Shown here: one piece after another, positions 1 to 64,000 of the stretch | Layout: each line of letters starts with the position of its first letter | How positions within the stretch are numbered: position 1 is the stretch's first letter | DNA from: Vulcanimicrobiota bacterium | GTDB taxonomy: Bacteria > Vulcanimicrobiota > CADAWZ01 > Ess09-12 | Length of the DNA stretch: 64,000 nucleotides | Reading direction: 5' to 3' | Assembly (NCBI GenBank): GCA_031082125.1 | Contig: JAVHLM010000003.1 | Span: 288,842 to 352,841 of the forward strand | Notes under the pieces: model-generated | What the model saw: the letters and a program-made list of their open reading frames with translations, nothing else | The model's database searches: none | What the model was told of the DNA's origin: nothing | Program-made: the position numbers and the translations under genes

Positions 1-652
1 GCCTCCCCCTTCCCCGTCTCCGGAGGCTTCGCCTGTCATCACGCCGGGGCCAGGAGAGGCAGGGAAGTCCCTCAGCCTTGAGGCAGTGCTCCAGAAGATG
101 AAAGAAGCGAATGCGGGGCTCAAGGATTACTCATCACCCATAAGGATAACGGGCTTGGCGAGCTATTCCATTATCGACACTGCTCTTTACATTGAAGGGA
201 CCTATTATTTCAAGACACCTGACAAGCACAGGCTCAAGATAAGCAAGGGCCCCCACTACCTGGCCCAGTATCCCCAGGCCTTCGGCTGGAGCCTCCCCGA
301 CCCCCGGGAGTGGACAGGCAAGGTGAAGGAGGTCAATGAAAACGGGAAAGACTATTTCCTTGTGAAGCTTATCCCTGTGATGGGGCAGGGTGACCTGTTG
401 AAAAACGAGTTATGGGTTGATAAAAAGTCCTACCTTTTCTCCAGGCAGGTCTCCTATTACCGTGACAAGGGCATGATGACCATAGAGAGCTCATACCGGG
501 TGGTGGAAGGCTTTCATGTATTTGACAAACTTATTGGGCACTTTGAGTTTCCCAAGAAGCACCTGAAGGGCAAAGCCCAGGCTGAGTACGGCGAGTACAG
601 GATAAACGGGGGCATCGACGATGCCGTATTCCAGGATGAAAAGAAAAAATAG
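1..652 (+). CDS. LolA-like outer-membrane lipoprotein-sorting family protein; 5' end lies outside the window
   Basis: The frame of the listed ORF (GTG at 86) stays open back to nt 2, so the gene is 5'-truncated by the window edge. The sequence (EAVLQKMKEANAGLKDYS...YFKTPDKHRLKI...WVDKKSYLF) resembles LolA/LppX-fold lipoprotein-sorting proteins. The stop is at 650-652. Confidence 0.5.
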   Translation, partial: PPPSPSPEASPVITPGPGEAGKSLSLEAVLQKMKEANAGLKDYSSPIRITGLASYSIIDTALYIEGTYYFKTPDKHRLKISKGPHYLAQYPQAFGWSLPDPREWTGKVKEVNENGKDYFLVKLIPVMGQGDLLKNELWVDKKSYLFSRQVSYYRDKGMMTIESSYRVVEGFHVFDKLIGHFEFPKKHLKGKAQAEYGEYRINGGIDDAVFQDEKKK

Positions 653-664
653 GGGAGCCCGGCT

Positions 665-1819
665 TCACGGCGACGGCGGCAAAGGGACCTTTATCTTCTC
701 TTCGTATACCTTCAGGGCAGCCTCTATCACCCTGTCCATGTTGAGATAGCGGTAAGTTCCCAGCCTTCCGCCGAAAATGACGTTCCTGAGCCCCCGGGAA
801 TCCTGCATATAGCGCTCATAGGTTTCCCGGTCCTCACTCCTGTTCACAGGGTAGTAAGGCTCGTCATCGCCTTCAAGGCTCTTGGAATACTCGCGGAATA
901 TCAGGGTCTTTTTCTCTCCATAGGCTCTCTCGCGGTGAAGGTGCCTGAACTCATGGATCCTGGTGAAGGGGACGGCGGAGTCTGCATAATTCATCACGGC
1001 CGTGCCCTGGTAATCTCCCTCCTCAAGGATCTCCCGTTCAAAAAGGGAGGTCCGCCATGCCAGTCTGCCGTGCCGGTAGTTGAAAAAGCGGTCAAGAGGC
1101 CCCGTATAGACGATCAGGCAGTCATCGCCCAGCAGGTGGCGCACCTCAAAAAAGTCCGTATTGAGATGGAGAGAGATATTGGGGTGGGCAAGCATTTTCT
1201 CGAAGACGCCGGTGTAGCCGCAGAGAGGGAGGCCCTGCCAGGGATCGTTGAAATAGTTGCTGTGATAGCTGTAAGATACGGGAAGCCTTGCCATGATATC
1301 AGAGGGAAGTTCCCTTGGATCGACGCCCCACTGCTTGATGGAGTACCCCCTGATAAGGGCTTCATAGAGAGGCCTTCCCACGGAGGAAATGGCCACTTCC
1401 TCGAAATTTGAGGGTGTCGGGGAGCCCTCCTTTTCGATCTCGCTGCAGAGAAACGCGCGGGCCTCCGAGGGCTTGAAATTGGCTTCATAGAAAGCATTTA
1501 TGGTGCTGAGATTGATGGGCATCTGATACACCCTGCCCTTATGCTCGGTAAGCACCTTGTGCTGATAATCGTTGAAAGGGGAGAACCTGCTTATATAACG
1601 CCATACCGCCTCGCTCGAGGTATGGAAAATATGGGAGCCGTACTTGTGGAATTCTATACCCGTCTCCCGATCAGTCTCCGTGTAGCAGTTACCGCCTATA
1701 TGGGCTCTCTTTTCAACAAGGGCCACGGGCTCTCCCATGTCGGCGGCAATTCTTTCCGCTATGGTGGCGCCGAAGAACCCCGCACCGGCCACGAGATACC
1801 TGAAGTGCTCAAAGCTCAT
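665..1819 (-). CDS. glf: UDP-galactopyranose mutase
   Basis: Clear N-terminal FAD-binding signature AGAGFFGATIAERIA...VEKRAHIGGNCYT and GIEFHKYGSHIFHT. The 384-aa length is typical of Glf. The start ATG directly abuts the stop of the upstream GT2 gene (TAG-ATG), with GGAG five nt upstream. Confidence 0.9.
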   Translation of the reverse strand: MSFEHFRYLVAGAGFFGATIAERIAADMGEPVALVEKRAHIGGNCYTETDRETGIEFHKYGSHIFHTSSEAVWRYISRFSPFNDYQHKVLTEHKGRVYQMPINLSTINAFYEANFKPSEARAFLCSEIEKEGSPTPSNFEEVAISSVGRPLYEALIRGYSIKQWGVDPRELPSDIMARLPVSYSYHSNYFNDPWQGLPLCGYTGVFEKMLAHPNISLHLNTDFFEVRHLLGDDCLIVYTGPLDRFFNYRHGRLAWRTSLFEREILEEGDYQGTAVMNYADSAVPFTRIHEFRHLHRERAYGEKKTLIFREYSKSLEGDDEPYYPVNRSEDRETYERYMQDSRGLRNVIFGGRLGTYRYLNMDRVIEAALKVYEEKIKVPLPPSP

Positions 1820-2661
1820 CTAAAGCTCCATATCTTTAAGAAAATTGCGCTTCCTCCCGAACTGCTTCACCGTGTCCTTCAGCATCGAGTCAAAATCCCT
1901 CACGGTGGGCTGGAACTGCCCCTCGGCCTTGTCATGGTTCTGGTGTATCACAAAAATGTCTTTCGGCGAGTTGGTCACCCAGTTCAGGAGCCTCCGGCGC
2001 TGGATAAAGTCGAAATCCACGGTGCCCCAGTGATCGGACTCGTTGAGGCCCCCGAATTCCTTCCACTTCGTGCGAAGCATACCGCCGAAAATCCAGGATT
2101 CCCACTCATCACAGGTCTCGGCAAATGAGGGCGTGCTGTACGGGTTTATTACCATGCCGAGGTACTCCTCCTTGTAGAGAGGCTCCTTGTTGTCATAAAA
2201 TCCCTCTATGTTCCTTATGGCATAAAAATCGTTCTCCCAGTCCACCGAGTCAATCTTCTCCTGCATCGAGAAGGTGAGATAATAGGTCCGGGAGTTAAAG
2301 TAGTGGTCGGGGTGGGCTCTCAGGGTTCTGTTGGCCTTTTCAATGCAGTCAAAACAGATCATCACCTCGGGATGGGCGATGTAGACAAACTCCCCCCTTG
2401 ATTTCATGATGCCGCGGTTGACGATGGCGCCGGCATCCCTCCACTCCCCCGGCTTCTTGTCATCGAGCTTCACGTAACTGATCTTGAGCTGGCCTGAAAA
2501 GGACTTCACGAGAGCCTCTGTGTCATCGGAAGAGCCATCGTCAAGAATGATAAGCTCGAAGCGCTTCTCGGTCTGCCTGGCGTAACACTTGAGGGACCGC
2601 TTCAAGAGGTGGGCGCGGTTGTAGGTGCACAGCACGACGCTGGCAAAATCTTTTATCACTG
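1820..2661 (-). CDS. family 2 glycosyltransferase, possibly a galactofuranosyltransferase
   Basis: GT2 motifs VVLCTYNRAHLLKRSLKCYARQT and LIILDDGSSDDT. The ORF-track start at 2758 is probably too long. A GTG at 2659-2661 sits 8 nt after a perfect GGAGG (minus-strand reading GGAGGAAGCAGTGATAAAAGAT), giving about 280 aa. Confidence 0.8.
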
Positions 2662-2669
2662 CTTCCTCC

Positions 2670-3599
2670 TTACTTCTTAAGGACCAGCATGAGCCATCGC
2701 GGGGGAATGGTCTCCTTCCTTGCAATCTGTTCCCTGTGTTCATCAAGAAGCTCATCAATCGCCCCTGTCGTCTGGGGCAGGTCGCCCCCGTAATCGTGAA
2801 AGGCCATGATGCCTCCTGGAACTATATGAGGCCAGATGGCATGGAAATCATGCTTCACCACTTCAGGCTCATGGTTCCCATCCAGAAAGGCAAAGACGAA
2901 TTTCTGGTCCTCACTGAAACGGAGCGTTCTTGAGTCGCCTTTCACCACGCGGATGTTGGGATATTCCCTTGTGTTCTCGAGAAAAAGCTCTTCCTGGTTG
3001 CGGCCGCCCAGAAGCAGATGGTAGATATCGGCCATTGCATAGCCGGCGGTATTGACGGTCCTGTCAACGTCCGGGTCAAAAATATCGACGGCATAGACCT
3101 TTTTCCCCCAGGGAAGCGCAGCCTTCGCAAGCTTTGCCGTGCCGCCGCCGATGAAGCACCCTATCTCCAGGAAATCCCCTTCAAGCCGGAAAAGGTCGCA
3201 CTCTTCCATGAGAGCGATAAAGATCTCATAGCCGACGAGATCACTGATCGTGCCGTAGGGAAACCGGTAGATATAGAGCTTTCTCGGGAAGGGATTGCCC
3301 TTTCCAGGGAGTTCCATATGCGTCCTCACAAAAGAATCAGCAGGATCTTTTTCATACCGGATCATTTCCTGAAAGTTCCCGAAACCCCTGCAGGTTGGCA
3401 CCTTTTTTGATCGGCTCACCGGGAAAAACTGGCGCAGGGGATCTACGTGGAGCGCCTGAGAGAAAGCGACCGCTACGCAAAGGTTTACACAGAACAGGAC
3501 GCCCGGGAGGCAGCCTGCCACGAAGCGCAGAAACATGCCGATTGATTTGAACCAGTGCAAGGTCACTGAAGACCCAACAGCTTCACCGCCAGAAGCCAC
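2670..3599 (-). CDS. class I SAM-dependent methyltransferase (TylF/MycF-like O-methyltransferase fold)
   Basis: FLEIGCFIGGGTAKLAKAA...KVYAVDIFDP matches the Rossmann SAM-binding motif of macrocin-O-methyltransferase-like enzymes. There is an N-terminal hydrophobic segment. The start is uncertain: GTG at 3599 or ATG at 3536. Confidence 0.6.
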   Translation of the reverse strand: MASGGEAVGSSVTLHWFKSIGMFLRFVAGCLPGVLFCVNLCVAVAFSQALHVDPLRQFFPVSRSKKVPTCRGFGNFQEMIRYEKDPADSFVRTHMELPGKGNPFPRKLYIYRFPYGTISDLVGYEIFIALMEECDLFRLEGDFLEIGCFIGGGTAKLAKAALPWGKKVYAVDIFDPDVDRTVNTAGYAMADIYHLLLGGRNQEELFLENTREYPNIRVVKGDSRTLRFSEDQKFVFAFLDGNHEPEVVKHDFHAIWPHIVPGGIMAFHDYGGDLPQTTGAIDELLDEHREQIARKETIPPRWLMLVLKK

Positions 3600-3607
3600 A
3601 GCCAGTT

Positions 3608-4783
3608 TTACGCATTGTCAGGGCCCTTTGCTTCAGCGGGGGACCCTTCCGCGGCATTGACGACGTACCTCCTGGTCGGGTACACCTTCATATCGGCGTC
3701 GATCACCTTTCTGGTCACAGGGTCCACGTAGAGATCAATCTCCCCCACCTGGCGGCCATGGGAGCCGGCTTCGACGATATAGGTCTTGTGAGGGTAAGGA
3801 CCTGTATCAAAGGCCGCGTTGGCCGTCTTGTGGTCATGACCCGCGACAATGACGTCAATGTAAGGAACCTGGGCGGCAAGGTGCTTGAGCTCCTCCATGC
3901 TGAGCTGCACTTCCTCATCACTGAGGGTGTAGTCCTCGGTGAGGTGGCTGCCCTCATCCTTGATATCGGTGATTCCCTTGTGGACAAGAGCTACGATGAC
4001 CTCTGCGCCTTCATGGCGCATCTCATCGACGCTCTTGAGAAGGGATGCTGATTCAGAAAGGGCCGTAATATCATCGCCCATCTCGGGATGCTGCGGTGTG
4101 TGCATCTTTGTGGTGGTAATTCCCACAAAGCCTACTTTTACCCCCTTGATATCGGCTATGAAGTATGGGACAGTGCCTGAGATAGGCTTCTGGGTATCCT
4201 TATCAAGCAGGTTGGAGCTTACGACTCTCGCCTTGAGCTCTTTGAAATATTCCTTGACTGCCACGCCACTGCCCCACTGGAACTCGTGGTTCCCCGGCAC
4301 CACGGCGGTATAGCCTTCCTTGTTGAAAAACTCGACAATCCTGCCGAAACGGTCGGGGTCGCCGTGATTGGCCGTGTTGCCCGCGTCGCCCGAATCCACC
4401 AGCACTGCATCAGGGTTGACACGCTTCAGCCTTTCAACAACCTTTTCAACGGCAGGGAGGGTGCGGGTAGCGCCATGAAGGTCGTTCGTGTGGATGAGGG
4501 GGATCTTTATGAGGTTACCCGGCGATGCGGCGCTTTCCGGGGGAGGCGGATTGTTTTCCGGTTCTGATTTTTTGTTGCTCTTGGGCTTCTTCTTTGCGGC
4601 CGCTTCCCCGTGAGGGGCAGCAGGGGCTTTCCTCTCCGCAGACTCACCAGGGACATCGCCCCGGGGCTTGAAAGAATCAGCAGGCTCATCGACTGCTGCA
4701 GGCTCTGAAAGATTCCGGGCCTGCGGTTCCGTGAAAGGGAGACTGACGTTTCTGAAGGCCGGGAACTGCACTTCACCCACCAT
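3608..4783 (-). CDS. calcineurin-like metallophosphoesterase, 5'-nucleotidase/UshA N-terminal-domain-like
   Basis: Motifs IHTNDLHG, DSGDAGN, GNHEF and VAGHDH of the metallophosphatase fold. The N-terminal about 90 aa are low-complexity and Pro/Lys-rich. RBS GAGGAG 7 nt before the ATG. Confidence 0.7.
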   Translation of the reverse strand: MVGEVQFPAFRNVSLPFTEPQARNLSEPAAVDEPADSFKPRGDVPGESAERKAPAAPHGEAAAKKKPKSNKKSEPENNPPPPESAASPGNLIKIPLIHTNDLHGATRTLPAVEKVVERLKRVNPDAVLVDSGDAGNTANHGDPDRFGRIVEFFNKEGYTAVVPGNHEFQWGSGVAVKEYFKELKARVVSSNLLDKDTQKPISGTVPYFIADIKGVKVGFVGITTTKMHTPQHPEMGDDITALSESASLLKSVDEMRHEGAEVIVALVHKGITDIKDEGSHLTEDYTLSDEEVQLSMEELKHLAAQVPYIDVIVAGHDHKTANAAFDTGPYPHKTYIVEAGSHGRQVGEIDLYVDPVTRKVIDADMKVYPTRRYVVNAAEGSPAEAKGPDNA

Positions 4784-4900
4784 AGCGCTGCTCCTCTCGA
4801 AAACTGGGTTTCACCCTCAAGATGATTATACCTTATTACGGGCCTCAGGGATATTGAGAAATTGTAAATTTTCGGAGCCGGGAAAGAGAGCCGCTCTGCT

Positions 4901-6157
4901 TCAGCGGTATGCAGGGAAGAGATCATGGTCCGGCCACCTTGTGACACCTGCTGCAGCCTCGTGGAGCGCCAGATCAATCTCGCCGTACTCGACATAGTTT
5001 GAAAGAGCGCACTCATTGAAGAGGACGACCCATGAAAAACCGTCATGACGGCGCACAAGCAATGAGTAGGTCCCCGGGAGGAGGCCGGCATGCCAGTAAT
5101 TGGCCTTCCCTGAAGACCCCACAGGCCTCACGAGCCAGCCGCACCCGTAATAATAGTCCGAGGGGCTGCCATCATCTTCAATCCAGGCGGGGGCTGGCGG
5201 CCGCCCGTACATGGCCTTCCTGAACTCGGCAGTGAAAAGCTCCCGGCATGACATTCCGTCAAGGGCAGAGGCAAACCTTGCCAGGTCTAAGACCGATGCA
5301 AGCCAGCCGCCATGGGAGTCCATGGCTTCAAGGCAGAAGCCTCCATAGGGACGGAGGACCACAGGCGGCGTCTTTCCGGGAAATACGCTGGACTCCTGTG
5401 TTGAATCACTCTCATAATAACATACCTCACCGGGAGCGCGCTCGCCGGGGAGGGTTTTGCCAAGGCGCATGCCCTTTATTCCCATAGGCTCAAGAAGGCT
5501 CTCTTTCACGTATTCTTCGTAGCCCTGGCCCGATAGCGCCTCAATCACCCTGCCCAGCACGCAGTACCCGAAGTTGGAATACGAGTAGCGGCTTCCCGGA
5601 TCGAAATCAAGAGGTTTTTTGAGCATGTGGTCTATGATCTGCTCCTGGCGGGCAGGAGGCGTCATGCCATGCTCCTCGGCAATAGGGCGGGACTGGAACA
5701 TGGGGTCGCCGCTCTCCCCGCTTTCCCAGCCCGCCGTGTGCTGGAGCAGATGGCGGAGGGTAATCTGCCTGAGCCTCGGGTCGGCAGGGTCCTTGACGGC
5801 AGGATATTTCTCACTGGAGAGGAGAGGGAAAGCGTGTGAATCAAGGCTCACCTTGCCGCCGCTTTTCTGGATGAGAGTAAAAAGGGCTGCTGCAGTGAAA
5901 GGCTTTGAGATGCTGGCAATGCGGAAAAGCGATGTTTCCTTTACAGGCTCCCCTTTCTTCCTGTCTGCCACGCCGTATCCCCGGGCATAGACAAGGCGGC
6001 CGTCCTTGACGACTGCCAGGGCGCCGCCGGGGATCTGGTGCTTTGTCATGTAGCGCTCCATGGTGCTGTCGAAGCTCCCGAATTCCTTGCCGGCACAGGC
6101 GGGGGCTCCCTGGAATACCATCATGAGAATAAACAGGGCGCGGCACAGTAGTTTCAT
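4901..6157 (-). CDS. serine hydrolase, beta-lactamase/transpeptidase fold (class C-like)
   Basis: Signal peptide MKLLCRALFILMMVFQGAPACA. SxxK motif SISKPFTA, with YSN later. Start placed at the second Met (6157) because it begins the signal peptide. Confidence 0.7.
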   Translation of the reverse strand: MKLLCRALFILMMVFQGAPACAGKEFGSFDSTMERYMTKHQIPGGALAVVKDGRLVYARGYGVADRKKGEPVKETSLFRIASISKPFTAAALFTLIQKSGGKVSLDSHAFPLLSSEKYPAVKDPADPRLRQITLRHLLQHTAGWESGESGDPMFQSRPIAEEHGMTPPARQEQIIDHMLKKPLDFDPGSRYSYSNFGYCVLGRVIEALSGQGYEEYVKESLLEPMGIKGMRLGKTLPGERAPGEVCYYESDSTQESSVFPGKTPPVVLRPYGGFCLEAMDSHGGWLASVLDLARFASALDGMSCRELFTAEFRKAMYGRPPAPAWIEDDGSPSDYYYGCGWLVRPVGSSGKANYWHAGLLPGTYSLLVRRHDGFSWVVLFNECALSNYVEYGEIDLALHEAAAGVTRWPDHDLFPAYR

Positions 6158-6246
6158 TGAGCACCTCTCTCGAAAATGCATTATCCCGAGGTGGATTCAC
6201 CTGGAGAGCTGTTTATTCCTTTTGAATCACAAAAGAGCCGGGGTAC

Positions 6247-6666
6247 TTATGAAGAGCCCTGGAAAACCTCTCTCAGCTTTTCATAGAGCCCGGGAAAGCG
6301 CGTCATTTTCACTATTTTTCTCTCGGGCGAGATGAAGGTGTGCACCGATGTTCCTGAGGCAATGAGCTCATGGTCCTTTTTCGCTTCATAGGCCAGGGTA
6401 ATTCGCGCATTGGTCATCCCTACGGGGACCGTCACGATGGTGAGCCAGTCTTCATACCGGGCCACCGATCTGAGCTGGCACGTGAAAAACACCACGGGAG
6501 CCCAGATTCCCCTTCTTTCGAACTCGGAATAAGAGAGGATGTGGCGCGCGAAGAAATCTGTCCTGCCGGCTTCAAAATATACCGGGTACACGGAATGATG
6601 GACCACACCCATCTGATCGGTTTCCACATAGCGGACCTGCAGCTTTATCTCTGACAGAAAGGGCAT
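6247..6666 (-). CDS. acyl-CoA thioesterase, 4HBT/YbgC-like hotdog fold
   Basis: MPFLSEIKLQVRYVETDQMGVVHHSVYPVYFEAGRTDFF is the canonical hotdog thioesterase N-terminus. The listed 230-aa ORF is over-extended. ATG at 6664-6666 with AAGGAG 8 nt upstream. Confidence 0.7.
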   Translation of the reverse strand: MPFLSEIKLQVRYVETDQMGVVHHSVYPVYFEAGRTDFFARHILSYSEFERRGIWAPVVFFTCQLRSVARYEDWLTIVTVPVGMTNARITLAYEAKKDHELIASGTSVHTFISPERKIVKMTRFPGLYEKLREVFQGSS

Positions 6667-6722
6667 TTTCCTTGCTCCTTCTCTGAATGACAAAGAAGAT
6701 ATTCCTGAAAAAATGAGGGCCG

Positions 6723-7097
6723 CTATCTGCTTCCCGCGCCGCCCCTCTTCAGGGAAAAGAACTTCACCCCTGCCATGATGACTATCACCAGGCCGATGAG
6801 GGTGATGAGGCAGAATGGAATTATAAAGACGATATGGCGATGGTCCGAGAGGGTCGTCGTGCAGAAAACGGGCCAGGCACATATTCCTCCGATACCGAGA
6901 AGAAGAACCAGGCCGCCCTTTACCCCAAGAGTGATGCAATCCTTCACTTTCTTGATCTCCTGCTTCTCTTCGGTCCCCTTCTGAGTGACCTTCTCGCGGT
7001 GCTCAGCCTCCATCCGGGCGAAATCCCTCTGGGTGAGGGAACCGCGCTTCCTGCCTGAAGAAGAACGGCCTGGGCCTGAATCATTATTAAAGCTCAC
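6723..7097 (-). CDS. small membrane protein (2 predicted TM helices), unknown function
   Basis: ORF with two clear hydrophobic helices (LVLLLGIGGICAWPVFC and IVFIIPFCLITLIGLVIVIMAGV) after a charged N-terminus. It sits upstream of the thioesterase on the same strand. No homology recognised. Confidence 0.35.
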   Translation of the reverse strand: MSFNNDSGPGRSSSGRKRGSLTQRDFARMEAEHREKVTQKGTEEKQEIKKVKDCITLGVKGGLVLLLGIGGICAWPVFCTTTLSDHRHIVFIIPFCLITLIGLVIVIMAGVKFFSLKRGGAGSR

Positions 7098-7287
7098 CTT
7101 TTCCTCCCGCCTGTGCTGTCCCCCGGTGGGGCAGCGTTATGATGCCTTATTATTTTATCATGTCAGGGGGAAAATGAGAAGACCTTCAGGCCTCTTGAAA
7201 TTTCTATACATTGAGAGTAATATAAGAGAGTGGCTCGAAGAGACTTGAGCGGCAGGATACTACCGGTAGAAGGGGAGGAAAACCTCT

Positions 7288-8757
7288 ATGGAGATAAGTT
7301 TTGACAGAACCGCACAAGGTCCGGCACAGAGAGCGACCACGGCTGCACCGGCGAATGGGCTTTCAGGGGGCTCTCTCCCGACCGATCAGGCAAAGGACAC
7401 CTGGTCCGGATCTGCCACGCCGCAGAATACAGCCCCCCGGACCATGAAAAATATTTCCACCGCCAGCGCCTCCGAGGCCCTCTTCAAGGGAGAAGAGCAG
7501 GCCGTAAAGGTGCCATCCGAGGTCATGTGGAGCTTCCAGGCTCCTGCTGCTTCCAATGCGCCTCCCGTCACCGGCCCTCCGGGAAATGTCTATGTAAGAG
7601 CCGGATCGGACTTCCTCTATGCCGTTGATACCAAGGGAGCCGTCTTATGGAGCACAAAAGTGGAAGACACTTTCGGCAGGGAACCGGCTATTGACAGTAA
7701 GGGTAATGTTTACTTCTCCGACAGCTCATTCGGCACCATGAAGATTGCCTCGCATGATCCCCAGGGAGGAAAACGCTGGGAATACACCCAGCAGGTGACC
7801 GGCACGGGCTCCAAGACCGAGGAAGATGACCGCATACTGCTTGATGCCCCCTCAAACACCATGATCCTCTGCCTCAAGAACAGGCTCTTTGGCCTGGATA
7901 TGAGCTCGGGAGCCTGCAACTGGACCTTCAGCCTCTCGGACTATGAATACGGGGAAGTCGGGCACCTCAGACAGGGGCCCGGCGGCAGCTATTATCTTGC
8001 CTCCAACGTGGATCACCAGATCCATATCCTTGATCCTAAGACAGGCAAGGAGACAGGGAAATTCAAAGGCACGCAGGATCCCCACTCTTACCTGGGGATG
8101 GCGGTGGGACAGGACGGCACGGTCTTCACCACCGAGGAGCTCGGCGACTGGAACAAACGGGCGGTCCGGGCCCAGAAGCCCGACGGAAGCACCTTGTGGC
8201 AGAGCAGGAGCGCCGAGTACGTGAGGGATCCTCTCGTGGGACCTGACGGCACCGTGTATATCCAGCGCAAGGAAGGCCGGGAGAAATACTGCCTCGACGC
8301 CCTCGAGCCCGCCACCGGCGAGCTGAAATGGTACAGGCCCATGCCGGGCGGGAACTGCGACGATCCGCTGCTGATGGCCGACGGCAGCCTCCTCATAAAG
8401 GCTGATGAGCCTGCCGATCCCGCCACAAAGCGGCCCTGGAAAAAGGGTTGGCACAGGGCCATGGAAGAAGATCCCGTCAGCAAAATATACTGCCTCAGCC
8501 CCGGCGGAACGGTGAAGTGGACCCTCGAGCCCGGGTTATGGCTCCACTCGAAGCTCACCCTCGACGAGAGCAAGGGTATCCTCTACGGCAGCGACAACAC
8601 CGGAGGATGCCTCGGCATCAACATAAGCAAGCTTGATGAGACAGTGATGAAAATCCGCGAACAGTCTGTGCCCGACGACGGCAGCCCGCTCAAGATTGTC
8701 CTGGAAGAGGACTGCGTCGATATCGGAGGCATCCGCCTCCCCGTAGGCAGGGGATAG
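7288..8757 (+). CDS. PQQ-like beta-propeller repeat protein (BamB/YxaL-like)
   Basis: Repeated ~40-aa units of the type G.VYa.d..G.lyAlD..tG...W (for example NVYVRAGSDFLYAVDTKGAVLWS, HILDPKTGKETGKF, LDALEPATGELKWY). Confidence 0.65.
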   Translation: MEISFDRTAQGPAQRATTAAPANGLSGGSLPTDQAKDTWSGSATPQNTAPRTMKNISTASASEALFKGEEQAVKVPSEVMWSFQAPAASNAPPVTGPPGNVYVRAGSDFLYAVDTKGAVLWSTKVEDTFGREPAIDSKGNVYFSDSSFGTMKIASHDPQGGKRWEYTQQVTGTGSKTEEDDRILLDAPSNTMILCLKNRLFGLDMSSGACNWTFSLSDYEYGEVGHLRQGPGGSYYLASNVDHQIHILDPKTGKETGKFKGTQDPHSYLGMAVGQDGTVFTTEELGDWNKRAVRAQKPDGSTLWQSRSAEYVRDPLVGPDGTVYIQRKEGREKYCLDALEPATGELKWYRPMPGGNCDDPLLMADGSLLIKADEPADPATKRPWKKGWHRAMEEDPVSKIYCLSPGGTVKWTLEPGLWLHSKLTLDESKGILYGSDNTGGCLGINISKLDETVMKIREQSVPDDGSPLKIVLEEDCVDIGGIRLPVGRG

Positions 8758-8771
8758 CGCCGGGGCAGGCG

Positions 8772-10082
8772 TCAGGCCTTTCCGGGATCTTCCTTCTTCT
8801 TCGGGAGCTTCAATCCATCTATCACGATGAACTCCTCATCCTGCTCCACCGTCTTCTGCTGCTCTACCGGCGCGGCCTCGGGATTCTTGGCGATCTTCTC
8901 CGCCTCGGCCTTCATGGTGAGGGCCGGTACATTCATGGCATAGAGCTTTCCGTTATTGCAGCCGAAATAGAAGTTGCCTTCCCCGTCGCAGGCGGGAGGG
9001 CAGTGAATATAGCTGTCGGCATGGTACTGCATCTGCTTGACGCCGGTCTGCTGGTCCAGGCAGAGGACCATGTTCCTGTCGGTCACCACATAGAGAAGGC
9101 CATTCTCGGCAGGCACTGGCTCTACACGGAGCTCGCCGCCGATGTAGAACTCCCACTTGTGCTGCCCCGACACGGGGTCCACGGCATAGAGGAGATTGTC
9201 GTTGTTCCCCACGTAAACGGTGCCGTCGGGACCTACCACCGGCGTGGGAAGGATCCAGTGGCCAGTAGGGAATTCCCATTTCCCCTCCCCTGTCGAAGGA
9301 TCGATGGCGTGAAGGGTCTTGTCAATGCACCCCGCGTATACGGTACCATCGGGGCCTACGGCGGGAGAATTGCGGAGCATATCGCCGGTCTTGTATTTCC
9401 ATTTCTCTTTGCCTGTTCCCGATTCAAGGGCGTACACGCAGCCGTCATGGCCTCCCCCGTACACTGTGCCGTCCTTCCCGAGCACGGGATCTGATTCAAA
9501 GTTCTGGGTGATGGGCGTCCGGGCCGTTATCTTCCGGTTTTTCAGGTCAATGGCGATAAGCCCGCCATCGCCGCGCATCGAAGCCCGGCCATCTTCATAG
9601 ACGGTAATGGAGGCCGCTGAGGAACCTATGGGAAGTTTCCACTTGTCGTCACCCGTTGCAGGATCAAGGGCATGAAGGCATCCGTCATCTTCCACCAAGA
9701 GGAGGGAGCCGTCGGGGGCAAGAACGGCCGGAGGAGGGCCATCGCTTCCCATTTTCTTCTGCCATAGCTCCGATCCGGTCTTTGCGTCAAAGGCGTGGAG
9801 CGCCTTGTCAGGATAGCGGTCGCTTACGATAAGGGTGCTGCCGGCAAGCACGGGGGAGCCCATGACAGAAAGCTCCTTGGTCCACTTCACCTCGGCGGTC
9901 TTTTTTGTGCTGCCTGTCAGAAGAGCCCCGGCAGCCTTCTTTATATCCACGGGCGGGGCCGAGGAAGCGCTTTTCTGAAAAGCATCGCTTATGTTCGCAA
10001 AAGCCTGGGGCGATTCATTCCCAGCCGCCTGAGGCTGAGTACGGTCACCTGGTATCAACGATCCCCTGTCGCGTATCTCCAT
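8772..10082 (-). CDS. PQQ-like beta-propeller repeat protein
   Basis: Same repeat type (LHAFDAKTGSELWQKK, LHALDPATGDDKWKL, VYALESGTGKEKWKY, LHAIDPSTGEGKWEF, LYAVDPVSGQHKWEF). Convergent with 7288-8757. Confidence 0.7.
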   Translation of the reverse strand: MEIRDRGSLIPGDRTQPQAAGNESPQAFANISDAFQKSASSAPPVDIKKAAGALLTGSTKKTAEVKWTKELSVMGSPVLAGSTLIVSDRYPDKALHAFDAKTGSELWQKKMGSDGPPPAVLAPDGSLLLVEDDGCLHALDPATGDDKWKLPIGSSAASITVYEDGRASMRGDGGLIAIDLKNRKITARTPITQNFESDPVLGKDGTVYGGGHDGCVYALESGTGKEKWKYKTGDMLRNSPAVGPDGTVYAGCIDKTLHAIDPSTGEGKWEFPTGHWILPTPVVGPDGTVYVGNNDNLLYAVDPVSGQHKWEFYIGGELRVEPVPAENGLLYVVTDRNMVLCLDQQTGVKQMQYHADSYIHCPPACDGEGNFYFGCNNGKLYAMNVPALTMKAEAEKIAKNPEAAPVEQQKTVEQDEEFIVIDGLKLPKKKEDPGKA

Positions 10083-10264
10083 GATAAGTCCCCCCTTGCT
10101 CGAGTTCTGCCAATGGTTATGTGAATGGCAAGGTTATTATAGCTCCAAGGTCCACGCAAGAGTATTTCAAAAATGTTAACTCTTCGCCTTTTGAGGCCAT
10201 TCCCTTGCATGGCGTCTGATTTTAAAGTATTATAGAGACAGTATCCTGCAAGGAGGGCAAGAGG

Positions 10265-10702
10265 GTGGATAATATCAAGAACATCATTACACAGGCGGGC
10301 GCTCAAAGCCTCAGGGGGGGCATGAAAGTGGCCAACGACGCGGCCCCTGTTGACACTTTTTCCCCATCGGGGAGCTCCGACAAGAGCTTTCTGGAGAAAA
10401 TGAAGGACAAGCTCAAGGGCATCTTCTCCCATGACGACGATTCCCAGGCACAGCCCCAGAAAGAGCCCGGCGGCTGGTACTGCGCGCCCGGCGGGCAACC
10501 CGAGTGGCACCCCCAGTCCAATCCTCCGCCGCCCCAGAACGCCTATGGGCACTGGGCCATCGATACTGCCTGCGGAGCGGCTGACTGGTACTGGCAAAAA
10601 AACTTCGAGCCCGCCGAGGGGCCCACTTACGGCCCGGCATACAGGCTCCCGGGGAGCGATGCCGCCCCTGCGCCGCCGCCGGCACAAGAGCAGAAGCCCT
10701 GA
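10265..10702 (+). CDS. hypothetical Pro/Trp/Cys-containing small protein
   Basis: GTG start 8 nt after AGGAGG. Low-complexity protein (GGWYCAPGGQPEWHPQSNPPPPQNAYGHWAIDTACGAADWYWQ). No homology recognised. Its stop lies 4 nt from the convergent radical SAM gene. Confidence 0.3.
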   Translation: MDNIKNIITQAGAQSLRGGMKVANDAAPVDTFSPSGSSDKSFLEKMKDKLKGIFSHDDDSQAQPQKEPGGWYCAPGGQPEWHPQSNPPPPQNAYGHWAIDTACGAADWYWQKNFEPAEGPTYGPAYRLPGSDAAPAPPPAQEQKP

Positions 10703-10706
10703 GGCT

Positions 10707-12122
10707 TCACCTGTAAGCGCCTTGTTCAAGGAACCAGCCAAGCGGCTGGTTTTCTTCGTTCCTGAGCCTGAGATAGAAACCTATGACTTCCTGGACAAGG
10801 GCCCTGATTCTTATGCATTCGACTTCCACGCACGGGAAGGCATCACCGGCTATCACCAGGGAGCGGTGAAAACATGGCCCCCCGCAGAAAAGACGCGCCC
10901 AGCACGCCGAGCACCCGGGACGCTCCCCCACGGGAACCCTGTAAGGCGCGAGCAGCGATGAGGGGAGAGCGCTCCTCACGTTCCCCAGGGCGAAACGCCC
11001 GTCACCAAAAAAATGATGGCAGGCATATATGGTGCCGTCAGGCGATACGGCCAGGCTGTCTCCTCCCGCCCGGCACCGCAGGAATGCCGGTCTTCTGTGA
11101 TGAAGATTCCTGACGAGGTCATAGACGGGGATGACATGGAGATAGATTCCCTGCTGCACTTTTTCGAGGAGCCACTCGAGAAGGCGCCGGTATTTTTCAG
11201 CAAACTGATGTTCAGGCGCCTCGCCGCCACCGCACGGTTCCCTGCCCCCGCCCATAATCCCCTCTCTTGAATAGAGCTCCACAAGGTCAATCACTGTGAA
11301 GCCCATGGCAGAGAGAGTGATGACGCGCTCCAGAGGATCGCTTTCACGGGTATTTATGGTGGTTGCCGCATAGCGCGCCTTCGGAGATATCGTGGAAAAA
11401 AAACCGGGCAGAAATCCCTTGATGGCCTGGAAGCTCCCCCGGCCGCCGGGAAAAACCCTGGAGCAATCGTGCTCCTCGGCAGTCCCATCGACGGTGAGCT
11501 TCAGGTGAATCTGCCTCCTGCGGCAGAACTCCGCCATCTTACCGGTGAGGAGCGTAGCGTTTGTTGTGGCAGAGATAAAGAGCTCCTTCCCTTTTTTTCT
11601 GAGCTTCTCACCCCACTTTGCCGCCTCGTCAAGGATTTCAGGGTGCAGGAGAGGCTCGCCGCCGATGAAGCAGAGCTCAACGTGAGGGAGAGCGGCACTG
11701 GCCTCCTCCAGAGATTCCACGCACCGATGAAAGGTCTTCACCGACATATCATTCTGCGCAAGGCCGGGAGAGTTTGCACTGAACCTGTTATAGCAATAGC
11801 GGCATACCAGGTTACACCTCATGGTGTTGGCAATGATGAGCCTTGCGAGGGGCACATGGCTCGGTATGCCCGGAAAATGAAGCTCCGTCAGCAGCCCCCT
11901 TTTCTCCAGAATAGCCAGGTTCGCAATGGTATCTTCACCGTATCCCTCAGGATAGGCGGAAAAGTCCACGGCCTGGACGTCGCCGCCGCATTGCTGAAGC
12001 TCCCTGAGAAACCTTCCGAAGTGCTCATCATGCTCGATGAGCGCCATGGAATGGGGAAAATAATAAAAGAACCCGCCCCGGGGCGACGGTCCTTCCTTCC
12101 AGGAGAGATTCCCTGTATCCAT
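10707..12122 (-). CDS. radical SAM/SPASM-domain protein (anSME-like peptide/protein-modifying family) with ~90-aa N-terminal extension
   Basis: CNLVCRYCYN is the CxxxCxxC motif. C-terminal Cys-rich SPASM region CSACWARLFCGGPCFH...CVEVEC. The first ~90 aa lie ahead of the radical SAM core. Confidence 0.85.
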   Translation of the reverse strand: MDTGNLSWKEGPSPRGGFFYYFPHSMALIEHDEHFGRFLRELQQCGGDVQAVDFSAYPEGYGEDTIANLAILEKRGLLTELHFPGIPSHVPLARLIIANTMRCNLVCRYCYNRFSANSPGLAQNDMSVKTFHRCVESLEEASAALPHVELCFIGGEPLLHPEILDEAAKWGEKLRKKGKELFISATTNATLLTGKMAEFCRRRQIHLKLTVDGTAEEHDCSRVFPGGRGSFQAIKGFLPGFFSTISPKARYAATTINTRESDPLERVITLSAMGFTVIDLVELYSREGIMGGGREPCGGGEAPEHQFAEKYRRLLEWLLEKVQQGIYLHVIPVYDLVRNLHHRRPAFLRCRAGGDSLAVSPDGTIYACHHFFGDGRFALGNVRSALPSSLLAPYRVPVGERPGCSACWARLFCGGPCFHRSLVIAGDAFPCVEVECIRIRALVQEVIGFYLRLRNEENQPLGWFLEQGAYR

Positions 12123-12220
12123 GCCTTCTCACTTTGCAGAGGGATGGCGCCGATAAGGCCATGCTTTTCATCATTCTGAGTGTGCTTTTAGAGCAGGCGC
12201 TCCCATTGCACGCCCTCCTT

Positions 12221-13051
12221 CTATATCCTCTCGAGCCAGATGAGGCTCTCCCTGCTCGGCTTTTTCTCCCTGGCCCTGTAGACATCGTCCTGCAATGCCT
12301 CGGCAAGGGTGATGAAACGCCACCCCTCTCCCTTGTACCAGGCGAGAATATCGCGGAGAAAGGCGCCGTTGATGACATTCATATGGATGAGGAGTATATG
12401 GGGTACCTCCCGCCCTGCCTTCTTTTTTGCCAGTGCCTCGGCATAGCGCGTCTTTTCCCTGACGAAGGCCAGGTAACGCGCCCCGACCTCTGATGCGCCC
12501 TTCTCGTCACCGGCCTTGAGCTTTTCATGATACTCGGCATCGAATTCCCAGTCCCTGGGAAAAATGGTGGCCGGTGCAATGACAAGGCCCCGGTCCCTGA
12601 GAAATTCATAGACCTGATCCCTTTTTTCAGCAGTGTCCCCGCGGTGGAGGTAAGGATAGCGGAAGAAATGTGCTCCCGATTCCCACGGGGCAATGAGAGC
12701 TTCACAGAGCTGGATATCTTTTCCGTACTCTCCGGCGCTCACCTCGTTGAGATCAAGGTGGTTGAAGGTATGGTTGCCGATGGTGTTCCCTCGCTCGATA
12801 AACTCCCCGAGCAGCGAGCGCTGGTAGTCTTTCCTTACCCTTCTCCCGGTGACGAAGCCTGTGACTTTGGCCTGAAAAGCATCAAGAGCATCCATGATCT
12901 TCCGGGAATAAGCCTCATCTTTGGCCTGATCATACCTTCCCTCATAGACCAGGGGAAGATCGTCGATGGTCACCGCAAGATCCTTTGCCCAGAGGCCCCC
13001 TGATGACAACAGAAAGAGCAAAAGCGCCATGATGACAAGAAAATACCGCAT
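12221..13051 (-). CDS. polysaccharide deacetylase (NodB-homology domain), secreted
   Basis: Signal peptide MRYFLVIMALLLFLLSSGGLWA. TIDDLP and GNHTFNH motifs of the carbohydrate esterase 4 family. Confidence 0.8.
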   Translation of the reverse strand: MRYFLVIMALLLFLLSSGGLWAKDLAVTIDDLPLVYEGRYDQAKDEAYSRKIMDALDAFQAKVTGFVTGRRVRKDYQRSLLGEFIERGNTIGNHTFNHLDLNEVSAGEYGKDIQLCEALIAPWESGAHFFRYPYLHRGDTAEKRDQVYEFLRDRGLVIAPATIFPRDWEFDAEYHEKLKAGDEKGASEVGARYLAFVREKTRYAEALAKKKAGREVPHILLIHMNVINGAFLRDILAWYKGEGWRFITLAEALQDDVYRAREKKPSRESLIWLERI

Positions 13052-13123
13052 TCCCTCACCTGCCTGCCTGTAACACTTGAGGAGTACTTTGCCAGTCCGG
13101 CGGGAACTCCTCTCTCCGCCAGA

Positions 13124-14314
13124 CTATATCAGCATATCGAACCGGTTGCTCCAGAAGACCATCAGGAAGCCCTGCAGCAAGGCAAGGCTCACCGTGAAAA
13201 GCGTATCTGTCTCGGGATCCCTGGAGAGCTTCGCAAAAAGCAGCGCAAGAGGAAATATCACCAGCATGTAGCGGAGCATGCTCAGAACCAGCACAAAACC
13301 GCCCGAGAGGGGTGCAAAAACGGCGATCATGGTGAGGAGCCAGTATGAAAAACCAATTTTTCTCCAGAAGATCGACACGAGCCCCACGACAGCCAGTACC
13401 ATCATCACATTGAGCTCATATCTGGAATCACCACAAAAGCAGGCCTTGATGATGAGGAGGGGATTCATGAAACGGTTGCCCCATCCTGCCTCCTTGATAT
13501 GAAAGTAAGCGAGGGCATCACCGGTGAGCCAGTAACAGTATGCCATGAACACGAAAAGGCCGAGGGGGAACAGGAGCAGAAAGAGCACATCCGCTCTCAC
13601 CTTCCTGAGGCTGAAGCCTTTACGCTGCAGGTACTCGTAAAGCAGGGGGGCTGCAAAGAAGATCCCGACAGGGCGCGTAAGGGAGAGAAAAAAGCCGGAA
13701 ATCCCGGCATAAAGCCATTTTTCTTTTCTGGAGAAGTAAAAGCACAGGACAAGGAGTAGAAGGAAGAGAGATTCGCTGAAGACTGCCGAGAAAATGAAGG
13801 CGGCGGGAAAGAGAAAGAGATATTTCACCGTACGCTTCGCAGTGTCCTCGTCAGCGTCAAGGCGCACCAACCGGTAGAGCACAAGGCAGGCGAGGATGAA
13901 GCAGAGATTGGAGACCACGAGCCCTGCGATAAAATAATCCTTGATAAAAAAGGCGGCGCACTTAATCAATAAAGGGTAAAGGGGGAAGAATCCGTAAGTG
14001 GCCTGGTTGAATGACTCAAGCGCCTGGCTCACTTCCGGTGAATAGCCGTACCGTGCTATCTTCACGTACCATGCGGTATCCCATGCTCCCCATGTATTGA
14101 GCCACGGATTGTCTATGTAAATCCATCCCCTGGTGAACAAAGGCCCTATGCAGTCCACTGACGCGCGCCCCACGATGGTGAGGATGACTCTGGTGAAAAG
14201 GAAAAGCAGCATGATAAAAGAAAGCTCCGGTGTCCAGAAGGAGACAAGGGCTTGCTTTGCGCTGCGGAAAAAGGCCTGAAGTGCTTTCATCACGCTCTCT
14301 GCTTCCCGGGCCAT
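13124..14314 (-). CDS. polytopic membrane protein, probable GT-C-type glycosyltransferase (DUF2029/mannosyltransferase-like)
   Basis: At least 9 hydrophobic helices. A conserved loop WGAWDTAWYVKIARYGY...GFFPLYPLLIK is typical of GT-C/PMT-like lipid-linked sugar transferases. The assignment is tentative. Confidence 0.5.
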   Translation of the reverse strand: MAREAESVMKALQAFFRSAKQALVSFWTPELSFIMLLFLFTRVILTIVGRASVDCIGPLFTRGWIYIDNPWLNTWGAWDTAWYVKIARYGYSPEVSQALESFNQATYGFFPLYPLLIKCAAFFIKDYFIAGLVVSNLCFILACLVLYRLVRLDADEDTAKRTVKYLFLFPAAFIFSAVFSESLFLLLLVLCFYFSRKEKWLYAGISGFFLSLTRPVGIFFAAPLLYEYLQRKGFSLRKVRADVLFLLLFPLGLFVFMAYCYWLTGDALAYFHIKEAGWGNRFMNPLLIIKACFCGDSRYELNVMMVLAVVGLVSIFWRKIGFSYWLLTMIAVFAPLSGGFVLVLSMLRYMLVIFPLALLFAKLSRDPETDTLFTVSLALLQGFLMVFWSNRFDMLI

Positions 14315-14415
14315 CCTTTTCGGTGAAAAGGGGAACCTTATTAAGTATATGGCAAGACCGCCCCCTTTCCCTTCTGAAAAGCACCGCGGGAGGTTCTTTA
14401 CTCCGCAGCGGAGAA

Positions 14416-15231
14416 ATGAAGGGGCAGATCCTTATGATAAAAGTAATCGGCATCCCTTACGACGGGAACTCATCGTTCATGAAGGGGGCGGCGCAGGCAC
14501 CGCGGCTCATTCGGTCAATGGAAGCCTGCGGGTCGGCAAACACCTTCGCGGAGAGCGGCCAGGACATTGCCTCAGGAAAAGAGTTTGAGGACCTGGGAGA
14601 CATCCCGCTGCCCGGGGAAAGCGCCGCGGAAATCTTTCAGGCAATCAGGCAGACCATGGCGGGCCACTTTGCACAGGGGCATAAAATAGTATGCCTGGGC
14701 GGAGATCACTCCATCACCTATCCCGTTATCGACGCCCTTACGGAACACTGTAAAGGCCTGAACATACTCCACCTTGACGCCCACCCTGATCTCTACGACC
14801 ATTACGAAGACAATCCTTACTCCCATGCCTCGCCTTTCGCAAGGATAATGGAAAAGGGAAGGGTGAAATCCCTTACTTCCGCGGGGATCAGGACTTTTAC
14901 GGCGCACCTGAGGGAGCAGGCGGCAAAATTCGGGGTCCTCTCCATAGAGATGAAAGACTTCCACCCCGGTTTCGTGAAAAGCCTTGAGGGACCTCTCTAC
15001 CTCTCGCTGGACCTGGATGTCCTCGATCCCGCCTTCGCCCCGGGAGTCTCCCACCACGAGCCCGGTGGCCTCGCCACGAGGGAGCTCATAGGCATAATCC
15101 AGGCTCTGGAGGTTCCCCTTGTCGGCGCTGACATCGTGGAATTGAACCCTTCCCGCGATGTGAACCACGTGACGGCAATGACAGCCTACAAGCTGTTCAA
15201 GGAAATCGCGGCAAAAATGCTCCCCTGCTGA
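14416..15231 (+). CDS. speB: agmatinase/arginase-family ureohydrolase
   Basis: GGDHSITYPV, LHLDAHPDLYD and SLDLDVLDPAFAPGVSHHEPGGL are the Mn-binding motifs of the arginase family, and the size fits agmatinase. The listed ORF start at 14230 overlaps the upstream gene. ATG at 14416 follows GGAG. Confidence 0.8.
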   Translation: MKGQILMIKVIGIPYDGNSSFMKGAAQAPRLIRSMEACGSANTFAESGQDIASGKEFEDLGDIPLPGESAAEIFQAIRQTMAGHFAQGHKIVCLGGDHSITYPVIDALTEHCKGLNILHLDAHPDLYDHYEDNPYSHASPFARIMEKGRVKSLTSAGIRTFTAHLREQAAKFGVLSIEMKDFHPGFVKSLEGPLYLSLDLDVLDPAFAPGVSHHEPGGLATRELIGIIQALEVPLVGADIVELNPSRDVNHVTAMTAYKLFKEIAAKMLPC

Positions 15232-15465
15232 CCCGTGAAGACCCCTGCGTCACCACGATGAAAGGCGCCTATCTCTTCTGCGACAGAAACCAGAAGAAGC
15301 GCTGGAAGACATCGTGCTTGAAGCGGAAGAGGGGAAAGAGGGACCGGCAGCGAAGGTGGAAGTCTCAGACGACTGGGTGATCATCGACAGCATGAAACTG
15401 CAAAGAAAAGAAGAGAAGCCTGCCGGCACTTAAAGAGGCTCCTCCCGGAACCATAAGGAATTCCA

Positions 15466-16752
15466 GTGATGATGAACACGCCTCGCACCTTTTTTCCCTT
15501 GCTCCTGCTGGCGGCAGTGACACTCCTTCTTCTGCCCTGCCCTGCCCGGGCAGAGGTGAACTCATCGCAGCCCTTCAAGGATGAGCTGATGGCTCATGGG
15601 CTTTATGACAGGATGGTAAGGGCATTCAGAACTGCCGGTTCTCTCTCTTACACCGTCGCTTTTCGCTGGGAAAGTGATGGCAGGGAGCTTTCCCGCGCCC
15701 GCTACAAGCTATGGATGAAAAAGCCCAATTTTGCCCGCATCGAGGGATATGATGCGGACGGCGCCCTGAAGAGCACCCTCGTGGGCGACGGAAAGTTCTT
15801 CTGGATTTTCTGGCCCGGGAAAAGACCCTGCTGGAGCTATGAAGATGAAGAGGCTTACCGTGCGACTTCCGAAAAAAGATACATGAAGACGCCTGCCCCC
15901 CAGGGGTGCCATTCACTTGGCCACTCCGTGGGGAAAATGGACTTCGGAATCCCCATCACCATATTGGATCCCAGCATCTTCCACGGGAGCAACGATTCCC
16001 TCCAGGCTCACATTGACGCCATGAGGCTCTGCGGCGAAGAGAAGGTACAGGGTGAAAAGTGCGCCCTCATCGAGGTGAGCTATCTTAAGGGCCAGAGGAG
16101 GCAGTTCTACTGGATTGCAAAAAGCACGTCGCTGCCGCTGAAAATCAAGCAGGTCATCTCTGTGAATAAAATCGTCACGATGAGCGAGGAGCTTTCAGAG
16201 ATGAAGCTGAACGGCGAGATTCCCGGGGTGTCCTTCTCCTGGTCGCCTCCTGCAGGGTGGGAGGAATGGCAGGAGCCCTCTGTGGAAACGGGTCTCCTTA
16301 AAAAAGGAACTGCGGCGCCTGATTTCTCCTTCCCCCTCCTCACGGGCGGCACCTTCACCCTTTCCGAGCAGAAAGGGAAAACGGTATGGCTCATCTTCTG
16401 GCGCTATGGCTGACCGGAGTGCGCAGAAAAATTACCCCGCTTGGAAGCGGTGTACCAGAAATTCAAAGAAAAAGGCCTCCTCATAATAGGCTTCAATGTC
16501 ACAGACGACAGGGAGATAGTCCTTAAAGCCCTGGCGGCGGCCAAGGTCACCTTCCCGAACATCCTTGACTTATCTGAAGCCGCCCACAAGGTGAATTTCG
16601 AGATCTACCAGAAACATGGCCGCGCCGCCGTCCCGCTGAGTTACCTCATTGACAGCCAGGGCATTATCATCGACGCGTGGTATGGCTTCAGTGAAGGCTT
16701 CCCCGAGGTGATGAAGGCAATGGATACTGAGCCTGACAAACCGATAAGATGA
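15466..16752 (+). CDS. candidate selenoprotein: secreted LolA-like domain fused to TlpA/ResA-like thioredoxin domain, with in-frame UGA (Sec) at 16411-16413 giving a UxxC redox motif
   Basis: ORF 15466-16413 and ORF 16441-16752 are in the same frame (offset 975 = 3x325) and are separated only by the TGA. Read-through gives KGTAAPDFSFPLLTGGTFTLSEQKGKTVWLIFWRYG-U-PECAEKLPRLEAVYQKFKEKGLLIIGFNV. This aligns to the TlpA/ResA consensus ...V.LNFWASWCGPCRAEMP.LE.LY.KYKDKG..V.GVNV with the TGA at the first Cys of CxxC. A signal peptide MMMNTPRTFFPLLLLAAVTLLLLPCPARA is present. Confidence 0.6.
16433..16454 (+). promoter_or_regulatory. candidate bacterial SECIS-like hairpin downstream of the in-frame UGA
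   Basis: UACCCCGCUUGGAAGCGGUGUA forms a roughly 9-bp stem (UAC.CCGCUU / AAGCGG.GUA) with a bulged U and a G-rich apical loop. It starts about 20 nt after the UGA, within the range seen for bacterial SECIS elements. Confidence 0.35.
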
Positions 16753-16772
16753 CAGAAAAGAAGGGATAGGCC

Positions 16773-17327
16773 ATGCTCGAAGATACTGATGGAACAAGCT
16801 TCCCTCCCCATTCCCGCCTGGTGGTCGTGGAGTTCACCGGGAGCGGCTCCCTCCAGGTGGAGCGGGAAAACCATGCATCGGAAGAAGTGCCGGTCTCCGA
16901 TGTCCTCTCTCTTCATGGCGCCAGGATCCGCCGAGAATCAATGCGTTTCAGCCCGCAGAAAAAAGGCGGCACCATGATCGGGAAAATGACGCTGCTTGCC
17001 ATGGGAGTGCCGGTCAATCCCCTCCCCGGCAAGCCCAGGGACACGACGACAAAATCCGAAGATATGCACTATGTGCTGGGGATGAGGGTAAGGAAAAGAG
17101 AGGATCTCTGGTTCCTCATGGCCACCTCCTTTAATTTCCGCAAGGCCCTCGGCGCAGACGCCGCTTTCTCCCTGGAGATGAACGTGCGGGCCTTCATCCA
17201 GAAGCTCGGCGACTTCTGCCCCGGTGCGCGGCGAGATCGCTTCTTTGAGGCGGCCCTCGCAAAAGCGGCGCTCCCGGAGCCCATTGACAGCCTCCTGGAA
17301 TTTATAAAGGCTACCTATGGCTCCTGA
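16773..17327 (+). CDS. hypothetical protein
   Basis: 184-aa ORF in a co-directional gene string. No motif recognised. Confidence 0.3.
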   Translation: MLEDTDGTSFPPHSRLVVVEFTGSGSLQVERENHASEEVPVSDVLSLHGARIRRESMRFSPQKKGGTMIGKMTLLAMGVPVNPLPGKPRDTTTKSEDMHYVLGMRVRKREDLWFLMATSFNFRKALGADAAFSLEMNVRAFIQKLGDFCPGARRDRFFEAALAKAALPEPIDSLLEFIKATYGS

Positions 17328-17367
17328 GCATTGCCATTGACCGGGATCATTAAAAGGAGGCAGGCAT

Positions 17368-19032
17368 ATGAAGGGGGCGATGGACAAGGGGCAGAGCATG
17401 AAACAATTGAAGCAGCCTGTCTCCCCTCGGGGCGGGCTATGGGTGTTCCTTCTTCTGTCAGGTGTTTTTTTCTTCTGCGCTCATGAAACCGGAGCTCTGG
17501 AAGATCTTTCCCGCCGGGAAGTGAGAGAGACCATCATTGGCCGTCTTTACCCCACTGTCTGTGATTACCTGGCGATAAGCCCCAACCTGAGGCATTTTGC
17601 CTATGGCAGGAAACATAATGATACCCTTAAGGAATCACTGGTGTATGACGGGAAAGTGCTGGGGACCTATGACAGCATCACAAGCGAATGGCTCGTGTTC
17701 AGCCCCGACAGCAGAAGGCTTGCCTATGTGGCTGATTCATGCACCGTAGTCGATGGAAAGAAAAGTAAGCCCTATGGCAGGTACGATCCCTCCGCAATGA
17801 GATTCAGCCCCGACAGCAGAAGGTTTGCCTACGCGGTGGTGCATGCATGGAATATCTGGCGTGCCGTCATTGACGGGAAAGAGAGCCGGACCTATACCCG
17901 TGTTTCAGATTTCTGCTTCAGCCCCGACAGCAGGCGCCTCGCTTTTCAGGGTGGCCGCGCGGGGAAAGAATTCATCGTGCTTGATGGCCGGGACCTCAGG
18001 CGGTACCCCGGATCGAAGTGGCCCCGCTTCAGCCCCGACAGCAGGCGGTTCGCCTGCGTGGCGACGGACGGTGGAAAAGAATTCGTGGTCGTTGACGGCA
18101 GGGAGGGAAAACGTTACCATTCCATTGCCTTTGACATGGTCTTCAGCCCCGACAGCAGAACTTTCGCCTATGTGGCTTCCCGGGGGGAGAGTCGATGCGC
18201 AGTGAGAGGGGATAAAGAACTGAAGTGGTACGATTCAGTGGGTGAACTCTGCTTCAGTGCCGATAGCAAGAGATTTGCCTATATCGCATCAAAAGGGAAT
18301 AAGCACCGTGCCGTCATCGATGGGAAAGAAGGCAGGGAATATGACAGGATCCTTACCGGCTACGGTGGCGGAATAAGATTCAGCCCCTGCTCGAAAAGAA
18401 CGGCTTATGTTGTCGAAACAGACAGCCCGCCTTCAAAAAAACAGTTTGCAGTCATTGACGGGAATGAAGCGGGGAGCTATGATTCAGTGTCCATGCCGAT
18501 CTTCAGCGCCGATGGGAAGAGAGCCGCTTACATCGCAAAGGAAAAGGGAAAAATGTTTATCGTTGACAATGGGATAGAGATGAAGCGCTACGATAAGGTC
18601 GAATCGCTGGTCCTGAGCCCTGATGCCTCCACGTTGATATATGTGGCCTCCCTTGGGGGAAAGCAGTTCCTCGTCGTGGAGAAGGAGGAAAGCAGGGCTT
18701 ACGATTCCGTCTCCTGTCCCTCTTTCAGCCCCGGTGGCCTGATGAGAACCTGTATAGCATCGCGGGAGGGAAAGCAGTTTTTCGTCGTGAATGGAGATGA
18801 AGGAAAGCCTTATGGAAGAATCATCAATTTCCAGTTTGACTCCCCGACGAGCCTCCATTACCTGGTCGAGGAGGAAAGCCCCCCTGACGCCGGGTACGAG
18901 AGCACCTATATCATTGTGGAGGAAAAACTCCCTCTCCCGGGAGCCATCCACCCCTATTCTTCGGTGACCCGTGAAAAATCACCCCTGTCCTGCAGGAGGC
19001 TCACAGAATGGAGCTGCCTGTTGCTGCCGTGA
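17368..19032 (+). CDS. PD40 (TolB-like) beta-propeller repeat protein, secreted, ~13 tandem repeats
   Basis: RBS AAGGAGG. Signal-like hydrophobic N-terminus. ~40-aa units FSPDSRR(F/L)AYVA...GGKEFVVVDGKEGK.YD repeated about 13 times. The consensus SPDG/SPDS...AY matches the PD40 repeat. Confidence 0.6.
   Translation: MKGAMDKGQSMKQLKQPVSPRGGLWVFLLLSGVFFFCAHETGALEDLSRREVRETIIGRLYPTVCDYLAISPNLRHFAYGRKHNDTLKESLVYDGKVLGTYDSITSEWLVFSPDSRRLAYVADSCTVVDGKKSKPYGRYDPSAMRFSPDSRRFAYAVVHAWNIWRAVIDGKESRTYTRVSDFCFSPDSRRLAFQGGRAGKEFIVLDGRDLRRYPGSKWPRFSPDSRRFACVATDGGKEFVVVDGREGKRYHSIAFDMVFSPDSRTFAYVASRGESRCAVRGDKELKWYDSVGELCFSADSKRFAYIASKGNKHRAVIDGKEGREYDRILTGYGGGIRFSPCSKRTAYVVETDSPPSKKQFAVIDGNEAGSYDSVSMPIFSADGKRAAYIAKEKGKMFIVDNGIEMKRYDKVESLVLSPDASTLIYVASLGGKQFLVVEKEESRAYDSVSCPSFSPGGLMRTCIASREGKQFFVVNGDEGKPYGRIINFQFDSPTSLHYLVEEESPPDAGYESTYIIVEEKLPLPGAIHPYSSVTREKSPLSCRRLTEWSCLLLP
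17560..18840 (+). repeat. tandem degenerate ~110-120 bp coding repeats (PD40 units) inside CDS 17368-19032
   Basis: The 17-mer TTCAGCCCCGACAGCAG recurs at about 17698, 17804, 17916, 18030 and 18140. Diverged copies continue to about 18730. Confidence 0.6.
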
Positions 19033-19401
19033 TGGCGGGAGGCTTCCAGCTCGGAAGGTACTTTGGAAGAAAGATTTAAAGGTGCTTTCCCCCGCACCGT
19101 GATGCCAGGAAATTGCTTACCGCCTCGCACCTCATATATTTTCATCCCCGATAATACCGCCCTCAGGAGCCATGAAAGCGGGGCCGCCCCGAAAGTGGCG
19201 GCAGTTTTATGAACCGAACCATCTATGGCTGTTTGCTCCTGCAGGTGAAAAGCGCTCATGTCCTGAATATTAATGGGGATGTGCAGAAATAGCGGGAGAG
19301 GCCATTTTTCCCTCCCGGAGGCTTTCTTTTCGAGAGTAACCACCCCTTTTGTGCAGTGCATAAGAACTTCATTTCAGGATAAAGATGAGCGCCTGTGCTC
19401 T

Positions 19402-19725
19402 TCACACTGGCTTGTTTTGCTGATGGCCAATTCGTACAGGGAGTGCGGCCCGCACATCCCTTCCTATCCCTACTGCACCCGCGCATTCCTGCCCAGCCGC
19501 TATCGCGCCCGCAGCCTTGAGGGCTCCCACCGCAATTGCACCCGCTGCAAATAGCCCGAAGGATATCATGCCTGCCGCACACAGGCCCACCGCGACCTTT
19601 CCTGTAGCCAGCACACCCACTGCGAAATCACCAGTCGCAATAATACCCACTCTGAGGCCATCTCCGCTGTTGATCACTGGGATGCCCTTTATACAGAGCT
19701 TATATTCCTTCTCGTTTTCACTCAT
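19402..19725 (-). CDS. small Gly/Ala-rich decapeptide-repeat protein (candidate RiPP precursor or membrane peptide)
   Basis: ATG at 19725 preceded by GGAGG with 5-nt spacing. The 108-aa product MSENEKEYKLCIKGIPVINSGDGLRVG-IIATGDFAVGVL-ATGKVAVGLC-AAGMISFGLF-AAGAIAVGAL-KAAGAIAAGQ-ECAGAVGIG has 5-6 decapeptide repeats A(T/A)Gx(V/I/F)(A/S)(V/F)G(V/L/A)x. It lies directly downstream, on the same strand, of a B12-binding radical SAM gene. Confidence 0.45.
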   Translation of the reverse strand: MSENEKEYKLCIKGIPVINSGDGLRVGIIATGDFAVGVLATGKVAVGLCAAGMISFGLFAAGAIAVGALKAAGAIAAGQECAGAVGIGRDVRAALPVRIGHQQNKPV

Positions 19726-19949
19726 AACAAGCCTCCAATAGAAAGAACAAGAATTGAGACACCGGCTTTCGCAGAAAATTATATAATAAATTCCTGGAAA
19801 AGTCCAAAAGTGGGCAAAAGAAGGTCCTGGGGCAGTCTGACCGGGTTGCTCAGCCATCACCAATCAGGCACAGCAATGAACTCCGTTTGTAAACCCGCAG
19901 GCAGAGTCAATGCAGGTGACAGGGCAGGTGAGCCGGCATTCTGGTGCGC

Positions 19950-21356
19950 TCATTCCATTGCAGCCTGTAAGTCTGTCGCGGTTTTTCTGATTTTTTTCTT
20001 ATAAAATATGGGTATTATGGCTCTTTTTATCCCCATTACGGCAAAATTAATAATATGATGCATCTTTATAATACCCATTCCAGAAAGTTTCTTTATAATC
20101 TTCACATACTTCCAGGGGGTATAAAACCTCATGGTAATCTGATCCTTGATGTCTATCAAATCATTGACCTCGTATTTATCAGAAAAAATATACTTGATAT
20201 CATCAATCTCTTTCACATGATAGTCGGGATAGTCATTGATGAGAGTATTCAACGGGGAATACTTATCGGTCATGAGAGTGAATGTTTCGATGGTATCAAT
20301 TCTGGATTTTGCGGCAAACTGAGGAATGCGGAGCATTTCTTCCTTGGTTTCCGTAAAATAGCCCACCATGAAAAAACCGTGGACAAAGAATTTGTAACTG
20401 CTTATTGTGCGTAAAGCCTTTAATGCTTCGGCGGTATCAAATCCCTTGTTCATCAGTTTTAATACGCGGTCACTTGCCGATTCGATTCCAATGGTGAGAA
20501 TTCTTATTCCCGCCTTATACATTTTCTCAAGAACATCGGGATGCTTGCCCACATCAAGGCGAACTGCAGCCATGAAATTTTTCTTCAGCCCTTTCTCAAT
20601 GATGAGGTCACAGATTTTTTCGACACGCTTGACATTTGCGGCAAAGTTGTCATCGGTGATCAATATGACCGGGGCATCGATGGTCATTAATTCTTCCACG
20701 ACAGATTCGGGAGATCTTCCCGTCCAGTTTCTTTTCTGCCCCAGCGGGTTATTATTGAAATTACAGAATTTGCAATGAAAAGGACACCCTCGGGAAGTTG
20801 AGATGAGATCGACGGTAATCCCGATTTCTTTATTGGTATAATCGTACCTGCGAAGTCCCCTGTTCACGATAATGCTGTTGTCAATTGCCTTCAGGTTCCG
20901 GTTCTCATTATGAACTACCGTGCCGTTTTTCCTGAATGAAATGCCATCAATGGCTTCAAAATTCTTTCCCTCTGCAATCTCCCTGATGCTCTCCTCTCCA
21001 TCGCCTCTTACGATGCATGAAACCCTGGGATGCTGCTGAAAAATTTCTTCAACATAGGCAGTGGCTGTTCTGCCTCCCACGATGATGGTATTCTCTTCAG
21101 GCACCTGCTCGATGATTGCTGAAAGTGCGGGGAGCTCAAAGTCCCAGTTGATCGAGACTGCAACCATGGCGCCATTGCCTTTTTTTACCAGGGGAACAAA
21201 AGTCTCTTCATGCCTGAGGTCTACAATGGTGACGGGAATGCCGGCTTTCTCCAGGACTGTCCCGATGATTTCCAGCCCCAGCGGTGGATAGTAATGGTAG
21301 CTGGTTTTCGTTTTTCCCGCATGAGGGTAAATGAGCAAAGCACTTGTAAATTCCAT
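19950..21356 (-). CDS. B12-binding-domain radical SAM protein (class B radical SAM, methyltransferase-like)
   Basis: N-terminal cobalamin-binding Rossmann segment (MVAVSINWDFELPALSAIIEQVPEENTIIVGG) then SRGCPFHCKFC (canonical CX3CX2C). The gene is strongly AT-rich compared with its surroundings. Confidence 0.85.
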   Translation of the reverse strand: MEFTSALLIYPHAGKTKTSYHYYPPLGLEIIGTVLEKAGIPVTIVDLRHEETFVPLVKKGNGAMVAVSINWDFELPALSAIIEQVPEENTIIVGGRTATAYVEEIFQQHPRVSCIVRGDGEESIREIAEGKNFEAIDGISFRKNGTVVHNENRNLKAIDNSIIVNRGLRRYDYTNKEIGITVDLISTSRGCPFHCKFCNFNNNPLGQKRNWTGRSPESVVEELMTIDAPVILITDDNFAANVKRVEKICDLIIEKGLKKNFMAAVRLDVGKHPDVLEKMYKAGIRILTIGIESASDRVLKLMNKGFDTAEALKALRTISSYKFFVHGFFMVGYFTETKEEMLRIPQFAAKSRIDTIETFTLMTDKYSPLNTLINDYPDYHVKEIDDIKYIFSDKYEVNDLIDIKDQITMRFYTPWKYVKIIKKLSGMGIIKMHHIINFAVMGIKRAIIPIFYKKKIRKTATDLQAAME

Positions 21357-21820
21357 AGCATTCTCACCTGATCAACTGATAAAGTATTGAAGCAGAGAGC
21401 ATGTCCAGTCCATTACAGGATTACCATGATCGTGGGCGTGGCACCGGGGTAAAATTTGGAGGCTCATCCGTTTCTGCTCAAAGTGGTGAAATTATAGCAT
21501 AAGTATCCTGGAAAGTCAAAAAGTGATAAAATATTAGAATATGGGGGACCGGTGAGGCCGAGCCTCATGAATTCACCGCGAGCGGGGGGTGACGCACCTC
21601 CCGGCCATGCCGTTATCGACGGTAAGACAGGGCATTTCAGTCTCACACGTAGAAAACGCACCTCTCCATGTTTCGAAAGCGCAGGGATTCTCCAAGCTCA
21701 ATGGTGCACTGCTGGCTGCACGATGGGTAAAACATCTGCATTGACAGGATTACGGTAATAAATATTATCGTTACAGTCCTCACAGCGGATTCGGCCTGCC
21801 TGTGAAGGGGGGAGAAACCG

Positions 21821-22024
21821 CTATGCAGAAAGCTTCTGTCCCGTTACCTTGGTTTTCTTCTTAGGGGTCGGGACCTTATTCACTGGTTCTTCCTTCTTCA
21901 GAAAGGTATCCAGCTTATTGGTTATCATCATCGGAAGCTCGATGAACCTGTCAGCCTCGTACCACATCTTCCCGTTCCAAATATAATTGATACCATCCAT
22001 TTCGCATGTAAATACTTGACTCAT
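21821..22024 (-). CDS. small hypothetical protein (67 aa) within low-GC island
   Basis: ORF MSQVFTCEMDGINYIWNGKMWYEADRF... with a GGAAGAG-like RBS. No homology recognised. Confidence 0.25.
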   Translation of the reverse strand: MSQVFTCEMDGINYIWNGKMWYEADRFIELPMMITNKLDTFLKKEEPVNKVPTPKKKTKVTGQKLSA

Positions 22025-22592
22025 AATTTACTCTTCCTTTCTCTACGTCGAAAACGCCACTGATGTTATGACAGATCCTGCAGACAGCCTTTCGGAATCA
22101 GGGGAAACGAAGGGCATGAGGATAAATGATTAAGGCAGTTCCTCAGGTTAATGGAGCCTGCACTGAAAGTGGATAGGAAAAATAGTTTATCACTATCTCT
22201 ATTATAGCAGAAATATGAAAGATAAGCAATTATCGGGGACAGCTTCCTGACTTTTTGGCCTGTCCCCGGGGTGGTGGTTGATTTTGGTTATGAGCTCCGG
22301 CTCGTGGAGCCACGGCGGAGCTTACCCTGCTCTTTGAGCATGGAAACCATTAATGGCGCTGGAGGTTGCCTCCTGAAGGATTCCATCCCTCTTCTCTTGA
22401 AGCTTACAGAGAATATGGGCAAAGGTCCTACGGCAAATAGTACGCAGCTTCTCTCCAGCACAGCATCTGCGCAGCAATACCGGTAAGAATGCGCTATCGG
22501 CCTTGGGCCTTTCAAAGAATGCCATCAGGACATTGAAGCATATAGGGGTCACTAAGGTGATTTTAAGGAGTATATGACAGAGGAGGAGTATC

Positions 22593-22958
22593 ATGGAAGA
22601 CAGCATGGTCGCCATAAGTCCCTGCACACTGGATCAGGCAATCAAGATAATTCATCTTCCCGCAAAAATTGATTCAAGCACCGCGGAAAAGGTTACTTCA
22701 GAGGCCATGGCCGCCTTTGAAGGGAATCCGGGAGGTATTCTTTTCAATTTGAAGGAGGTCACCTTCGTAAGCAGCGCGGGAATAAGGATGTTCATCATGG
22801 CTTACAAAAAGGCTAAAGCCGAGGGTATCAAGATAGCCATGATACATGTTCATCCCAATGTCTATAAAATCTTCAAAGTGGCAGCCCTCGACAGTGAATT
22901 CAATATCTGTGACAGCGAGGCCCAGGCGCTGAAAGAGGTCTGGCTCCTGCAGTCATGA
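22593..22958 (+). CDS. STAS-domain anti-sigma-factor antagonist (SpoIIAA-like)
   Basis: GAGGAGG RBS. ...LKEVTFVSSAGIRMFIMAYKKAKAEGIKIAMIHVHPNVYKIFKVAALDSEFNI matches the STAS fold and the phosphorylatable Ser context (FVSSAG). Confidence 0.65.
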   Translation: MEDSMVAISPCTLDQAIKIIHLPAKIDSSTAEKVTSEAMAAFEGNPGGILFNLKEVTFVSSAGIRMFIMAYKKAKAEGIKIAMIHVHPNVYKIFKVAALDSEFNICDSEAQALKEVWLLQS

Positions 22959-22998
22959 GCTTATGTGAGAAATACAGAGAGAGGAAGGAGCATTTCCC

Positions 22999-25596
22999 AT
23001 GGCAACAATGACAACAGAAACTGATGTGGCGCAGATCGTTGAAGAGATGGTCAGGCAATCAAAGGAAGCCTCGGCGGTCTTCACCCAGTACAGCCAGGAA
23101 GATGTGGATCGGATCGTCTACGCCGCCGCCAGGGCCGGCGCCCATCACCGTATCGAGCTTGCCAGGATGGCTGTCGAAGAGACAGGAATGGGGGTCTTTG
23201 AAGACAAGGTCATCAAGAATCTCTTTGCAACAGAAAATGTGTACCATGATATAAGGGATATCAAGACAGTGGGGTTAATTCATGACTGTGCTGAGACGGG
23301 GATCATGGAGTTTGCCGAGCCCCTGGGAGTTATTCTGGCGATCACGCCCGTCACCAACCCCACGTCAACCTGCATGTTCAAGATACTTCTCGCTCTCAAG
23401 ACGCGGAACACCATAATCATCTCGCCTGCCAGAAATGCCATGAAGTGCACCAACGAGGCGGCGCGTATTCTCTACGAGGCCGCACTCGAGGCCGGTGCCC
23501 CCGATTATTGCGTCCGCTGGGTCGAGAATCCTTCCAGGGAGGTAACGCACGCCCTTATGAGCCACCCGGATGTCGCAGTTGTTCTGGCTACTGGAGGCAC
23601 GGGGCTCGTCCATGCAGCTTACGGCTCGGGAAAGCCTGCAATCGGTGTCGGGCCTGGAAATGTTCCGGTGTTCATTGAGAAAACTGCCGATCTCGATCAG
23701 GCCATCAATGACATAGTGCTCAGCAAGACTTTCGATAACGGGATGATATGCGCCTCGGAGCAGTCGCTCATTGTCGAAGCTTCGATTAAGGATAAGGTCG
23801 AAGAGAAATTGCGCGCCATGGGAGCCTATTTCCTCTCCCGCGAGGAGACTGAGAAGCTTCAGAATATAGTCATCGATCCCCAGAAAATGACCATGAATCC
23901 CAAGGTGGTTGGCCAGAAGGCAGCGCATATTGCCGAAATGGCGGGAATCAAAGTCCCCCAGGATACGCGGCTACTCATCGCCCCTCTTGACGGCGTAGGG
24001 GATGGGTATCCCCTTTCGCGGGAAAAGCTCTGCCCCCTCCTTGGCTTCTATACTGTCCAGAGCCTTGATGAAGGCGTCAACCTCTGCACCGATCTCACCC
24101 ATCTCGGCGGGCTCGGCCACACGGCCTCAATTTTCTCCAAGGATCCCGAGGCGATAAGGGAATTCGGCGAGACAATCAATGCAGGGAGGGTCATCGTGAA
24201 CGCCCCTTCATCCCATGGAGGCATCGGCGACATCTACAACTGCCTCCATCCCTCCCTTACCCTCGGCTGCGGCGCAGGCGGCCGGAATATCACGACTGAC
24301 AACGTGACGGTGACTCACCTGCTCAATATCAAAAGAATATCAAAGAGGATGGCGAAGATGAGATGGTTCCGTGTTCCTTCCCGAATCTATTTTGAGCCCC
24401 ACTCCATGGATATGTTCCTGAAACAGGAGGCAAAAGAGCTGGGATGCCACCGCGCATTCATTGTCTGCACTGGCTCTGGCATAAGGCAGGGAGCTGTGGG
24501 CCGCCTGGAGCAGGGCCTGCTGGAAGCGGGCATCACGTCAACGATATTCTCCGATATCGCGCCTGATCCCACCCTCGAGATGATTGAGGCCGGCTACAGG
24601 GCCATGGAGAGGGCAAAGCCCGATCTCATCGTCGCCATCGGCGGCGGCTCGCCTCTTGACGCGGCGAAGGCAATGTGGTTCTTTTATGAGCAGCCCGACT
24701 TTTCTTTTAATGACCTCAAGCTTTACTTCATGGACATCAGGAAGCGGATCGTGAAGTTCCCTTCCCTTGGCAGGAAGGCAAAACTCATTGCCATTCCCAC
24801 GACGAGCGGCACCGGGAGCGAGGTAACGGCCTTCACCGTCGTCACCGACAGCACGACGCATAAAAAATATCCCATTGCCGATTATTCCCTCACGCCCGAT
24901 ATCGCCATCATTGATCCCACCCTTGTCATGACTGTTCCTGCCGAAACCACCGCAGATACGGGTTTAGATGCGCTCTCCCATGCGCTTGAATGCTACGTCT
25001 CGATTATCGCCTCCGATTTCACCGATCCTCTTGCCCTGAAGGCCATTCAGCTCATCTTCAAGTATCTCCCCGATGCGATGAAGAACGGGAAAGATGCCAG
25101 GGCAAGGGAGAAACTGCACAATGCATCGACAATTGCCGGCATGGCCTTTGCGAATGCATTCCTGGGAATCAACCACTCGCTTGCCCATATCCTCGGTGCC
25201 ACTTTCCACATCTCCCATGGGCGCGCCAACGCCTTTGTCATGATCCCTGTCCTGCGCTACAATGCCGAAAAGCCCCACAAGCTCCAGGCGTACCCTAATT
25301 ATGAAAGTCCCAAGTCGAAGGAGCGCTATGGGGAGATCGCCCATGCGCTCAATCTCTCTTTCAAGACCCCTGAAGAGGGGGTGGAGAGTCTCGTCAATGC
25401 CATCAAGGAGCTGAAGAAGCAGGTCGGCATTCCCGCCTCACTGAAGGAAGCCGGCATCGCCAAGGCAGATTTCGACAAGCAGATCGACAGGATGGCGGAA
25501 CTGGCCTTTGAGGACCAGTGCACGGTGTCAAACCCGAGCTATCCCCTCGTGGAGGATCTGAAACAGATGCTCAGGGATACCTACGACGGCGTCTGA
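22999..25596 (+). CDS. adhE: bifunctional acetaldehyde-CoA/alcohol dehydrogenase
   Basis: 865 aa. N-terminal ALDH domain (LIHDCAETGIMEFAEPLGVILAITPVTNPTSTCMFK) and C-terminal iron-ADH domain (GGGSPLDAAKAMW...AIPTTSGTGSEVT, HSLAHILGATFHISHG). Confidence 0.95.
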   Translation: MATMTTETDVAQIVEEMVRQSKEASAVFTQYSQEDVDRIVYAAARAGAHHRIELARMAVEETGMGVFEDKVIKNLFATENVYHDIRDIKTVGLIHDCAETGIMEFAEPLGVILAITPVTNPTSTCMFKILLALKTRNTIIISPARNAMKCTNEAARILYEAALEAGAPDYCVRWVENPSREVTHALMSHPDVAVVLATGGTGLVHAAYGSGKPAIGVGPGNVPVFIEKTADLDQAINDIVLSKTFDNGMICASEQSLIVEASIKDKVEEKLRAMGAYFLSREETEKLQNIVIDPQKMTMNPKVVGQKAAHIAEMAGIKVPQDTRLLIAPLDGVGDGYPLSREKLCPLLGFYTVQSLDEGVNLCTDLTHLGGLGHTASIFSKDPEAIREFGETINAGRVIVNAPSSHGGIGDIYNCLHPSLTLGCGAGGRNITTDNVTVTHLLNIKRISKRMAKMRWFRVPSRIYFEPHSMDMFLKQEAKELGCHRAFIVCTGSGIRQGAVGRLEQGLLEAGITSTIFSDIAPDPTLEMIEAGYRAMERAKPDLIVAIGGGSPLDAAKAMWFFYEQPDFSFNDLKLYFMDIRKRIVKFPSLGRKAKLIAIPTTSGTGSEVTAFTVVTDSTTHKKYPIADYSLTPDIAIIDPTLVMTVPAETTADTGLDALSHALECYVSIIASDFTDPLALKAIQLIFKYLPDAMKNGKDARAREKLHNASTIAGMAFANAFLGINHSLAHILGATFHISHGRANAFVMIPVLRYNAEKPHKLQAYPNYESPKSKERYGEIAHALNLSFKTPEEGVESLVNAIKELKKQVGIPASLKEAGIAKADFDKQIDRMAELAFEDQCTVSNPSYPLVEDLKQMLRDTYDGV

Positions 25597-25646
25597 GGGA
25601 GGGGCATCACCGGGCTTCTTGGTCAGATCATGCAGTGAGGGTATCA

Positions 25647-25670
25647 CATGCCGGGATTATATCCGGCATG
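25647..25670 (+). terminator. hairpin downstream of adhE (candidate terminator, no U-tract)
   Basis: CATGCCGG-GATTATAT-CCGGCATG is a perfect 8-bp inverted repeat 50 nt after the adhE stop. It is followed by an AT-rich intergenic region. Confidence 0.3.
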
Positions 25671-25826
25671 GCCTGCAGCCACCTGCTCTCTCTTTGTACC
25701 TCTTCATGGCGGGATTTTTTACAAAAATGTTACAATAAGGCAACATGTATCTGCTTTTATAATGAATTGTTAACATGAATACCATTAATCATGGGAAAAT
25801 ATCCGTTATATTATAATTAGAAGACT

Positions 25827-26354
25827 ATGGGAGATGGTGGTATGTGGGGAGAAAATCTTGTGGCGTCGATACAGGATGTGATACGGACAAACCCTTTCCT
25901 GTCCTATATTGCGTACCCCCAGGGGACCTCTGACACGAGGCGCAGAGCGGAGCCTGAGGCAGAGAAAAAGGAAGAGCTTCTCCTTTCCCGGGAAGCTCTC
26001 GAGATCGTTCCCATGGAAGAAGAGGAGGCTGACGAGAGATTTCATGACGGAGAGGCAGAGCGTGGAAAAAGTGATGAAGAGCGCCTCGAGGAGATTGACC
26101 GCCATGTCACGGAGCTCCTGACCCTCCTTCTTATGAACCAGGAATACGCGGTAATCGTGCTCGAGAATTTCAACAGGACGCGGGACCTCTTTCTTCAGAA
26201 TCAGCGTCCCGATGCAGAAGCTTCGGAATCAAGGCCCTCATTGAAAGTCCTTAAGCACCTCTCCTTTGAGGAGCGGCTTCCCGCACAATTTCGCCAGGCC
26301 TTTCTCAATCTATTTCTCGAATACCAGGCTCTCAGCCGTTACACAAGCCGGTAA
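25827..26354 (+). CDS. hypothetical acidic protein
   Basis: 175-aa ORF, Glu-rich (EEEEADERFHDGEAERGKSDEERLEEIDRH). No recognised domain. Confidence 0.3.
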   Translation: MGDGGMWGENLVASIQDVIRTNPFLSYIAYPQGTSDTRRRAEPEAEKKEELLLSREALEIVPMEEEEADERFHDGEAERGKSDEERLEEIDRHVTELLTLLLMNQEYAVIVLENFNRTRDLFLQNQRPDAEASESRPSLKVLKHLSFEERLPAQFRQAFLNLFLEYQALSRYTSR

Positions 26355-26604
26355 CGCCACAACAACCCCATGGAATTTTCTATGGAGTATGCTCCCTGAC
26401 ACATTCAGTGCCACTGATTCTTTGGCAGGAGTCTTGAAGGCGATATCGCGGGTGTCCCGCCATACAGAGTGGTGAGGGAGACGACTCCCTGCAAAGGGAA
26501 TTACTCCTTTGAAAACGAATCATCATGACAGGCGCCTTGTCACCTATAAGGCGTTTCACTGAAATTGAGGCATCTTTAACAATGAACATTGGAAAGAACG
26601 TGAG

Positions 26605-28377
26605 ATGGAGCATAGTGAGAAGATAAAGAATCGCCTCGCGGTTATCATGTGGCTCATCCTCTCTGTGAATGGCATTCTTGCCATCTCATCAGGCGGGGCC
26701 TCCAAGAGTCTGGTGTTCATCCTTGTGCTGATTGTTTTCGGCAGCGCCTTGTGCCTTTCTCTCACTGTCGCCAGTACCCGCACCCTCATAAGGCCTGCAC
26801 TGCTTTTTATCATCATCGTGGCTTTTGTGCTCACCATAACCTTTATTTCCCACTTTTCCCCGCTCAGGGAGCCTCTCTCACTCAGTTTCATAATATTGCT
26901 TGTGAGCACGGCATTTTACTTTCAGCCTGCCGAGGCGATTATTCTCACCGCTCTCATGAGCATGATGGAAGCGATTCTTCTTTACCTTCCGGAAAAATCC
27001 ATGGTGGCCCTTGTAAGCACCCGGCTTCTTATCACTGTTACCGGCTATTTTTTCATCGTACTCGTGGCAGGTATCTTTTCCAGTGAAAGCCGCCAGGAGC
27101 TCCGGGCCATCGACGGCGAGGCAGAGAAACTGAAAAAGAGCCTCTCGGACCTGGGAACAGAAAAGGCACAGGTTGAAAAGGAAAAAGCACGGGCTGAAAA
27201 GGAAAAGGCACAGGTTGAAAATGAGAAAGATGAGCTCACCAGGATCCAGGAGAAGCTCAATGCCGAAGTCTCCAGGAGGGAATCCCTCCATCAGATAACC
27301 TGTGACTTCACCCAGACACTTGACAGCAGCGTAATCTCACGCCAGCTCATCGAGATCCTCAAAAGCTCTCTCCCCTTTGAGACTGGCGGGGTATTTCTTG
27401 TTGACAGGGGGCGGCACAGGATATCCTGTGCCGCTGCCAAGGGTCCCTTTAAAGACGAGATGCAGAATCAGTTGAATGATATTTCGGAGAATATCCTTGC
27501 CATAATAGCCGAAAAGAATGAGCTCTCCATTTTTCACAGCATAGAAGAAGATCCCCGCTTTGACAAGATTGCAGGGAGCACGCAAGTGAAATCGGCGCTC
27601 TACGCCCCCATTTCGCTTGATGCTGAGGTGTACGGGGTGATCTGCTTCTGGAGTGCGACGCGTCGCGCCTTCTCAGATATAAGCCTCGAGTTTTTCAAAT
27701 CGGTGATATATGAAGCGGCACGGGCTTTCAAGAACGCGGAAGTTTACCGCATGCTCGATACAAGGTTCAATTTCATTATCACCCTCTGGAATGCCACCAA
27801 GAAGCTCGCCTCGGTGAGCGACCTCTCCAATACGAGCAAGAATGTGCTCAGGCAGGTCATTGAAACCATAAGAGTACTCTTTGATGCCGACGGCGTCATC
27901 CATTATTTTTATGAGCCCAGCATGAGAATCTTTGTCCCCTTCGTGGTGACCTCCCAGGGGATCATTCACAACCCGGACCTGATGGCTTCTGCAGGTATCG
28001 CGACAGAGCATTTCGGGCAGCTGGTCATGAATGCGAAGAAAATAGAAGAAGGGGAGCTCCTGGAGGGGCCTCTCCATGTCCCTAACGTGAACTTCTCCAC
28101 GTCGAAGGGAAAAGTATTTTCAACAGTCGCAAAAATATTTGACGTGACCTCGCTCTACTGGTATCCCCTCGCGGTGCGGGAAAATGTGCTGGGCGCCCTC
28201 GTGTTTCTTTTCAAGACGGGGAGGGAGTGGACCAAGGAAGAATCACAGTTGGTCGATATTTTCTACTACCTCTACACGCTGAGCATTGAGAACCTTGAGC
28301 TTGTCCATGGGCCGGAGAGCAAGGAGAGAGACAGGACGAAGGAGCTCAACAATGGAGGTCAGGAAATAAAGATTTGA
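26605..28377 (+). CDS. membrane-anchored GAF-domain protein (sensor-like) with coiled-coil linker, no recognisable output domain
   Basis: Five to six N-terminal TM helices. Heptad-repeat linker (AQVEKEK ARAEKEK AQVENEK). Two GAF-like segments (...ETGGVFLVDRGRHRISCAAAKG...; ...VRENVLGALVFLFKTGREWTKEESQLV). Confidence 0.55.
   Translation: MEHSEKIKNRLAVIMWLILSVNGILAISSGGASKSLVFILVLIVFGSALCLSLTVASTRTLIRPALLFIIIVAFVLTITFISHFSPLREPLSLSFIILLVSTAFYFQPAEAIILTALMSMMEAILLYLPEKSMVALVSTRLLITVTGYFFIVLVAGIFSSESRQELRAIDGEAEKLKKSLSDLGTEKAQVEKEKARAEKEKAQVENEKDELTRIQEKLNAEVSRRESLHQITCDFTQTLDSSVISRQLIEILKSSLPFETGGVFLVDRGRHRISCAAAKGPFKDEMQNQLNDISENILAIIAEKNELSIFHSIEEDPRFDKIAGSTQVKSALYAPISLDAEVYGVICFWSATRRAFSDISLEFFKSVIYEAARAFKNAEVYRMLDTRFNFIITLWNATKKLASVSDLSNTSKNVLRQVIETIRVLFDADGVIHYFYEPSMRIFVPFVVTSQGIIHNPDLMASAGIATEHFGQLVMNAKKIEEGELLEGPLHVPNVNFSTSKGKVFSTVAKIFDVTSLYWYPLAVRENVLGALVFLFKTGREWTKEESQLVDIFYYLYTLSIENLELVHGPESKERDRTKELNNGGQEIKI
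27166..27228 (+). repeat. 3 x 21-bp tandem repeat encoding heptads in the GAF-protein linker
   Basis: GCACAGGTTGAAAAGGAAAAA / GCACGGGCTGAAAAGGAAAAG / GCACAGGTTGAAAATGAGAAA. Confidence 0.6.
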
Positions 28378-28474
28378 TGAGCAATTCAGAGTTCATAAAG
28401 ATGCCGTTACTTATGCTCTTCTGGACAGTATCATTTCGTCAGAAGCACCAGGCGCTCGATGAGTTGAAATCATA

Positions 28475-30088
28475 ATGCGGCCAAAGTTCATCGAACCATT
28501 TAAGAGTAAAGCCCTTCAGCTTTTGCTGCTTATTGCTCTCCTGCTCATCATCAGGTCCTGCTTCTTTGGCGCGCCGCTCTGCAATGATGAAGGTTACTAT
28601 GGTTACATGGCACAGAGGATGCTTGATGGCTCCCTTCCTTACAGGGATGTCCAGGACAATAAGCCTCCTTTTCTCTATTTCATCTATGCAATCTCGCTTT
28701 TCGTCTTTGGAAAGGTTTCCGACATTGGAATCAGGATCACCGCGGCCCTTTTTGCCTGTGGAACTCTCTTTTTTTTATACAATCTCGCGGAATTGCTCTT
28801 TGACCGGAAGAGAGCCTTCATCTCTTCACTTTTCTTTGCGCTTTTATCTGGTGGGGTATCATTCCTGGGGTGGAGCGCCGAGGCCGAGATATTTATGACC
28901 TTTCCGCTCTGTGCTTCTTATTTTTTCTTCTATAAAGGCTTGAAACAGGCATTGCCGCGCTATTTCCTCTTTTCCGGGCTTGCCCTTTCCGCCGCATTCC
29001 TTATTAAAAGCGTCGCGGTTTTCTACGTTCCCATACTGCTGATTTTTCTTTTTTTATCTATGAAGGTGAATAGAGCACTCATGATAAGATCAAGTCTTTC
29101 TTTTTTGGGAGGATTCCTTGCCCTTAACCTCATTACCTTGATATGGCTCGCCTTTACAGGAGTGCTCGATGATTTTATTCAGTGTGTTGTTCTTTATAAT
29201 ATGGTTTACCTGGCTCATGGTGCCTCCATGAGTGATTTTTTTCCTCTCCTTGGGCGGAGATTCATTGATGACGGGCTCCTGCTTGAGTTAGGCCTGCCAC
29301 TTTCTCTGGCTTTCGTGTCGCTTGCCTATCATATGTTATTTGAAAGAGATGAGAGCTTTATTTTCCTGCTCCTTCTCCTTGTGACAGGTATTCTCCAATA
29401 TTTTCAGGGATGGAAGGTTTTTTCTTTTTACCTTTTCCCCGCTCTCCCGGTCCTGTTCATTCTTGCTGCAGATGGGTTGAAGCGATTGTGGAGCATGGGT
29501 GGGCGCATAAGCCGGGTCATATTCATAGTCATGATGGTTCTCCCGGGAAGCCTTGTATTTCAATATGAGTTGAAATATTGCACAGATTTTAATAATCTCT
29601 GCATAAGCCCAAGAAACAGAACCTATTTTCAGATAAAGGAAATTGCGCTCAGCCTCAGGCAGCGCATGGCCATGGAAGACTATGCCTATAACTGGGGCTG
29701 CGAGGGAGAGCTTTACTTTTACATGGGAAGAAAGCTCCCCACGAAGCACGTGGTCATGGACCGGCTGTACTATCTATCCAGGTCGTCATATACCGGCAGG
29801 CCCTCTTTTCTGAAAGGATTTGTCGCGGCTTCCTTGAAGGAATATGGGGAGGATCTCCTGCGCTCTCTTTCCGCCTCTCCTCCATCTTTCATTATTGTCT
29901 CCTCTCCGTCGCCTGATTTTTCCGCAACAGACTACACAAGAGGGATTGCGGAAGATCTGGAAAAGTTTATCAGCGACAGGTATGAATTATCTGGTACAAG
30001 GGAGCGGATCAGGATATATCGTTTAAAAAAGAGCTCTCCCTCCATGAGAAGGTCCGAGTTTCTCTGTCAGTTTAAGGATGCGCCATGA
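28475..30088 (+). CDS. GT-C family glycosyltransferase (ArnT/PMT-like, polyprenyl-phosphate-sugar dependent)
   Basis: About 12 TM helices. N-terminal loop DEGYYGYMAQRMLDGSLPYRDVQDNKPPFLYFIYAISLFVFGK is typical of ArnT/dolichyl-phosphate-mannose transferases. Confidence 0.7.
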   Translation: MRPKFIEPFKSKALQLLLLIALLLIIRSCFFGAPLCNDEGYYGYMAQRMLDGSLPYRDVQDNKPPFLYFIYAISLFVFGKVSDIGIRITAALFACGTLFFLYNLAELLFDRKRAFISSLFFALLSGGVSFLGWSAEAEIFMTFPLCASYFFFYKGLKQALPRYFLFSGLALSAAFLIKSVAVFYVPILLIFLFLSMKVNRALMIRSSLSFLGGFLALNLITLIWLAFTGVLDDFIQCVVLYNMVYLAHGASMSDFFPLLGRRFIDDGLLLELGLPLSLAFVSLAYHMLFERDESFIFLLLLLVTGILQYFQGWKVFSFYLFPALPVLFILAADGLKRLWSMGGRISRVIFIVMMVLPGSLVFQYELKYCTDFNNLCISPRNRTYFQIKEIALSLRQRMAMEDYAYNWGCEGELYFYMGRKLPTKHVVMDRLYYLSRSSYTGRPSFLKGFVAASLKEYGEDLLRSLSASPPSFIIVSSPSPDFSATDYTRGIAEDLEKFISDRYELSGTRERIRIYRLKKSSPSMRRSEFLCQFKDAP

Positions 30089-30807
30089 AATACGACCTTG
30101 TGGTAGTACTGCCAATCTATAATGAAAAAGAACTGGTTTTCCCTGTTTTATCCTCGTGGATATCGGTTCTGGAGAGACTCAGCAGCAATTTTCTCATTCT
30201 TGCAATAAATGACGGGTCAAGCGACGGGACGGAACAAGCTCTCTCAGCTTTTGCTGATAACTCTTCTGTTGAAATAATAAACAAGGCCAACAGCGGCCAC
30301 GGCCCTACAATACTGATGGGGTACAGGAAGGCGATGAAGCTTGCCCCATGGATTTTTCAATGTGACAGCGACGACGAGATGAAAGCTGAGAGTTTTCCAG
30401 AGCTTTGGGAGAATAAAGACCGTTATGATGTTCTTTACGGTGCTCGAATGGGACGCACACAAAGCCTGGCCCGGCGGATAGTCACTTTATGTGCCGGATT
30501 TACAGTCAAAATGCTCTATGGCCACGGCGTCAAGGATGTGAATACCCCGTACCGCCTCATTCGTTCTACCCTGCTCGAAGAAATCATCAATGAGATCCCT
30601 GATGATACCTTTGCCCCCAACGTCATCATAACAGGAGCCCTCCACGACAGGGGAGCCAGATCGCTCTATGTCCCCATACCATATCATCCAAGGGAAAAAA
30701 GAGGAGGCGGAGAGCTTGTGAATTACAGGCTCATCAGGGCTTCTCTTATCTCCTTTATCCAGACCGTTCAATGGAAACAGAAGACCAGGCAGCTCGGCAG
30801 GAAATAA
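30085..30807 (+). CDS. GT2 polyprenyl-phosphate sugar synthase (ArnC/DPM1-like)
   Basis: ATGA start-stop overlap with the upstream GT-C gene. VVVLPIYNEKELVFPVLSSW...LAINDGSSDGT GT2 motifs. About 240 aa, as in ArnC/GtrB-like enzymes. Confidence 0.8.
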   Translation: MKYDLVVVLPIYNEKELVFPVLSSWISVLERLSSNFLILAINDGSSDGTEQALSAFADNSSVEIINKANSGHGPTILMGYRKAMKLAPWIFQCDSDDEMKAESFPELWENKDRYDVLYGARMGRTQSLARRIVTLCAGFTVKMLYGHGVKDVNTPYRLIRSTLLEEIINEIPDDTFAPNVIITGALHDRGARSLYVPIPYHPREKRGGGELVNYRLIRASLISFIQTVQWKQKTRQLGRK

Positions 30808-31083
30808 GAGGAGGAGATTACTACCCTCCATAGAAAACAGAATCCACCCGCTTTGTGGCCATACCGGCAAAGCGGGCCATGTGGCTCAAGGCCCCCGGAC
30901 ACTTCGACTGGACAGAGGTTGACATGGCACGGCTTCTTGCAGACTGAACAATCATGCCGGGCACAGGAGGTGTGCCAGGTCCACCAGGGCGCCGTGACTG
31001 CTTCACTCATCGTGAGCCCTCATACTTGTCCGAAGCCTGGGACATCACTATCGATCCGGTGAGCACCTGGAGGGCCTGAGGAA

Positions 31084-34000
31084 ATGAAGATTCACAAGCA
31101 CTACACTCTTCAGAAATGGGCACTCCTGGCAGTTTTTTTCATCTTGGCCCTCTGTCTTTCCGCCTGGGGCGCTACCCCCGCTCTGGCTCAGGGCGCAGCG
31201 GACCAGGGAGCCGAGAAAAACAAAGCCGGAAAGCTTCTCAGGGAGGCTGATTCTCTTCTCAAAAAGGGGCTTAATAATGAAGCGCTCAGGAAGTACGAAG
31301 AAGCCTATGAATACTGCGTGAAGCATGGTGACAGGGAAAGCTCAGAGGCAGCCATGGCGCTTTACAGCATCGGCTACACCCACTATCACCTCGGTAACTA
31401 TGACAGGGCCCTTGCATACTATAGTGATGCTCTGAACGCATGGAAAAAGCTCTACGGTGAAGAGCACCCTAAAATTGCGGTGTGCTATACCCTCATGGGA
31501 AATGTCTATGACAAAAGGGGAGACTATGACCTGGCGCTCAACGCTCTGGAGGTTGCTCTTTCACTCTTTAAGAAGCATCATCATGAGAACCATCCTGACG
31601 TGGCGCTCACTTATGATTTTCTGGGGAACGTCCACCGCCATAAAGGTGAGTATCATAAGGCAGTTAAGATCTATGAGATGGCCATCGACTTGAAGAAACG
31701 GCTACAAAGCAATAATGATCACGAGATGGGCACTCTCTATAACAACTTAGGCATAGCCTATGATGAGCTGGGAAAGCTTGATGAAGCCCTCGCCAGTTTT
31801 GATACATCAATTTCAATTCACCAGAGGCTTTTCGGAGAAAACCATCCTACCCTGGCAGCAGCTTATGGCAATATAGGCACGATCCACGATAAAAAAGGAG
31901 ATTATCGCAAGGCAGCGGAGTATTATGAAAAAGCTCTGGCTCTTCAGGAACAATCCGGCATAGAAGACAATCCCTTGCTGGCCAAATTATACAGCCAGCT
32001 GGGCTCATCCTATGAAAACATTGATGCGCACGCGAAAGCCCTGGCCTGCCATGAGAAGGCTCTTACAATCCACAGGAGGCTCTGCGGTGAGAACCACCGC
32101 GACGTGGCAGGGTGCTATATCGATCTGGGCTCTTTCTATGAATCCAGAGGTGAGCTTGAACAGGCTCTTGCCTATTATGAAAAGGCCCTCGCAGTGTACC
32201 GGAAAATTTATGAAAAAGATCATCCCGATACCGCGCGGTGTTATATGAAATTAGGGAATCACTATATAAGAAAAAGGGACTTTGACAGAGCGCTTGACTA
32301 TTTATCCCATGCCCTGGCAGTTCACCGGCAGTTTCTGGGTGCAGAGCACCTAAAAATCGCAGAGGACTACAGGAGTATTGGCAACTGTTATAGTGATAAG
32401 GGCGAATATCAGAAGGCTCTGGACTATCTTGAAAAAGCCCTGGCAATTTTGAAGAAGTCACATGGTGAGGATCATCCCGACATAGCAGCGTGTTATAAGG
32501 ATATCGCATGGATATGTTATTCCAGGGGAGACTCTGAAGAAGCCCTCGCTTATTACGGCAAGGCCCTGGCCATTGACGTGAAGTGCTACGGCGAGGATTC
32601 CGTCTTTACTGCGGCAGACTATGCTCACATAGGTTTCTTTTATTCGGATGAAAAACAGTATGAGAAGGCGCTTGCCTCTTTCAATAAGGGAATGCGTGCC
32701 CTTTCAATGAAGAAGGTAAAAAGCGCCGCTCTTGTGAAGCCCGAAGACCTCCCTCCTGATGATCTCACAGTGATCTTGCTCCGAAATAAAGCTTCAGCCT
32801 TGTATGAGCTCTCGCTGCGGGATAACTCCGGCAAAGAGCTGAAGGAGGCGTCATCGCTCCTTCTCCTGGCCATTGATATTCAGGACAAGGTAAAAGGGGA
32901 TATAAAGGAGACCACCTCAAAGAAACGTTTATCCATAAGATATTCCGAAATCTTTCCACTCACGATAGAGGTGCTCCTCAAGCGGCACGAAAGAGAGAAA
33001 GATTCGGCATATGTAAGTGAGGCCTTTCAGACAGCGGAGCGGGGCCTGTCCAGAGCCTTTCTGGAGATGGTGGGGAAGTCCAGGGCGCAGGTTGCGGGGA
33101 ACCTGCCCGCAGAAGTTCTGGAGAGAGAGGCGGCCCTCAGGGGAGAGCAGAAAGCGCTCGACAGCCTCATAGACAAGGAGAACGGGAAGCCCAGGGAAAA
33201 GAGAGATATGGAGACTCTCAGGGGCTTCTATGGGAAGCGTGCGGAAAAAGAGAGGGAGCTGGAAAGCTTTGTGAGGGAGCTTGAAAAAAAGTATCCCAAG
33301 TACGCCCAGATCAAGTACCCGAAAACCTGTACTTTGAGAGAGGTGCAGCAAGAGGTGCTGGGAGGCCGGGAGGCATGCCTTCTCTATTATGTGGGAACGA
33401 ACCGTTCGTTTCTCTTTGTCATCACGAGAAATGTCTGCGCTCTCTTTCCTCTCCCCGGAACCAAAAAGACGGGAGCAATGGTGAGCCGGTTCAATGCCTG
33501 TATGACTGCAGCGCGCAGGAGCGATTCCTGGGTGAAGGAAGCCGAGCTCGCCGCAGTGTCCCACGAGCTCTACACCGCCCTTGTGAAGCCTGCGGAGCCA
33601 ATGATAAAGGGGAAGGACCTCATCGTCGTTCCCAGCGGCGACCTGTATTTCCTCCCTTTCGAGGCCCTTCTCACCGAGGCCGGTAATGAAGAAAAGCCGC
33701 CTCACTATCTTGTGGAAGACCATGCCGTCTCCTATGCTCCCTCCCTTTCCCTCTACAGTCTCATGAAAACCCTGGAGAAGGGCCGTGCCCGGGCGGCGAA
33801 ACCTCTCCTGGCCTTCGGCGATCCCGTGTACCCCGTCGATGATGATCGCTGCAATGCAGGGATTATTGAGAAAGAAACGATGAGAGACGTGGAGCGGTAT
33901 GGCGCAAAAGGCCTTGTTTTCGGGAGGATAGAGGCCACTGGCGACGAGGTGCGCTCCGTTGCAGAGACGCTCGGTATTTCCCCGTCTTCGAGGGACATTC

Positions 34001-34509
34001 ACCTGGGATTCAATGCGTCAGAGGAGAGCCTTCGCAGGTGCAGCCTCAAGGATTATCGCATGATCCACTTTGCCTGCCATGGCATTGCAGGATACGACAT
34101 GGGCATTGAGCCGGCCCTGGTGCTCTCGCTTTCAAGCACTCCCGCCGGGAAGCCTGAATGTGACGGTTTTCTCACCATGTCGGAAATCTTCAGCCTCGCT
34201 CTCAACAGCGATTTGGTGGTGCTCTCGGCATGCCAGACAGGGCGGGGGAAGCTTGAGAAAGGCGAGGGGCTTGAGGGGATCTCCCGGGCATTTCTCTTTG
34301 CAGGGAGCTCTTCCGTGGTGGCCAGCCTCTGGTCAATAGCAGACGAGGAGACCAAGCTCTTCATGGTGGACTTTTACCGGGTCCTGGGGAAAGGAAAGGG
34401 GAGAAGAGAAGCGCTTCGGGAGGCAAAACTCCGCTTCATCGCCGAGAAGGACTCCAGAAAGAGCCTCCCTTACTACTGGGCTCCCTTCATTCTCATAGGG
34501 CTCCCCTGA
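31084..34509 (+). CDS. TPR-repeat protein with C-terminal CHAT protease-like domain
   Basis: Signal-like N-terminus. About 11 kinesin-light-chain-type TPR units (ALAYYEKALAV...). C-terminal CHAT domain with catalytic dyad context IHFACHGIA and LVVLSACQTGRG. Confidence 0.85.
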   Translation: MKIHKHYTLQKWALLAVFFILALCLSAWGATPALAQGAADQGAEKNKAGKLLREADSLLKKGLNNEALRKYEEAYEYCVKHGDRESSEAAMALYSIGYTHYHLGNYDRALAYYSDALNAWKKLYGEEHPKIAVCYTLMGNVYDKRGDYDLALNALEVALSLFKKHHHENHPDVALTYDFLGNVHRHKGEYHKAVKIYEMAIDLKKRLQSNNDHEMGTLYNNLGIAYDELGKLDEALASFDTSISIHQRLFGENHPTLAAAYGNIGTIHDKKGDYRKAAEYYEKALALQEQSGIEDNPLLAKLYSQLGSSYENIDAHAKALACHEKALTIHRRLCGENHRDVAGCYIDLGSFYESRGELEQALAYYEKALAVYRKIYEKDHPDTARCYMKLGNHYIRKRDFDRALDYLSHALAVHRQFLGAEHLKIAEDYRSIGNCYSDKGEYQKALDYLEKALAILKKSHGEDHPDIAACYKDIAWICYSRGDSEEALAYYGKALAIDVKCYGEDSVFTAADYAHIGFFYSDEKQYEKALASFNKGMRALSMKKVKSAALVKPEDLPPDDLTVILLRNKASALYELSLRDNSGKELKEASSLLLLAIDIQDKVKGDIKETTSKKRLSIRYSEIFPLTIEVLLKRHEREKDSAYVSEAFQTAERGLSRAFLEMVGKSRAQVAGNLPAEVLEREAALRGEQKALDSLIDKENGKPREKRDMETLRGFYGKRAEKERELESFVRELEKKYPKYAQIKYPKTCTLREVQQEVLGGREACLLYYVGTNRSFLFVITRNVCALFPLPGTKKTGAMVSRFNACMTAARRSDSWVKEAELAAVSHELYTALVKPAEPMIKGKDLIVVPSGDLYFLPFEALLTEAGNEEKPPHYLVEDHAVSYAPSLSLYSLMKTLEKGRARAAKPLLAFGDPVYPVDDDRCNAGIIEKETMRDVERYGAKGLVFGRIEATGDEVRSVAETLGISPSSRDIHLGFNASEESLRRCSLKDYRMIHFACHGIAGYDMGIEPALVLSLSSTPAGKPECDGFLTMSEIFSLALNSDLVVLSACQTGRGKLEKGEGLEGISRAFLFAGSSSVVASLWSIADEETKLFMVDFYRVLGKGKGRREALREAKLRFIAEKDSRKSLPYYWAPFILIGLP

Positions 34510-34726
34510 AGGGCTCCTCGGTGAGACCACCGATTCATCAAACTGATGGAAAAGTCTAAAATTTGAGAAAAATAGCAAAGCGGGAGGTCAGAGAGAGGAA
34601 AACTCCTCGCTGAAATGGAAGGTGAGAGACAACTGCTCAAAACAGCTCAGGCCGGTAAAGATCAGCAGAAACAGTCAAAATAACTGCACTTCGCGATCCA
34701 GAGGTTTTTATACTCCAGAGCATAAC

Positions 34727-34756
34727 TGACAGCATCATTATACTCGAGAGTATAAT
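34727..34756 (+). promoter_or_regulatory. candidate sigma70-type promoter (TGACAG-18-TATAAT) for typA, overlapped by paired 18-bp palindromic operator-like sites
   Basis: TGACAG at 34727-34732 and TATAAT at 34751-34756 (18-nt spacer), 46 nt upstream of the typA ATG. The perfect palindrome TTATACTCGAGAGTATAA (34738-34755) has a near-copy TTATACTCCAGAGCATAA at 34708-34725. Confidence 0.3.
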
Positions 34757-34801
34757 GTGCGTCAGTATACCCATAGTAGACGCCATACAGGAGAAGCAAC
34801 A

Positions 34802-36610
34802 ATGCCAGCAACACTGCCGATAAGAAATGTAGCCATCATCGCTCACGTAGATCATGGAAAAACGACCCTCGTCGATGCGCTTCTCCGGCAGAGCGGGACC
34901 TTTCTCCTCAATGAAACGGTGCCGGAAAGGGTAATGGACTCCCTCGATCTCGAGCGTGAGCGAGGAATCACCATTGCGGCGAAAAACTGCTGCCTTACAT
35001 GGGAGGGGTACGTGATAAATATCGTTGACACTCCCGGGCATGCCGATTTCGGAGGTGAAGTGGAGAGGATTCTCTCCATGGTCGATGGCGCGCTCCTCCT
35101 TGTAGATGCGGCAGAAGGCCCCCTTCCACAGACCAGGTTCGTCGTAAAAAAGGCTCTGGAAGCGCGGCTTCCCCTGGTGCTGATCATCAACAAAATTGAC
35201 AGGAGAGATGCACGTACCGAGGAAGTGGAGGAGGAGCTTCTCAATCTTCTCCTCGAATGCGGCGCAGAAGCGGAATACCTTTCAAGCCCCGTAATCTATA
35301 CAAACGCGAGGGCTGGCGCTGCCACGAAGACCATGAAAAAAGAGCCTGTAGATATGAGACCGGTCTTCGAGGCAATCCGCGATTACATTCCAAGCCCTAA
35401 GGTCGAATTGGAAAAGCCCCTCAGCATGATCGTGGCGAACCTGGGATACTCCGATTACGTGGGGAGACTGGCCATAGGGAGAATGAAATCAGGCACCGTA
35501 TCGGTAAATGACCAGGTGCTCATTGCCGGTGAGAATAAACAGTATAAGGGCAGGGTGATGCGAATTTACGGATATGAAGGGCTGAAGATGGTCGAGCTTC
35601 CCATTGCAAGGGCCGGTCAGATCGTGGCGCTCGCGGGGTTTGAAACCATCACCATCGGCGACACCGCAACGAGCCCTGACGACCCTCTCATACAGCCCAG
35701 GATCCATGTTGAAGAGCCCACGGTGAGCGTGATCTTCTCTGCCAATACCTCCCCCTTTGCAGGGAGAGAGGGGAAGTACGTCACCGGCAGCAAGCTGAAG
35801 GAACGTCTCTTCAAGGAGGGATGCTGGAATGTCTCATTGAGGATAGAAGAGGGACAGTCGCCCGACCAGTTTGTTGTTGCAGGAAGAGGTGAGCTTCAGC
35901 TCGCCATCCTTATTGAGACAATGAGGAGGGAAGGCTACGAAATGGAGGTGAGCAAGCCGAAAGTCATCGAAAAAACCATTGATGGCGCGGTCTGTGAACC
36001 CTTCGAAAACCTTGTCGTAGATATCCCCGAGGAATATATTGGCGTCACCCGGGAGTTTATGGCCCTGAGAAGGGGAACCCTCGTCTCCATGTCAGGCTTC
36101 GAAACAGGAATGATCCGCCTGGAATTCCACATCCCCTCGAGAGGCCTTATCGGCATCCGCTCAACATTTCTCACCATTACCAGGGGCCTTGGCATCATGC
36201 ATTCCATCTTTGAAGGGTACAGGCCTCTTTCGGGGCCTATCCCTGCGAGGGTAAACGGTGCCCTCGTGGCCTCCGTGGGAGGCGCGGCAACTGGTTATGC
36301 CATTGCCGGCCTGGCGCAGAGAGGGAAGCTTTTTGTCTTTCCCGGCACCGAAGTCTATAGCGGAATGATTGTAGGTGAGCATGCCCGGGAACACGATCTC
36401 GACGTCAATATCACCAAGCAAAAAAAGCTTACCAACATGCGGTCATCAACGTGCGATGAGACGGTAGTGCTCACCCCCCCGCTTATTCATTCCCTGGAAA
36501 CCGCCATTGAATGGATAAATGACAACGAGTCCATGGAGATAACCCCAAAATCCATTCGCCTGCGAAGGCTCTATCCTCTTTACCAGCCCAAGCACCACAA
36601 AGAGCTGTGA
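34802..36610 (+). CDS. typA: translational GTPase TypA/BipA
   Basis: MPATLPIRNVAIIAHVDHGKTTLVDALL (G1), DTPGHADFGGEVER (G3), NKIDR (G4). Length and C-terminal domain fit TypA. Start moved to the ATG at 34802 after AGGAGA. Confidence 0.95.
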   Translation: MPATLPIRNVAIIAHVDHGKTTLVDALLRQSGTFLLNETVPERVMDSLDLERERGITIAAKNCCLTWEGYVINIVDTPGHADFGGEVERILSMVDGALLLVDAAEGPLPQTRFVVKKALEARLPLVLIINKIDRRDARTEEVEEELLNLLLECGAEAEYLSSPVIYTNARAGAATKTMKKEPVDMRPVFEAIRDYIPSPKVELEKPLSMIVANLGYSDYVGRLAIGRMKSGTVSVNDQVLIAGENKQYKGRVMRIYGYEGLKMVELPIARAGQIVALAGFETITIGDTATSPDDPLIQPRIHVEEPTVSVIFSANTSPFAGREGKYVTGSKLKERLFKEGCWNVSLRIEEGQSPDQFVVAGRGELQLAILIETMRREGYEMEVSKPKVIEKTIDGAVCEPFENLVVDIPEEYIGVTREFMALRRGTLVSMSGFETGMIRLEFHIPSRGLIGIRSTFLTITRGLGIMHSIFEGYRPLSGPIPARVNGALVASVGGAATGYAIAGLAQRGKLFVFPGTEVYSGMIVGEHAREHDLDVNITKQKKLTNMRSSTCDETVVLTPPLIHSLETAIEWINDNESMEITPKSIRLRRLYPLYQPKHHKEL

Positions 36611-36942
36611 ATAATTGGCCTGAAGTCTGATCGGCTTACCCTGCTTCCGAGTAGCCGCTTCAGGCTGATAATGATGGTATGAGGGAGGCAAGCGAGCCAT
36701 GCCCTCATTATGGAAGCAGAGTGTGCAGATACCATGGTGTGTTGAAAGGAGTCTTCATTGCGGTGGGCGAATTTCAGTATTTCAATGCGGTATTCGCCAG
36801 GGCCTTGAAAATATGGCTCTCTATAAAGATACCCGCGTCAATATGCGAAGCCACCTGATAATATCTCTCCCTGCGGGAAAGAATGCCGGCCGCATTTCAT
36901 TGAAAAGCCTGTGTGCACAGACAGTGAGAAGGAGGACCCCTC

Positions 36943-38190
36943 ATGGGAACCAATGAAGGGACAGGAGTCTCTTTCAGAGGGAAAGTCTTCCGCACTCCTA
37001 AAAAGAACCCGGGCAGCCCGCGGCTCATGGAGCCCGAGGAAGCCCTGGAGCTCATGAAACCCTTTCTCAGGAAAACAGGGCTCACGCGCTTTGCGCAGAT
37101 CACGGGCCTTCGAAGCGTGGGCATCCCGGCGGTGAACGCCATAAGGCCCATAAGCCATAACTCATCGGTAACCCATGGAAAAGGCCTCACCCTGGCCCAT
37201 GCCCTGGCCTCGGCAGCAGGGGAGTCCATAGAGCGCTATTGCTGGTTCAACTGTACCGTTCCCGCCTTCAGCAGCACCTATAATGATCTGAAAGAGCGGC
37301 GCACCGTGATCCCCATGGAAAGGCTGGCCCTTTCCAGGTTCTCGCTCTTCAGGCCTGACCTTCCTGAACAGTGGATGCTCGGCTGGGACCTCATGCATGA
37401 CGAGGAGGTGCCGGTGCCTTTTTCATCGGTGAGCAGGTCCGGCACCTGTTTCACCACGGAGCTCCGCTCCTTCCAGAGCACGTCAAACGGCCTCGCCTAC
37501 GGCGTGGACTTCCTGGAGGCCCTCTCTCAGGCAATCGAGGAAGTGGTGGAGCGGGACGCCGTCGCCTGCATGGATATGGCCCTCCTGTCAGGCCGGATAC
37601 CGCTCTCGAAAGTCCGCGTGGACCTCTCCACCATACCTTTCGAGACCATCGGGGGACTCATCGGAAAAATTGAAGAAGCGGGGCTCCTCCCTGTCCTGCT
37701 GGACTGCACTACCGATACGGCGATCCCCGTTTATCACTGCATGCTCCTCGATGACAAGAAATGCTACGTCGGATCAGGGGCGAGCCTGAGCCCCGAGACC
37801 GCCATGGCAAGGGCCTTCACCGAAGCGGCCCTCGCCCACGCCGTGCTGTTCAGCGGGGTGAGAGACGTTTATTTCAGGGACGAGAGGCTTGCAGGCTCGC
37901 TCGTCGATTTCAGGAAGCAGATGGCAGAATCCCTCGAAGCCCCGGCGGAAAGGAGCGCACGTGGCCTTTCCGCCGAAAGGACCGGGTCCTTTGAGGGGGA
38001 CATCGCCGTGATGAAGGATAAACTCCGGGGTGCCGGCATCGACCAGCTCATCGTGATAGACCTTCCAGAGCCAGGCCTCCCGGGGAGCGTGGTAAAGGTG
38101 ACGGCCCCCGGCCTCGAGGGATACCACCATACTATTGCCTATCGTCCGGGCTCCAGGGCTCTCAGCCGCATGAGCGGAGAGCGGCCCTGA
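36943..38190 (+). CDS. YcaO-domain protein (TfuA-associated type; ATP-dependent backbone amide activation)
   Basis: AGGAGG RBS. N-terminal LTRFAQITGLRSVGIPAVNAIRP and the canonical YcaO ATP-binding region GKGLTLAHALASAAGESIERY. Later TTDTAIPVYHCML (TD..IPV motif). Confidence 0.85.
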   Translation: MGTNEGTGVSFRGKVFRTPKKNPGSPRLMEPEEALELMKPFLRKTGLTRFAQITGLRSVGIPAVNAIRPISHNSSVTHGKGLTLAHALASAAGESIERYCWFNCTVPAFSSTYNDLKERRTVIPMERLALSRFSLFRPDLPEQWMLGWDLMHDEEVPVPFSSVSRSGTCFTTELRSFQSTSNGLAYGVDFLEALSQAIEEVVERDAVACMDMALLSGRIPLSKVRVDLSTIPFETIGGLIGKIEEAGLLPVLLDCTTDTAIPVYHCMLLDDKKCYVGSGASLSPETAMARAFTEAALAHAVLFSGVRDVYFRDERLAGSLVDFRKQMAESLEAPAERSARGLSAERTGSFEGDIAVMKDKLRGAGIDQLIVIDLPEPGLPGSVVKVTAPGLEGYHHTIAYRPGSRALSRMSGERP

Positions 38191-38242
38191 AAGCCCGGGG
38201 AACTGCGAAAGCGGTAAGAATATAAAAGAAAGGAGGGATGAC

Positions 38243-38530
38243 ATGTCTTTGGAAAAAGCGAAAGATGCGCTGAAGAAGATCATGAATGATCCGGACTTCA
38301 GCAGGAAGATGATCAATGTGAAGAGTGATCAGGAAGCGATAGAGCTCCTCTCTTCCCATGGCTTCAAGTTTACCAAGGAAGAATTCGAAAAGGCGAAGCA
38401 TGAGATGAGACAGGCTGTTATCAGCGACGCTGAGCTCGCAGGCGTGGCTGGAGGAAGCGACAGCTCCAACAAAACAGCTTATCCGGTTGCGAACAGTGTG
38501 ACAGTCGGAGCGGCGGCGGCTGCTTTCTAG
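38243..38530 (+). CDS. Nif11-type RiPP precursor peptide with Gly-Gly leader cleavage motif
   Basis: AGGAGG 7 nt before the ATG. Leader MSLEKAKDALKKIMNDPDFSRKMINVKSDQEAIELLSSHGFKFTKEEFEKAKHEM is a Nif11-family leader. ELAGVAGG is the double-glycine motif. Predicted core is SDSSNKTAYPVANSVTVGAAAAAF (24 aa). Confidence 0.8.
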   Translation: MSLEKAKDALKKIMNDPDFSRKMINVKSDQEAIELLSSHGFKFTKEEFEKAKHEMRQAVISDAELAGVAGGSDSSNKTAYPVANSVTVGAAAAAF

Positions 38531-38614
38531 AAGGCCATGAAGGGGCACACCGGCATCAGAGCGGTGTGCCCCTCATGAATTCCCATGAAGCCTTACAGGG
38601 CGGGAGGAATGTTC

Positions 38615-40009
38615 ATGAAGTGCGTGATCTTTACAGGGCCGACCCTCTCAAAGGAGGAAGCCCAGCCCTGGCTTGAAGCCATCTATCTGCCTCCCGCCAG
38701 GCAGGGAGACATAATAAGCGCCATATTCACCCACATGCCCGACATCATAGGCATCATCGACGGCGCGTCCTATCCGGACCTGGAAGTATGGCACCGGGAG
38801 CTGCTCTACGCGCTTGAGAACGGCATTGCCGTGTACGGCTCATCGTCAATCGGGGCGCTCCGGGCAGCGGAGCTGGATATCCATGGCATGCAGGGTGTGG
38901 GAAAGATATATGAGGGCCTCAAGGGCATTGAGGTGAGCGACGATGACGAGGTAATGTGCCACTATGAGTGCAGCGGCTCTCACCGGCGCATCTCCGAGCC
39001 CCTGGCGAACATCAGGGCGACTTTTGAGGCCCTCCACAGGGAGCGGCTGATTGACGGGAAGCTTGTGGCGACCCTTCCCGCCCTGGCGAAGTCGCTGCAT
39101 TACAGGAAGCGCACCTTTCAGGCGATCCTGGAAAAAGCCCGCAACGCCGGGGTGCTTTCCGAAAAGCAGGCCGAAGAGCTTCTCAATCATACGAGGTCCT
39201 GTTACGTGGATCTCCAGAAAGAAGACGCGATTGAACTTCTCAAGGCCGTCAAAAAGGCCATGGAGACCGGCGGCAGGGCACCGTACGGGAAGATTGTTGA
39301 CCGTTCCGACGATCTGATCTTCCACGTGGCGAAGTACAGGGACCGCACCATCTCACGTGACGGCGAAGGGGAAGGGCTCCCCCTGTTCTCGCTGGTGGAT
39401 TACATGGTCCTTACCCACCCTGAAGCCGACGAGCTTGCCGTGAGTGCAAAGAACCGTTTCCTGGCGGGAGTGCTTGCCGACATGCTTCACGTTGAGGCAT
39501 CTGACAGGGAGACAGGGGAGGAAGCCCTGACCTTCAGGACGCGCTATGGCCTCGAGGATCAGGAGCGATTCGGAGAGTGGCTTGCCGAAAACGATCTCGT
39601 CGAGGAAGAGTTCAGGCGGCTGATGGAACAGAACGCGAAGATGAAGGCGCTTCATGACTGGCTGAGGGACAAGCTCGGCCAGAGAAAGTTCACAAGGGTC
39701 ATCACCGATGAGCTCATGCTGACGGACCAGTATTCCCGGTGGGTCGGGAAAGCGCTCCTGGCCGAGAAGCTCTATCAGGAGCGCCGCGAGTACGGCGAAG
39801 AGCTCTTGAGCATCGAGGCTCCGGAGAAGCTGGTAAGGGACCACGTGGCGGGGGCTCCAAGGGAATGGCACAGGATCTTCAGGAAGGTCATGGAAGGGAT
39901 GGAGATCACCGATATCATGCTGAAACACCAGCTTGTCAAGGCCAGGATAGAGAGGGAGACGCTGGAAAAGGCGCTGCTGAGGCATCTCGAGCCGGCGGCC
40001 CACGAGTGA
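38615..40009 (+). CDS. TfuA-like protein (YcaO partner for thioamidation) with ~270-aa C-terminal extension
   Basis: MKCVIFTGPTLSKEEAQ...IYLPPARQGDIISA...IIGIIDGASYPDLEVWHRELLYALENGIAVYGSSSIGALRAAEL matches the TfuA domain. The start is taken at 38615 (GGAGG + 7 nt); an alternative ATG is at 38585. Confidence 0.8.
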   Translation: MKCVIFTGPTLSKEEAQPWLEAIYLPPARQGDIISAIFTHMPDIIGIIDGASYPDLEVWHRELLYALENGIAVYGSSSIGALRAAELDIHGMQGVGKIYEGLKGIEVSDDDEVMCHYECSGSHRRISEPLANIRATFEALHRERLIDGKLVATLPALAKSLHYRKRTFQAILEKARNAGVLSEKQAEELLNHTRSCYVDLQKEDAIELLKAVKKAMETGGRAPYGKIVDRSDDLIFHVAKYRDRTISRDGEGEGLPLFSLVDYMVLTHPEADELAVSAKNRFLAGVLADMLHVEASDRETGEEALTFRTRYGLEDQERFGEWLAENDLVEEEFRRLMEQNAKMKALHDWLRDKLGQRKFTRVITDELMLTDQYSRWVGKALLAEKLYQERREYGEELLSIEAPEKLVRDHVAGAPREWHRIFRKVMEGMEITDIMLKHQLVKARIERETLEKALLRHLEPAAHE

Positions 40010-40024
40010 TGAAAGGAGGCTTTT

Positions 40025-41899
40025 ATGACCCGCAAGCCCGTTGATGTGCTGCTTCTCAACCCGCCCCTCAGCCTGCCGATGCCCTATCTGAGCATCCCTG
40101 TCCTTGCCTCGTACCTCAGGTCGCAGGGAATCAGCGTTGCCGCGTACGACGTGAACGGCGAGTTCTATTACCGCTTCATCACAAGAGAAAACGTACGCAG
40201 AGGGATCTCCCACGCGGCGGAGAGGCTCCAGGTGCTCAACGGCAGGGAAGAGCTGCGCTTCACCGAGATGATTGAGTATATCTCCAGTTACTACTACCTC
40301 ACGGAAGTGGAGAAAAACCTCCCCAAGGTCACGGCCTATCTTTTCCCCTTCTCGGACTGGAAACTGCTCCAGCAGCTTGATATCGACAAGCTTTTGATGA
40401 CCCTCGCAACTCTCCCTTATTTCCCGGAGATCCTGGTCACAAAGCCCCAGTTCATGTACACAAGCCCTTACTATGAGTTCTCATCGAAAGAGATTATGGA
40501 GAGCACAGGCCATGAGAGCTTTTATTCCGCCGCGGTGAGGGAGATCATGGAAGATCTCCTCAGTGAGTATGACCCGAAACTCATCGGTATCTCGCTCGCC
40601 TTCAGCGTACAGGCCCTTCCCGCATTCCTGATGGCGCGGTTCATCAAGGAGATTAGGCCTGAGTGCCACCTCACCATAGGGGGGACCTTCGTCTCATCGT
40701 ACATGCGCAGCCTCAGGGACGACACGCTCTTCCGCCATGTGGACAGCTTCGTGCTTGACGAGGGGGAGTTCCCTCTTGTGCAGCTTTTGAGGGAGTACGC
40801 CGGGGGAAAGCCCGACCTCAGAAAGGTTCAGAACCTCATCTTTGCCGAGAAGGGAGAGGTGATCTATACCGGGCCTGCCGAGCCCTTTGACCTGGAGAAG
40901 TCCTCCGCGCCTGACTACGGGGTTTTCCCCCTTGAGAAGTACACGGTGCCCCGCGAGGACCTCATGATACTCTTCAGGATCGCGAGGGGCTGTCCCTGGC
41001 AGAAGTGCACCTTCTGCAGGACCGACATCCCCCAGTGCAGCAACTTCCAGCAGCCCTCACCGGAGCTGCTCTATGAACAGTTCCGGGAGGTAGTGAAACA
41101 GACGGGGGCGCGCCGCTATTACTTCACCTCCGACAGCGCCGATCCGCTGGTTCTGGAATATTTTGCAAGGAGAATCATTGACGACGGCTTGAAAATAGAC
41201 TGGTACTGCCACACCCGTGTTGACCTGAGGCTTACCAGGGAGCGCTGCGAGCTTTACGGGAAATCAGGGTGCACCGGCATCTATCTCGGTGTTGAGACCT
41301 TCAACGACAGGATACTGAAACTGATGAACAAGGGCATCACTTCTGAGTGTGCAGACCGGGTCCTCCGCCAGGTTGAAGGCGCCCTGGACCTCCGCCTCTA
41401 CATGATGGTGGGCTTCCCCGGCGAGACCAGAGAAGAGGCCCTTGAAGACTTCCGCAGAGTGCAGGAATATCTGAAGCTCGGCCTTATCAAGGACTACCAC
41501 TTCTCACCGGTGCAGATACTGCAGGGCTCCGCCATGTACCGGGACCTCGAAAAATACGGCATCACCAGCCTCATCACCACCGAGGGGGCCGATCTCGAGG
41601 GCGAGGTAAGCAACTTCACAAGCAGCGGGATGTCGCTGCAGCAGGTCATCGAATTTTTCCAGCAGTACGCTGCCGACCGCAGCAAGATCTTCCCGGAGTT
41701 CTTCTCCTCGGAGGGCCGGGAGCACCGGAGCCTCCGGATCAATGGCCGCGAGGTGGAGGCTGCCTTTGACATCGCTCAGATCGTGAGGACGGTGGACAGC
41801 CTCTGGGAGTTCGCGTACCTCACCAAGTCAAGATGGCTGGCCCTCGGCGAGAGCCGCATCGCCCCCCTGAAGCCCATGCTCACCGGGATGAGGCAGTGA
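40025..41899 (+). CDS. B12-binding-domain radical SAM protein, paralog 1 of 3
   Basis: N-terminal B12-binding Rossmann region (VDVLLLNPPLSLPMPYLSIPVLASYLRSQGISVAAYD). Cys cluster ARGCPWQKCTFCRTD has CX4CX2C spacing, checked against the DNA frame. About 620 aa. Confidence 0.8.
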   Translation: MTRKPVDVLLLNPPLSLPMPYLSIPVLASYLRSQGISVAAYDVNGEFYYRFITRENVRRGISHAAERLQVLNGREELRFTEMIEYISSYYYLTEVEKNLPKVTAYLFPFSDWKLLQQLDIDKLLMTLATLPYFPEILVTKPQFMYTSPYYEFSSKEIMESTGHESFYSAAVREIMEDLLSEYDPKLIGISLAFSVQALPAFLMARFIKEIRPECHLTIGGTFVSSYMRSLRDDTLFRHVDSFVLDEGEFPLVQLLREYAGGKPDLRKVQNLIFAEKGEVIYTGPAEPFDLEKSSAPDYGVFPLEKYTVPREDLMILFRIARGCPWQKCTFCRTDIPQCSNFQQPSPELLYEQFREVVKQTGARRYYFTSDSADPLVLEYFARRIIDDGLKIDWYCHTRVDLRLTRERCELYGKSGCTGIYLGVETFNDRILKLMNKGITSECADRVLRQVEGALDLRLYMMVGFPGETREEALEDFRRVQEYLKLGLIKDYHFSPVQILQGSAMYRDLEKYGITSLITTEGADLEGEVSNFTSSGMSLQQVIEFFQQYAADRSKIFPEFFSSEGREHRSLRINGREVEAAFDIAQIVRTVDSLWEFAYLTKSRWLALGESRIAPLKPMLTGMRQ

Positions 41900-43794
41900 T
41901 GAAGAAAGAAGCAGAGGTGCTCCTCATCAATCCCCCCTTCGCAGAGCCGCGGCCCTATATCAGCATCCCCACGCTTGTTTCATATCTTGAGTCCCGGGGC
42001 ATCCGCACCGCGGCATATGATCTCAACTGCGAGTTTTTCTACCGCTTTCTCACAAGGGAGAGGATCCGCAGGGGCATAGAATATGTTTCGGAGAGGTTCC
42101 TCGAGCTTAACGGCAGAGATGAGCTCGCCTTCAGGGAGATGCTTGAATACACGGTATGCTGCGATTTGCTCAGGGACATGGAGGAGCACCTGGGGAAGCT
42201 CACCCTGGCGCTCCTGCCTTTTTCAGATTTCCAGATACTCAGGAGCCTGGAGCTTGAGAGCCTGCTCAGCGGCCTCACGACAGCCCCCTATTTTCCCGAG
42301 CTCCTGATCTCGAAGCCCCAGTTCACTTATGCAAGCCCCTATTTCGAGTACTCCACGGCCGACATCGCGGAGAGCACGGGCCATGAGAGCTTTTATTCCG
42401 CCCTCTTAAGAGAGATAATCGCTGAAATACTCGACGAGTATGAGCCCAGGGTGGCGGGCATCTCAATAGTGCTCACAGAGCAGGTGGTGCCTGCTTTCCT
42501 TGCGGCACGCATCATCAAGGAGTTGAAGCCTGACCTTCATGTAACGGTCGGCGGGCCCTTTGTCTCCACTTATCTGAAGGATCTCAAGAACACGGTGCTC
42601 TTTGATTACGTGGACAGCCTGGTCTTTGACGAGGGTGAGCTCCCCCTCGAGCAGCTCGCCAGGGAGCTCGCGGGCACGAAGCCCGACCTCGGGAGAGTGC
42701 AGAACCTCGCATATCTGAAAAACGGGAGCCTTGTATCCACTCCCCCGGCAGAAACACTTCCTGCCGAGGCATCGCCTCCTCCCGACTACAGGGCCCTTCC
42801 CCTGGACAGGTATCTTGTCTCAGAAAGAAACGCCGAGATGCTCTTCAGGCTCTCGAAGGGATGCTCGTGGCACCGCTGCACCTTCTGCAGGACCGACATC
42901 GCGATGTGCCGGGAATACCGGCAGGCCCCTCATTCCTTCGTCTATGAGAGCCTGCTCGAGGTCATCAGGGACACGGGGTGCGGCAGGTTCCGCTTTACCA
43001 GCGAAGATTCTGACCCGCTGCTCCTTGAGCATATCTCGAAGAGGCTCCTGGAAGACGGCATATCCATAAAGTGGCGATGCCACGCACGCGTTGACGCGCG
43101 GTTCACCAGGGAGCGCGGCGAGCTCTACCGCAAGGCGGGGTGCACGAGCCTTTACCTCGGCGTGGAATCTTTCAGCGACAGGATCCTGCGCATGATGAAC
43201 AAGGGGATTACCTGCGGGCTCATTGACAGGGTCCTCACAGAGCTCGGCGGCGGCGTTCCCGTGCGCCTCTATATGATGGTGGGATTTCCGGGGGAGACTG
43301 AAGAAGAGGCGCTCGCCGGGTACGGGAAGGTGCGCTCCCTTCTTGAGCAAGGCCTTATCGGCGACTATAAGTACTCTATCTTCGAGATGCAGTCAGGATC
43401 AGAAGTGGGGGAGCACCCGGAGCGTTTCGGCCTCAGTGATCTTAGCCGTTACCCGCGCTCGGACCTGCCCTCTGAGATACTGGAGTTCGAAAGCAGAGGG
43501 ATGCCCAGGGAACGGGCTCTCATGCTGGCCGCAGAGTTCGAGAAAAACAGGAGAGAGTGGGATCCCCAGCTGGACAGGGTCTGTGAGCGCTATGAAGAGA
43601 CGGTTGAGCACGTCACTGTGAAGGGAGACCCCGTGGAGGTGAGGTTCAACGTCAAGGAGATACTGGAGAGAATGGCCCATTCCACGGGGCTCTATTTCCT
43701 CCCCCGGATCGGGGAATGGATACGGTACGGGGAACAGCATATCACCCCTGTCAGGGCTGCCCGCCGGGCGTCGCAGCCGCTCAGCACTGTATGA
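41899..43794 (+). CDS. B12-binding-domain radical SAM protein, paralog 2 of 3
   Basis: ATGA overlap with paralog 1. SKGCSWHRCTFCRTD. Collinear similarity to paralog 1 throughout (for example SPYYEFS/SPYFEYS, ESTGHESFYSA in both, YMMVGFPGET in both). Confidence 0.8.
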   Translation: MKKEAEVLLINPPFAEPRPYISIPTLVSYLESRGIRTAAYDLNCEFFYRFLTRERIRRGIEYVSERFLELNGRDELAFREMLEYTVCCDLLRDMEEHLGKLTLALLPFSDFQILRSLELESLLSGLTTAPYFPELLISKPQFTYASPYFEYSTADIAESTGHESFYSALLREIIAEILDEYEPRVAGISIVLTEQVVPAFLAARIIKELKPDLHVTVGGPFVSTYLKDLKNTVLFDYVDSLVFDEGELPLEQLARELAGTKPDLGRVQNLAYLKNGSLVSTPPAETLPAEASPPPDYRALPLDRYLVSERNAEMLFRLSKGCSWHRCTFCRTDIAMCREYRQAPHSFVYESLLEVIRDTGCGRFRFTSEDSDPLLLEHISKRLLEDGISIKWRCHARVDARFTRERGELYRKAGCTSLYLGVESFSDRILRMMNKGITCGLIDRVLTELGGGVPVRLYMMVGFPGETEEEALAGYGKVRSLLEQGLIGDYKYSIFEMQSGSEVGEHPERFGLSDLSRYPRSDLPSEILEFESRGMPRERALMLAAEFEKNRREWDPQLDRVCERYEETVEHVTVKGDPVEVRFNVKEILERMAHSTGLYFLPRIGEWIRYGEQHITPVRAARRASQPLSTV

Positions 43795-45629
43795 AAAAAC
43801 CTGTTGACGTGCTTCTCATCAATCCTCCCTTCTCAAGGCCCGATGAGCCTGTGATAGGCATCGCCACCCTCGCGGCATATCTCAAGACGAGGCAGATCAC
43901 TGTCGAGGCGAAAGATGCAAGCCTCGAGCTCTTTCGCAGAACAGTAACGAATGACTGCATCAATGAAGAGAGAGCCTATGCCGGAGAGAGGTTCACGGAG
44001 CTCAACGGCAGAAGCGTTCTCGACTTCTGCGGGATCTATGAGTACGTGAGGCTCTTTTCCCTGCTTCTGCGCCTGCAGGGGCTTCAGGGCATCTTTGATG
44101 ATGCCGGGGGGGATCTCTGGGAAAAGCTCAGGCATGCAAGCGACACGGTGAGGTCCTCGTTTCTCGAGCTTGCCACGGCATCGTTCTTTCCCCGCTTCAT
44201 ACTCTATGGAGGCCCGCCGACCTTCAGCTGCCACTCTCCTTACCACCACTTCTCCAAAGCCGACATACTCGCTTCCCTTGACGATCCCGCCTGGTACTCC
44301 GAGGCGCTCGAGAATACTATTGCACTGTACTTTGAGGAGATGAGCCCGCGGATCGCCGCAATCTCGGTGTCATACTTTAACCAGATTATTCCGGCCTTTC
44401 AGTGCGCCCGCATCATAAGAAGGATTGCGCCGGGTGTCCATATCAGCATGGGAGGATCGGCGGTCCAGATATTTTTTCGGAAGGTGAGGGATACCGGGCT
44501 CTTCGCCATTGTTGACACCATTGCCACCGGAGACGGCGAGGCGACGCTCGAGGCGCTCTCACGAGAGCTTCAGAGGAAGTCAGCCTCACTGGAGGCGGTG
44601 CCAGGAATCATCTACCTGTCAGGCACGATGGTGAAAAAAAATGACCCGGCGCCGCCCCTTCCTGTTGAAGGCCTCTCCCTCCCCGATTACAGGGCCTTCC
44701 CCCCGGAAGACTTCATGGCCGGCCCCGAGGCAATGCGCTTGCCCCTGAGGCTCTCGAAGGGGTGCTCCTGGGGCAGGTGCTCCTTCTGCCGGACCGAGCT
44801 TTCCATGATAAAAGCGTACCAGGCGCCGACGGCGGGGCGCCTCTTCCCGATGGTCACCGATTTCATCATTGCCACGGGGTGCCGGAAGATCCACTTTGCC
44901 GACGAGTCAATTGATCCCGAAGCCCTGGAGGAGATCTCGAAAGAGCTCATCGGCAGGGAACTCACCCTTGACTGGAACTTTCAGACGAGAATCAACAGAA
45001 AGATCACTGAGAGGCGCTGCAGGCTCTTCAGGGAGGCGGGATGCTCGGCCATCTCCTTCGGTGCAGAATCCTTCAGCGACAGGGTCCTTGGCCTGATGAG
45101 CAAGGGCATCACGGCAGAGCTCATAGAAAAGGTGCTCTATGAGGCCGGGAGCGTTCTGCCTGTCACCATCTTCATGATGGTGGGCTTCCCCGGCGAGACC
45201 GAAGAGGAAGCGAGGGAGAGCTTCAGGAAAGTCCGGGAGCTTGCCCGGGCAGGAGTGATCCGCGATTATATCTACTCCCCCTTCATTATCCACTCAGGCT
45301 CTGCAATGATGGCGGAGCCGGGGCGCTACGGCATCACCGAGCTGCACCACGGTCCTGGAGAAGACCTTTCACCTGATATCATCGATTATCAGTGCACCGG
45401 CATGGCAAGGGAAAAAGCCAGGGAGCTCTTCATCGAGTTTTCCCGGAGCCAGGCAGGCCGCCGGCCCTGGCCGCCGGAGGTCAGGATAGGAAAAAATACC
45501 GTTCCGCGGAGGTTTGACGTGGAAGAAATGATGGGGATCATTGCCCGGGAGACCTCCATGCGCCCTGCGATGCCCCTCTACCGCCTGATCATCACGGCAG
45601 AAGCGTCGCTTGCTCCTGAATCCATATGA
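43791..45629 (+). CDS. B12-binding-domain radical SAM protein, paralog 3 of 3
   Basis: ATGA overlap with paralog 2. SKGCSWGRCSFCRTE. The family block FMMVGFPGETEEEA is shared. Confidence 0.8.
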   Translation: MKKPVDVLLINPPFSRPDEPVIGIATLAAYLKTRQITVEAKDASLELFRRTVTNDCINEERAYAGERFTELNGRSVLDFCGIYEYVRLFSLLLRLQGLQGIFDDAGGDLWEKLRHASDTVRSSFLELATASFFPRFILYGGPPTFSCHSPYHHFSKADILASLDDPAWYSEALENTIALYFEEMSPRIAAISVSYFNQIIPAFQCARIIRRIAPGVHISMGGSAVQIFFRKVRDTGLFAIVDTIATGDGEATLEALSRELQRKSASLEAVPGIIYLSGTMVKKNDPAPPLPVEGLSLPDYRAFPPEDFMAGPEAMRLPLRLSKGCSWGRCSFCRTELSMIKAYQAPTAGRLFPMVTDFIIATGCRKIHFADESIDPEALEEISKELIGRELTLDWNFQTRINRKITERRCRLFREAGCSAISFGAESFSDRVLGLMSKGITAELIEKVLYEAGSVLPVTIFMMVGFPGETEEEARESFRKVRELARAGVIRDYIYSPFIIHSGSAMMAEPGRYGITELHHGPGEDLSPDIIDYQCTGMAREKARELFIEFSRSQAGRRPWPPEVRIGKNTVPRRFDVEEMMGIIARETSMRPAMPLYRLIITAEASLAPESI

Positions 45630-45645
45630 CAGGGAGGAGAAAAAC

Positions 45646-46746
45646 GTGTTCACAGAAAAGAGCCGCCTTTCCCTCAAGAGAACCATATACTCGGTGATGC
45701 TTGACGGCAAAGATCTCGTGCTTCTTTGCACCCCCTGCGAGCCCGTGGTGCTGAAGGAGCTCTCACCTTTCAGAAGGGAACTCCTCATTCTGCTTGACGG
45801 GAGGCGCACCGCGGGAGAGATCATGCAGGAGCTGAACGCGCGGGGCCATCGGTGCATTTTCAGCAAGGTGAGGGAAGAGCTTGATCGGCTCGATGAGTGG
45901 CTCCTTCTGGAAGAGGAGGGTGATGCTCCTTTGCCGGAGGATACAGAGCATGCGGGGCGTAACGACCGCACGCGCCTGTGGTTCGCCGCCAGGAGGACCT
46001 CAGGTGCCTCCTTTGCCCGCCAGGCAGAGAGAGATCTCCAGTCGGCCCATATCGTCCTCTTCGGCCTGGGAGGGCTGGGCTCGCAGCTCTTCACCCAGCT
46101 CCTGCTGACAGGCATCGGTGAGATCACCGCCGTTGACTGCGAGAAGGTGGAGGAGAGCAACCTGAACAGGCAGAGCCTCTTCTACGAGAGCAACGTGGGC
46201 CGCCTGAAGACGGAGGCTGCGGCGGAGCGGGCCCGGCTGATGAACAGCTCAGCATCCATTCATTTTGTGGATAAGAGAATCGCCTCGGCTGGAGACTTCG
46301 CCTCACTGATGGCCCCTGCGAGCCTGGCGCTCCTCGCCGCCGATACTCCCCGCGACATGATATTCGACTGGATGAACGAGGCCAGTTACACGACAGGCGT
46401 GCCGGTGCTCTACAGCAACGGTGTCCTCCAGTCCTCCATGGGGATCGGCCCGCTGGTGATCCCTGGCAGGACGGCGTGCTATCAGTGCTCGATGCCCGAA
46501 GGCGCCCGTTTTGAAGACCCCCTCGTGGAGCAGATCAACAGGCGGCACTGCCACGGGGTGATACTCCCTCCTCTTGCCATGTGCGCGGGTCTTATGGTGC
46601 TTGAGCTCGTGAGGCATCTCACTGGATGCGAACCCTGCCGGATTTATGACCGCAGGCTTCACATGGACTTCAGAAATTACCGGATGTGGTTCCAGGATAT
46701 AGAAAAGCGCCGGAGCTGCCCTTTCTGCGAACAGAGAGCGCCATGA
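45646..46746 (+). CDS. E1-like (ThiF/MoeB/HesA-family) protein with N-terminal PqqD-like RRE domain
   Basis: GGGAGGAG + 6 nt + GTG start. The N-terminal ~90 aa (YSVMLDGKDLVLL...ELLILLDGRRTAGEIMQELNARG) resemble RiPP recognition elements. E1 Rossmann motif IVLFGLGGLGSQLF...ITAVDCEKVEESNLNRQ. Paired CxxC zinc motifs (CYQC...CPFC). Confidence 0.75.
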   Translation: MFTEKSRLSLKRTIYSVMLDGKDLVLLCTPCEPVVLKELSPFRRELLILLDGRRTAGEIMQELNARGHRCIFSKVREELDRLDEWLLLEEEGDAPLPEDTEHAGRNDRTRLWFAARRTSGASFARQAERDLQSAHIVLFGLGGLGSQLFTQLLLTGIGEITAVDCEKVEESNLNRQSLFYESNVGRLKTEAAAERARLMNSSASIHFVDKRIASAGDFASLMAPASLALLAADTPRDMIFDWMNEASYTTGVPVLYSNGVLQSSMGIGPLVIPGRTACYQCSMPEGARFEDPLVEQINRRHCHGVILPPLAMCAGLMVLELVRHLTGCEPCRIYDRRLHMDFRNYRMWFQDIEKRRSCPFCEQRAP

Positions 46747-46807
46747 CAGGCTGCAGGCTCCCCGCCGGTGAATTGGCGCCCGGCAGGCTTCCTGAGGTGT
46801 GCCTTGG

Positions 46808-49711
46808 CTAGGTGAGCTGGCGGTCCGCCAGCTTCCTGAAGGTGCCCTCGACGCTCATGAGCTCTTTGAAGGTGCCTGCCTGCACGATCCTCCCTTTCTC
46901 CAGCACATAGATCCTGTCGGCCTTCACCACGGTGCTGAGCCTCTGTGCTATTACTATCTTTGTGGCCTTGAGAGTGAGAAGCTGTTCCGTCACCACGCTC
47001 TGGACCCTGTTGTCAAGAGAGCTCGTCGCTTCATCGAAGAGCAGTATTCTCGGCTTTTTCGCCAGGGCCCGGGCTATCAGGAGCCTCTGCTTCTGGCCTC
47101 CTGAGAAAGTCTGTTCCCCTTCCATGACCACGGTGTGCATTCCCATCGGCATGGCCTTGATATCCTGGTCTATGCCGGCTGTCCTTGCTGCCTCCCACGC
47201 GTCATCGAGGGAGAGCTCCACCGAGCCCGAGATGTTGGAAAAGATATCGCCGGCCATCAGCTCGCTTTTCTGCAGCACTGCTCCAATCTGGCTCCTCACG
47301 GCCGAGATGTCGAGGGTCCCGAGGTCTCTCCCGTCATAGTAAAGGGCCCCCTGCTCGGGCGCCTCAAAGCCGAGGAGGCACCTGAAAAGGGTTGATTTCC
47401 CTGATCCCGAGGGCCCCACGAAGGCAATAAACTCGCCGGGCTTCGCCTGGAAGGTGACGCTCTTCAGCACCATGGGACCGTCGGTCCTGTAACGGAAAGA
47501 GAGATTGCTCGCCTCCACGGCACCATGGAGCTCGCCGGGGTCAAGCTTCTCCTCGTCAACCTCCTGTAATGCCTCAAATATAGGCTTCATCCTGTCGTAG
47601 AGGGGAACGCTCCTTACGAGCTCCCCCGCAATGGCACCCAACTGGATCATGGCGGCAAGAAACCCGGTGAAGGCGGCGTTGAAAGCGAGAAAATTCCCCA
47701 GGCTCATGGAGGTCCCTCCGATGACCTCAGCGTTATGCTCCATGGTGGCGGCGAGAGCAAAAATTGCGCCTGCGGACAGGAGAGGGAGCATTGAGGTGAA
47801 GACCTCGAGACGGGCGCCCACAAGGCCGGCTTTATAGGAAAAGTTTTTCTGACGCGAGAACTTCCCGGCCCATTCTGAAAAAGCGAGAGCCTGTGCCCCT
47901 GCTATCTTTATCTTGCCGATCCCTTTCACAAGGTCAAAGACGAAGCCATAGAGCTGTCCCTGGATATTGATCTCTCTGCGGGCGAGGGAAAGCTGGAGAG
48001 AGCTGGCAAGAATAATCGCCGCGAGCAGTGCCAGGGCAAAGAGAGCGGCAGTTATTGCAAGACTGCTCTGATAATAGAAAAGGATCAGAAAGCTGAAGGA
48101 GGCATAGATCGCCCCCTGTATGGCCGGTAAGGCAAGGCCCTCGAAGAACTGGCTCATGATGGAGTCGAAGCCCAGGGAGCGCATGGCGAGATCACCTGAC
48201 GAGTACCTGTTGAAGAAAGCGCAGGGCAGGGCCATGAGCCGATCCCACAGGGCGCACTGGATGACGCCCTTGGCCGTTCCTTCCATCCTGAGAAAAGCAA
48301 CACCCTGGGTAAACTGAAAGACTGCCACCGCAAGAGAGCCCGCCAGAAGGGCCACGGAGAGCTGCACCAGGAGGGGCATCTCCCTTTCCGGGACTATCAA
48401 GTCAAAGATTATCCCCGTCGCCACAGGAATAAGCAGGCCGAATAACCCCATTGCCATCGCCACAAAAACCGATACCTTCATGTCGGATTTAAGCAGCGGC
48501 AGGCTGATGAGCAGGATATCCCGTAGGGAAAGAGGTTTATTGGGAAAGGGCCTGTAGAGCATGTAAGCCTTAGTATCAATGGAGGCGGCTCTCTCCCTGT
48601 CAACAGGAAACTCGGAAATTTCACCTGAAGCAACCCCCTTATAGCGTCCTTTACAAGGCAGAAGAGCCAGAGGCTTCCCCGATTCCTTGAGAAAACCGAC
48701 CATGGGCCCCCTTTCCCTCTTCCACCAATCACCTTCGAGGGTGACTCTCCGCGTCCTCACCTTTGACGCTCTTGAAATGGCCGAAAGAGAGAGGGGTGGA
48801 GCATTCTCCCCATGCGAAGCAGGAGGCTCTTTCAGCGTGAAATGCATATATTCAGCCACACGCCGGCAAGCGTTGAAAAGAGGCGATTCGCCGGAAGGCG
48901 CCTCCTCCCCGGGTGAGCCTGCCTTCTCCGTTGATGAGGCGAGATAATGGAGGGCTTTACTCAATACCTGGCCCTCATGCTGCCTCCTCTGCTCAATGGT
49001 CTCCGATTCCCTGCGCTCCTGCCCGTCCATCGAATGGCCGATGGCGCAGAGCACCGCCCTGTGAAACGCGCTGAGCCCGGCAAGCTCCCGGTCTTCCGCG
49101 ACGTAGTGGGCGGTAGTCAATGACTTCAGCCTTGAGGGCTCGCGGCATGATGCCCATCCAAGGCGGGAGAGGGGGAAGTATGAGCCGGAAAGGGCGCATG
49201 GCTCTCCATCGATGCCCATAAATGCCGAGGCCCCTTCCCGGTGTGAGATCCACAGGACGGGAGCGAGTGAGCTGATGGCGTCATCCTTCTCAGCGAGGTA
49301 CTCTTCACCTTCGGTGAGAAGCCTCAGCTTTCTTGGAAGTGATGCCGTTCTGAGAAGCCCCCTCGAAAGCGCCTCGATCCATCGGTCAGCAAGAGGGACA
49401 AGCTCCGCGCCAACTGCTGAGATACTTGTCTCTTGGAGCTCTGTCCCGTTTTCGCCCACGGCGAGGAGTGCGATGCCCTGAAAGGGCTCGAAACCGAAGA
49501 GAGCCTCATCCTTCTCAATTGTGCAGACATAATGACGGTATGAGGCCGCGCCGCCATGCCTCACGGCAAAGATATTGACACGGTTTTTCCTCACTATCCA
49601 GACAGACCCCGTTCCTTCGGCAAAAAAAGGCTCATTTCCGCCGACGGCTCTTCTGCCTTCAGGTCTGTTGCTCTCGTTTCTGCCGTCTCCTTCCATGCTC
49701 CGCTCCCTCAA
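46808..49711 (-). CDS. ABC transporter permease/ATP-binding protein with ~420-aa N-terminal cytoplasmic extension (NHLM/Nif11 bacteriocin-export type, non-peptidase subunit)
   Basis: C-terminal half has six TM helices and an NBD (Walker A GPSGSGKST, signature FSGGQKQRL, Walker B ILLFDEAT). The N-terminal 420 aa have no C39 Cys/His motif and no recognised domain. Confidence 0.75.
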   Translation of the reverse strand: MRERSMEGDGRNESNRPEGRRAVGGNEPFFAEGTGSVWIVRKNRVNIFAVRHGGAASYRHYVCTIEKDEALFGFEPFQGIALLAVGENGTELQETSISAVGAELVPLADRWIEALSRGLLRTASLPRKLRLLTEGEEYLAEKDDAISSLAPVLWISHREGASAFMGIDGEPCALSGSYFPLSRLGWASCREPSRLKSLTTAHYVAEDRELAGLSAFHRAVLCAIGHSMDGQERRESETIEQRRQHEGQVLSKALHYLASSTEKAGSPGEEAPSGESPLFNACRRVAEYMHFTLKEPPASHGENAPPLSLSAISRASKVRTRRVTLEGDWWKRERGPMVGFLKESGKPLALLPCKGRYKGVASGEISEFPVDRERAASIDTKAYMLYRPFPNKPLSLRDILLISLPLLKSDMKVSVFVAMAMGLFGLLIPVATGIIFDLIVPEREMPLLVQLSVALLAGSLAVAVFQFTQGVAFLRMEGTAKGVIQCALWDRLMALPCAFFNRYSSGDLAMRSLGFDSIMSQFFEGLALPAIQGAIYASFSFLILFYYQSSLAITAALFALALLAAIILASSLQLSLARREINIQGQLYGFVFDLVKGIGKIKIAGAQALAFSEWAGKFSRQKNFSYKAGLVGARLEVFTSMLPLLSAGAIFALAATMEHNAEVIGGTSMSLGNFLAFNAAFTGFLAAMIQLGAIAGELVRSVPLYDRMKPIFEALQEVDEEKLDPGELHGAVEASNLSFRYRTDGPMVLKSVTFQAKPGEFIAFVGPSGSGKSTLFRCLLGFEAPEQGALYYDGRDLGTLDISAVRSQIGAVLQKSELMAGDIFSNISGSVELSLDDAWEAARTAGIDQDIKAMPMGMHTVVMEGEQTFSGGQKQRLLIARALAKKPRILLFDEATSSLDNRVQSVVTEQLLTLKATKIVIAQRLSTVVKADRIYVLEKGRIVQAGTFKELMSVEGTFRKLADRQLT

Positions 49712-49715
49712 TTAC

Positions 49716-51914
49716 TCACATCTCTATCAGGTTTCTGTAAAGTCCCTCTTCCTTGATGAGGGACTCATGGGTCCCTCTCTGCGCGACCTTGCCGCCGTCG
49801 AGGACGACGATCTCGTCACAGTCCCTTATGGTGCTCAGCCTGTGGGCAATGATGACGGTGGTGCAGCCTCTTCTTCTCAGGTTGCCGTCAATGGCGAGCT
49901 CCGTGAGGGGGTCCAGTGCGCTTGTAGCCTCGTCAAGGACTATGATGCGGGGGTTCGTGACGAGAGCCCGCGCGATCTCCAGTCTCTGGCGCTGCCCGCC
50001 GCTGAAGTTTCTCCCCCCTTCCTCGACGAGGCTTTCATACCCGGACTCCCTCTCGTTGATGTCGTCGTGGATGGAGGCGTCCTTTGCCGCCAGTACGATG
50101 TCGGTTTCCTCTACGGCGGTCTCCCAGAGTGTCAGATTCTCCCTGATGGTGCCCTCGAAGAGCATGATGGTCTGATCCACCTGCGAGAGGCTGCTCTTCA
50201 GGATACCTGCCGGGACCTCTGCGAGAGGCTTGCCGTCAAAGAGCACCTCTCCCTGCCAGGGGGCGTAGAGGCCGCAGAGTATCTTTGAGACCGTCGATTT
50301 CCCGCTGCCTGACGGGCCTATGATGGCAACCCTCGAGCCGGGAGAGAGGGAAAGGCTGAAGCCCTGGAGGAGGGGCGGGTCAAAAGGGCCGTATCCGAAG
50401 GTAATGTCCCTCAGCTCGACAGTCCCTTCAAGTTTTCCGGCCCTGGCCGCGCCATCACCGTTGGTCTTACCGGGCACTTCCCCTTCATCGCTCTCCCGGC
50501 GGCCCGGCAGAGCGCCTTTCACTTTGTAGCGGAACACGTCATCAATCCTGCTTATGGTGCCCTCAATCTCCTGGATGCTCGCGCCGAGGTTCACCAGGTT
50601 ATTGATGGGAGTCACGAAGAGGGCCATAAGGCTCTGGTATGCCACAAGGGACCCTATGGTCATCTTGCCGTTCATCACCATGAGGCTTCCCAGAATCAGT
50701 ATGATGACGTTTCCCAGCGATGAGAGTGACGCAGGCAGGATGGAGAGCGCAGATGTCAGGAAATTGAGCTCCTGCTCGCCGTTTATCACCCTTGTGAAAA
50801 TCCCGGCCCACCGGGAGAAGAAATCCGACTCAGTGCCGCTCGCCTTGAGGGTCTCTATGTAGCGGAGCCCGGAGATTGACGTTCCGACGAGCTTGCCACG
50901 GTCGTTGAGAAGCCTCAGGTTCCCATGGACCCTTCTGTCTGAGACATATTTAAGGGCCACGAAATTGAGGGCCGTGAGAAAGAGGCAGATGGCCGTGAGG
51001 CGCGCGCTGTAGAGAAAGAGGATGACAAGGTAGAAGAGGGCAAGAAACACATTCAGGATCGTGACGGAGAGCTGGTTGGAAAGGAGCTGGGCTATCCTGT
51101 CGTTGAGGGAGACCCTCGAGACGATGTCGCCGGCGAAGCGTTGCTCGAAAAACTCTACAGGAAGCCTGAGGAGGCGCCAGAGGTACTTGCCGGACTCGCT
51201 GACCGAGAGGTGCGTTTCCAGCCTCAGCAGGCAGAACCTCTGCAGCCACGTGAGGAATCCCCGGAGCACTGCGATGATGAGCATTGCCGTTACCAGGGGA
51301 AAAAGCATGGTCTCGACGCCGCCTGAAAAGATACCATCTATGAATATCTTGGTGAAGAGAGGGACTGCCATGCCGGGCAGCACCAGGGCAAGTCCCGCGA
51401 GGAGGGCGAAGAAAAGGGCTTTCCGCGAGCCCCCCACCCTTGTGTTCAGGCTGTCGATAATGGTCCTTCTGCTCCCCTCTCTCCTGAAGTCCGGCCCCGG
51501 CTTGAAGGTGAGCACCACGCCGGTGAATGAGTCGCTGAATTCCTGAGGGGACACCTTTCTCGGTCCGAAGGCGGGATCGTTGATATAAAACCACTCCCTG
51601 CTGAAGCCTTCGACAACCACGAAGTGATTGAAATTCCAGAAGACGATGAGAGGAAATTCCTGCCCGCAGAGCTCGTCAATATCGAGACTTAAAGCCTCGG
51701 TGACAAGACCATACTCCCGTGCGGTCTTCACTATGTTGAGGGCTTTGCTCCCGTTGCGCGTCACGCCGCATTCTATTCTCAGCTTTTCAAGAGGCACATT
51801 TCTGCCGTAGAAGGAGAGCACGATGCCCAGCGCCGCCGCCCCGCATTCAAGGGCTTCCATCTGGAGCACTGTCGGTGTCTTTACTCTCCGGGAGCGTTTT
51901 TTTTCAGCGTTCAT
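49716..51914 (-). CDS. bacteriocin-processing ABC transporter with N-terminal C39 cysteine peptidase domain (SunT/LagD-like)
   Basis: N-terminal C39 domain TVLQMEALECGAAALGIVLSFYG (catalytic Cys) ...FNHFVVVEG (His). Six TM helices. NBD (GPSGSGKST, FSGGQRQRL, IIVLDEAT). Confidence 0.85.
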   Translation of the reverse strand: MNAEKKRSRRVKTPTVLQMEALECGAAALGIVLSFYGRNVPLEKLRIECGVTRNGSKALNIVKTAREYGLVTEALSLDIDELCGQEFPLIVFWNFNHFVVVEGFSREWFYINDPAFGPRKVSPQEFSDSFTGVVLTFKPGPDFRREGSRRTIIDSLNTRVGGSRKALFFALLAGLALVLPGMAVPLFTKIFIDGIFSGGVETMLFPLVTAMLIIAVLRGFLTWLQRFCLLRLETHLSVSESGKYLWRLLRLPVEFFEQRFAGDIVSRVSLNDRIAQLLSNQLSVTILNVFLALFYLVILFLYSARLTAICLFLTALNFVALKYVSDRRVHGNLRLLNDRGKLVGTSISGLRYIETLKASGTESDFFSRWAGIFTRVINGEQELNFLTSALSILPASLSSLGNVIILILGSLMVMNGKMTIGSLVAYQSLMALFVTPINNLVNLGASIQEIEGTISRIDDVFRYKVKGALPGRRESDEGEVPGKTNGDGAARAGKLEGTVELRDITFGYGPFDPPLLQGFSLSLSPGSRVAIIGPSGSGKSTVSKILCGLYAPWQGEVLFDGKPLAEVPAGILKSSLSQVDQTIMLFEGTIRENLTLWETAVEETDIVLAAKDASIHDDINERESGYESLVEEGGRNFSGGQRQRLEIARALVTNPRIIVLDEATSALDPLTELAIDGNLRRRGCTTVIIAHRLSTIRDCDEIVVLDGGKVAQRGTHESLIKEEGLYRNLIEM

Positions 51915-51917
51915 GCA

Positions 51918-52742
51918 CTAAAACCTGACTGGAAGCATGAGGGAGAGCGGCGTCACCGTTTTCAAGATAACGGTGGCGGAGCAGGGAGTGACATTGCTGA
52001 TCTTGATGGCGGGCCCCCTGCCTGACGACCACTTGTAGCCGCTCACGGTGGAGGCATCCCTGGTGGGGATGGCGCGGATTCCGATCTTCGGGGTTCCTTT
52101 CAGGCAGATCTCTGCCAGGGTCTCATTATGGACTTTCCTCATCACCTCGGCCCTGGTGACAGGAAACTCCGTGATGCCGGCGACCTTCCCGTAAATGAAG
52201 CCGAAGTCCTGCCTGTTCACCGTCGAGGGGGATATCAGAATGTCCATGCCGGGCGTTACAAGCTTTCCGTTCTCCATTGAAATGAAAATGACGGCATCTA
52301 TTTCTGAAGTTTCGGCCTGAACGGTCCCGAAGGTTTCTTCCTGCCTTATGAAGTTACCCTCGTCAAAAGGGAGCGATACGAGAATTCCCGTCATGGGGCT
52401 TTTGATTTCGAAGGCATCGCCGCCGGAGGAATCGGTCCTTCGCACCCTTGCGAGCACCTGGTCCCTTGTAACCCGATCTCCCTGCTTCACCGGCAGGCAT
52501 TCTATGGTTCCTGCCAGGCCGGCGATGATTCCTTTCATTTCCCCCATGCCCAGCAGCATTCCCTCTCCGCTTATGGTGATGGGAATTCTTCCAAAAATCA
52601 GCCACAGGATCGCGAAGAGTATAAGGACCCCTGAGGCGGCGAGGGCAAGCCACCCCCTGGAGCTTACAATGGTGACGCACTGGTCGAGCTGCTCCGGCGA
52701 GGTGAGCTTCTGTAAGGCCTCTTTCCTGTATATCTCCCTCAT
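51918..52742 (-). CDS. HlyD-family membrane-fusion/secretion protein (bacteriocin export accessory)
   Basis: MREIYRKEALQKLTSPEQLDQ then a single TM helix and a beta-barrel/lipoyl-like periplasmic domain. It lies immediately upstream of and is co-oriented with the two ABC genes. Confidence 0.75.
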   Translation of the reverse strand: MREIYRKEALQKLTSPEQLDQCVTIVSSRGWLALAASGVLILFAILWLIFGRIPITISGEGMLLGMGEMKGIIAGLAGTIECLPVKQGDRVTRDQVLARVRRTDSSGGDAFEIKSPMTGILVSLPFDEGNFIRQEETFGTVQAETSEIDAVIFISMENGKLVTPGMDILISPSTVNRQDFGFIYGKVAGITEFPVTRAEVMRKVHNETLAEICLKGTPKIGIRAIPTRDASTVSGYKWSSGRGPAIKISNVTPCSATVILKTVTPLSLMLPVRF

Positions 52743-52910
52743 AAAAAGATAGTTCTATGGAAATCTCTTTTTCCTTCCTTGTTGAACCTTCCAGCTTCAC
52801 TACTTAAAAGCATGGCAATCTGCTATTCGCAAACTCAGAATTCCCATAACGAAAGCATCTTCCGTCTATGCGGGCTGATTTGCAGTGAGTCGGACGAGAG
52901 GACGGGCCTG

Positions 52911-54398
52911 CTAAAACAGGTCCTTCGCCTCCACAATTTCAATGTCTCCGGTGGTAAGGCCTGGATCATATTTCAGCACCTGCTCATCTACCTTCCGTTC
53001 ATCTTCAGGGAGCGCGCTCTTATACACGGGGCGTGCGTCGATTTTTCCCAGCAGCCGGCCTTTGAGGGTCTCCGGGTCGTCGGTGACAAATACCATCTTT
53101 ACCTTCCGGTCGGCAAGCCTTCTTCCAAGGGCCGAAGATACCTCGCCGGCGGTTATCTTCTTCATCCTCTCCCCGATGGAGGCTATGAAATACGGAATAT
53201 GATAAAAATCGGAATCCATTGAAAATCCAAGTTTCTGGAAGGGGTCATAGTCCCAGAGCTTTGAGTTGTAGGTCACGAAATCCCTCATTATCCTGAAATC
53301 CTTCTCAGAGAGGCCCTTTTCGGCCATCTGATTGAATTGATAGAGCGCATATCTGGCGGCGAAACAGGCATTCTCATTGCTGAGGCTTCTGAGCCATATG
53401 GAGAAGTACTGCCGCAAGCGGGGGATCCTTACGCCGGGCATCTTGTCCTGGCCGCCTTCCCTGAATTTTTCAAGGTAGGAATAATCGCCGTAGTTGAAGC
53501 CGCGGACCTTGCGAAGCTCGCGGCTGAGCAGGCAGTTGAGATAGCGGTGCTGCCCGAAGTGCGCATTGGTAATCATGAGCGGATAGAAATCATCATCGGC
53601 GCGGGTGAAGTCAACGGGGAATCCCAGGGCTACGTCACAGGCGTCGCCATCTTTCCTGATGATCAGCACCCTGTTTCTTTCGATGGGCTCCGGGGTACCT
53701 ATGGCTTTCATTTCAGGCTTTCCCGGCGGAAGCGCGTCGAGATCGCTCATCACCTGCTTTTTTATCATGCCGCATTCACGGCCGGCTACGCCTAGCTCGT
53801 AATTCTCCTTTGTATAGCGCGAGGCGAAAAAAGAGGTCACCTCCCGGACGGTGAGAGCCGCGAGAGATTTCTCCGTGCCTGAATCGGGTGTCCCATAGGG
53901 GTGGCCTCTGTAGATGAAGCGCTCCAGAGCCGCCTGGGCCAGGCTTTCACCATGCCTGGAGATATGGTCGCGGTGGTTCGCGGCCTGGGCCAGGGCACGC
54001 TGAAGCGAGTCTGCGTTTATACGGGGCGAGGTAATTCCTGCAATAAAAACAGGATAGACCTCATTGAACTTTTCCCTGTGGGCTTTGAAGAAAAAAGTGG
54101 TGATCTCTTTGTCAGCCTGCGCGGAGAATGATGCTCCCGATGCCGGCGCCTTTTCGTTGATCGCCCTGTCTATCTGTTCCTCAATCAATCGGGTGGTGAC
54201 ATAATTCAGGCCCTCTTTCCCTTCGGGATCATTGACGGCTCCGGTGCGGAACGAGAGCACGACATACACGACCTCCGAGCCCGGGAGTGCCAGCGTGGTA
54301 ATGCCGGTATTCTTCTCCTTATCAAGCTCAATGGCATTTGTCGGTAAGGTGAGAGCGAGAATAAAGACCAGCACGATGCAGAATCTACTCATGAGCAT
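52911..54398 (-). CDS. M16-family peptidase-like protein lacking the HxxEH motif (probable non-catalytic partner subunit), secreted
   Basis: Signal peptide. Pitrilysin-like two-domain architecture but no HxxEH zinc-binding motif. Overlaps the upstream M16 gene by 14 nt. Confidence 0.6.
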   Translation of the reverse strand: MLMSRFCIVLVFILALTLPTNAIELDKEKNTGITTLALPGSEVVYVVLSFRTGAVNDPEGKEGLNYVTTRLIEEQIDRAINEKAPASGASFSAQADKEITTFFFKAHREKFNEVYPVFIAGITSPRINADSLQRALAQAANHRDHISRHGESLAQAALERFIYRGHPYGTPDSGTEKSLAALTVREVTSFFASRYTKENYELGVAGRECGMIKKQVMSDLDALPPGKPEMKAIGTPEPIERNRVLIIRKDGDACDVALGFPVDFTRADDDFYPLMITNAHFGQHRYLNCLLSRELRKVRGFNYGDYSYLEKFREGGQDKMPGVRIPRLRQYFSIWLRSLSNENACFAARYALYQFNQMAEKGLSEKDFRIMRDFVTYNSKLWDYDPFQKLGFSMDSDFYHIPYFIASIGERMKKITAGEVSSALGRRLADRKVKMVFVTDDPETLKGRLLGKIDARPVYKSALPEDERKVDEQVLKYDPGLTTGDIEIVEAKDLF

Positions 54399-55752
54399 CC
54401 TTCCCTTCGGTGAGCGTCACCACGATCCGGTTCTTTTCCGCAAAGTATTTCTCCGCGGCGGCCTTGATTTCTGAAGGCTTCACCCTGAAGTAGTTGTCAT
54501 AATAGAGATGAGCCGCCCGGGTATTTCCTGAAAGAAAGTACGGTCTCGCGTACGTAAAGGCGATCCTGTTCAGTGAATCAAGGTTCGTGAGGGTTTCGAA
54601 GCGCCTTTTCTCTTTTATCTGCCGCAGTTTTTCCGGATCGCAGGGATTTTTTCTGACGGAGTCAACCTCCTGGAAGAAGATCTCCTTTGCCTTCTCTATA
54701 TCCTTTTTATCTTTCAGCTTCATAATGGTGGTAAACAGGCCCGGGTCGCGGGTAGAGCAGCTGCCCGGGAAATCGACAGTGGTCGCGATCTTCTCCTCGT
54801 ACACCAGGCGCTTGTAAAGGGGGGAGCTTTCCGAGAAGGAGAGCTCCTGGATGAGGTCAATGGCAGGGATCTCGATATTCTGAGGATCATAGCCGGGAAT
54901 ATGGTAGGAGATCGAGAGATACGGAGAGGTCTTTCCGGGATAGAGGATGTCTGCCCTTCTTTCGGCGCCCTGGGGCGGCTCAGGGGGAACCTCGGGAAGA
55001 TCTTTGCCACACTTGAGCGACCCGTAATTCTGCCTTATTATCTCTCTCACTTTCTTCTCATCGATATCTCCCGCCACCACGAGCCGGCAGTGATTCGGCT
55101 TATAATAGTCACGGTAAAACTTCATCACCCTTTCGCGGTTTTCGGGCATTTTCTTCAGGGTATCAAGATGCTCCGGCATATCCCTGTATGGGTGGATGGT
55201 ATAGGCGATCTGATAGAGCTTGCTGTCAAGCATGCTCAGGGGCATACGGTAATGCCCCAGGTACTCCCCCAGCACCGCTCCTGTCTCCGCTCTGTATTGA
55301 TCGTCAGGTATCACGAGGCTGCTGAGCTTGTCCGTCATTATCTCGGTAAGCCTCCTGAAGGCCTCCCGGGGAAATATCCTGTAATAACAGGTATAGTCAC
55401 TGGCGGTATAACCCTGTGAATAGACGCCATACTGTGCATAGTATTCATCAACTTTCTCGACCGGATAGTGCTCCGAGTCGCGAAACATCAGGTGCTCCAT
55501 CAGGTGGGTGTACTCGATCTCCTCAGGCTTCTTTTCAGAGCGCATCCCCACATCGAAGGCCAGGAAGTCCATCATCACCCCGTCATCTCCGCACTTTATG
55601 AGCACGACTTCCATACCGTTATCGAGCCTGTAGGACTCCACCGGGAAAGAGAACAGTTCGGCATAAGCGGGAGCAGTGACAAGCAAGCAGATCAAAAATA
55701 GCAGGCCCCCATGGAGAAATTTCCTCATAGTACCTCCTTTCACTGAACTCAA
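54385..55752 (-). CDS. M16-family zinc peptidase (active subunit, inverted zincin HxxEH)
   Basis: Signal peptide. HLMEHLMF (HxxEH) and downstream E in ...GASAFTSWDYTCYY-like context (YTASDYTCYY). Confidence 0.7.
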   Translation of the reverse strand: MSSVKGGTMRKFLHGGLLFLICLLVTAPAYAELFSFPVESYRLDNGMEVVLIKCGDDGVMMDFLAFDVGMRSEKKPEEIEYTHLMEHLMFRDSEHYPVEKVDEYYAQYGVYSQGYTASDYTCYYRIFPREAFRRLTEIMTDKLSSLVIPDDQYRAETGAVLGEYLGHYRMPLSMLDSKLYQIAYTIHPYRDMPEHLDTLKKMPENRERVMKFYRDYYKPNHCRLVVAGDIDEKKVREIIRQNYGSLKCGKDLPEVPPEPPQGAERRADILYPGKTSPYLSISYHIPGYDPQNIEIPAIDLIQELSFSESSPLYKRLVYEEKIATTVDFPGSCSTRDPGLFTTIMKLKDKKDIEKAKEIFFQEVDSVRKNPCDPEKLRQIKEKRRFETLTNLDSLNRIAFTYARPYFLSGNTRAAHLYYDNYFRVKPSEIKAAAEKYFAEKNRIVVTLTEGKDAHE

Positions 55753-56029
55753 TAGTGTCCCCCATTAAGGGAATCAGGTATTCTTAAGATTCCTTGAACG
55801 CCATGCCTTGTTCAAGAGCCCGCTCACCCTGGATGACAGGAACCTGGGGCCCGGCCTCCGCAGCAAATTATACAACAAATCTCTGAAAAAGTCCAAATTT
55901 TCAAGCCCATCAGGTCATGCCCCTTCACCCGTGGACAATGCCGAAGACCCTCACCGGGGGAAAATATGCCCGTGCCGTAGAATGATTACAGGATGCTTGC
56001 AACCATGCTTCACGGAGAAAGTGCATACC

Positions 56030-57193
56030 ATGAATGTCATATTCCTGTCACCCCATTTTCCGCGGCAATTCCACAATTTCTGCGCAGCCCTGAAACGGAG
56101 AGGGGTCACCGTGCTCGGTATCGGCGACACCCCGTGGGAGGCCCTTGAGCACCCTGTCCGCGCATCGCTGACCGAGTATTACCACGTGCAGAACATGGAG
56201 GATTACGAGCAGCTTTACCGGGCAGTGGCCCTGGTCATTCACCGCTACGGCAGGGTGAGCAGAATCGAGTCGCTCAACGAGCACTGGCTTGTATCCGAGG
56301 CTCGCCTCCGGACCGATTTCAACATCGAGGGGATACAGCTCGACACCATTGATGACATAAAGCTCAAGTCACGGATGAAGACAAAGTACCGCAAGGGCGG
56401 GGTTCACGTGGTTGACGGGAGGAGAGTGGCCGATCTCAGGGAAGCTCTCTCATTCGCGAATGAAACGGGATTCCCCCTTGTGGCGAAGCCCGATAACGGG
56501 GTGGGAGCGGCATATACGTACAAGGTCTCGTCCCCCGGGGAGATCGAGCAGGTCTTTCACGAGCATCCCCATATACCGTATTTCCTGGAAGTCTTCGTGG
56601 ACGGCGATATCTACAGCTTCGACGGCCTCACGGACCAGGAGGGCGTCCCTGTCTTTTATACCTCCCATACCTTCAGCTCGGGCATCATGGAAATCGTGCT
56701 GGAGGATCGCCATGTCTACTACTATTCGCTCCGGGAGATCCCCAAGGACCTGGTTGACGCAGGTCTAAAGACCCTTAAAGCCTTCGACGTGCGCGGCAAG
56801 TTCTTTCACCTTGAGTTTTTCAGAACCCATAAAGAGGGGAAGCTCGTGGGGCTCGAGGTCAACATACGGCCTCCCGGGGGATTCACCACCGATATGTTCA
56901 ACTATGCCAACGATATTGATGTCTACCAGGAATGGGCGAATATGATCGCCTTCAACGAGTTCCGCTCGCCGTACTCACGGAAATACCACTGCTGCTATAT
57001 CGGCAGGAAGATGCAGAAAGGATACGCCCACTCTCATGAAGCCATGAGGGAGAGGTGGGGCGGCTGCCTGCTGGCGGAAGGGGAGATGCCCCCCGTCTTT
57101 GCCCGGGCCATGGGAGATTACTATTACCTGGCCAGGGCCAGTGAGCGGGAAACCATCCTGGAGCTGGCCGGCTATGCCCTCGAGCTGGGATAA
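56030..57193 (+). CDS. ATP-grasp domain protein (carboxylate-amine/peptide ligase-like)
   Basis: FPLVAKPDNGVGAAYTYKVSSPGEIEQVF and EVNIRPPGG resemble ATP-grasp ATP-binding loops. Start moved to the ATG at 56030 (MNVIFLSPHF). Confidence 0.6.
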   Translation: MNVIFLSPHFPRQFHNFCAALKRRGVTVLGIGDTPWEALEHPVRASLTEYYHVQNMEDYEQLYRAVALVIHRYGRVSRIESLNEHWLVSEARLRTDFNIEGIQLDTIDDIKLKSRMKTKYRKGGVHVVDGRRVADLREALSFANETGFPLVAKPDNGVGAAYTYKVSSPGEIEQVFHEHPHIPYFLEVFVDGDIYSFDGLTDQEGVPVFYTSHTFSSGIMEIVLEDRHVYYYSLREIPKDLVDAGLKTLKAFDVRGKFFHLEFFRTHKEGKLVGLEVNIRPPGGFTTDMFNYANDIDVYQEWANMIAFNEFRSPYSRKYHCCYIGRKMQKGYAHSHEAMRERWGGCLLAEGEMPPVFARAMGDYYYLARASERETILELAGYALELG

Positions 57194-57687
57194 GGGGCCC
57201 TTTACTCGTCGAATCACTTGAAGAGGCAAAAGTTCACGACTTTGCCGTCCCTGGACATGACGAACGTAATGCCCCGGTTATTGTAGCGAAGTATCTTGCC
57301 TGAGCCTCTTGGCGGAGAGATTGTTTTCGCCATATTCGGAGACTGCCGACCAGACTCTTTTGAGAGTGAGCCTGTCGGTGCGTTTGGGAAGCTCAGGGCT
57401 TTACCCTCTCTTCTGAGTCGAAGCACTATCCTTCCCTGGGCTTCAAAGGCACCGTAAAGAGCATCCATCCCTCGCCGTCAACAATCGAGAACAGATTATT
57501 GCCGGCCTTTGCCTCCCATTTGCCATGCTCTTCATTAATACTGTCCACATTTACAAATTTCTTCGCCATGATTTAACATTTCTGAAATGGTTTCTGGAGA
57601 ATTCTCATGCTATAATTCTAAAGGAGTTTTATTGGGAGCAGGGGGGGTTACCAGGCATACATTGAGACACAAAGTGAGGAAAAGGAC

Positions 57688-58518
57688 ATGGACAGTATCT
57701 CATCACGCCGGACAATGGGAGACATCAGCGAATACGCGGCTTCTGGCATGGCAAAGCATACAGGCGACGACGACAGCCCTGCAGTAAGATATGATGGCGT
57801 TGAGCTTTCAGAAACCGCCTCAGCACTAAAGGACAAGAAGATATGCATCGATCCCGGCCATGGCGGCGGCGATTCCGGCGCCGTGGGACCAACCAAGTTC
57901 ACTGAAAAAGAAGCAAATCTTGATATAGCTCTGAACCTGAGGCGATACCTCGAAAGCAAGGGTGCCAGGGTCATAATGACAAGAGACACTGACACATCCC
58001 TGACATCTTCGGTTTCCGGGGTAAAAGAGCTTGGCGCCCGCGTCAAAGTAGCCAATGAGAGCAAAGCGGATGTCTTTGTCTCAATCCACAACAATGCCTC
58101 TGATAATTCCGCAACCGGCGGCACTGAAACCTATTATTATGCAAAGGGAAGCGCCGCATCAAAGCTTCTTGCGAGGACCGTCTTTGACCACCAGGTGGAA
58201 AAACTGGGGCTGCACCCCCGTGGCACTTTCCCTGCAAAATTCTATGTCATCAAGTACACTGACATGCCCGCTGTGCTCTCCGAATCGGCCTTTGTGAGCA
58301 ATGCCGAAGAAGAGGCGAAGCTCAAGGATCCCGCATTCCGGCATACCGTCGCAGAGGCCATCGGTGATGGCATAGAGGAATATTTCGTAAAGATGCAGGG
58401 AGGCAGTATTGATTCCAGCAAACCCAATCTGCCCGATGACGGGAAATGGGACCCTCTTCCCTGCGAGAAATACCTCACTGTGGCTCAGAAAAGCACCTCA
58501 TATTCTTCAGAGCTATGA
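57688..58518 (+). CDS. N-acetylmuramoyl-L-alanine amidase (Amidase_3/AmiC family)
   Basis: KICIDPGHGGGDSGAVGP...EKEANLDIALNLRRYLESKGARVIMTRDTD...FVSIHNNAS. Confidence 0.8.
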   Translation: MDSISSRRTMGDISEYAASGMAKHTGDDDSPAVRYDGVELSETASALKDKKICIDPGHGGGDSGAVGPTKFTEKEANLDIALNLRRYLESKGARVIMTRDTDTSLTSSVSGVKELGARVKVANESKADVFVSIHNNASDNSATGGTETYYYAKGSAASKLLARTVFDHQVEKLGLHPRGTFPAKFYVIKYTDMPAVLSESAFVSNAEEEAKLKDPAFRHTVAEAIGDGIEEYFVKMQGGSIDSSKPNLPDDGKWDPLPCEKYLTVAQKSTSYSSEL

Positions 58519-59270
58519 AAAATGGACGAATCTACAAGGGTACCTGGTCTCAGCATGTGACGCGCAAGGTGCTTGCCCAGCACGACCAGTGGGCGCACGG
58601 AAGGGGCGGCCAGCGCCTCCACCTTTGCGGAGCCAACCTTGACGGGATGCGGGCCACTGGGACCAGGATGATCGACGCCCGCTTTGAGACATGCAGCCTT
58701 GTGGACGCACAGATCTCTGCTTCGATCCTGAGCGACATCGAGATGGAGGATTGCGTCCTCACCCGGGCTGCCTTCTCCCGGTCGGACATGGATCGGGCCA
58801 TCCTCTACGGGTGCCGCTTCACCCAGGCCGACCTCCGCCTGGCCCGCCTGCGGATGGCTGACATTGTCGGATCCGATTTCAGCAGTGCCCTCCTCGATCG
58901 CGCCGATCTCACCGACGCCATCCTCAAGGAGTCGATCATGCGGGGTGCGCTGATCTATGACACCACCTTCGACCGTGCCTATGTAGGGTACTGCGACTTC
59001 TGCGATGCCGATCTCTCGGCCCAGGACGCCGTCCACCTCTGCACTGCAGAGGGAACGTGGTTCTTCCGCTGCGACTTCCGCGGCTCCAACTGGGAGGGCC
59101 GCCATCTCCGCAACACCCGCTTCACCTCGTGCCGCTTCCACGGGGTGCGGGGAAAGCCGGTCATCGACGGGGAGTATGCCATGGAGCGCCCGAACTTCGC
59201 CGCTGACAACGATGGTGAGGACATCAGATCCGGGGAGGAGATGTTCCGGCTGTGGGGGGCGCCCCCGTAA
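58515..59270 (+). CDS. pentapeptide-repeat protein
   Basis: ATGA overlap with the amidase gene. Tandem A(D/N)LxxA-type pentapeptide repeats (CGANLDGMRATGTRMIDARFETCSLVDAQISASILSDIEMEDCVLTRAAFSRSDMDRAIL...). Confidence 0.7.
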   Translation: MKNGRIYKGTWSQHVTRKVLAQHDQWAHGRGGQRLHLCGANLDGMRATGTRMIDARFETCSLVDAQISASILSDIEMEDCVLTRAAFSRSDMDRAILYGCRFTQADLRLARLRMADIVGSDFSSALLDRADLTDAILKESIMRGALIYDTTFDRAYVGYCDFCDADLSAQDAVHLCTAEGTWFFRCDFRGSNWEGRHLRNTRFTSCRFHGVRGKPVIDGEYAMERPNFAADNDGEDIRSGEEMFRLWGAPP

Positions 59271-59316
59271 TAGACCGGATTTGTACCATCTCCCGGCCAA
59301 AGGCTGATCATACCAT

Positions 59317-60570
59317 ATGAGGAGGCACTGCATGATGACTTCAGCTAAAATACTCTTTACAGCCTTAGTGCTCATCCTGATGGCTGTCATCCTGCCATTA
59401 TCAGGATCGCACTCTGCCTTCGCAGAGAAGCTCCCACCTCCTGGAGAGCTTGTGCGGTACAAGCTGATTGGAGCCTATGCAAAACCTCAGATTGATTCCT
59501 TATTCAAACCAGGCGCTCTTGAAAATATGCTCTCAAAGGGCGATGGTAATGTCAAGACGCCTGGCTCTGCAGAGAATGCAGTCAAAGCCTACCTTGTGGA
59601 GTACAGCACTGCCAACACAGACGGCAAAACAGTTGCCGTATCGGGACTGCTGCTGGTGCCCGACCCCTCATCAGGGCAATTCCCTGTTTTATCATACCAG
59701 CACGGCACAATTTTTGAAAGAAGAAAGGCGCCTTCATATCTCAACTCCTGCAGCGAATCAATACTCATGCTTCACACCTTTGCCGCCCATGGGTACGTGG
59801 TCTCGATGCCGGATTACATTGGCCTGGGCCGCTCGCCCCTCATGCATCCCTATCTTGTCGCCGGATCGGAAGCTTCATCAAGCCTGGACATGCTGAAAGC
59901 ATCAAAGCAGCTCTGTGCAAAACTGGGTGTTGCTCTGAATGGCACACTGTTTCTTGCGGGGTATTCACAGGGTGGGCATTCCACCATGGCGCTTCAGAGG
60001 CTTCTCGAGACAGAGCATCGGCCTGACCTGCCTGTAACCGCTTCGGCACCTATGGCAGGACCATACAACCTCTATATGCTCTGGAGCACGTGGATCGGCA
60101 GGCCCTGCTATCTCTCTTCCGCGGTAATGGCAAAAGGGGTGCTCGCCTATAACAACGCCTATAATCTTAAACTGCCAATGGGAGAAATATTCCGCCCGCC
60201 CTATGACGGTACTGTTGCGACACTTCTTGATGGAAACCACCGTGAGGAAGAGATCATCGGCATACTGCCCCGCAATCCTGCCGCACTGTTCACCAGGAGC
60301 TTCCTGAAAAGGATGAATACGGGGAATCACCCATTTTACACTACAATGAAGGCCAACAACACATATGAATGGTATCCTGAGGCTCCCACCACCCTCTACC
60401 ACGGCATGAAAGACGATGTAGTACCTTACAAGGCTTCTGAAATCGCCTATTATTTCATGAAACGGGGCAGCGACAAAGTGAGGATATGCAATCTGGGCGA
60501 TTACAACCATATGACTGCCTTCATCCCGGCTCTGTTCACCGCAAAGGGATGGTTTGACAGCTATAGATAA
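59317..60570 (+). CDS. secreted alpha/beta-hydrolase (lipase/esterase-like)
   Basis: Signal peptide. Nucleophile elbow LAGYSQGGHS (GxSxG). Later D and H residues consistent with a catalytic triad. Confidence 0.65.
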   Translation: MRRHCMMTSAKILFTALVLILMAVILPLSGSHSAFAEKLPPPGELVRYKLIGAYAKPQIDSLFKPGALENMLSKGDGNVKTPGSAENAVKAYLVEYSTANTDGKTVAVSGLLLVPDPSSGQFPVLSYQHGTIFERRKAPSYLNSCSESILMLHTFAAHGYVVSMPDYIGLGRSPLMHPYLVAGSEASSSLDMLKASKQLCAKLGVALNGTLFLAGYSQGGHSTMALQRLLETEHRPDLPVTASAPMAGPYNLYMLWSTWIGRPCYLSSAVMAKGVLAYNNAYNLKLPMGEIFRPPYDGTVATLLDGNHREEEIIGILPRNPAALFTRSFLKRMNTGNHPFYTTMKANNTYEWYPEAPTTLYHGMKDDVVPYKASEIAYYFMKRGSDKVRICNLGDYNHMTAFIPALFTAKGWFDSYR

Positions 60571-60614
60571 TTACATGTGATAGAGATACAATGTCAGGAA
60601 TCAGCCGGAGATTT

Positions 60615-61727
60615 TCATCGCACCAGGCTCTTATAATTTTTTCTTGATTCACCAATCGCATCGGCAGCGAGCATGGCATTGAGGACTTTTTCAGGAGTCA
60701 TCGTGCCCGCCTCGTGATGGATGGCTTCCGTGGGAGCGCAGGCCTTTTCAGCAGCCTTCATCAGTTTATCCCGGCTGGTATTTTGCAGGCCGATATCGGC
60801 AAGGGTAGTAGGCAGGCCGATTTCCTCACAGAAGGAGAACACTTCTGCCGATTCCCGACGAGAGGCATCGGTGAGTTGAAGACCCGCCAGGAGGCCGAAG
60901 GCGACTTTTTCACCATGGTAAAACGAATGGGTTTCTTCCAGGGCGGTGAGCCCGTTGTGAATGGAATGAGCTGCCGCCAGTCCGGAGCTTTCAAAACCGA
61001 TTCCGCTCAACAGTATGTTCGCCTCTACAATGTGGTTCAGGGCCGGCGTGACGATATGCTTTTCGCTGGCGACTTTAGCCGCTGCACCGTACATCAGCAG
61101 GGTATCATAACAGAGCCTGGCGAGATTGAGCCCTGCCATTGTACTATATCCGCCGCACTCGTTCAGCGATTTTGTGCGATCGCACGATCTGGCTTCGAAC
61201 CATGTGGCCAGCGCATCGCCTATACCGGAGATCAGGAATCGAGCGGGAGCATCGGCAATGACAGACGTATCAACCAGCACTATCTGCGGGTTCATTTTTT
61301 GATAGGAGACTGAGTGGAAGAGCCCTTTCTCCGAGTAGATGACCGCACAGCCGCTGCATGGCGCATCGGTCGAGGCAATGGTGGGAACGATGATCACAGG
61401 AATCCCGAGACGATCCGCAGCGATTTTTGCCGTATCTATCGTCTTCCCACCACCCATTCCGACAAGAACGTCTATATTTTTGCCGGTCATACTGCTGGAA
61501 AGACGCTTTAATTCATTTTCACAGCACTCCCCCTGAAACGGCTCGATACCAATCGAGTGTTCAGTCAAACCATTCAGGTATCTGGGAAGGACTTTGTCTT
61601 TCACCGTACCGGATGCCAGGATTAACCCTTTTTTACCTAACAAACTGACCCAATCGGGTAATTGGTCGAGAACTCCCTCACCCTGAATATATTTTCCTGG
61701 AAAAACTGCTTTCAAGACCATATTCAT
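60615..61727 (-). CDS. gldA: glycerol dehydrogenase-like iron-containing alcohol dehydrogenase
   Basis: GMGGGKTIDTAK NAD-binding loop, metal-binding His pair (AAAHSIHNGLT) and length 370 aa, as in GldA. Confidence 0.75.
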   Translation of the reverse strand: MNMVLKAVFPGKYIQGEGVLDQLPDWVSLLGKKGLILASGTVKDKVLPRYLNGLTEHSIGIEPFQGECCENELKRLSSSMTGKNIDVLVGMGGGKTIDTAKIAADRLGIPVIIVPTIASTDAPCSGCAVIYSEKGLFHSVSYQKMNPQIVLVDTSVIADAPARFLISGIGDALATWFEARSCDRTKSLNECGGYSTMAGLNLARLCYDTLLMYGAAAKVASEKHIVTPALNHIVEANILLSGIGFESSGLAAAHSIHNGLTALEETHSFYHGEKVAFGLLAGLQLTDASRRESAEVFSFCEEIGLPTTLADIGLQNTSRDKLMKAAEKACAPTEAIHHEAGTMTPEKVLNAMLAADAIGESRKNYKSLVR

Positions 61728-61892
61728 ATCCTCCAGGGAAAAGATTCATTTGTCTTGGCACCTATAATAACCACGGCACACTGGACCATATAAGCTAATG
61801 CCTCACGTATATTCTCGCTTGTGCCCGTGGGAAACCTCTTTGTCCCTCTGCATGGGCTTGTAAAGAAAAGCCAGATTCTGATTTCTTCAGCA

Positions 61893-63197
61893 TTATTCAT
61901 CAAGTGGTATGAACAACGGGCCTTTGAAAGCTTTCATGATATATTCAACGGGAAGCCCGTTTTCGAGCAGTTTGACCATATTTACCATGTACCTGGAGAT
62001 ATGGCGGTAGTATTTTTTCAATCCTCTGCAGAGGTAATTCAAACCCTCTTCCTCATCAAAGGTTTTTAAAAAGCGATGTCTCGGGCATTGCCCCCTGCAG
62101 ACATAAATGAAACTGCATTCCCGGCATTCGAGGGGGAGGAGTTTTTCCTTGGCAGCGCCGAAATCCATCTGTTCTTTTTTGTTGAGGAGCTGTGCCGGGC
62201 TGTCATTCAGAATATTTCCGAGACGGTATTCAGGATAGACATAATGATCGCAGGAATATATGTCGCCGTTGTGCTCAATTACCATGCACTGCCCGCATTG
62301 CGCCCCATACATGCAGTTGGAAGCGGGGATTCCATACCAGGCGGCTAGGATCCATTCAAAATTCATGACAAAAATCTTAGCCACGTCATTTCTGACCCAT
62401 TCATCAAAGACGCTCCCTAAAAAATCTCCAAATGCCTCGGATTCTACACTCCAGGGTGTTACTGACAGTACAGGCTCATTTTTGCCGATATGGGGAGGCA
62501 TGGCAAGGCCCTGTTCCATGGCTTTGCAGTCCCTTGCTCTCTCAACTACGGGAATGAACTGAACGAATTCCACTCCTTCGTTTTTCAAGAAATGGTAAAC
62601 ATCAAGAGGATGCCGGGAGCTTTCGCGGTTGACGCAGGCGAGGACATTATACTGAACTCCATGGTTCTGAAGCAGTTTCAGCCCGTTCATCACTTTATCA
62701 AAAGTGGAGTCTCCTCCCCTGTCGCGCCGGTATAAATCATGGAGTTCCCGTGGCCCGTCAAGACTGATTCCCACCAGGAAATTGTTCTCGGCAAGAAAAC
62801 TGCCCCATGGGTCATCCAGCAGAGTTCCGTTGGTCTGGATCGAGTTGGTTATCTGTTTTGCGCCTGTAGTATACTTTTTCTGCAGCTGGAGTGCTTTCCT
62901 GTAGAAATCAATACCCATCAATGCCGGCTCGCCGCCCTGCCAGATAAACTGGATCTCGGGTCCCGGGCTTGCATCGATGAATTTTTTTACAAAAGCCTCA
63001 AGCACCTCAGAAGACATGCGGAATTTTGAATCATCTGGGAAGAGGGCTTCCTTTTCAGTATAAAAACAGTATTCACACCGGAGGTTGCAGGAAGGACCGC
63101 CCGGTTTCGCCATAAGCTGAAAACTCCGGGGCTTTGCCGGCGATAATGACGGATTGTCTTCCCTTTTTTCATGAACCTTGCTGTTTTTGTCCTGCAT
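61893..63197 (-). CDS. anaerobic sulfatase-maturating enzyme (radical SAM/SPASM)
   Basis: GGPSCNLRCEYCFY (CxxxCxxC). Twin C-terminal Cys clusters (CMYGAQCGQC, CRECSFIYVCRGQC). Immediately downstream of a sulfatase gene. Confidence 0.85.
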   Translation of the reverse strand: MQDKNSKVHEKREDNPSLSPAKPRSFQLMAKPGGPSCNLRCEYCFYTEKEALFPDDSKFRMSSEVLEAFVKKFIDASPGPEIQFIWQGGEPALMGIDFYRKALQLQKKYTTGAKQITNSIQTNGTLLDDPWGSFLAENNFLVGISLDGPRELHDLYRRDRGGDSTFDKVMNGLKLLQNHGVQYNVLACVNRESSRHPLDVYHFLKNEGVEFVQFIPVVERARDCKAMEQGLAMPPHIGKNEPVLSVTPWSVESEAFGDFLGSVFDEWVRNDVAKIFVMNFEWILAAWYGIPASNCMYGAQCGQCMVIEHNGDIYSCDHYVYPEYRLGNILNDSPAQLLNKKEQMDFGAAKEKLLPLECRECSFIYVCRGQCPRHRFLKTFDEEEGLNYLCRGLKKYYRHISRYMVNMVKLLENGLPVEYIMKAFKGPLFIPLDE

Positions 63198-63334
63198 TAC
63201 TCAACATTTCCTTTTTCATGATGCATCGGAATCCAGCGCCACAGATGCCGGTATCGGGGCTGTCTTATTGTGAATACTGAAAAGGGGACTTGACGCCCCC
63301 TTTTCTCACGTATGGCGGTAAAATGCCCTTTGTA

Positions 63335-64000
63335 TTATTTGAACAGTGTGTTAGACCGGTACTTCTTATAAGTTTCCAGGTGGGTAAGCTTGGCACCATT
63401 GAAGATTCCTAGATAGGGAGTCTTCCTGACAAAATAACTGTGGCTTTCCTTAGGATCGAGAAAAAGGTTGTACATACGGGCATAAGTGTAGGTCAGGGTT
63501 TCGCCCGAGAAACCGCCCGGACTGCTGACATCGGTCATCACATCCTGCTCTGCAGCTTCCATTGCTTTGAATTCCGCGATTCTTGTTCCCGAGAAGGTAT
63601 CCTGAAGCCAGTAATATACCACTCTTCTGTTGGAAGTTCCATTGTCTGAGAGCAGGAAAGAGGTCTGGTCTATGCCGTCGATGAAACGATCCCTGGGCAG
63701 TTTTGATTTTGCTCCTGCCAGGCTTATGGAAGTGTTGTAAATATCGGAAAGATCAAACAGCCCGTCGGAAATCCTTCCGGGTTCAATCATGCCTTTCCAG
63801 TAGACGATGCATGGCACCCGCATTCCGCCTTCCCAGGTGGTGCCTTTTGAGCCGCGGAACGGTGTGTACCCGCAATCGGGCCATGTTTCCATTTCAGGCC
63901 CGTTGTCGGAGGCGATGATGATAAGGGTATTCTCAAGCTGCCCTGTTTCTTTGAGGGTATCAACAATGCGGCCCAGATTGGCGTCCAGTTCAATCATCAC
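63335..64000 (-). CDS. sulfatase (arylsulfatase family), C-terminal portion; 5' end beyond the window
   Basis: NTLIIIASDNGP and PFRGSKGTTWEGGMRVPCIVYW are conserved sulfatase C-terminal-region motifs. The ORF runs to the window edge. Confidence 0.75.
   Translation of the reverse strand: MMIELDANLGRIVDTLKETGQLENTLIIIASDNGPEMETWPDCGYTPFRGSKGTTWEGGMRVPCIVYWKGMIEPGRISDGLFDLSDIYNTSISLAGAKSKLPRDRFIDGIDQTSFLLSDNGTSNRRVVYYWLQDTFSGTRIAEFKAMEAAEQDVMTDVSSPGGFSGETLTYTYARMYNLFLDPKESHSYFVRKTPYLGIFNGAKLTHLETYKKYRSNTLFK

What the first reader, a model, noticed from the sequence alone, without database searches (positions are those of the whole stretch)
38243..38530. Nif11-family leader peptide with double-glycine site and short Val/Ala/Gly-rich core
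The 95-aa ORF has the Nif11 leader (…DPDFSRKMINVKSDQEAIELLSSHGFKFTKEEFEKAKHEM…) ending in ELAGVAGG. The core is SDSSNKTAYPVANSVTVGAAAAAF. This core lacks Cys, so thiazoline/lanthionine chemistry is excluded. Small aliphatic residues (Val, Ala, Gly) are the type of substrate C-methylated by B12-radical-SAMs in proteusins. The poly-Ala tail with a C-terminal Phe is unusual. Only one precursor copy is visible in the cluster.
Basis: seen in the sequence. Interest (0 to 1): 0.8.

Follow-up and report, generated by a model that had tools for sequence, protein, structure and literature searches.

The report
Nif11 precursor of thioamidated, methylated peptide
This small gene is a real precursor of a secreted, enzyme-modified peptide, and its neighbours predict sulfur-for-oxygen swaps in the backbone, carbon methylations and activation of the peptide's tail, an untested combination seen here only in a few metagenome-derived lineages.

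Summary
ORF 38243-38530 (+) encodes the 95-aa peptide as quoted. It passes the curated cut-offs of both Nif11 leader models, has a canonical double-glycine site (…ELAGVAGG71|S72), and is under purifying selection (dN/dS 0.08-0.31).

The precursor sits between a YcaO and an unusually long TfuA. The YcaO's closest solved relative is the McrA thioglycine enzyme MJ1094.

Three paralogous B12-type radical SAM genes follow, then an MccB-like enzyme (peptide-binding domain plus E1 adenylation domain). A complete NHLP/Nif11 export set, including a C39 peptidase transporter, lies convergent.

The seven-gene module recurs with different flanks in at least three other lineages, at least one of them also Vulcanimicrobiota/Xenobia. 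Variant clusters elsewhere drop the YcaO/TfuA pair or the radical SAM genes, but keep the MccB-like enzyme and an Ala-rich …AAxAF C-terminus. The "unusual" tail is therefore a family signature, possibly the adenylation site.

No product has been characterised. A 2021 mining survey listed a similar predicted cluster. Verdict: a genuine precursor and a new variant of known RiPP kinds, of moderate interest (0.55).

The parts
36943..38190 (+). YcaO (415 aa), predicted ATP-dependent backbone amide activator for thioamidation
   Evidence: PF02624 197.6 bits. Best NCBIfam hit is the McrA-glycine thioamidation YcaO TIGR03266 at 156 bits (below its equivalog cut-off), against TOMM SagD at 98 bits. Best PDB hit is MJ1094 (6pe3) at 92.8 bits, against TruD 29 and LynD 24 bits. 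Orthologues are 69-77% identical in L001, L008 and L017.
38232..38236 (+). Ribosome-binding site GGAGG of the precursor gene
   Evidence: Read from the sequence. Invariant in the alignment of the window, L001 and L003.
38243..38455 (+). Leader peptide (residues 1-71), Nif11 type, ending ELAGVAGG
   Evidence: TIGR03798 54.3 bits (cut-off 32.3) and PF07862 35.5 bits (cut-off 23.8). Double-glycine pattern V-4, L-7, E-8, I-12. Leader dN/dS 0.09-0.30.
38456..38530 (+). Core peptide SDSSNKTAYPVANSVTVGAAAAAF (residues 72-95) plus the TAG stop. The N-terminal 9 residues vary. The C-terminal 15 residues are conserved as P-[VI]-A-[NE]-S-[VI]-T-V-G-A-A-A-x-A-F.
   Evidence: Orthologous cores: QDSSNKTAYPVANSVTVGAAAAAF (L003), DNHTSAAVPVAESITVGAAASAF (L001, L017), DNAHSAAVPIAESITVGAAAMAF (L008). 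Unmodified monoisotopic mass 2298.113 Da.
38536..38577 (+). Strong stem-loop immediately after the precursor stop codon. It has no T-run, so it is probably a transcript-stability or attenuation element that sets the precursor-to-enzyme ratio (inferred).
   Evidence: RNA fold -36.3 kcal/mol, z -4.9, 0 of 200 shuffles fold as well. Both arms are conserved in L001, L002 and L003 while the loop and flanks vary. There are no compensatory double changes. The terminator scan does not call it.
38615..40009 (+). Long TfuA (464 aa from the MKC start; the ORF opens at 38585). It has a TfuA domain plus a conserved C-terminal extension of about 245 aa of unknown function.
   Evidence: PF07812 120 bits. NF033432 McrA-type TfuA 198.7 bits, below its cut-off of 235. 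The PDB TfuA 6xp8 covers residues 12-227 only. The extension is conserved in seven lineages, including the variant clusters. It gives only weak SurA_N_3 and Trigger_C hints in 2 of 6 members. The start was chosen from the RBS and the orthologue alignment.
40025..41899 (+). Radical SAM 1 (624 aa), B12-type, predicted peptide C-methyltransferase
   Evidence: PF04055 64.2 bits (above cut-off). PF02310 B12-binding 24.7 bits (below cut-off 32.1). TIGR03975 RiPP C-methyltransferase 92.7 bits (cut-off 281.85). Cluster motif GCPWQKCTFC, i.e. Cx4Cx2C.
41899..43794 (+). Radical SAM 2 (631 aa from the ATG that overlaps the stop of radical SAM 1), sister paralogue of radical SAM 1 (about 47% identity)
   Evidence: PF04055 52.4 bits, PF02310 28.3 bits, TIGR03975 94.3 bits. 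The start is supported by full-length alignment to orthologues. Tree.
43791..45629 (+). Radical SAM 3 (612 aa; ATGA overlap with radical SAM 2). In the variants examined, the ThiF-adjacent radical SAM gene is closest to this paralogue (L013's single radical SAM is an exception).
   Evidence: PF04055 56.1 bits, TIGR03975 119.9 bits. The ThiF-adjacent radical SAM genes of L006, L018 and L019 match radical SAM 3 best.
45646..46746 (+). MccB-like enzyme (366 aa from the GTG start used by NCBI; the ORF opens at 45610). It has an N-terminal peptide-binding (RRE/clamp) domain plus an E1/ThiF adenylation domain.
   Evidence: PF00899 134 bits. Best PDB sequence hits are MccB (85.8 bits, E 3e-23) and PaaA, ahead of ThiF and MoeB. 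The AF2 model has pLDDT 87.5 and pTM 0.84. Foldseek's top hits are MccB, TM 0.75-0.86 over about 360 columns including the N-terminal domain. The P-loop GxGxxG, and D, R, K, D and four Zn-binding Cys residues, are invariant across 20 homologues.
46808..49711 (-). NHLP/Nif11 bacteriocin export ABC transporter, permease/ATPase subunit (967 aa)
   Evidence: TIGR03797 823.8 bits (cut-off 709.4). Homologues lie beside the variant clusters L005 and L013.
49716..51914 (-). NHLP-family export ABC transporter with an N-terminal C39 peptidase (732 aa). Predicted to cleave after Gly71 during export.
   Evidence: TIGR03796 1013.7 bits (cut-off 853.3). PF03412 Peptidase_C39 117.8 bits. A 67%-identical homologue follows ThiF and HlyD on the same strand in L019.
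51918..52742 (-). NHLP bacteriocin system secretion (HlyD-like) protein, short form (274 aa)
   Evidence: TIGR03794 218 bits (cut-off 156.2). A 54%-identical 270-aa homologue follows ThiF in L019.

Best explanation
The ORF is a translated Nif11-type RiPP precursor with a 71-aa leader and a 24-aa Cys-free core. It is the substrate gene of a conserved seven-gene module: YcaO, precursor, long TfuA, three B12-type radical SAM enzymes, and an MccB-like RRE-ThiF enzyme.

Proposed maturation (all steps inferred from homology; none shown):
(1) The enzymes hold the leader. Candidate binding modules are the RRE of the ThiF-like protein and the TfuA C-terminal extension.
(2) YcaO phosphorylates backbone amide oxygens using ATP, and TfuA delivers sulfide equivalents. 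This gives one or more thioamides in the conserved aliphatic stretch P81-F95, most likely the V-G-A-A-A-A-A tract.
(3) The three radical SAM paralogues add C-methyl groups at distinct sites. Candidate residues by analogy are Val, Ile, Thr, Pro and Phe.
(4) The ThiF-like enzyme adenylates a carboxylate, most plausibly the conserved C-terminal Phe95, for capture by a nucleophile.
(5) The convergent NHLP exporter cleaves after Gly71 with its C39 domain and secretes the hydrophobic modified core.
For: Precursor is real:
- Both curated HMM cut-offs are passed.
- RBS and ORF are conserved, and dN/dS is 0.08-0.31.

The module is a unit:
- The same seven genes, in the same order, occur in L001/L002, L008/L009 and L017 (Ca. 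Xenobiia LiM19) with unrelated flanks.

Thioamidation:
- YcaO and TfuA flank the precursor.
- The YcaO is closest to the thioamide-forming MJ1094 (92.8 bits, against 29 and 24 bits for TruD and LynD) and to TIGR03266.
- TfuA is closest to the McrA-type model and to 6xp8.
- Thioamitide YcaO/TfuA pairs iteratively thioamidate Val, Met, Ala and Ile residues (bioRxiv 10.1101/2020.12.17.423248).

Methylation:
- There are three radical SAM proteins with B12-binding-like N-termini. Their best NCBIfam hits are the TIGR03975 RiPP C-methyltransferase and PhpK families.
- In bottromycin, three such enzymes methylate Phe, Val and Pro. PoyC methylates Val and Ile (PMC11285071).

ThiF step:
- The fold is MccB-like over the full length.
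- Catalytic and Zn residues are invariant.
- IndF and EnfB are precedents for RRE-ThiF enzymes that activate a RiPP C-terminal carboxylate (PMC12596934).
- The …AAxAF tail and the ThiF-like gene co-occur in four different cluster architectures, including ones without YcaO/TfuA (L006) or without radical SAM genes (L005).

Export:
- All three NHLP export equivalog cut-offs are passed.
- Homologous exporters adjoin L005 and L013, and follow ThiF in the same operon in L019.
Against: - There are no chemical data for any member.
- YcaO, TfuA and the radical SAM proteins all score below the NCBIfam equivalog or subfamily cut-offs. The B12-binding Pfam hits are below the gathering score.
- B12-type radical SAM enzymes can also catalyse chemistry other than methylation.
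- The sites and numbers of modifications are guesses.
- The ThiF-like protein could be only a leader-binding scaffold.
- In L001, L008 and L017 no exporter lies within 10 kb, so linkage to the exporter in the window is not universal.
- The sample of variant clusters is small and was found through precursor similarity, so the tail-ThiF correlation has no negative control.
Confidence: 0.7

Rival explanations
1. The ThiF-like protein performs no chemistry on the peptide. It is only the leader-binding (RRE) scaffold that presents the precursor to the radical SAM enzymes and/or YcaO, like the E1-like partners of azoline-forming YcaOs. In that case the conserved AAxAF tail matters for product activity or for another enzyme.
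For: RRE-ThiF proteins that serve only for peptide binding are documented (PMC12596934 section 3.6). No separate RRE was recognised in the radical SAM proteins or the YcaO. The ThiF-like gene is adjacent to a radical SAM gene in most variants.
Against: The nucleotide-binding P-loop, the Arg, Lys and Asp catalytic residues and the four Zn-binding cysteines are invariant across 20 homologues down to 24% identity. That is expected for an active adenylating enzyme. The gene also occurs without any radical SAM gene in L005. The closest solved relatives are the catalytic MccB and PaaA.
Confidence: 0.3
2. YcaO together with the E1-like (ThiF) protein acts as a cyclodehydratase. It would convert the conserved Ser85 and Thr87 into oxazoline and methyloxazoline rather than making thioamides.
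For: A YcaO plus an E1-like RRE partner is the classic azoline machinery. The core keeps Ser and Thr at fixed positions (S-[VI]-T) in all four full-module lineages. There is a weak TIGR03603 SagC-like hit in the ThiF protein (E 1.2e-5).
Against: A TfuA gene is always adjacent wherever this YcaO occurs in a locus long enough to check. The YcaO scores 92.8 bits to the thioamide enzyme MJ1094, against 24-29 bits to LynD and TruD. No azoline dehydrogenase gene is in the module. The protein has no C-terminal PxPxP motif (sequence; the motif's role is from my own knowledge of Dunbar et al. 2014). The ThiF-like gene also occurs without YcaO (L006, L018, L019).
Confidence: 0.07
3. The peptide is an unmodified, Gly/Ala-rich, membrane-active class II-type bacteriocin that is only cleaved and exported. 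The neighbouring enzymes would act on something else.
For: It has a double-glycine leader, a dedicated C39 transporter, and a hydrophobic Gly/Ala-rich core.
Against: The precursor is embedded between YcaO and TfuA, in a gene order conserved across lineages whose flanks differ and which often lack a nearby exporter. Related Ala-rich Nif11 peptides elsewhere are again followed by YcaO (L015, L016, L020).
Confidence: 0.03
4. The ORF is a chance or untranslated reading frame.
For: None found.
Against: HMM E-values are 1e-14 and 1e-8, above the curated cut-offs. The RBS is conserved. dN/dS is 0.08-0.31 with dS of 0.56-0.98.
Confidence: 0.01

Closest known systems
Predicted Nif11-precursor TfuA/YcaO clusters of the 2021 thioamidated-RiPP mining survey (e.g. 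Desulforegula conservatrix; Malit et al., PMC8120280)
   Same: A Nif11-type precursor with a GG site, adjacent YcaO and TfuA, B12-domain radical SAM genes, and dedicated Nif11/NHLP transporters. The Figure 4 legend also lists a MoeB-type adenylyltransferase and a GT4 glycosyltransferase. This resembles the variant clusters L013 and L020 seen here.
   Different: The survey gives bioinformatic listings only, with no product, no core motif and no analysis of the ThiF-like enzyme. The window's version has three radical SAM paralogues, no glycosyltransferase, and comes from Vulcanimicrobiota/Xenobia. I could not retrieve the Desulforegula locus to compare sequences directly.
Thioamitides (thioviridamide, thiostreptamide S4)
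   Same: A YcaO/TfuA pair iteratively thioamidates consecutive small aliphatic residues (Val, Met, Ala, Ile) of a ribosomal peptide.
   Different: Thioamitides need a C-terminal Cys for the AviCys macrocycle and a HopA1/phosphotransferase dehydratase pair. This core has no Cys, and the module has no such genes. The leader type (Nif11), the B12-type radical SAM genes, the ThiF-like enzyme and the PCAT export are absent from thioamitide clusters.
McrA thioglycine system (methanogen YcaO MJ1094 plus TfuA)
   Same: These are the closest solved or curated relatives of both enzymes.
   Different: That system's substrate is a large enzyme subunit, not a leader-bearing secreted peptide. The window proteins score below the equivalog cut-offs. 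TfuA here carries an extra domain of about 245 aa.
Bottromycin and proteusin (polytheonamide) B12-radical SAM C-methylation
   Same: Several paralogous class-B radical SAM enzymes act on Val, Ile, Pro and Phe of a ribosomal peptide (PMC11285071). Bottromycin also combines three such enzymes with YcaO proteins.
   Different: Bottromycin uses a follower peptide and makes a macroamidine and a thiazoline. Proteusins have NHLP leaders and epimerases, and PoyC has a Cx7Cx2C motif. Here the leader is Nif11, there is no epimerase, the motif is Cx4Cx2C in all 21 homologues, and TIGR03975 is missed by a wide margin.
RRE-ThiF (MccB-like) RiPP enzymes: MccB, PaaA, GrcB, EnfB, IndF
   Same: Two-domain architecture and fold (TM about 0.8 to MccB) and conserved adenylation residues. 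EnfB and IndF activate the C-terminal carboxylate of a hydrophobic tail.
   Different: There is no C-terminal Asn (MccB), no Glu-Glu (PaaA), no Cys (GrcB) and no Trp (IndF, EnfB) in the conserved part of the core. The nucleophile, if any, is unknown. Neither ThiF-RiPP review mentions Nif11, or TfuA or YcaO thioamidation, alongside a ThiF-like enzyme.

Membership tests
Nif11-leader RiPP precursors (TIGR03798 / PF07862) | Leader matches the family HMMs above the curated cut-offs | tested here: met
   TIGR03798 54.3 bits against 32.3. PF07862 35.5 bits against 23.8.
Nif11-leader RiPP precursors (TIGR03798 / PF07862) | Double-glycine cleavage motif at the leader end | tested here: met
   …S-11 D A E-8 L-7 A G V-4 A G-2 G-1 | S. 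GG is conserved in all orthologues.
Nif11-leader RiPP precursors (TIGR03798 / PF07862) | Associated NHLP/Nif11 export set (C39-ABC, second ABC, HlyD-like) | tested here: met
   TIGR03796 1013.7 bits against 853.3. TIGR03797 823.8 against 709.4. TIGR03794 218 against 156.2.
YcaO/TfuA thioamidated RiPPs | Adjacent ycaO and tfuA genes beside a precursor | tested here: met
   YcaO 36943-38190, precursor 38243-38530, TfuA 38615-40009. The same order holds in L001, L008 and L017.
YcaO/TfuA thioamidated RiPPs | YcaO of the thioamide-forming rather than azoline-forming type | tested here: inconclusive
   It is closest to MJ1094 (92.8 bits against 29 and 24 for TruD and LynD) and to TIGR03266 (156 bits). 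That score is below the equivalog cut-off of 365.
YcaO/TfuA thioamidated RiPPs | Thioamide bonds in the mature product | not testable with these tools
   Needs mass spectrometry or NMR.
Thioamitides | C-terminal Cys plus internal Ser/Thr for the AviCys macrocycle, with a HopA1/phosphotransferase dehydratase pair | tested here: not met
   The core has no Cys. No such genes lie between 36943 and 46746.
Proteusins | Nitrile-hydratase-like (NHLP) leader | tested here: not met
   Only Nif11 models hit. There is no NHLP model among the NCBIfam hits at E <= 0.01.
Proteusins | Radical SAM epimerase in the cluster | tested here: not met
   The only radical SAM genes in the module are the three B12-type paralogues of about 620 aa.
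Class B (cobalamin-dependent) radical SAM methyltransferases | Radical SAM core domain with a Cys triad | tested here: met
   PF04055 52-64 bits against 29.5. The triad is present but as the variant Cx4Cx2C (GCxWxxCxFC) in all 21 homologues.
Class B (cobalamin-dependent) radical SAM methyltransferases | N-terminal cobalamin-binding domain | tested here: inconclusive
   PF02310 hits of 19.4-28.3 bits are below the 32.1 gathering score. Weak PDB hits to CysS and OxsB.
Class B (cobalamin-dependent) radical SAM methyltransferases | Membership of the curated RiPP C-methyltransferase subfamily TIGR03975 | tested here: not met
   92.7, 94.3 and 119.9 bits against a cut-off of 281.85.
RRE-ThiF (MccB-like) peptide-modifying adenylyltransferases | N-terminal peptide-binding domain fused to an E1/ThiF adenylation domain | tested here: met
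   The AF2 model (pLDDT 87.5) aligns to MccB over about 360 columns, TM 0.75-0.86. The PaaA sequence alignment covers residues 22-218.
RRE-ThiF (MccB-like) peptide-modifying adenylyltransferases | Intact nucleotide-binding and Zn-binding residues | tested here: met
   GxGxxG, D164, R175, K188, D233 and four Cys residues are invariant in 20 homologues. They align with the corresponding MccB segments.
Microcin C-type peptide-nucleotides | Precursor ends in Asn, which is needed for the succinimide and phosphoramidate | tested here: not met
   The C-terminus is Phe in all orthologues.
Unmodified double-glycine (class II) bacteriocins | No dedicated modification enzymes linked to the precursor | tested here: not met
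   Six enzyme genes are syntenic with the precursor in four lineages.

The most novel reading that the evidence does not exclude
The Ala-rich tail with a hydrophobic last residue (…AAxAF-COOH) marks a distinct, uncharacterised RiPP family whose defining enzyme is the MccB-like RRE-ThiF protein. That enzyme would adenylate the C-terminal carboxylate of a Nif11-led peptide. This would create a new C-terminal chemistry, for example a thiocarboxylate made with TfuA-supplied sulfide, or a lactone or imide macrocycle onto the conserved Ser, Thr or backbone. YcaO/TfuA polythioamidation and B12-radical SAM methylation would be interchangeable add-on modules. TfuA would carry a previously undescribed chaperone-like substrate-binding domain.
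Probability: 0.3. Interest if true: 0.75.

Novelty: new variant of a known kind. Interest (0 to 1): 0.55.

Why it matters
Peptide backbone thioamides are rare in nature. The characterised ribosomal examples cited here are thioamitides, thiovarsolins and a few thiopeptides from Actinobacteria, plus McrA and uL16.

This locus predicts a peptide that combines thioamides with multiple radical C-methylations and an E1-like carboxylate activation, in the largely uncultured phylum Vulcanimicrobiota (formerly Eremiobacterota). If confirmed, it would:
- give a new scaffold class;
- extend the substrate range of ThiF-like RiPP enzymes to a Phe C-terminus;
- offer a modular enzyme set for peptide engineering, because natural variants exist with and without the thioamide or methylation modules.

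The precursor itself is ordinary and is already auto-annotated. The value lies in the cluster context.

Tried and rejected
- A second precursor copy in the window: none found by tblastn or by a Nif11 HMM on six-frame ORFs.
- Genome-contig scan with the single ThiF-like protein: nothing found. With a four-sequence alignment, only the Spirochaetales MAG already in hand was found.
- Database search with the TfuA C-terminal extension alone: no hit at E <= 0.001. That search was wasted.
- AF2 of the long TfuA without an alignment: pLDDT 41.9, unusable, so no fold search was run on it.
- Profile of the TfuA extension against the PDB: only designed coiled coils at E about 0.004-0.009, judged meaningless.
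- Rfam gathering scan of the whole window, for example for a cobalamin riboswitch upstream of the B12 enzymes: no match.
- Promoter and terminator consensus scan of 36500-47000: counts are no higher than in shuffles, and the post-precursor hairpin is not a canonical terminator.
- Covariation in the hairpin: only one mismatch and one wobble in L001, with no compensatory pair, so there is no covariation support.
- The M16 peptidase pair and the ATP-grasp gene as cluster members: no homologues beside any related locus. I left them out of the parts list.
- A proteusin, thioamitide or microcin C identity: each fails a defining feature (see the membership table).
Full report
**1. Observation**

The window has an ATG-initiated ORF at 38243-38530 (+) of 95 codons plus TAG. 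A GGAGG ribosome-binding site sits 6 nt upstream.

Pfam Nif11 (PF07862) scores 35.5 bits against a gathering score of 23.8. NCBIfam TIGR03798 (Nif11-like leader peptide family RiPP precursor) scores 54.3 bits against 32.3, covering residues 1-71.

The leader ends …S-D-A-E-L-A-G-V-A-G-G. Val is at -4, Leu at -7, Glu at -8 and Ile at -12, which is the usual double-glycine pattern. The 24-residue core, SDSSNKTAYPVANSVTVGAAAAAF, has no Cys.

A Nif11 HMM run over every six-frame ORF of the window finds only this one precursor. An identical protein is already named a Nif11-like RiPP precursor in an NCBI MAG labelled Candidatus Eremiobacteraeota.

**2. The ORF is translated and constrained**

Orthologues were recovered at 89% identity (L003/L004), 71% (L001/L002, L017) and 64% (L008). 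The DNA alignment keeps the RBS and reading frame, with many third-position changes. Nei-Gojobori dN/dS is 0.08-0.31 over the whole ORF, at dS of 0.56-0.98.

The first nine core residues vary. The last fifteen are nearly fixed: P-[VI]-A-[NE]-S-[VI]-T-V-G-A-A-A-x-A-F.

**3. Surroundings**

On the same strand the order is as follows:

| Gene | Coordinates |
|---|---|
| YcaO | 36943-38190 |
| Precursor | 38243-38530 |
| TfuA (464 aa) | 38615-40009 |
| Radical SAM 1 (B12-binding-like N-terminus) | 40025-41899 |
| Radical SAM 2 | 41899-43794 |
| Radical SAM 3 | 43791-45629 |
| ThiF-family protein | 45646-46746 |

The stops and starts of the three radical SAM genes overlap.

Three genes lie convergent on the minus strand. 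All pass NCBIfam equivalog cut-offs for the NHLP/Nif11 bacteriocin export system:
- TIGR03797: 824 bits against 709.
- TIGR03796, which includes a C39 peptidase domain: 1014 bits against 853.
- TIGR03794: 218 bits against 156.

Upstream lies a bona fide typA gene. Between the precursor stop and tfuA there is a strong conserved hairpin at 38536-38577 (-36.3 kcal/mol, z -4.9) without a T-run. Its position suggests it stabilises or attenuates the transcript, as is often seen after RiPP precursor genes. That role is inferred.

**4. The module is the unit**

The same seven genes in the same order occur in three other places:
- L001/L002.
- L008/L009.
- L017, a 3-Mb contig of Ca. Xenobiia bacterium LiM19, phylum Vulcanimicrobiota.

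Protein identities are 63-79%. The flanks are unrelated (AraC regulator, HhH-GPD, PIN/MazE, Clp_N), and no exporter lies within 10 kb in those loci.

A phmmer search of 1.84 billion cluster representatives finds only one representative above 50% identity to the precursor. There is then a gap to generic Nif11 peptides at E about 1e-8. The ThiF-like protein has one relative among the GTDB species representatives.

**5. A wider family**

Many of the weak phmmer hits are also Cys-free cores rich in Ala, Gly, Val and Thr that end in a hydrophobic residue. Their contexts are informative:

| Locus | Core tail | Neighbouring genes |
|---|---|---|
| L005 | …VVVTAAASAF | YcaO, long TfuA, ThiF-like, hydrolase, TTL and NHLP exporters; no radical SAM |
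| L006/L007 (Spirochaetales MAG) | …AVGAASAAAF | Two homologous radical SAM genes and ThiF-like; no YcaO or TfuA |
| L013/L014 | Two precursors, …TVVGAVAAAF | Exporters, YcaO, long TfuA, glycosyltransferase, radical SAM, ThiF-like |
| L020 | …AAAAAI | YcaO, long TfuA, glycosyltransferase, three radical SAM genes; locus ends there |
| L015, L016 | Ala-rich Nif11 peptides | Next to this YcaO type |
| L018 | Precursor off the contig | Radical SAM genes followed by ThiF-like |
| L019 | Precursor off the contig | Radical SAM genes, ThiF-like, then HlyD and the C39 transporter on the same strand |

In every locus where both the precursor and its neighbours can be read, the ThiF-like gene and the Ala-rich tail are the constant pair. 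The YcaO/TfuA pair and the radical SAM genes behave as modules.

**6. What the enzymes are**

*YcaO.* The best solved relative is M. jannaschii MJ1094, the thioamide-forming YcaO, at 92.8 bits. The azoline-forming TruD and LynD score 29 and 24 bits. The best NCBIfam model is the McrA-glycine thioamidation YcaO, although the score is below its equivalog cut-off.

*TfuA.* Residues 12-227 match the solved TfuA 6xp8 and the McrA-type TfuA model. The remaining 245 residues or so are conserved in seven lineages but match nothing solved. Two of six members give weak SurA_N_3 and Trigger_C hits. That is a faint hint of a chaperone-like peptide-binding domain. A single-sequence AF2 model was unusable.

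*Radical SAM proteins.* The Radical_SAM domain is above its cut-off. The B12-binding domain is below the gathering score. The best families are TIGR03975 (RiPP C-methyltransferase) and PhpK, both far below their cut-offs. All 21 homologues examined carry GCxWxxCxFC, a Cx4Cx2C motif. Radical SAM 1 and 2 are sister paralogues. Where a variant keeps several radical SAM genes, the one next to ThiF is of the radical SAM 3 type.

*ThiF-like protein.* The best PDB sequence hits are MccB (E 3e-23) and PaaA, ahead of ThiF and MoeB. An AF2 model (pLDDT 87.5, pTM 0.84) superposes on MccB over about 360 columns, including the N-terminal peptide clamp, with TM 0.75-0.86. The P-loop, the Asp, Arg, Lys and Asp positions, and both CxxC pairs are invariant in 20 homologues.

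**7. Mechanism proposed**

Every step is inferred from homology.
- Leader-dependent recruitment of the precursor.
- ATP-dependent O-phosphorylation of backbone amides by YcaO, with TfuA supplying sulfide equivalents. A 2026 paper summarises TfuA as a hydrolase acting on thiocarboxylated ThiS-like carriers (PMC13063428).
- One or more thioamides form in the conserved aliphatic stretch. In thioamitides the same enzyme pair iteratively modifies Val, Met, Ala and Ile residues.
- Site-specific C-methylations by the three radical SAM paralogues. As precedent, bottromycin uses three such enzymes for Phe, Val and Pro, and PoyC modifies Val and Ile (PMC11285071).
- Adenylation of a carboxylate by the MccB-like enzyme, most economically the invariant C-terminal Phe. 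IndF and EnfB are precedents for activation of a C-terminal carboxylate (PMC12596934).
- Cleavage after Gly71 and secretion by the C39 transporter.

**8. Rivals**

- *ThiF-like protein as scaffold only.* This is plausible (0.3), because such cases exist and no other RRE was detected. The fully conserved catalytic residues argue against it.
- *Azoline formation on Ser85 and Thr87.* This is unlikely (0.07), given the TfuA, the YcaO similarity profile, and the occurrence of the ThiF-like gene without YcaO.
- *Unmodified bacteriocin, or a chance ORF.* Both are effectively excluded by the synteny and the selection signal.

**9. Comparison with the known, and novelty**

The held literature contains no characterised product of this architecture. 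A 2021 survey of TfuA clusters listed Nif11-type precursors with B12-radical SAM genes and Nif11 transporters in Desulforegula conservatrix. Its figure legend mentions a MoeB-type adenylyltransferase and a GT4 glycosyltransferase (PMC8120280). Two 2025 reviews of ThiF-like RiPP enzymes do not mention Nif11, or TfuA or YcaO thioamidation, in combination with a ThiF-like enzyme.

The locus fails the defining features of thioamitides (no Cys), proteusins (no NHLP leader, no epimerase) and microcin C (no terminal Asn).

I therefore rate it a new variant of known kinds. The precursor is real and unremarkable in itself. The interest lies in the predicted triple chemistry and in the conserved tail and ThiF-like pair. 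Interest is 0.55.

Noticed in passing
window 38536-38577: A strong stem-loop (-36.3 kcal/mol, z -4.9) lies directly after the precursor stop codon. Both arms are conserved in L001, L002 and L003. It has no T-run, so it is not a canonical terminator. It may set the ratio of precursor to enzyme transcripts.
   Followed up: partly
window 39300-40009 (TfuA residues ~230-464); also L002, L005, L008, L013, L017, L020: TfuA carries a conserved C-terminal extension of about 245 aa that is absent from the solved TfuA. It has no PDB or Pfam assignment. Two of six members give weak SurA_N_3 (3e-5) and Trigger_C (0.008) hits. It may be a substrate-binding domain.
   Followed up: partly
window 40025-45629 and homologues in L002, L006, L008, L013, L017-L020: All 21 radical SAM homologues have the cluster motif GCxWxxCxFC (Cx4Cx2C). 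This differs from the canonical CxxxCxxC and from the Cx7Cx2C reported for PoyC.
   Followed up: partly
window 34757-36610; L013/L014 1-1107: A typA/bipA translational GTPase gene lies immediately upstream of the cluster in the window. It passes the TIGR01394 equivalog cut-off. A 47%-identical typA also lies upstream of the distant variant cluster L013/L014. This could be coincidence or a ribosome-related link. It is absent next to L001, L008 and L017.
   Followed up: no
window 51918-52742 (-); L019 4204-5016: The NHLP-system HlyD-like secretion protein is a short form: 274 aa against a 421-aa model, matched in two pieces. A 270-aa homologue in L019 shows that this is a natural variant and not a truncation.
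   Followed up: partly
window 52911-55752 (-) and 55808-57193 (+): Two M16-family peptidase genes and a divergent ATP-grasp gene lie just beyond the exporter genes. No homologues were seen beside any related locus, so their membership of the cluster is doubtful.
   Followed up: partly
window 58446-59270 (+): A pentapeptide-repeat protein gene lies about 5.7 kb beyond the exporter genes. Proteins of this kind serve as immunity factors in some peptide-antibiotic systems (my own knowledge: McbG, Qnr).
   Followed up: no
window 61893-63197 (-) and 19950-21356 (-): There are two further radical SAM genes in the window. One has a SPASM domain (434 aa). The other has a B12-binding domain that scores above its cut-off (468 aa). 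Neither is part of the conserved module, and the SPASM gene could belong to another peptide-modification locus.
   Followed up: no
window 31084-34509 (+): A large TPR-CHAT protein (1141 aa) lies upstream of typA. It is unrelated to the cluster as far as seen.
   Followed up: no
L018 2400-2924; L005 9158-9958 and 10495-11841; L013 13976-16012; L020 13030-14955: The variant clusters carry extra tailoring genes. L018 has an APS-kinase-like gene among its radical SAM genes. L005 has an alpha/beta hydrolase and a tubulin-tyrosine-ligase-like gene flanking the precursor. L013 and L020 have large glycosyltransferase genes.
   Followed up: no

What the first reader, a model, noticed from the sequence alone, without database searches (positions are those of the whole stretch)
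40025..45629. Three tandem, translationally coupled B12-binding radical SAM paralogs with non-canonical CX4CX2C cluster motif
The three ~620-aa paralogs are joined by ATGA start/stop overlaps (41897-41901 and 43791-43794). All three share GC(P/S)W(Q/H/G)(K/R)C(T/S)FCRT(D/E), which has four residues between the first two Cys. This was checked codon by codon for paralog 1. The unlinked B12-radical-SAM at 19950-21356 has canonical CPFHCKFC. An extra residue in the [4Fe-4S]/SAM-binding loop is rare. A triplicated enzyme suggests iterative or position-specific modification (for example multiple C-methylations or epimerisation-like chemistry) of the Val/Ala-rich core.
Basis: seen in the sequence. 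Interest (0 to 1): 0.8.

Follow-up and report, generated by a model that had tools for sequence, protein, structure and literature searches.

The report
Three cobalamin radical-SAM enzymes, peptide cluster
Three neighbouring genes encode vitamin-B12-dependent radical SAM enzymes that most likely decorate a small secreted, sulfur-modified peptide; their one-residue-longer iron-sulfur motif is real but is a known, widespread variant, so this is an uncharacterised member of a known kind, not an anomaly.

Summary
Three co-directional paralogs (624, 631 and 612 aa; 33-46% identical) lie at 40025-45629. They are joined by a 1-nt TGATG overlap and a 4-nt ATGA overlap. All three carry GCxWx(K/R)C(T/S)FCRT, which is CX4CX2C.

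The motif is not an assembly artefact. It is the only invariant Cys triad in 31 relatives and is present in all 24 related genes in eight independent loci. The cobalamin domain is present but split by an insert of about 120 aa.

The motif is not a rarity for this enzyme class:
- OxsB, whose structure is solved, uses CX4CX2C.
- GenD1, a C-methyltransferase, uses it too.
- 135 of the 146 newly retrieved closest cluster representatives have it.
- At least 554 loci in species-representative genomes have it.

The genes sit in a conserved peptide gene cluster: YcaO, Nif11 precursor, long TfuA, rSAM a/b/c, an MccB/PaaA-like E1 enzyme, and an NHLP-type exporter. This cluster family was already noted by genome mining. 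A Desulforegula relative (Tha-1) gave only one thioamide in E. coli.

The three paralogs form three orthologous groups that keep their gene order, which implies distinct roles. The most likely role is site-specific C-methylation of the Ala-rich core, but this is untested.

Verdict: new member of a known kind, of moderate interest.

The parts
36943..38190 (+). YcaO (415 aa), the predicted ATP-dependent backbone-activating enzyme for thioamidation
   Evidence: Pfam YcaO E 4e-58. The closest NCBIfam model is the McrA-glycine thioamidation YcaO TIGR03266, at 156 bits, below its cutoff of 365.
38243..38530 (+). Nif11-leader precursor peptide (95 aa). The leader ends ...AGVAGG and the predicted core is SDSSNKTAYPVANSVTVGAAAAAF.
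   Evidence: TIGR03798 scores 54.3 bits against a cutoff of 32.3. About 45 family members share the GG site and an Ala-rich C-terminus. It is the only such ORF in the window.
38585..40009 (+). Long TfuA (474 aa): a TfuA domain plus a C-terminal extension of about 235 aa with no family match
   Evidence: Pfam TfuA E 5e-35. NF033432 scores 198.7 bits against a cutoff of 235.2. The C-terminal part has no Pfam hit. Lengths of 459-474 aa are conserved in relatives.
40025..41899 (+). rSAM paralog a (624 aa), a cobalamin-dependent radical SAM enzyme
40160..40522 (+). All-helical insert of about 120 aa (aa 46-166 of paralog a) that splits the B12-binding Rossmann domain after its second strand. The equivalent insert is present in paralogs b and c.
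   Evidence: The native Pfam B12-binding match covers only profile positions 41-120. Deleting the insert extends the match to positions 11-120 and lifts the score above the gathering threshold for paralogs a and b. The model shows helices at 43-132.
40991..41017 (+). CX4CX2C codons of paralog a (C323-P-W-Q-K-C328-T-F-C331)
   Evidence: These are the only invariant cysteines in A3. They align to the OxsB CDYSRCTFC motif.
41897..41901 (+). TGATG junction: the stop of paralog a and the start of paralog b overlap by 1 nt
41899..43794 (+). rSAM paralog b (631 aa)
   Evidence: Orthologs L001_b and L009_b are 66-75% identical.
42862..42888 (+). CX4CX2C codons of paralog b (C-S-W-H-R-C-T-F-C)
43791..43794 (+). 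ATGA junction: the start of paralog c overlaps the stop of paralog b by 4 nt
   Evidence: A similar overlap is present in L003 and L009.
43791..45629 (+). rSAM paralog c (612 aa)
   Evidence: Orthologs L001_c and L009_c are 63-75% identical.
44763..44789 (+). CX4CX2C codons of paralog c (C-S-W-G-R-C-S-F-C)
45610..46746 (+). E1-like adenylating enzyme (ThiF fold) with an N-terminal domain of about 120 aa. It resembles the peptide-modifying enzymes MccB and PaaA more than ThiF or MoeB. The start codon is uncertain.
   Evidence: Pfam ThiF E 6e-39. PDB profile search: MccB E 3.5e-41, PaaA E 3.3e-30 including the N-terminus, ThiF/MoeB about 1e-22. Conserved downstream of rSAM c.
46808..49711 (-). 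NHLP-type bacteriocin export ABC permease/ATPase
   Evidence: TIGR03797 scores 823.8 bits against a cutoff of 709.4.
49716..51914 (-). NHLP-type export ABC transporter with a C39 peptidase domain (cleaves the leader after GG)
   Evidence: TIGR03796 scores 1013.7 bits against a cutoff of 853.3.
51918..52742 (-). NHLP bacteriocin system secretion (HlyD-like) protein, a short form
   Evidence: TIGR03794 scores 218 bits against a cutoff of 156.2, mainly over profile positions 253-417.

Best explanation
The three ORFs encode class B (cobalamin-dependent) radical SAM enzymes from a large, uncurated clade. Two features mark the clade: a CX4CX2C [4Fe-4S]/SAM loop like that of OxsB and GenD1, and an all-helical insert of about 120 aa that splits the B12-binding Rossmann domain.

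They are tailoring enzymes of a Nif11-leader RiPP. The proposed pathway is:
1. The 95-aa precursor is thioamidated in its backbone by YcaO plus the long TfuA.
2. Each of the three rSAM paralogs modifies unactivated C-H positions in the Ala/Thr/Val-rich, poly-Ala-ended core. Each reductively cleaves SAM at the CX4CX2C cluster to make a 5'-deoxyadenosyl radical, abstracts a hydrogen atom from the peptide, and quenches the substrate radical with a methyl group from methylcobalamin.
3. The MccB/PaaA-like E1 enzyme probably activates a carboxylate of the peptide.
4. The C39-ABC/ABC/HlyD module cuts after GG and exports the product.

Shown here: domain identity, conservation of the motif, conserved synteny, and orthology of the three paralog lineages.

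Inferred: that the peptide is the substrate, that the chemistry is methyl transfer, and that each paralog has its own site or sites.
For: Enzyme identity:
- Radical_SAM Pfam E 1e-14 to 1e-17.
- The split B12 domain is restored above or near the gathering score once the insert is removed.
- The GG motif (G219-G220) is invariant among 31 relatives. In the GE motif, G247 is invariant and E248 is at least 90% conserved. These are the Cbl motifs defined in PMC9204698.

Motif:
- CX4CX2C is the only invariant Cys triad and aligns to the cluster cysteines of solved enzymes.
- OxsB uses CX4CX2C to bind the cluster. GenD1, with Cx4Cx2C, is a cobalamin-dependent C-methyltransferase.

RiPP context:
- The order YcaO, Nif11 precursor, TfuA, rSAM a/b/c, E1 is conserved in the window, L001, L003/L004 and L009/L010.
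- Related clusters hold 2, 4 or 5 such rSAMs.
- Three orthologous groups keep their order.
- The closest NCBIfam models are peptide or phosphinate methyltransferases: TIGR03975 (RiPP C-methyltransferase) and PhpK.
- PoyB/PoyC and BotRMT1-3 show that several B12-rSAM methylases can each serve their own sites on one RiPP. ApyD is a RiPP beta-methylase.
- In Tha-1, a relative with the same type of precursor, one thioamide was detected experimentally.
Against: - No member of this clade has a demonstrated activity.
- All curated family scores are far below their cutoffs: 92-120 bits against 281.85 for TIGR03975, and 87-115 against 600 for PhpK.
- The best Foldseek match, OxsB, is not a methyltransferase in its main reaction.
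- In the Tha-1 experiment no methylation was seen when the cluster's rSAM was co-expressed in E. coli. The main text mentions no cobalamin supply, and the methods were not checked for it, so this is weak negative evidence.
- Which residues are modified is unknown.
Confidence: 0.6

Rival explanations
1. They are cobalamin-dependent rSAMs acting on the peptide, but they catalyse non-methylating chemistry. Examples are C-C cross-linking or cyclisation, cyclopropane formation from aliphatic side chains, or an OxsB-like rearrangement.
For: OxsB, the top Foldseek hit and the solved enzyme that shares CX4CX2C, is a ring-contraction enzyme. Reviews list non-methylase Cbl-rSAMs such as BchE, HpnJ and OxsB. 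[quoted passage not shown] BchE is among the NCBIfam hits. A B12-rSAM that forms cyclopropylglycine in a RiPP is known (my own knowledge).
Against: Most characterised Cbl-rSAMs, and all characterised RiPP-associated ones retrieved here (PoyB/C, BotRMT1-3, ApyD, MgmA), are methylases. GenD1, which has the same motif, is a methylase. Identity to OxsB is only 14-18%.
Confidence: 0.25
2. Only one paralog is catalytic. The others are degenerate copies serving as scaffolds or peptide-binding partners.
For: The rSAMs have no recognisable RRE domain. Something must therefore bind the Nif11 leader, and paralogous pseudo-enzymes are a common solution.
Against: All three keep the Cys triad, the GG/GE cobalamin motifs, and every one of the 24 invariant family positions. 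Each lineage is conserved at 58-75% identity with its orthologs, as expected for active enzymes.
Confidence: 0.07
3. They are peptide epimerases or other redox-neutral hydrogen-atom-abstracting enzymes, as the first reader suggested as an alternative.
For: Proteusin-type (NHLP/Nif11) pathways often include rSAM epimerases (my own knowledge). The core is rich in small aliphatic residues.
Against: The known RiPP epimerases lack a B12 domain (my own knowledge). Here the cobalamin motifs are invariant, which argues that the cofactor is used.
Confidence: 0.04
4. The CX4CX2C spacing is a sequencing or assembly indel, or a different Cys triad binds the cluster.
For: None found.
Against: The same spacing is found in all three genes, in 24 of 24 genes from the window and related loci assembled from independent samples, in 135 of the 146 newly retrieved closest cluster representatives, and in 554 genome loci. 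No other cysteine is invariant.
Confidence: 0.01

Closest known systems
OxsB (oxetanocin A biosynthesis; PDB 5ul2/5ul3/5ul4)
   Same: It is a cobalamin-dependent rSAM with an N-terminal Rossmann B12 domain, a radical SAM barrel and a C-terminal domain. Its cluster-binding loop is CX4CX2C (CDYSRCTFC) with a basic residue before the second Cys. It is the best Foldseek match, E 4e-17 over 678 columns.
   Different: Identity is only 14-18%. Its substrate is a nucleotide and its reaction is a ring contraction, and it is not in a RiPP cluster. According to the literature, OxsB's extra domain is N-terminal rather than an insert inside the B12 domain (my own reading, not tested).
GenD1 (gentamicin C-methyltransferase)
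   Same: It is a cobalamin-dependent rSAM with a Cx4Cx2C motif and demonstrated C-methylation.
   Different: Its substrate is an aminoglycoside.
PoyB/PoyC family (TIGR03975, RiPP maturation radical SAM C-methyltransferase) of NHLP/Nif11 proteusin clusters
   Same: It is the best or second-best NCBIfam hit. The enzymes are B12-rSAMs encoded beside NHLP/Nif11-leader precursors with the same NHLP export module. Several paralogs methylate aliphatic side chains of one peptide.
   Different: Scores are 92-120 bits against a cutoff of 281.85, so these proteins are not members. Whether bona fide TIGR03975 members carry CX4CX2C could not be established. A near-member, P0060 (192 bits), does carry it.
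BotRMT1-3 of bottromycin biosynthesis
   Same: Three B12-rSAM methyltransferases in one RiPP cluster each methylate amino-acid side chains. Two further points come from my own knowledge and were not checked here: each BotRMT serves its own residue or residues, and the bottromycin cluster also contains YcaO enzymes.
   Different: The precursor has a follower peptide instead of a leader, the YcaOs make an azoline and an amidine rather than a thioamide, and the host is an actinomycete. No sequence comparison was done here.
Tha-1 cluster of Desulforegula conservatrix (Malit 2021 Fig. 4D; Ayikpoe 2022)
   Same: It has the same precursor family: Nif11 leader, VAGG site, and cores ASATWVTVGVTSVGAAATCGW and ASGTWVAVGAGAAGAAAACGW. 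It encodes YcaO, TfuA, an 'rSAM methyltransferase' and ThiF. One thioamide was found experimentally.
   Different: The genes listed for the Tha-1 construct include one rSAM, a glycosyltransferase and ThiS. The core is of the Trp-containing subtype. The window cluster has three rSAMs, no glycosyltransferase and no ThiS.
Methyl-coenzyme M reductase modification enzymes (YcaO-TfuA thioglycine; MgmA/QCMT glutamine C-methylase)
   Same: The YcaO and TfuA here are closest to the McrA-glycine thioamidation families. MgmA (9ccb) is among the top structural matches. In both systems a thioamide and B12-rSAM C-methylation are placed on one polypeptide.
   Different: All scores are below the equivalog cutoffs. 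The substrate here is a small leader-bearing exported peptide, not an enzyme subunit.

Membership tests
Radical SAM superfamily (PF04055) | Pfam Radical_SAM domain above the gathering score | tested here: met
   64.2, 52.5 and 56.2 bits against a gathering score of 29.5.
Radical SAM superfamily (PF04055) | Three-Cys loop that ligates the SAM-binding [4Fe-4S] cluster (canonically CX3CX2C) | tested here: met
   The spacing is CX4CX2C. C323, C328 and C331 are the only invariant cysteines in 31 relatives. They align to the cluster cysteines of CysS, MgmA and OxsB. Actual ligation was not measured.
Class B / cobalamin-dependent radical SAM enzymes | N-terminal Rossmann-type B12-binding domain (PF02310) | tested here: met
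Class B / cobalamin-dependent radical SAM enzymes | Base-off cobalamin motifs GG and GE in the B12 domain (as defined in PMC9204698) | tested here: met
   G219, G220 and G247 are invariant, and E248 is at least 90% conserved.
Class B / cobalamin-dependent radical SAM enzymes | Cobalamin is actually bound and used | not testable with these tools
   This needs purified protein (UV-vis, LC-MS of the cofactor).
TIGR03975 rSAM_ocin_1 (PoyB/PoyC-type RiPP C-methyltransferases) | Whole-protein score at or above the curated cutoff of 281.85 bits | tested here: not met
   92.7, 94.5 and 120.2 bits.
TIGR03975 rSAM_ocin_1 (PoyB/PoyC-type RiPP C-methyltransferases) | Encoded next to an NHLP/Nif11-leader precursor and its export system | tested here: met
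   Precursor TIGR03798 at 54.3 against 32.3. TIGR03796, TIGR03797 and TIGR03794 are all above their cutoffs.
TIGR04479 PhpK family P-methyltransferases | Score at or above 600 bits | tested here: not met
   115.4, 87.6 and 87.2 bits.
NF050148 ApyD (RiPP Tyr beta-methylase) | Score at or above 750 bits, with an N-terminal RRE | tested here: not met
   41.7-50.1 bits. No RRE was detected by Pfam in the N- or C-terminal parts.
YcaO-TfuA thioamidated RiPP clusters ('thioamitide-like') | Adjacent YcaO and TfuA genes with a precursor peptide | tested here: met
   Pfam YcaO E 4e-58 and TfuA E 5e-35, flanking the Nif11 precursor. The McrA-specific equivalog cutoffs are not reached.
YcaO-TfuA thioamidated RiPP clusters ('thioamitide-like') | A thioamide is present in the product | not testable with these tools
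   It has been shown only for the relative Tha-1 in E. coli.

The most novel reading that the evidence does not exclude
The three paralogs (2 to 5 in sister clusters) install a type of modification not yet seen in ribosomal peptides on the invariant Gly/Ala-rich, poly-Ala-ended core. One possibility is C-alpha methylation of Ala or Gly, giving Aib-like residues as in peptaibols. Another is iterative beta-methylation that builds Abu, Val or tert-Leu from Ala. Combined with a backbone thioamide and a carboxylate activated by the MccB/PaaA-like enzyme, this would define a new class of membrane-active RiPPs. The CX4CX2C loop and the insert in the B12 domain would then be adaptations of a peptide-specific enzyme clade.
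Probability: 0.15. Interest if true: 0.75.

Novelty: new member of a known kind. Interest (0 to 1): 0.42.

Why it matters
No enzyme of this CX4CX2C, split-B12-domain clade has a known reaction, yet the clade is large. The family profile finds 14,957 cluster representatives at E <= 1e-30, though that count also includes canonical CX3CX2C enzymes. A defined peptide substrate sits next to three orthologous lineages of the enzyme, which gives a tractable entry point. Co-expression with cobalamin supply would reveal what the clade does and why several copies are needed. The product would be a thioamidated, probably multiply C-alkylated, Ala-rich exported peptide from poorly studied phyla (Eremiobacterota, Nitrospirota, Desulfobacterota). 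Its structure and activity are unknown. The motif itself does not open a new question, because the OxsB structure already shows how CX4CX2C binds the cluster.

Tried and rejected
- Assembly-indel explanation: rejected on comparative grounds.
- Alternative Cys triad: none exists.
- 'No cobalamin domain': rejected after the insert-deletion test and the fold matches.
- Sigma-70 promoter and terminator scan of 36400-47000: counts equal chance, so it is uninformative.
- Second precursor gene in the window: none.
- ThiS-like ORF ending in GG: none convincing. This weakens my first idea that the ThiF-like gene only feeds sulfur to TfuA. The PDB profile search instead points to MccB and PaaA.
- Pfam scans of the rSAM N-terminal 172 aa, the rSAM C-terminal 123 aa and the TfuA C-terminal 235 aa: nothing significant.
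- Whether true TIGR03975 (PoyB/C) members carry CX4CX2C:
  - The PoyC paper is not held.
  - A search seeded with the near-member P0060 returned only its own unnamed family.
  - The question remains open.
- Foldseek against AFDB50: the library was unavailable.
- Literature searches for a characterised YcaO/TfuA + Nif11 + B12-rSAM pathway: only the two genome-mining papers were found.

Full report
**Observation**

The region holds three + strand ORFs: 40025-41899 (624 aa), 41899-43794 (631 aa) and 43791-45629 (612 aa). The longer ORFs that the mechanical list gives for the second and third genes begin at upstream in-frame ATGs. The conserved N-termini (MTRKPVDVLLLNPP, MKKEAEVLLINPP, MKKPVDVLLINPP) fix the real starts.

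Read directly from the DNA, the first junction (41897-41901) is TGATG, a 1-nt stop/start overlap. The second junction (43791-43794) is ATGA, a 4-nt overlap.

The paralogs are 46% and 34% identical to the first over their whole length. All three carry GCxWx(K/R)C(T/S)FCRT(D/E), which is CX4CX2C. The unlinked B12-rSAM at 19950-21356 on the minus strand has the canonical CPFHCKFC.

**Is the motif the real cluster site, and is it an artefact?**

- In an alignment of the three paralogs with 28 relatives, C323, C328 and C331 are the only invariant cysteines. C416 is at least 90% conserved but is not part of a triad.
- HMMER aligns the loop to the cluster loops of solved enzymes. Against CysS (rgcpyq-ctyc) and MgmA (rgcpg-nctfc) it places a one-residue gap. 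Against OxsB (rgcdysrctfc) it places no gap.
- All 24 rSAM genes of this type in the window and in related loci, assembled from independent samples, have the same spacing.
- The first 36 database hits, and 38 of the first 39, have it as well. More distant B12-rSAMs are mostly CX3CX2C, with a few exceptions such as P0060.

An assembly indel or an alternative triad is excluded.

**Is there a cobalamin domain?**

Pfam B12-binding matches all three proteins only below threshold (24.7, 28.3 and 19.5 bits against 32.1), and only over profile positions 41-120. The N-terminal VLLxNPP strand looked like the missing start of the Rossmann fold, so I removed residues 46-166 in silico. The match then extends to profile positions 11-120 and the scores rise to 35.1, 36.1 and 29.6 bits. 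The B12 domain is therefore intact but split, after its second strand, by an insert of about 120 residues. The AlphaFold model shows this insert as all-helical (helices 43-132).

The GG motif (G219-G220) and the GE motif (G247-E248) are the motifs that a review of solved Cbl-rSAM structures identifies as cobalamin motifs. G219, G220 and G247 are invariant, and E248 is at least 90% conserved, in the family.

The model is confident (pLDDT 91.2, pTM 0.91).
- Foldseek ranks OxsB first (E 4e-17, 678 aligned columns), then MgmA, CysS and TokK.

**How unusual is CX4CX2C?**

It departs from the superfamily consensus, but it is documented and common in this subclass.
- GenD1, a cobalamin-dependent C-methyltransferase of gentamicin biosynthesis, has Cx4Cx2C (PMC4340712).
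- RadicalSAM.org lists a megacluster with this spacing (PMC9477430).
Of these, 554 were confirmed as relatives, spread over Bacteroidota, Nitrospirota, anammox Planctomycetota, Gammaproteobacteria, Myxococcota and archaea.
- A profile search of 1.84 billion cluster representatives found 14,957 proteins at E <= 1e-30. Of the 146 new proteins among the best 150, 128 have C.W..C.FC and 7 a looser CX4CX2C. The 11 with CX3CX2C are all long multi-module fusions.
- A separate family of 119 proteins around P0060 is uniformly RGCPWKRCTFCPDE.

The residue before the second Cys is almost always K, R or Q, and OxsB has R there. Most CX4 proteins carry the motif near residue 290-345, whereas most canonical relatives carry it near residue 140-270. 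This is consistent with the insert and the longer loop travelling together. None of the seven genome-derived CX4 proteins tested reaches any curated NCBIfam cutoff. The clade is large but uncurated and, as far as I could find, uncharacterised.

**Context**

The three genes lie in a co-directional block.
- YcaO, 36943-38190.
- A Nif11-leader precursor, 38243-38530. The leader ends AGVAGG and the core is SDSSNKTAYPVANSVTVGAAAAAF.
- A 474-aa TfuA, 38585-40009.
- rSAM a, b and c.
- A ThiF-fold enzyme, 45610-46746.
- Convergent to the block: the complete NHLP-type export set, all above curated cutoffs. It comprises TIGR03797, TIGR03796 (with its C39 peptidase domain) and TIGR03794.

The same gene order recurs in independent metagenome contigs: L001, L003/L004 and L009/L010. 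Sister clusters differ as follows.
- L007 and L011 have two such rSAMs plus a GT4 glycosyltransferase and an APS kinase.
- L005 has four rSAMs.
- L008 has five rSAMs plus a sulfotransferase and two precursors.

Clustering of all these rSAMs shows that the window's a, b and c each group with the a, b and c genes of L001, L003 and L009. Identity is 58-75% between orthologs and 33-47% between paralogs. The triplication is therefore old, and each copy has been kept in place. This is the pattern expected for enzymes with distinct, non-redundant tasks. A natural fusion of two CX4 modules (P0198, 1411 aa) points the same way.

**The substrate family**

A profile of eight precursors retrieved about 45 more.
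- They share the Nif11 leader and a (V/I)(A/S)GG cleavage site.
- The core is 17-25 residues long and rich in Gly, Ala, Val, Ser and Thr.
- Most cores follow SSA(A/T)W..VGAG..GAAAAA(A/L/F).
- The subtype served by the a/b/c + E1 cluster follows (D)..(T/S)AA.P.A.S.TVGAAA(A/S/M)AF or GDDTTTAAAFSAAAGATAAASAF.
- The invariant part is the Ala-rich C-terminus. Val is absent from some cores that are served by orthologous a/b/c enzymes.

**Prior knowledge of the cluster family**

Malit et al. 2021 (PMC8120280) show a Desulforegula cluster family with a Nif11-related precursor, TfuA-YcaO, B12-domain rSAM, MoeB/ThiF and GT4. They suggest 'a possible methylation'.

Ayikpoe et al. 2022 (PMC9576775) refactored that cluster as Tha-1. 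Its precursors end VAGG|ASATWVTVGVTSVGAAATCGW and VAGG|ASGTWVAVGAGAAGAAAACGW. Its genes are YcaO, TfuA, a glycosyltransferase, an 'rSAM methyltransferase', ThiS and ThiF. They observed one thioamide in E. coli and no further modification. Those cores clearly belong to the precursor family found here.

Thioamidation thus has experimental support in a relative, while the rSAM chemistry remains unknown. The main-text passages read do not mention cobalamin supplementation, and the methods were not checked. The ApyD study shows that supplementation can matter for B12-rSAMs in E. coli.

**Mechanism proposed**

Shown: these are Cbl-dependent rSAMs with an OxsB/GenD1-type cluster loop, encoded in a conserved thioamide-RiPP operon as three orthologous lineages.

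Inferred:
1. Each enzyme binds the leader-bearing precursor.
2. It cleaves SAM reductively at the CX4CX2C cluster.
3. It abstracts a hydrogen atom from an sp3 carbon of the core.
4. It transfers methyl from methylcobalamin.
5. Each paralog has its own site or set of sites.

The precedents are PoyB/PoyC and BotRMT1-3, where several B12-rSAM methylases act on one ribosomal peptide, together with ApyD, MgmA and GenD1.

I put this reading at 0.6. The main rival, at 0.25, is non-methylating Cbl-rSAM chemistry, since OxsB is the top Foldseek neighbour and is not primarily a methylase. Degenerate, non-catalytic copies are unlikely, because every invariant family position is kept in all three. Epimerisation is unlikely, because the cobalamin motifs are conserved.

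**Membership**

The proteins meet the tests for the radical SAM superfamily and for the class B architecture. They fail the curated cutoffs of TIGR03975, PhpK and ApyD. They should be described as working like RiPP B12-rSAM C-methyltransferases, not filed as PoyB/C family members. P0060 is a near-member of TIGR03975, with 192 bits over the full profile, and it carries CX4CX2C. This hints that the PoyB/C family may share the loop, but I could not confirm it.

**Verdict**

The finding is real and correctly read at the sequence level. Its headline, a rare non-canonical motif, dissolves on comparison: the loop is a known, structurally explained and very widespread variant. What remains of interest is a conserved, partly explored thioamide-RiPP family. 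In it, two to five members of an uncharacterised Cbl-rSAM clade act on an Ala-rich core.

Novelty: new member of a known kind. Interest: 0.42.

Noticed in passing
window 45610-46746 (+): The 'ThiF' gene downstream of rSAM c matches the peptide-modifying E1-like enzymes MccB (E 3.5e-41) and PaaA (E 3.3e-30, including its N-terminal clamp). These matches are much better than those to ThiF or MoeB (about 1e-22). The window holds no ThiS-like ORF. It may adenylate a carboxylate of the precursor rather than feed sulfur to TfuA. The start codon (TTG 45610, which overlaps rSAM c by 20 nt) is uncertain.
   Followed up: partly
window 38585-40009 (+): TfuA is 474 aa. The TfuA domain ends near residue 224, and the C-terminal 235 aa or so match no Pfam family. 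The same long form (459-474 aa) is kept in the related clusters.
   Followed up: partly
window 40160-40522 (aa 46-166 of paralog a; equivalent in b and c): An all-helical insert of about 120 aa splits the B12-binding Rossmann domain at the loop where classical B12 proteins carry DxHxxG. Here the sequence is D42-V-N-G. Its function is unknown, and it may bind the leader peptide, since no RRE was detected.
   Followed up: partly
window 52911-54398 and 54385-55752 (-): A pair of overlapping M16 (insulinase-like) peptidase genes lies directly upstream of the NHLP HlyD/ABC genes on the same strand. They may belong to the cluster, for example in leader degradation or a second cleavage.
   Followed up: no
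window 19950-21356 (-): A second B12-rSAM (468 aa) with the canonical CPFHCKFC motif lies unlinked to the cluster, next to the window's lowest-GC stretch (GC 0.45 at 20-22 kb). Its best NCBIfam hits are BchE and HpnJ, both below their cutoffs.
   Followed up: no
L027 10010-11944 and about 50 other loci (L019-L092): A very widespread single-copy CX4CX2C family with the signature (A)HGCYWxKCxFCDxSLDY (640-750 aa) occurs in Bacteroidota, Gammaproteobacteria, Betaproteobacteria and others. In Shewanella kaireitica it sits between HlyD-like and AcrB-like efflux genes, with no precursor nearby among the larger ORFs checked. No curated family claims it.
   Followed up: partly
P0196, P0197, P0204, P0227, P0248, P0249, P0254, P0259, P0324: These giant proteins of 1,300-2,331 aa contain three to five B12-rSAM modules, each with a canonical CX3CX2C motif. 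P0198 (1,411 aa) fuses two CX4CX2C modules. They may be real polyproteins or merged gene calls.
   Followed up: no
L005, L007, L008, L011: Sister clusters add a GT4 glycosyltransferase and an APS kinase, or a sulfotransferase. They hold 2, 4 or 5 CX4CX2C rSAMs, and L008 has two precursors. This suggests glycosylated or sulfated variants of the same peptide family.
   Followed up: no
L001 6701-9992: In this otherwise syntenic contig, TfuA is called as two genes (101 + 358 aa) and rSAM a as two (231 + 380 aa). This reflects either frameshifts from decay or assembly errors.
   Followed up: no
window 51918-52742 (-): The NHLP HlyD-like gene is only 274 aa. It matches mainly the C-terminal part (positions 253-417 of 421) of TIGR03794, although it scores above the cutoff. 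It is either a short form or has a mis-set start.
   Followed up: no
window 31084-34509 (+): A 1,141-aa TPR protein lies upstream of typA, with its best hit to the FxSxx-COOH system TPR protein (173 bits, below the cutoff of 300). Any relation to the cluster is unknown.
   Followed up: no

What the first reader, a model, noticed from the sequence alone, without database searches (positions are those of the whole stretch)
45646..46746. E1/ThiF-like protein carrying an N-terminal PqqD-like RiPP recognition element
The segment SLKRTIYSVMLDGKDLVLLCTPCEPVVLKELSPFRRELLILLDGRRTAGEIMQELNARG has the wHTH/beta-strand pattern of RREs. It is fused to a complete E1 adenylation fold (GLGGLGS...SNLNRQ, CxxC...CxxC). 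Leader-binding is therefore probably provided by this protein for the whole pathway. It starts at a GTG following a strong GGGAGGAG. The ORF-track ATG at 45610 would overlap the radical SAM gene and lacks an RBS.
Basis: partly seen in the sequence, partly recalled or inferred. Interest (0 to 1): 0.6.

Follow-up and report, generated by a model that had tools for sequence, protein, structure and literature searches.

The report
Peptide-binding ThiF-like adenylating enzyme
The gene encodes a two-domain enzyme of an already known kind (a leader-peptide-binding domain fused to an ATP-using ThiF/E1 domain, as in MccB and PaaA), here in an uncharacterised thioamide and methylation peptide pathway where it most likely activates the peptide's conserved C-terminal phenylalanine.

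Summary
Window 45646-46746 (+) encodes a 366-aa protein. Residues 1-92 are a PqqD-like RiPP recognition element (RRE). Residues ~105-366 are a complete ThiF/E1 adenylation domain. The GTG start after GGGAGGAG is right, and NCBI annotates the same 366-aa product. This architecture is not new. It is that of the ThiF-like adenylyltransferases MccB, PaaA, GrcB, EnfB and IndF, and MccB and PaaA are the best sequence and structure matches over both domains. All ATP/Mg2+ and Zn-site residues are invariant in 53 homologues, so it looks catalytic, not a docking-only YcaO partner. Every relative with at least 37% identity that has enough flanking DNA lies with a thioamide-type YcaO, an unusually long TfuA, B12-radical SAM enzymes and, where the precursor region was captured, a Nif11 precursor. 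All six distinct precursor cores end in A-A-x-A-F. My best reading is that the RRE binds the Nif11 leader and the E1 domain adenylates the C-terminal Phe carboxylate for capture by a nucleophile. That nucleophile is unknown; a conserved Thr at -7/-9 is one candidate. It is only consistent with my finding no other RRE-like sequence in the cluster. Verdict: an uncharacterised member of a known enzyme kind, of moderate interest.

The parts
45632..45639 (+). Shine-Dalgarno-like GGGAGGAG, 6 nt upstream of the GTG start
   Evidence: Read directly from the sequence.
45646..46746 (+). Gene for the 366-aa RRE-ThiF-like adenylyltransferase (stop codon included)
   Evidence: ORF. Identical to NCBI protein P0001 'ThiF family adenylyltransferase', 366 aa. 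AlphaFold model pLDDT 92.9.
45646..45921 (+). Residues 1-92: RiPP recognition element (strands then three helices; winged helix-turn-helix)
   Evidence: Profile hits to the PaaA N-terminus (8e-14) and to MusD, LynD, PqqCD, PbtF and TruD. Pfam PqqD or PaaA-like_N hits in family members. The 18 best Foldseek matches are all RREs.
45922..45957 (+). Residues 93-104: flexible acidic linker between the two domains
   Evidence: pLDDT falls to 61 for residues 91-100. Homologues P0002 and P0004 carry low-complexity inserts of roughly 50-65 aa exactly here.
45958..46743 (+). Residues 105-366: E1/ThiF adenylation domain
   Evidence: Pfam ThiF 5.4e-39. Family profile against PDB: MccB 1.7e-64, PaaA 3.8e-62, ThiF 1e-49, MoeB 6e-48. 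Foldseek.
46063..46080 (+). GLGGLG (residues 140-145), nucleotide-binding glycine loop
   Evidence: G140, G142, G143 and G145 are invariant in 53 homologues.
46159..46173 (+). NLNRQ (residues 172-176), conserved E1 motif with the arginine that contacts ATP
   Evidence: N172, L173, R175 and Q176 are invariant. The assigned role rests on general knowledge of MoeB, ThiF and MccB.
46342..46344 (+). D233, the conserved E1 aspartate (Mg2+ ligand in MoeB, ThiF and MccB)
   Evidence: Invariant in 53 homologues. The assigned role rests on general knowledge.
46477..46488 (+). C278-x-x-C281, first half of the Cys4 zinc site
   Evidence: Both cysteines are invariant.
46717..46728 (+). C358-x-x-C361, second half of the Cys4 zinc site
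   Evidence: C358 is invariant and C361 is at least 90% conserved.
46489..46560 (+). Residues 282-305: segment with clade-specific invariant residues (S282, P284, V294, I297, N298, R300, H301, H303, G304), a possible substrate or nucleophile pocket
   Evidence: Conserved in at least 9 of 10 clade members and in under 20% of the other 43 homologues. The function is inferred.
38243..38530 (+). Nif11-leader precursor peptide (95 aa), the presumed substrate
   Evidence: Pfam Nif11 1.2e-8. NCBIfam TIGR03798 at 54.3 bits, above its 32.3 cut-off.
38456..38527 (+). Core peptide after the GG site: SDSSNKTAYPVANSVTVGAAAAAF. It ends in the conserved A-A-x-A-F and has Thr at -9
   Evidence: Six distinct homologous precursors all end A-A-x-A-F, with Thr at -7 or -9.
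36943..38190 (+). YcaO, best matching the thioamide-forming type
   Evidence: Pfam YcaO 4e-58. NCBIfam McrA-thioamidation YcaO scores 156 bits against 98 bits for SagD. Co-conserved with the E1.
38585..40009 (+). TfuA with a conserved C-terminal extension of about 250 aa and unknown function
   Evidence: Pfam TfuA 5e-35 on residues 59-177. The extension is conserved in 8 loci and has no family or PDB match.
40025..45629 (+). Three tandem B12-binding radical SAM paralogues, probably C-methyltransferases
   Evidence: Pfam Radical_SAM plus B12-binding. The best or second-best NCBIfam model is TIGR03975, the RiPP C-methyltransferase family, but below its cut-off.
46808..52742 (-). NHLP/Nif11-type export and leader-cleavage set: ABC2, C39-peptidase ABC1 and a HlyD-like protein
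   Evidence: TIGR03797 at 824 bits, TIGR03796 at 1014 bits and TIGR03794 at 218 bits, all above their cut-offs.

Best explanation
The gene encodes a catalytically competent ThiF-like adenylyltransferase of the MccB/PaaA/IndF kind.

**Proposed mechanism.**
1. The N-terminal RRE docks the Nif11 leader of the neighbouring precursor.
2. The E1 domain then uses ATP/Mg2+ to adenylate a carboxylate of the core peptide. This is most probably the free C-terminal carboxylate of the invariant ...A-A-x-A-F end.
3. The acyl-adenylate is captured by a nucleophile, giving a C-terminal macrocycle or other C-terminal modification. The nucleophile is not identified. Candidates are the conserved Thr at -7/-9 (macrolactone), a backbone amide or a YcaO-made thioamide near the C-terminus (imide, oxazolone or thiazolone type ring), or an external nucleophile.
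4. This acts on a peptide that is also thioamidated by YcaO-TfuA and C-methylated by the B12-radical SAM enzymes, before cleavage at GG and export.

**Shown:** fold, domains, intact active-site residues, gene linkage and the conserved C-terminus of the substrate.

**Inferred:** leader binding, the site of adenylation, the nucleophile and the order of steps.
For: **Two-domain match to known enzymes.** Foldseek gives MccB at E 1.8e-26 over 361 columns and PaaA at 9e-24 over 353 columns. The family profile gives MccB 1.7e-64 and PaaA 3.8e-62 over the full length, ahead of ThiF and MoeB.

**The RRE is confirmed** by profile and by structure.

**The active site is intact.** GxGGxG, NLxRQ, K188, D233 and the Zn cysteines are invariant or nearly so in 53 homologues. 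The docking-only relatives in azoline pathways have a perturbed ATP site and are non-catalytic (PMC11256085; PMC6395948; PMC12596934).

**Gene linkage is strict.**
- Of the relatives with at least 37% identity, all 14 loci with usable flanks carry YcaO, a long TfuA and B12-radical SAM genes. They come from several lineages: Eremiobacterota/Xenobiia, Desulfatiglans, Vecturithrix and Desulfocapsa. Three further loci (L013, L017, L055) are short contigs cut off before those genes.
- A Nif11 precursor was found in 12 of the 14. In L009 and L010 the likely precursor region lies outside the DNA held.
- None of the loci with relatives at or below 35% identity has these neighbours.

**The substrate end is conserved.**
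- All six distinct precursor cores stop immediately after A-A-x-A-F, while the rest of the core diverges.
- No Asp or Glu is conserved in the cores, and the L003 core has none. A side-chain carboxylate therefore cannot be the common substrate.
- Known C-terminus-activating relatives (MccB, EnfB, IndF) likewise have precursors that end in a conserved motif.

**Operon position.** The gene starts 16 nt after the last radical SAM gene on the same strand.
Against: - There is no biochemical evidence. The adenylation site and the nucleophile are inferred from six precursors, four of which come from related Eremiobacterota-type clusters.
- The cores are Ala-rich, so only the terminal Phe and the invariant end position carry much weight.
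- The candidate Thr sits at -9 in three precursors and -7 in three, so ring size would not be conserved.
- Strict linkage to YcaO-TfuA would also be expected if the protein were a docking partner or a sulfur-relay E1.
- Authors of a recent RRE-ThiF survey set aside YcaO-linked members as docking-only (PMC12150305).
Confidence: 0.6

Rival explanations
1. Docking-only scaffold. The protein only binds the Nif11 leader through its RRE and presents the peptide to YcaO-TfuA, and perhaps to the radical SAM enzymes. This is what the E1-like partners McbB and SagC, and the N-terminal part of LynD, do in azoline pathways.
For: - It carries the only RRE-like sequence detected in the cluster.
- It is strictly co-conserved with a YcaO.
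- Docking E1-like partners of YcaOs are well established (PMC12596934 section 3.6; PMC5589413).
- YcaO-linked RRE-ThiFs were treated as docking domains in PMC12150305.
Against: - All nucleotide- and Mg-binding residues are invariant across 53 homologues, unlike the perturbed ATP sites of LAP partners.
- It scores 25.3 bits against a 187.65 cut-off on the SagC-family model TIGR03603.
- Known docking proteins are absent from the 60 listed (best) PDB hits of the family profile.
- The YcaO is TfuA-paired, so it already has its usual partner.
- The E1 gene is neither adjacent nor fused to ycaO. It lies 7.4 kb and five genes away.
- No azoline dehydrogenase is present and the cores contain no Cys.
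Confidence: 0.15
2. Sulfur-relay E1. The protein adenylates a carrier carboxylate so that it becomes a thiocarboxylate, which TfuA hydrolyses to feed sulfide to YcaO. The carrier would be a ThiS-like protein encoded elsewhere or, more exotically, the precursor's own C-terminus.
For: - TfuA-dependent thioamidation is reported to use a thiocarboxylated ThiS-like carrier (PMC13063428 citing Liu et al. 2021).
- thiF, moeB and moaD genes lie near ycaO-tfuA in methanogens (PMC5589413).
- A rhodanese gene flanks one related cluster (L001).
- This E1 clade is strictly linked to an unusual long TfuA.
Against: - No ThiS/MoaD-like ORF, or any cluster ORF ending in Gly-Gly, was found in the window, and none is among the called genes of the related loci examined.
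- The protein is far below the ThiF and MoeB equivalog cut-offs.
- It carries an RRE, which binds peptides rather than beta-grasp proteins.
- It is closer to MccB and PaaA than to ThiF and MoeB.
- The rhodanese gene is seen in only one cluster type.
Confidence: 0.1
3. Side-chain activation as in PaaA or GrcB. The E1 adenylates an Asp or Glu side chain inside the core to form an internal ring.
For: PaaA and GrcB work this way. The window core has Asp2, and the L006 and L012 cores have Asp and Glu.
Against: No acidic residue is conserved in position across the six cores, and the L003 core (TLVQWAGVGVTAAASAF) has none at all. There is no follower sequence after the conserved end, as PaaP has.
Confidence: 0.05

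Closest known systems
MccB (microcin C7 synthetase, E. coli; PDB 3H5N, 3H9G, 6OM4)
   Same: It has the same two-domain layout: an N-terminal peptide clamp (RRE) and an E1 adenylation domain with a Zn site. It is the best sequence match (3e-23 for the single sequence, 1.7e-64 for the family profile) and the best structural match (TM 0.80 over 361 columns). It acts on the C-terminal carboxylate of its peptide.
   Different: Identity is about 20%. MccB needs a C-terminal Asn and makes a peptidyl-adenylate phosphoramidate through a succinimide. Here the C-terminus is Phe, the precursor has a roughly 70-aa Nif11 leader, and no mccC/D/E-type genes are present.
PaaA (pantocin A; PDB 5FF5)
   Same: It is an RRE plus ThiF-like enzyme. 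It is the only PDB protein whose N-terminal domain matches by sequence across its whole length (7.9e-14 for the RRE profile; full-length alignment 2-353).
   Different: PaaA activates Glu side chains in an internal EEN core that has a follower peptide. The cores here have no conserved acidic residue and no follower.
IndF, EnfB and GrcB (ThiF-like RiPP cyclases of Streptococcus and Enterococcus)
   Same: They are RRE-ThiF enzymes that adenylate a peptide carboxylate and close a ring with an internal nucleophile. IndF and EnfB use the C-terminal carboxylate of precursors that end in a conserved hydrophobic motif (PMC12596934). The family alignment includes a Streptococcus RRE-ThiF at 24-26% identity, flanked by M13 peptidase and MFS genes (P0077).
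   Different: Those are minimal clusters (precursor, ThiF, transporter, with or without a peptidase) and have no YcaO-TfuA. Their nucleophiles (Trp indole, backbone amide, Cys thiol) have no conserved counterpart here.
E1-like partner proteins of azoline-forming YcaOs (McbB, SagC/BalhC, N-terminal domains of LynD/TruD, Ocin-ThiF-like PbtF)
   Same: They combine an RRE, an E1-like fold and genetic linkage to a YcaO. The isolated RRE model's best structural matches are TruD and LynD.
   Different: Those proteins are non-catalytic with a perturbed ATP site, and are adjacent or fused to an azoline-forming YcaO. Here the ATP site is intact, the YcaO is TfuA-paired, and the SagC-family model scores far below its cut-off.
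Desulforegula conservatrix Nif11/TfuA-YcaO cluster (Malit et al. 2021, PMC8120280, Fig. 4D)
   Same: It appears to be the same cluster family as the related loci L001, L003 and L009. It has a Nif11 precursor, YcaO-TfuA, a B12-radical SAM enzyme, a GT4 glycosyltransferase, NHLP-type transporters and a gene listed as 'MoeB'.
   Different: It was only catalogued. The 'MoeB' was not recognised as an RRE-ThiF enzyme and no product or function is known. The window's version lacks the glycosyltransferase and has three radical SAM genes.

Membership tests
RRE-ThiF-like adenylyltransferases of RiPP pathways (TLATs: MccB, PaaA, GrcB, EnfB, IndF) | N-terminal RRE (PqqD-like winged helix-turn-helix) | tested here: met
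   Profile hits to PaaA-N, MusD, LynD, PqqCD and PbtF. Pfam PqqD or PaaA-like_N hits in family members. The 18 best structural matches are all RREs.
RRE-ThiF-like adenylyltransferases of RiPP pathways (TLATs: MccB, PaaA, GrcB, EnfB, IndF) | C-terminal ThiF/E1 adenylation fold | tested here: met
   Pfam ThiF at 134 bits against a 28.1 cut-off. Foldseek and PDB profile matches.
RRE-ThiF-like adenylyltransferases of RiPP pathways (TLATs: MccB, PaaA, GrcB, EnfB, IndF) | Intact nucleotide/Mg2+ site (glycine loop, NxxRQ arginine, Lys, Asp) and Cys4 zinc site | tested here: met
   G140, G142, G143, G145, N172, L173, R175, Q176, K188, D233, C278, C281 and C358 are invariant, and C361 is at least 90% conserved, in 53 homologues.
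RRE-ThiF-like adenylyltransferases of RiPP pathways (TLATs: MccB, PaaA, GrcB, EnfB, IndF) | Encoded with a leader-bearing precursor peptide and an exporter | tested here: met
   Nif11 precursor at 38243-38530 and NHLP export genes. The same linkage appears in related loci.
RRE-ThiF-like adenylyltransferases of RiPP pathways (TLATs: MccB, PaaA, GrcB, EnfB, IndF) | ATP-dependent nucleotidylation of a peptide carboxylate | not testable with these tools
   This needs an enzyme assay or mass spectrometry.
Microcin C-type MccB | Precursor ends in Asn, which is converted to a peptidyl-nucleotide phosphoramidate | tested here: not met
   All six distinct precursor cores end in Phe.
Pantocin-type PaaA | Internal Glu-Glu core with a follower peptide | tested here: not met
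   There is no EE motif and no conserved acidic residue, and the peptide ends at the conserved motif.
E1-like docking partner of azoline-forming YcaO (SagC/McbB type) | Matches the SagC-family model above its cut-off | tested here: not met
   TIGR03603 scores 25.3 bits against a 187.65 cut-off, and only on residues 238-361.
E1-like docking partner of azoline-forming YcaO (SagC/McbB type) | Degenerate, non-catalytic nucleotide site | tested here: not met
   The site is fully conserved here. The degenerate state in LAP partners is taken from the literature.
E1-like docking partner of azoline-forming YcaO (SagC/McbB type) | Adjacent or fused to a cyclodehydratase YcaO that acts on Cys/Ser/Thr-rich cores, usually with an FMN dehydrogenase | tested here: not met
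   The YcaO is five genes away, is paired with TfuA, and best matches the thioamidation-type model. The cores have no Cys. None of the cluster genes scanned matches an FMN dehydrogenase.
E1-like docking partner of azoline-forming YcaO (SagC/McbB type) | Physical complex with YcaO and stimulation of its activity | not testable with these tools
   This needs pull-down and activity assays.
Sulfur-carrier E1 (ThiF/MoeB) | Reaches the ThiF or MoeB equivalog cut-offs | tested here: not met
   TIGR02356 scores 88.9 against 275.25, and NF006444 scores 69.3 against 449.
Sulfur-carrier E1 (ThiF/MoeB) | Partner ThiS/MoaD (beta-grasp protein ending in Gly-Gly) encoded nearby | tested here: not met
   No such ORF was found in the cluster or elsewhere in the window by a crude ORF screen. 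None is called in the related loci. A carrier encoded elsewhere in the genome cannot be excluded.

The most novel reading that the evidence does not exclude
This could be the first catalytic ThiF-like adenylyltransferase that works together with a thioamide-forming YcaO-TfuA pair. On this reading it activates the invariant C-terminal Phe of a thioamidated, C-methylated Nif11 peptide and makes a C-terminal structure not yet seen in RiPPs. Examples would be a Thr-to-C-terminus macrolactone, or a ring closed by a thioamide sulfur or nitrogen. Its RRE would also serve as the shared leader dock for the other enzymes. A still bolder version is that the peptide's own C-terminus is thiocarboxylated and feeds sulfur to the long TfuA and YcaO.
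Probability: 0.3. Interest if true: 0.6.

Novelty: new member of a known kind. Interest (0 to 1): 0.4.

Why it matters
RRE-ThiF fusions are a recognised and fast-growing RiPP enzyme class. Only a handful of their reactions are known: phosphoramidate, indolizidone, thiolactone, imide and indolylamide formation. This clade is uncharacterised and has a clear, conserved substrate end (A-A-x-A-F).

It also sits in a pathway type that a recent survey filtered out on the assumption that YcaO-linked ThiF proteins only dock peptides (PMC12150305). Showing activity here would add a reaction to the class. It would also correct that filter for TfuA-type YcaO clusters.

The product would be a thioamidated, poly-C-methylated peptide from uncultivated Eremiobacterota and Desulfobacterota-type bacteria. 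The practical value is as a genome-mining lead rather than a conceptual surprise.

Tried and rejected
- **TfuA extension, homologue search.** A search with the C-terminal extension alone returned nothing. I could therefore not build an allowed alignment to predict its structure. Pfam, NCBIfam and PDB sequence searches of it were also empty.
- **Promoters and terminators.** The scan of 36400-47000 gave counts equal to shuffled sequence. It says nothing about operon limits.
- **Precursor homologue search.** It returned only three close relatives. The C-terminal motif therefore rests on six distinct precursors.
- **L009 and L010.** The precursors of the Desulfatiglans and Vecturithrix clusters were not found. 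The DNA held begins at ycaO in both: L009's contig starts 275 bases upstream of it, and L010 is cut by the flank limit.
- **IndA-like precursor.** I looked for one ending in NWYFI next to the Streptococcus homologue P0077 and did not find it among ORFs of at least 20 aa. I therefore do not call P0077 IndF.
- **ThiS/MoaD.** The search was a crude ORF screen for small non-overlapping ORFs and for ORFs ending in GG. It is negative but not exhaustive.
- **Antisense ORF.** I rejected the antisense ORF at 45369-46160 (263 aa) as a by-product of GC-rich sequence, given the strong homology on the + strand.
Full report
**1. The observation**

The + strand ORF ending at 46746 is real.
- The upstream radical SAM gene stops at 45627-45629.
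- GGGAGGAG lies at 45632-45639, and GTG at 45646 follows six bases later.
- The identical protein is in NCBI as a 366-aa 'ThiF family adenylyltransferase' from a Candidatus Eremiobacteraeota MAG.
- Homologues of 37-81% identity keep the residues that follow it (xSLKRTIYSV).
- Some database entries instead start at the internal Met18, which would remove a conserved strand.

**2. The two domains**

*E1 domain.*
- Pfam ThiF matches residues 123-357 at 5.4e-39.
- In an alignment of 53 full-length homologues (A1), the invariant positions are G140, G142, G143, G145, N172, L173, R175, Q176, K188, D233, C278, C281 and C358. C361 is nearly invariant.
- From general knowledge of MoeB, ThiF and MccB, these are the glycine loop, the arginine-finger motif, the phosphate-binding lysine, the Mg2+ aspartate and the Cys4 zinc site.

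*N-terminal domain.*
- The window's N-terminal 100 residues alone give only marginal hits: PaaA-like_N at E 0.07-0.08 and RiPP_bind_ApyI at E 0.0017.
- A profile of 28 homologous N-terminal domains (A2) finds the PaaA N-terminus at 7.9e-14. It then finds MusD, LynD, PqqC/D, PbtF and TruD.
- 12 of the 28 members individually hit Pfam PqqD, and 10 of 28 hit PaaA-like_N.

*Structure.*
- AlphaFold2 gives a confident model (pLDDT 92.9). It has strands at 7-10, 15-19, 23-27 and 34-36, and helices at 41-49, 56-65 and 72-84. A low-confidence linker (residues 91-100) follows, then the E1 fold.
- Foldseek aligns the whole model with MccB (E 1.8e-26, TM 0.80, 361 columns) and PaaA (353 columns). ThiF and MoeB cover only the C-terminal ~264 columns.
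- The N-terminal domain modelled alone (pLDDT 92.8) has RREs as all 18 of its best PDB matches: TruD, LynD, ThcOx, TbiB1 with bound leader, PbtF, TbtB and MibB.
- Two close homologues (P0002, P0004) carry low-complexity inserts of roughly 50-65 residues exactly in the linker. This marks the domain boundary.

**3. Context in the window**

On the + strand, in order:
- YcaO (36943-38190).
- A Nif11-leader precursor (38243-38530).
- TfuA (38585-40009).
- Three B12-binding radical SAM paralogues (40025-45629).
- The E1.

Convergent on the - strand are the three standard NHLP/Nif11 export proteins, all above their NCBIfam cut-offs.

The YcaO scores better on the McrA-thioamidation model (156 bits) than on the SagD model (98 bits).

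After the GG cleavage site, the core peptide is SDSSNKTAYPVANSVTVGAAAAAF.

**4. Related loci**

Look-ups and scans gave 55 loci. I screened L001-L053 with the window's proteins.
- Of the E1 relatives with at least 37% identity, all 14 loci with usable flanks (L001-L006, L009-L012, L014-L016, L018) carry YcaO, a long TfuA of 449-474 aa and one to three B12-radical SAM genes.
- These loci come from Eremiobacterota/Xenobiia, Desulfatiglans, Vecturithrix and Desulfocapsa MAGs and from unassigned metagenome contigs.
- L013, L017 and L055 are short contigs cut off before those genes.
- A Nif11 precursor was found in 12 of the 14. In L009 and L010 the DNA held begins at ycaO, so the likely precursor region was not captured.
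- The more distant versions add a GT4-like glycosyltransferase of about 650 aa and an APS-kinase-like protein. L001 and L003 also have an alpha/beta hydrolase whose gene overlaps the E1 stop, and L001 has a rhodanese gene.
- None of the E1 relatives at or below 35% identity has YcaO, TfuA or radical SAM neighbours, including about ten with 8-10 kb flanks. Two that I inspected are minimal ThiF-type clusters, one of them with an adjacent MFS gene.

This is a distinct clade of the RRE-ThiF family, tied to thioamide-type clusters.

**5. The substrate clue**

The six distinct precursor cores are:

| Locus | Core |
|---|---|
| window | SDSSNKTAYPVANSVTVGAAAAAF |
| L006 | DNHTSAAVPVAESITVGAAASAF |
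| L012 | DNAHSAAVPIAESITVGAAAMAF |
| L014 | GDDTTTAAAFSAAAGATAAASAF |
| L001 | SALEWAAAGAGIGTAVASAF |
| L003 | TLVQWAGVGVTAAASAF |

- All stop immediately after A-A-x-A-F, while their N-terminal halves diverge.
- No acidic residue is conserved, and L003 has none.
- A Thr lies at -9 in three cores and at -7 in three.
- Every ThiF-like enzyme activates a carboxylate (PMC12596934), and the only conserved carboxylate here is the C-terminus. The C-terminal Phe is therefore the most likely adenylation site. MccB (Asn), EnfB (Ile) and IndF (Ile) act at the C-terminus in the same way.
- The clade also has its own conserved residues in the segment after the first CxxC: S282, P284, V294, I297, N298, R300, H301, H303 and G304. 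Others are C331, Y334, R337, T234, R236 and F240. All are rare in the other homologues. These are candidates for a clade-specific substrate or nucleophile pocket, but that is inference.

**6. Rival readings**

*(a) Docking-only partner of YcaO.*
- This is the default assumption for YcaO-linked ThiF proteins (PMC12150305).
- Against it, the ATP site is intact, whereas LAP partners have a perturbed ATP site (PMC11256085) and are non-catalytic (PMC6395948).
- The SagC-family model scores 25 bits against a cut-off of 188.
- No docking E1-like protein appears among the 60 listed (best) PDB hits of the family profile.
- The YcaO has TfuA as its partner.
- The E1 gene is not next to ycaO.
- A dual role, catalysis plus shared docking, remains possible.

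*(b) Sulfur-relay E1.*
- TfuA uses thiocarboxylated ThiS-like carriers, and thiF or moeB genes lie near ycaO-tfuA in methanogens.
- Here, however, no ThiS/MoaD-like ORF is found.
- The protein is far below the ThiF and MoeB cut-offs.
- It carries a peptide-binding RRE.

*(c) Side-chain activation.* This is excluded as a common mechanism by the lack of any conserved Asp or Glu.

**7. The claim that this RRE binds the leader for the whole pathway**

Profile-profile comparison of the RRE alignment gave probabilities below 2% in every case. The comparison covered alignments of TfuA (with its extension), YcaO, the radical SAM enzymes, both ABC proteins and HlyD. The positive control scored 99.9%.

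So the E1 carries the only recognisable RRE.
- The conserved 250-aa TfuA extension and the ~170-aa N-terminal regions of the radical SAM enzymes have no known fold assignment.
- Long NHLP-type leaders are reported to be recognised through other protein surfaces (abstract of PMC12455567).

**8. Comparison with what is known**

- The RRE-ThiF architecture has been structurally characterised since MccB (structures released 2009) and PaaA (released 2016).
- Two 2025 reviews cover the class (PMC12250964, PMC12596934).
- A cluster with the same make-up was pictured in a 2021 genome-mining paper: a Nif11 precursor, YcaO-TfuA, a B12-radical SAM enzyme, GT4 and a gene labelled 'MoeB' (PMC8120280, Fig. 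4D). It was not analysed further.
- The 2025 review of these enzymes (PMC12250964) contains none of the words YcaO, TfuA, thioamide or Nif11.

The protein is therefore an uncharacterised member of a known kind, in a pathway context that has been seen but not studied.

**9. Verdict**

- Best explanation: a catalytic, leader-guided adenylation of the precursor's C-terminal Phe (confidence 0.6 for a catalytic role on the peptide, lower for the exact site, low for the nucleophile).
- Interest is moderate (0.4). It is a good genome-mining lead that challenges the assumption that YcaO-linked ThiF proteins only dock peptides, but it is not a surprise to specialists.

Noticed in passing
window 39257-40006 (+), C-terminal half of TfuA (38585-40009): TfuA is 474 aa, whereas the NCBIfam TfuA-related model is 211 positions long. 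The extra ~250-aa C-terminal region, which I judge from the sequence pattern to be mostly helical, is conserved in all eight clade loci. It has no Pfam, NCBIfam or PDB match and no similarity to the RRE profile. Its strict co-occurrence with this E1 clade is unexplained.
   Followed up: partly
window 38456-38527 (+); L001 5358-5627; L003 9589-9846 (-); L006 2466-2750; L012 2537-2854; L014 2430-2708: All six distinct Nif11 precursor cores end in A-A-x-A-F directly before the stop codon and have a Thr at -7 or -9. The rest of the core is Ala/Val/Gly/Thr-rich and variable.
   Followed up: yes
window 40025-45629 (+): There are three tandem B12-binding radical SAM paralogues of 624-653 aa as listed (the ORF starts may be over-extended). 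Each has an N-terminal region of ~170 aa with no family match. Their closest NCBIfam models are RiPP C-methyltransferase (TIGR03975) and PhpK-type, both far below cut-off. More distant cluster versions have one to three copies.
   Followed up: partly
homologues P0002, P0003, P0004 (e.g. L006 10001-11248): Close homologues carry a low-complexity, Ser/Asp/Asn/Pro-rich insert exactly in the RRE-to-E1 linker (about 50-65 residues in P0002 and P0004, the two that were aligned). The linker therefore tolerates large length changes.
   Followed up: no
L001 1253-1894, 5740-8237 and 11061-11969; L003 4886-6829 and 11115-11918; L009 2897-4855 and 6689-7213: Distant versions of the cluster add a GT4-like glycosyltransferase of about 650 aa and an APS-kinase-like protein. 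In L001 and L003 an alpha/beta hydrolase gene overlaps the E1 stop codon, which suggests translational coupling. L001 also has a rhodanese gene upstream of ycaO. None of these is in the window.
   Followed up: partly
window 52911-55752 (-): Two adjacent M16-type peptidase-like genes (495 and 455 aa) lie directly downstream of the export genes on the same strand. They give weak hits to the YfmF/YfmH, pitrilysin and PqqF models. They could be part of the peptide pathway, for example in leader degradation.
   Followed up: no
window 51918-52742 (-): The HlyD-like secretion protein is only 273 aa. It matches the 421-position NHLP HlyD model in two pieces, the best one covering model positions 253-417. 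It seems to lack much of the middle of the usual protein.
   Followed up: no
window 45369-46160 (-): A 263-aa antisense ORF overlaps the start of the E1 gene and the end of the radical SAM gene. Its composition is Ser/Arg/Pro-rich and it has no support. It is probably a by-product of the high G+C content.
   Followed up: no
window 31084-34509 (+): A large TPR-CHAT protein (1141 aa) lies upstream of the cluster, separated from it by a BipA/TypA GTPase gene. It is probably unrelated to the peptide pathway.
   Followed up: no
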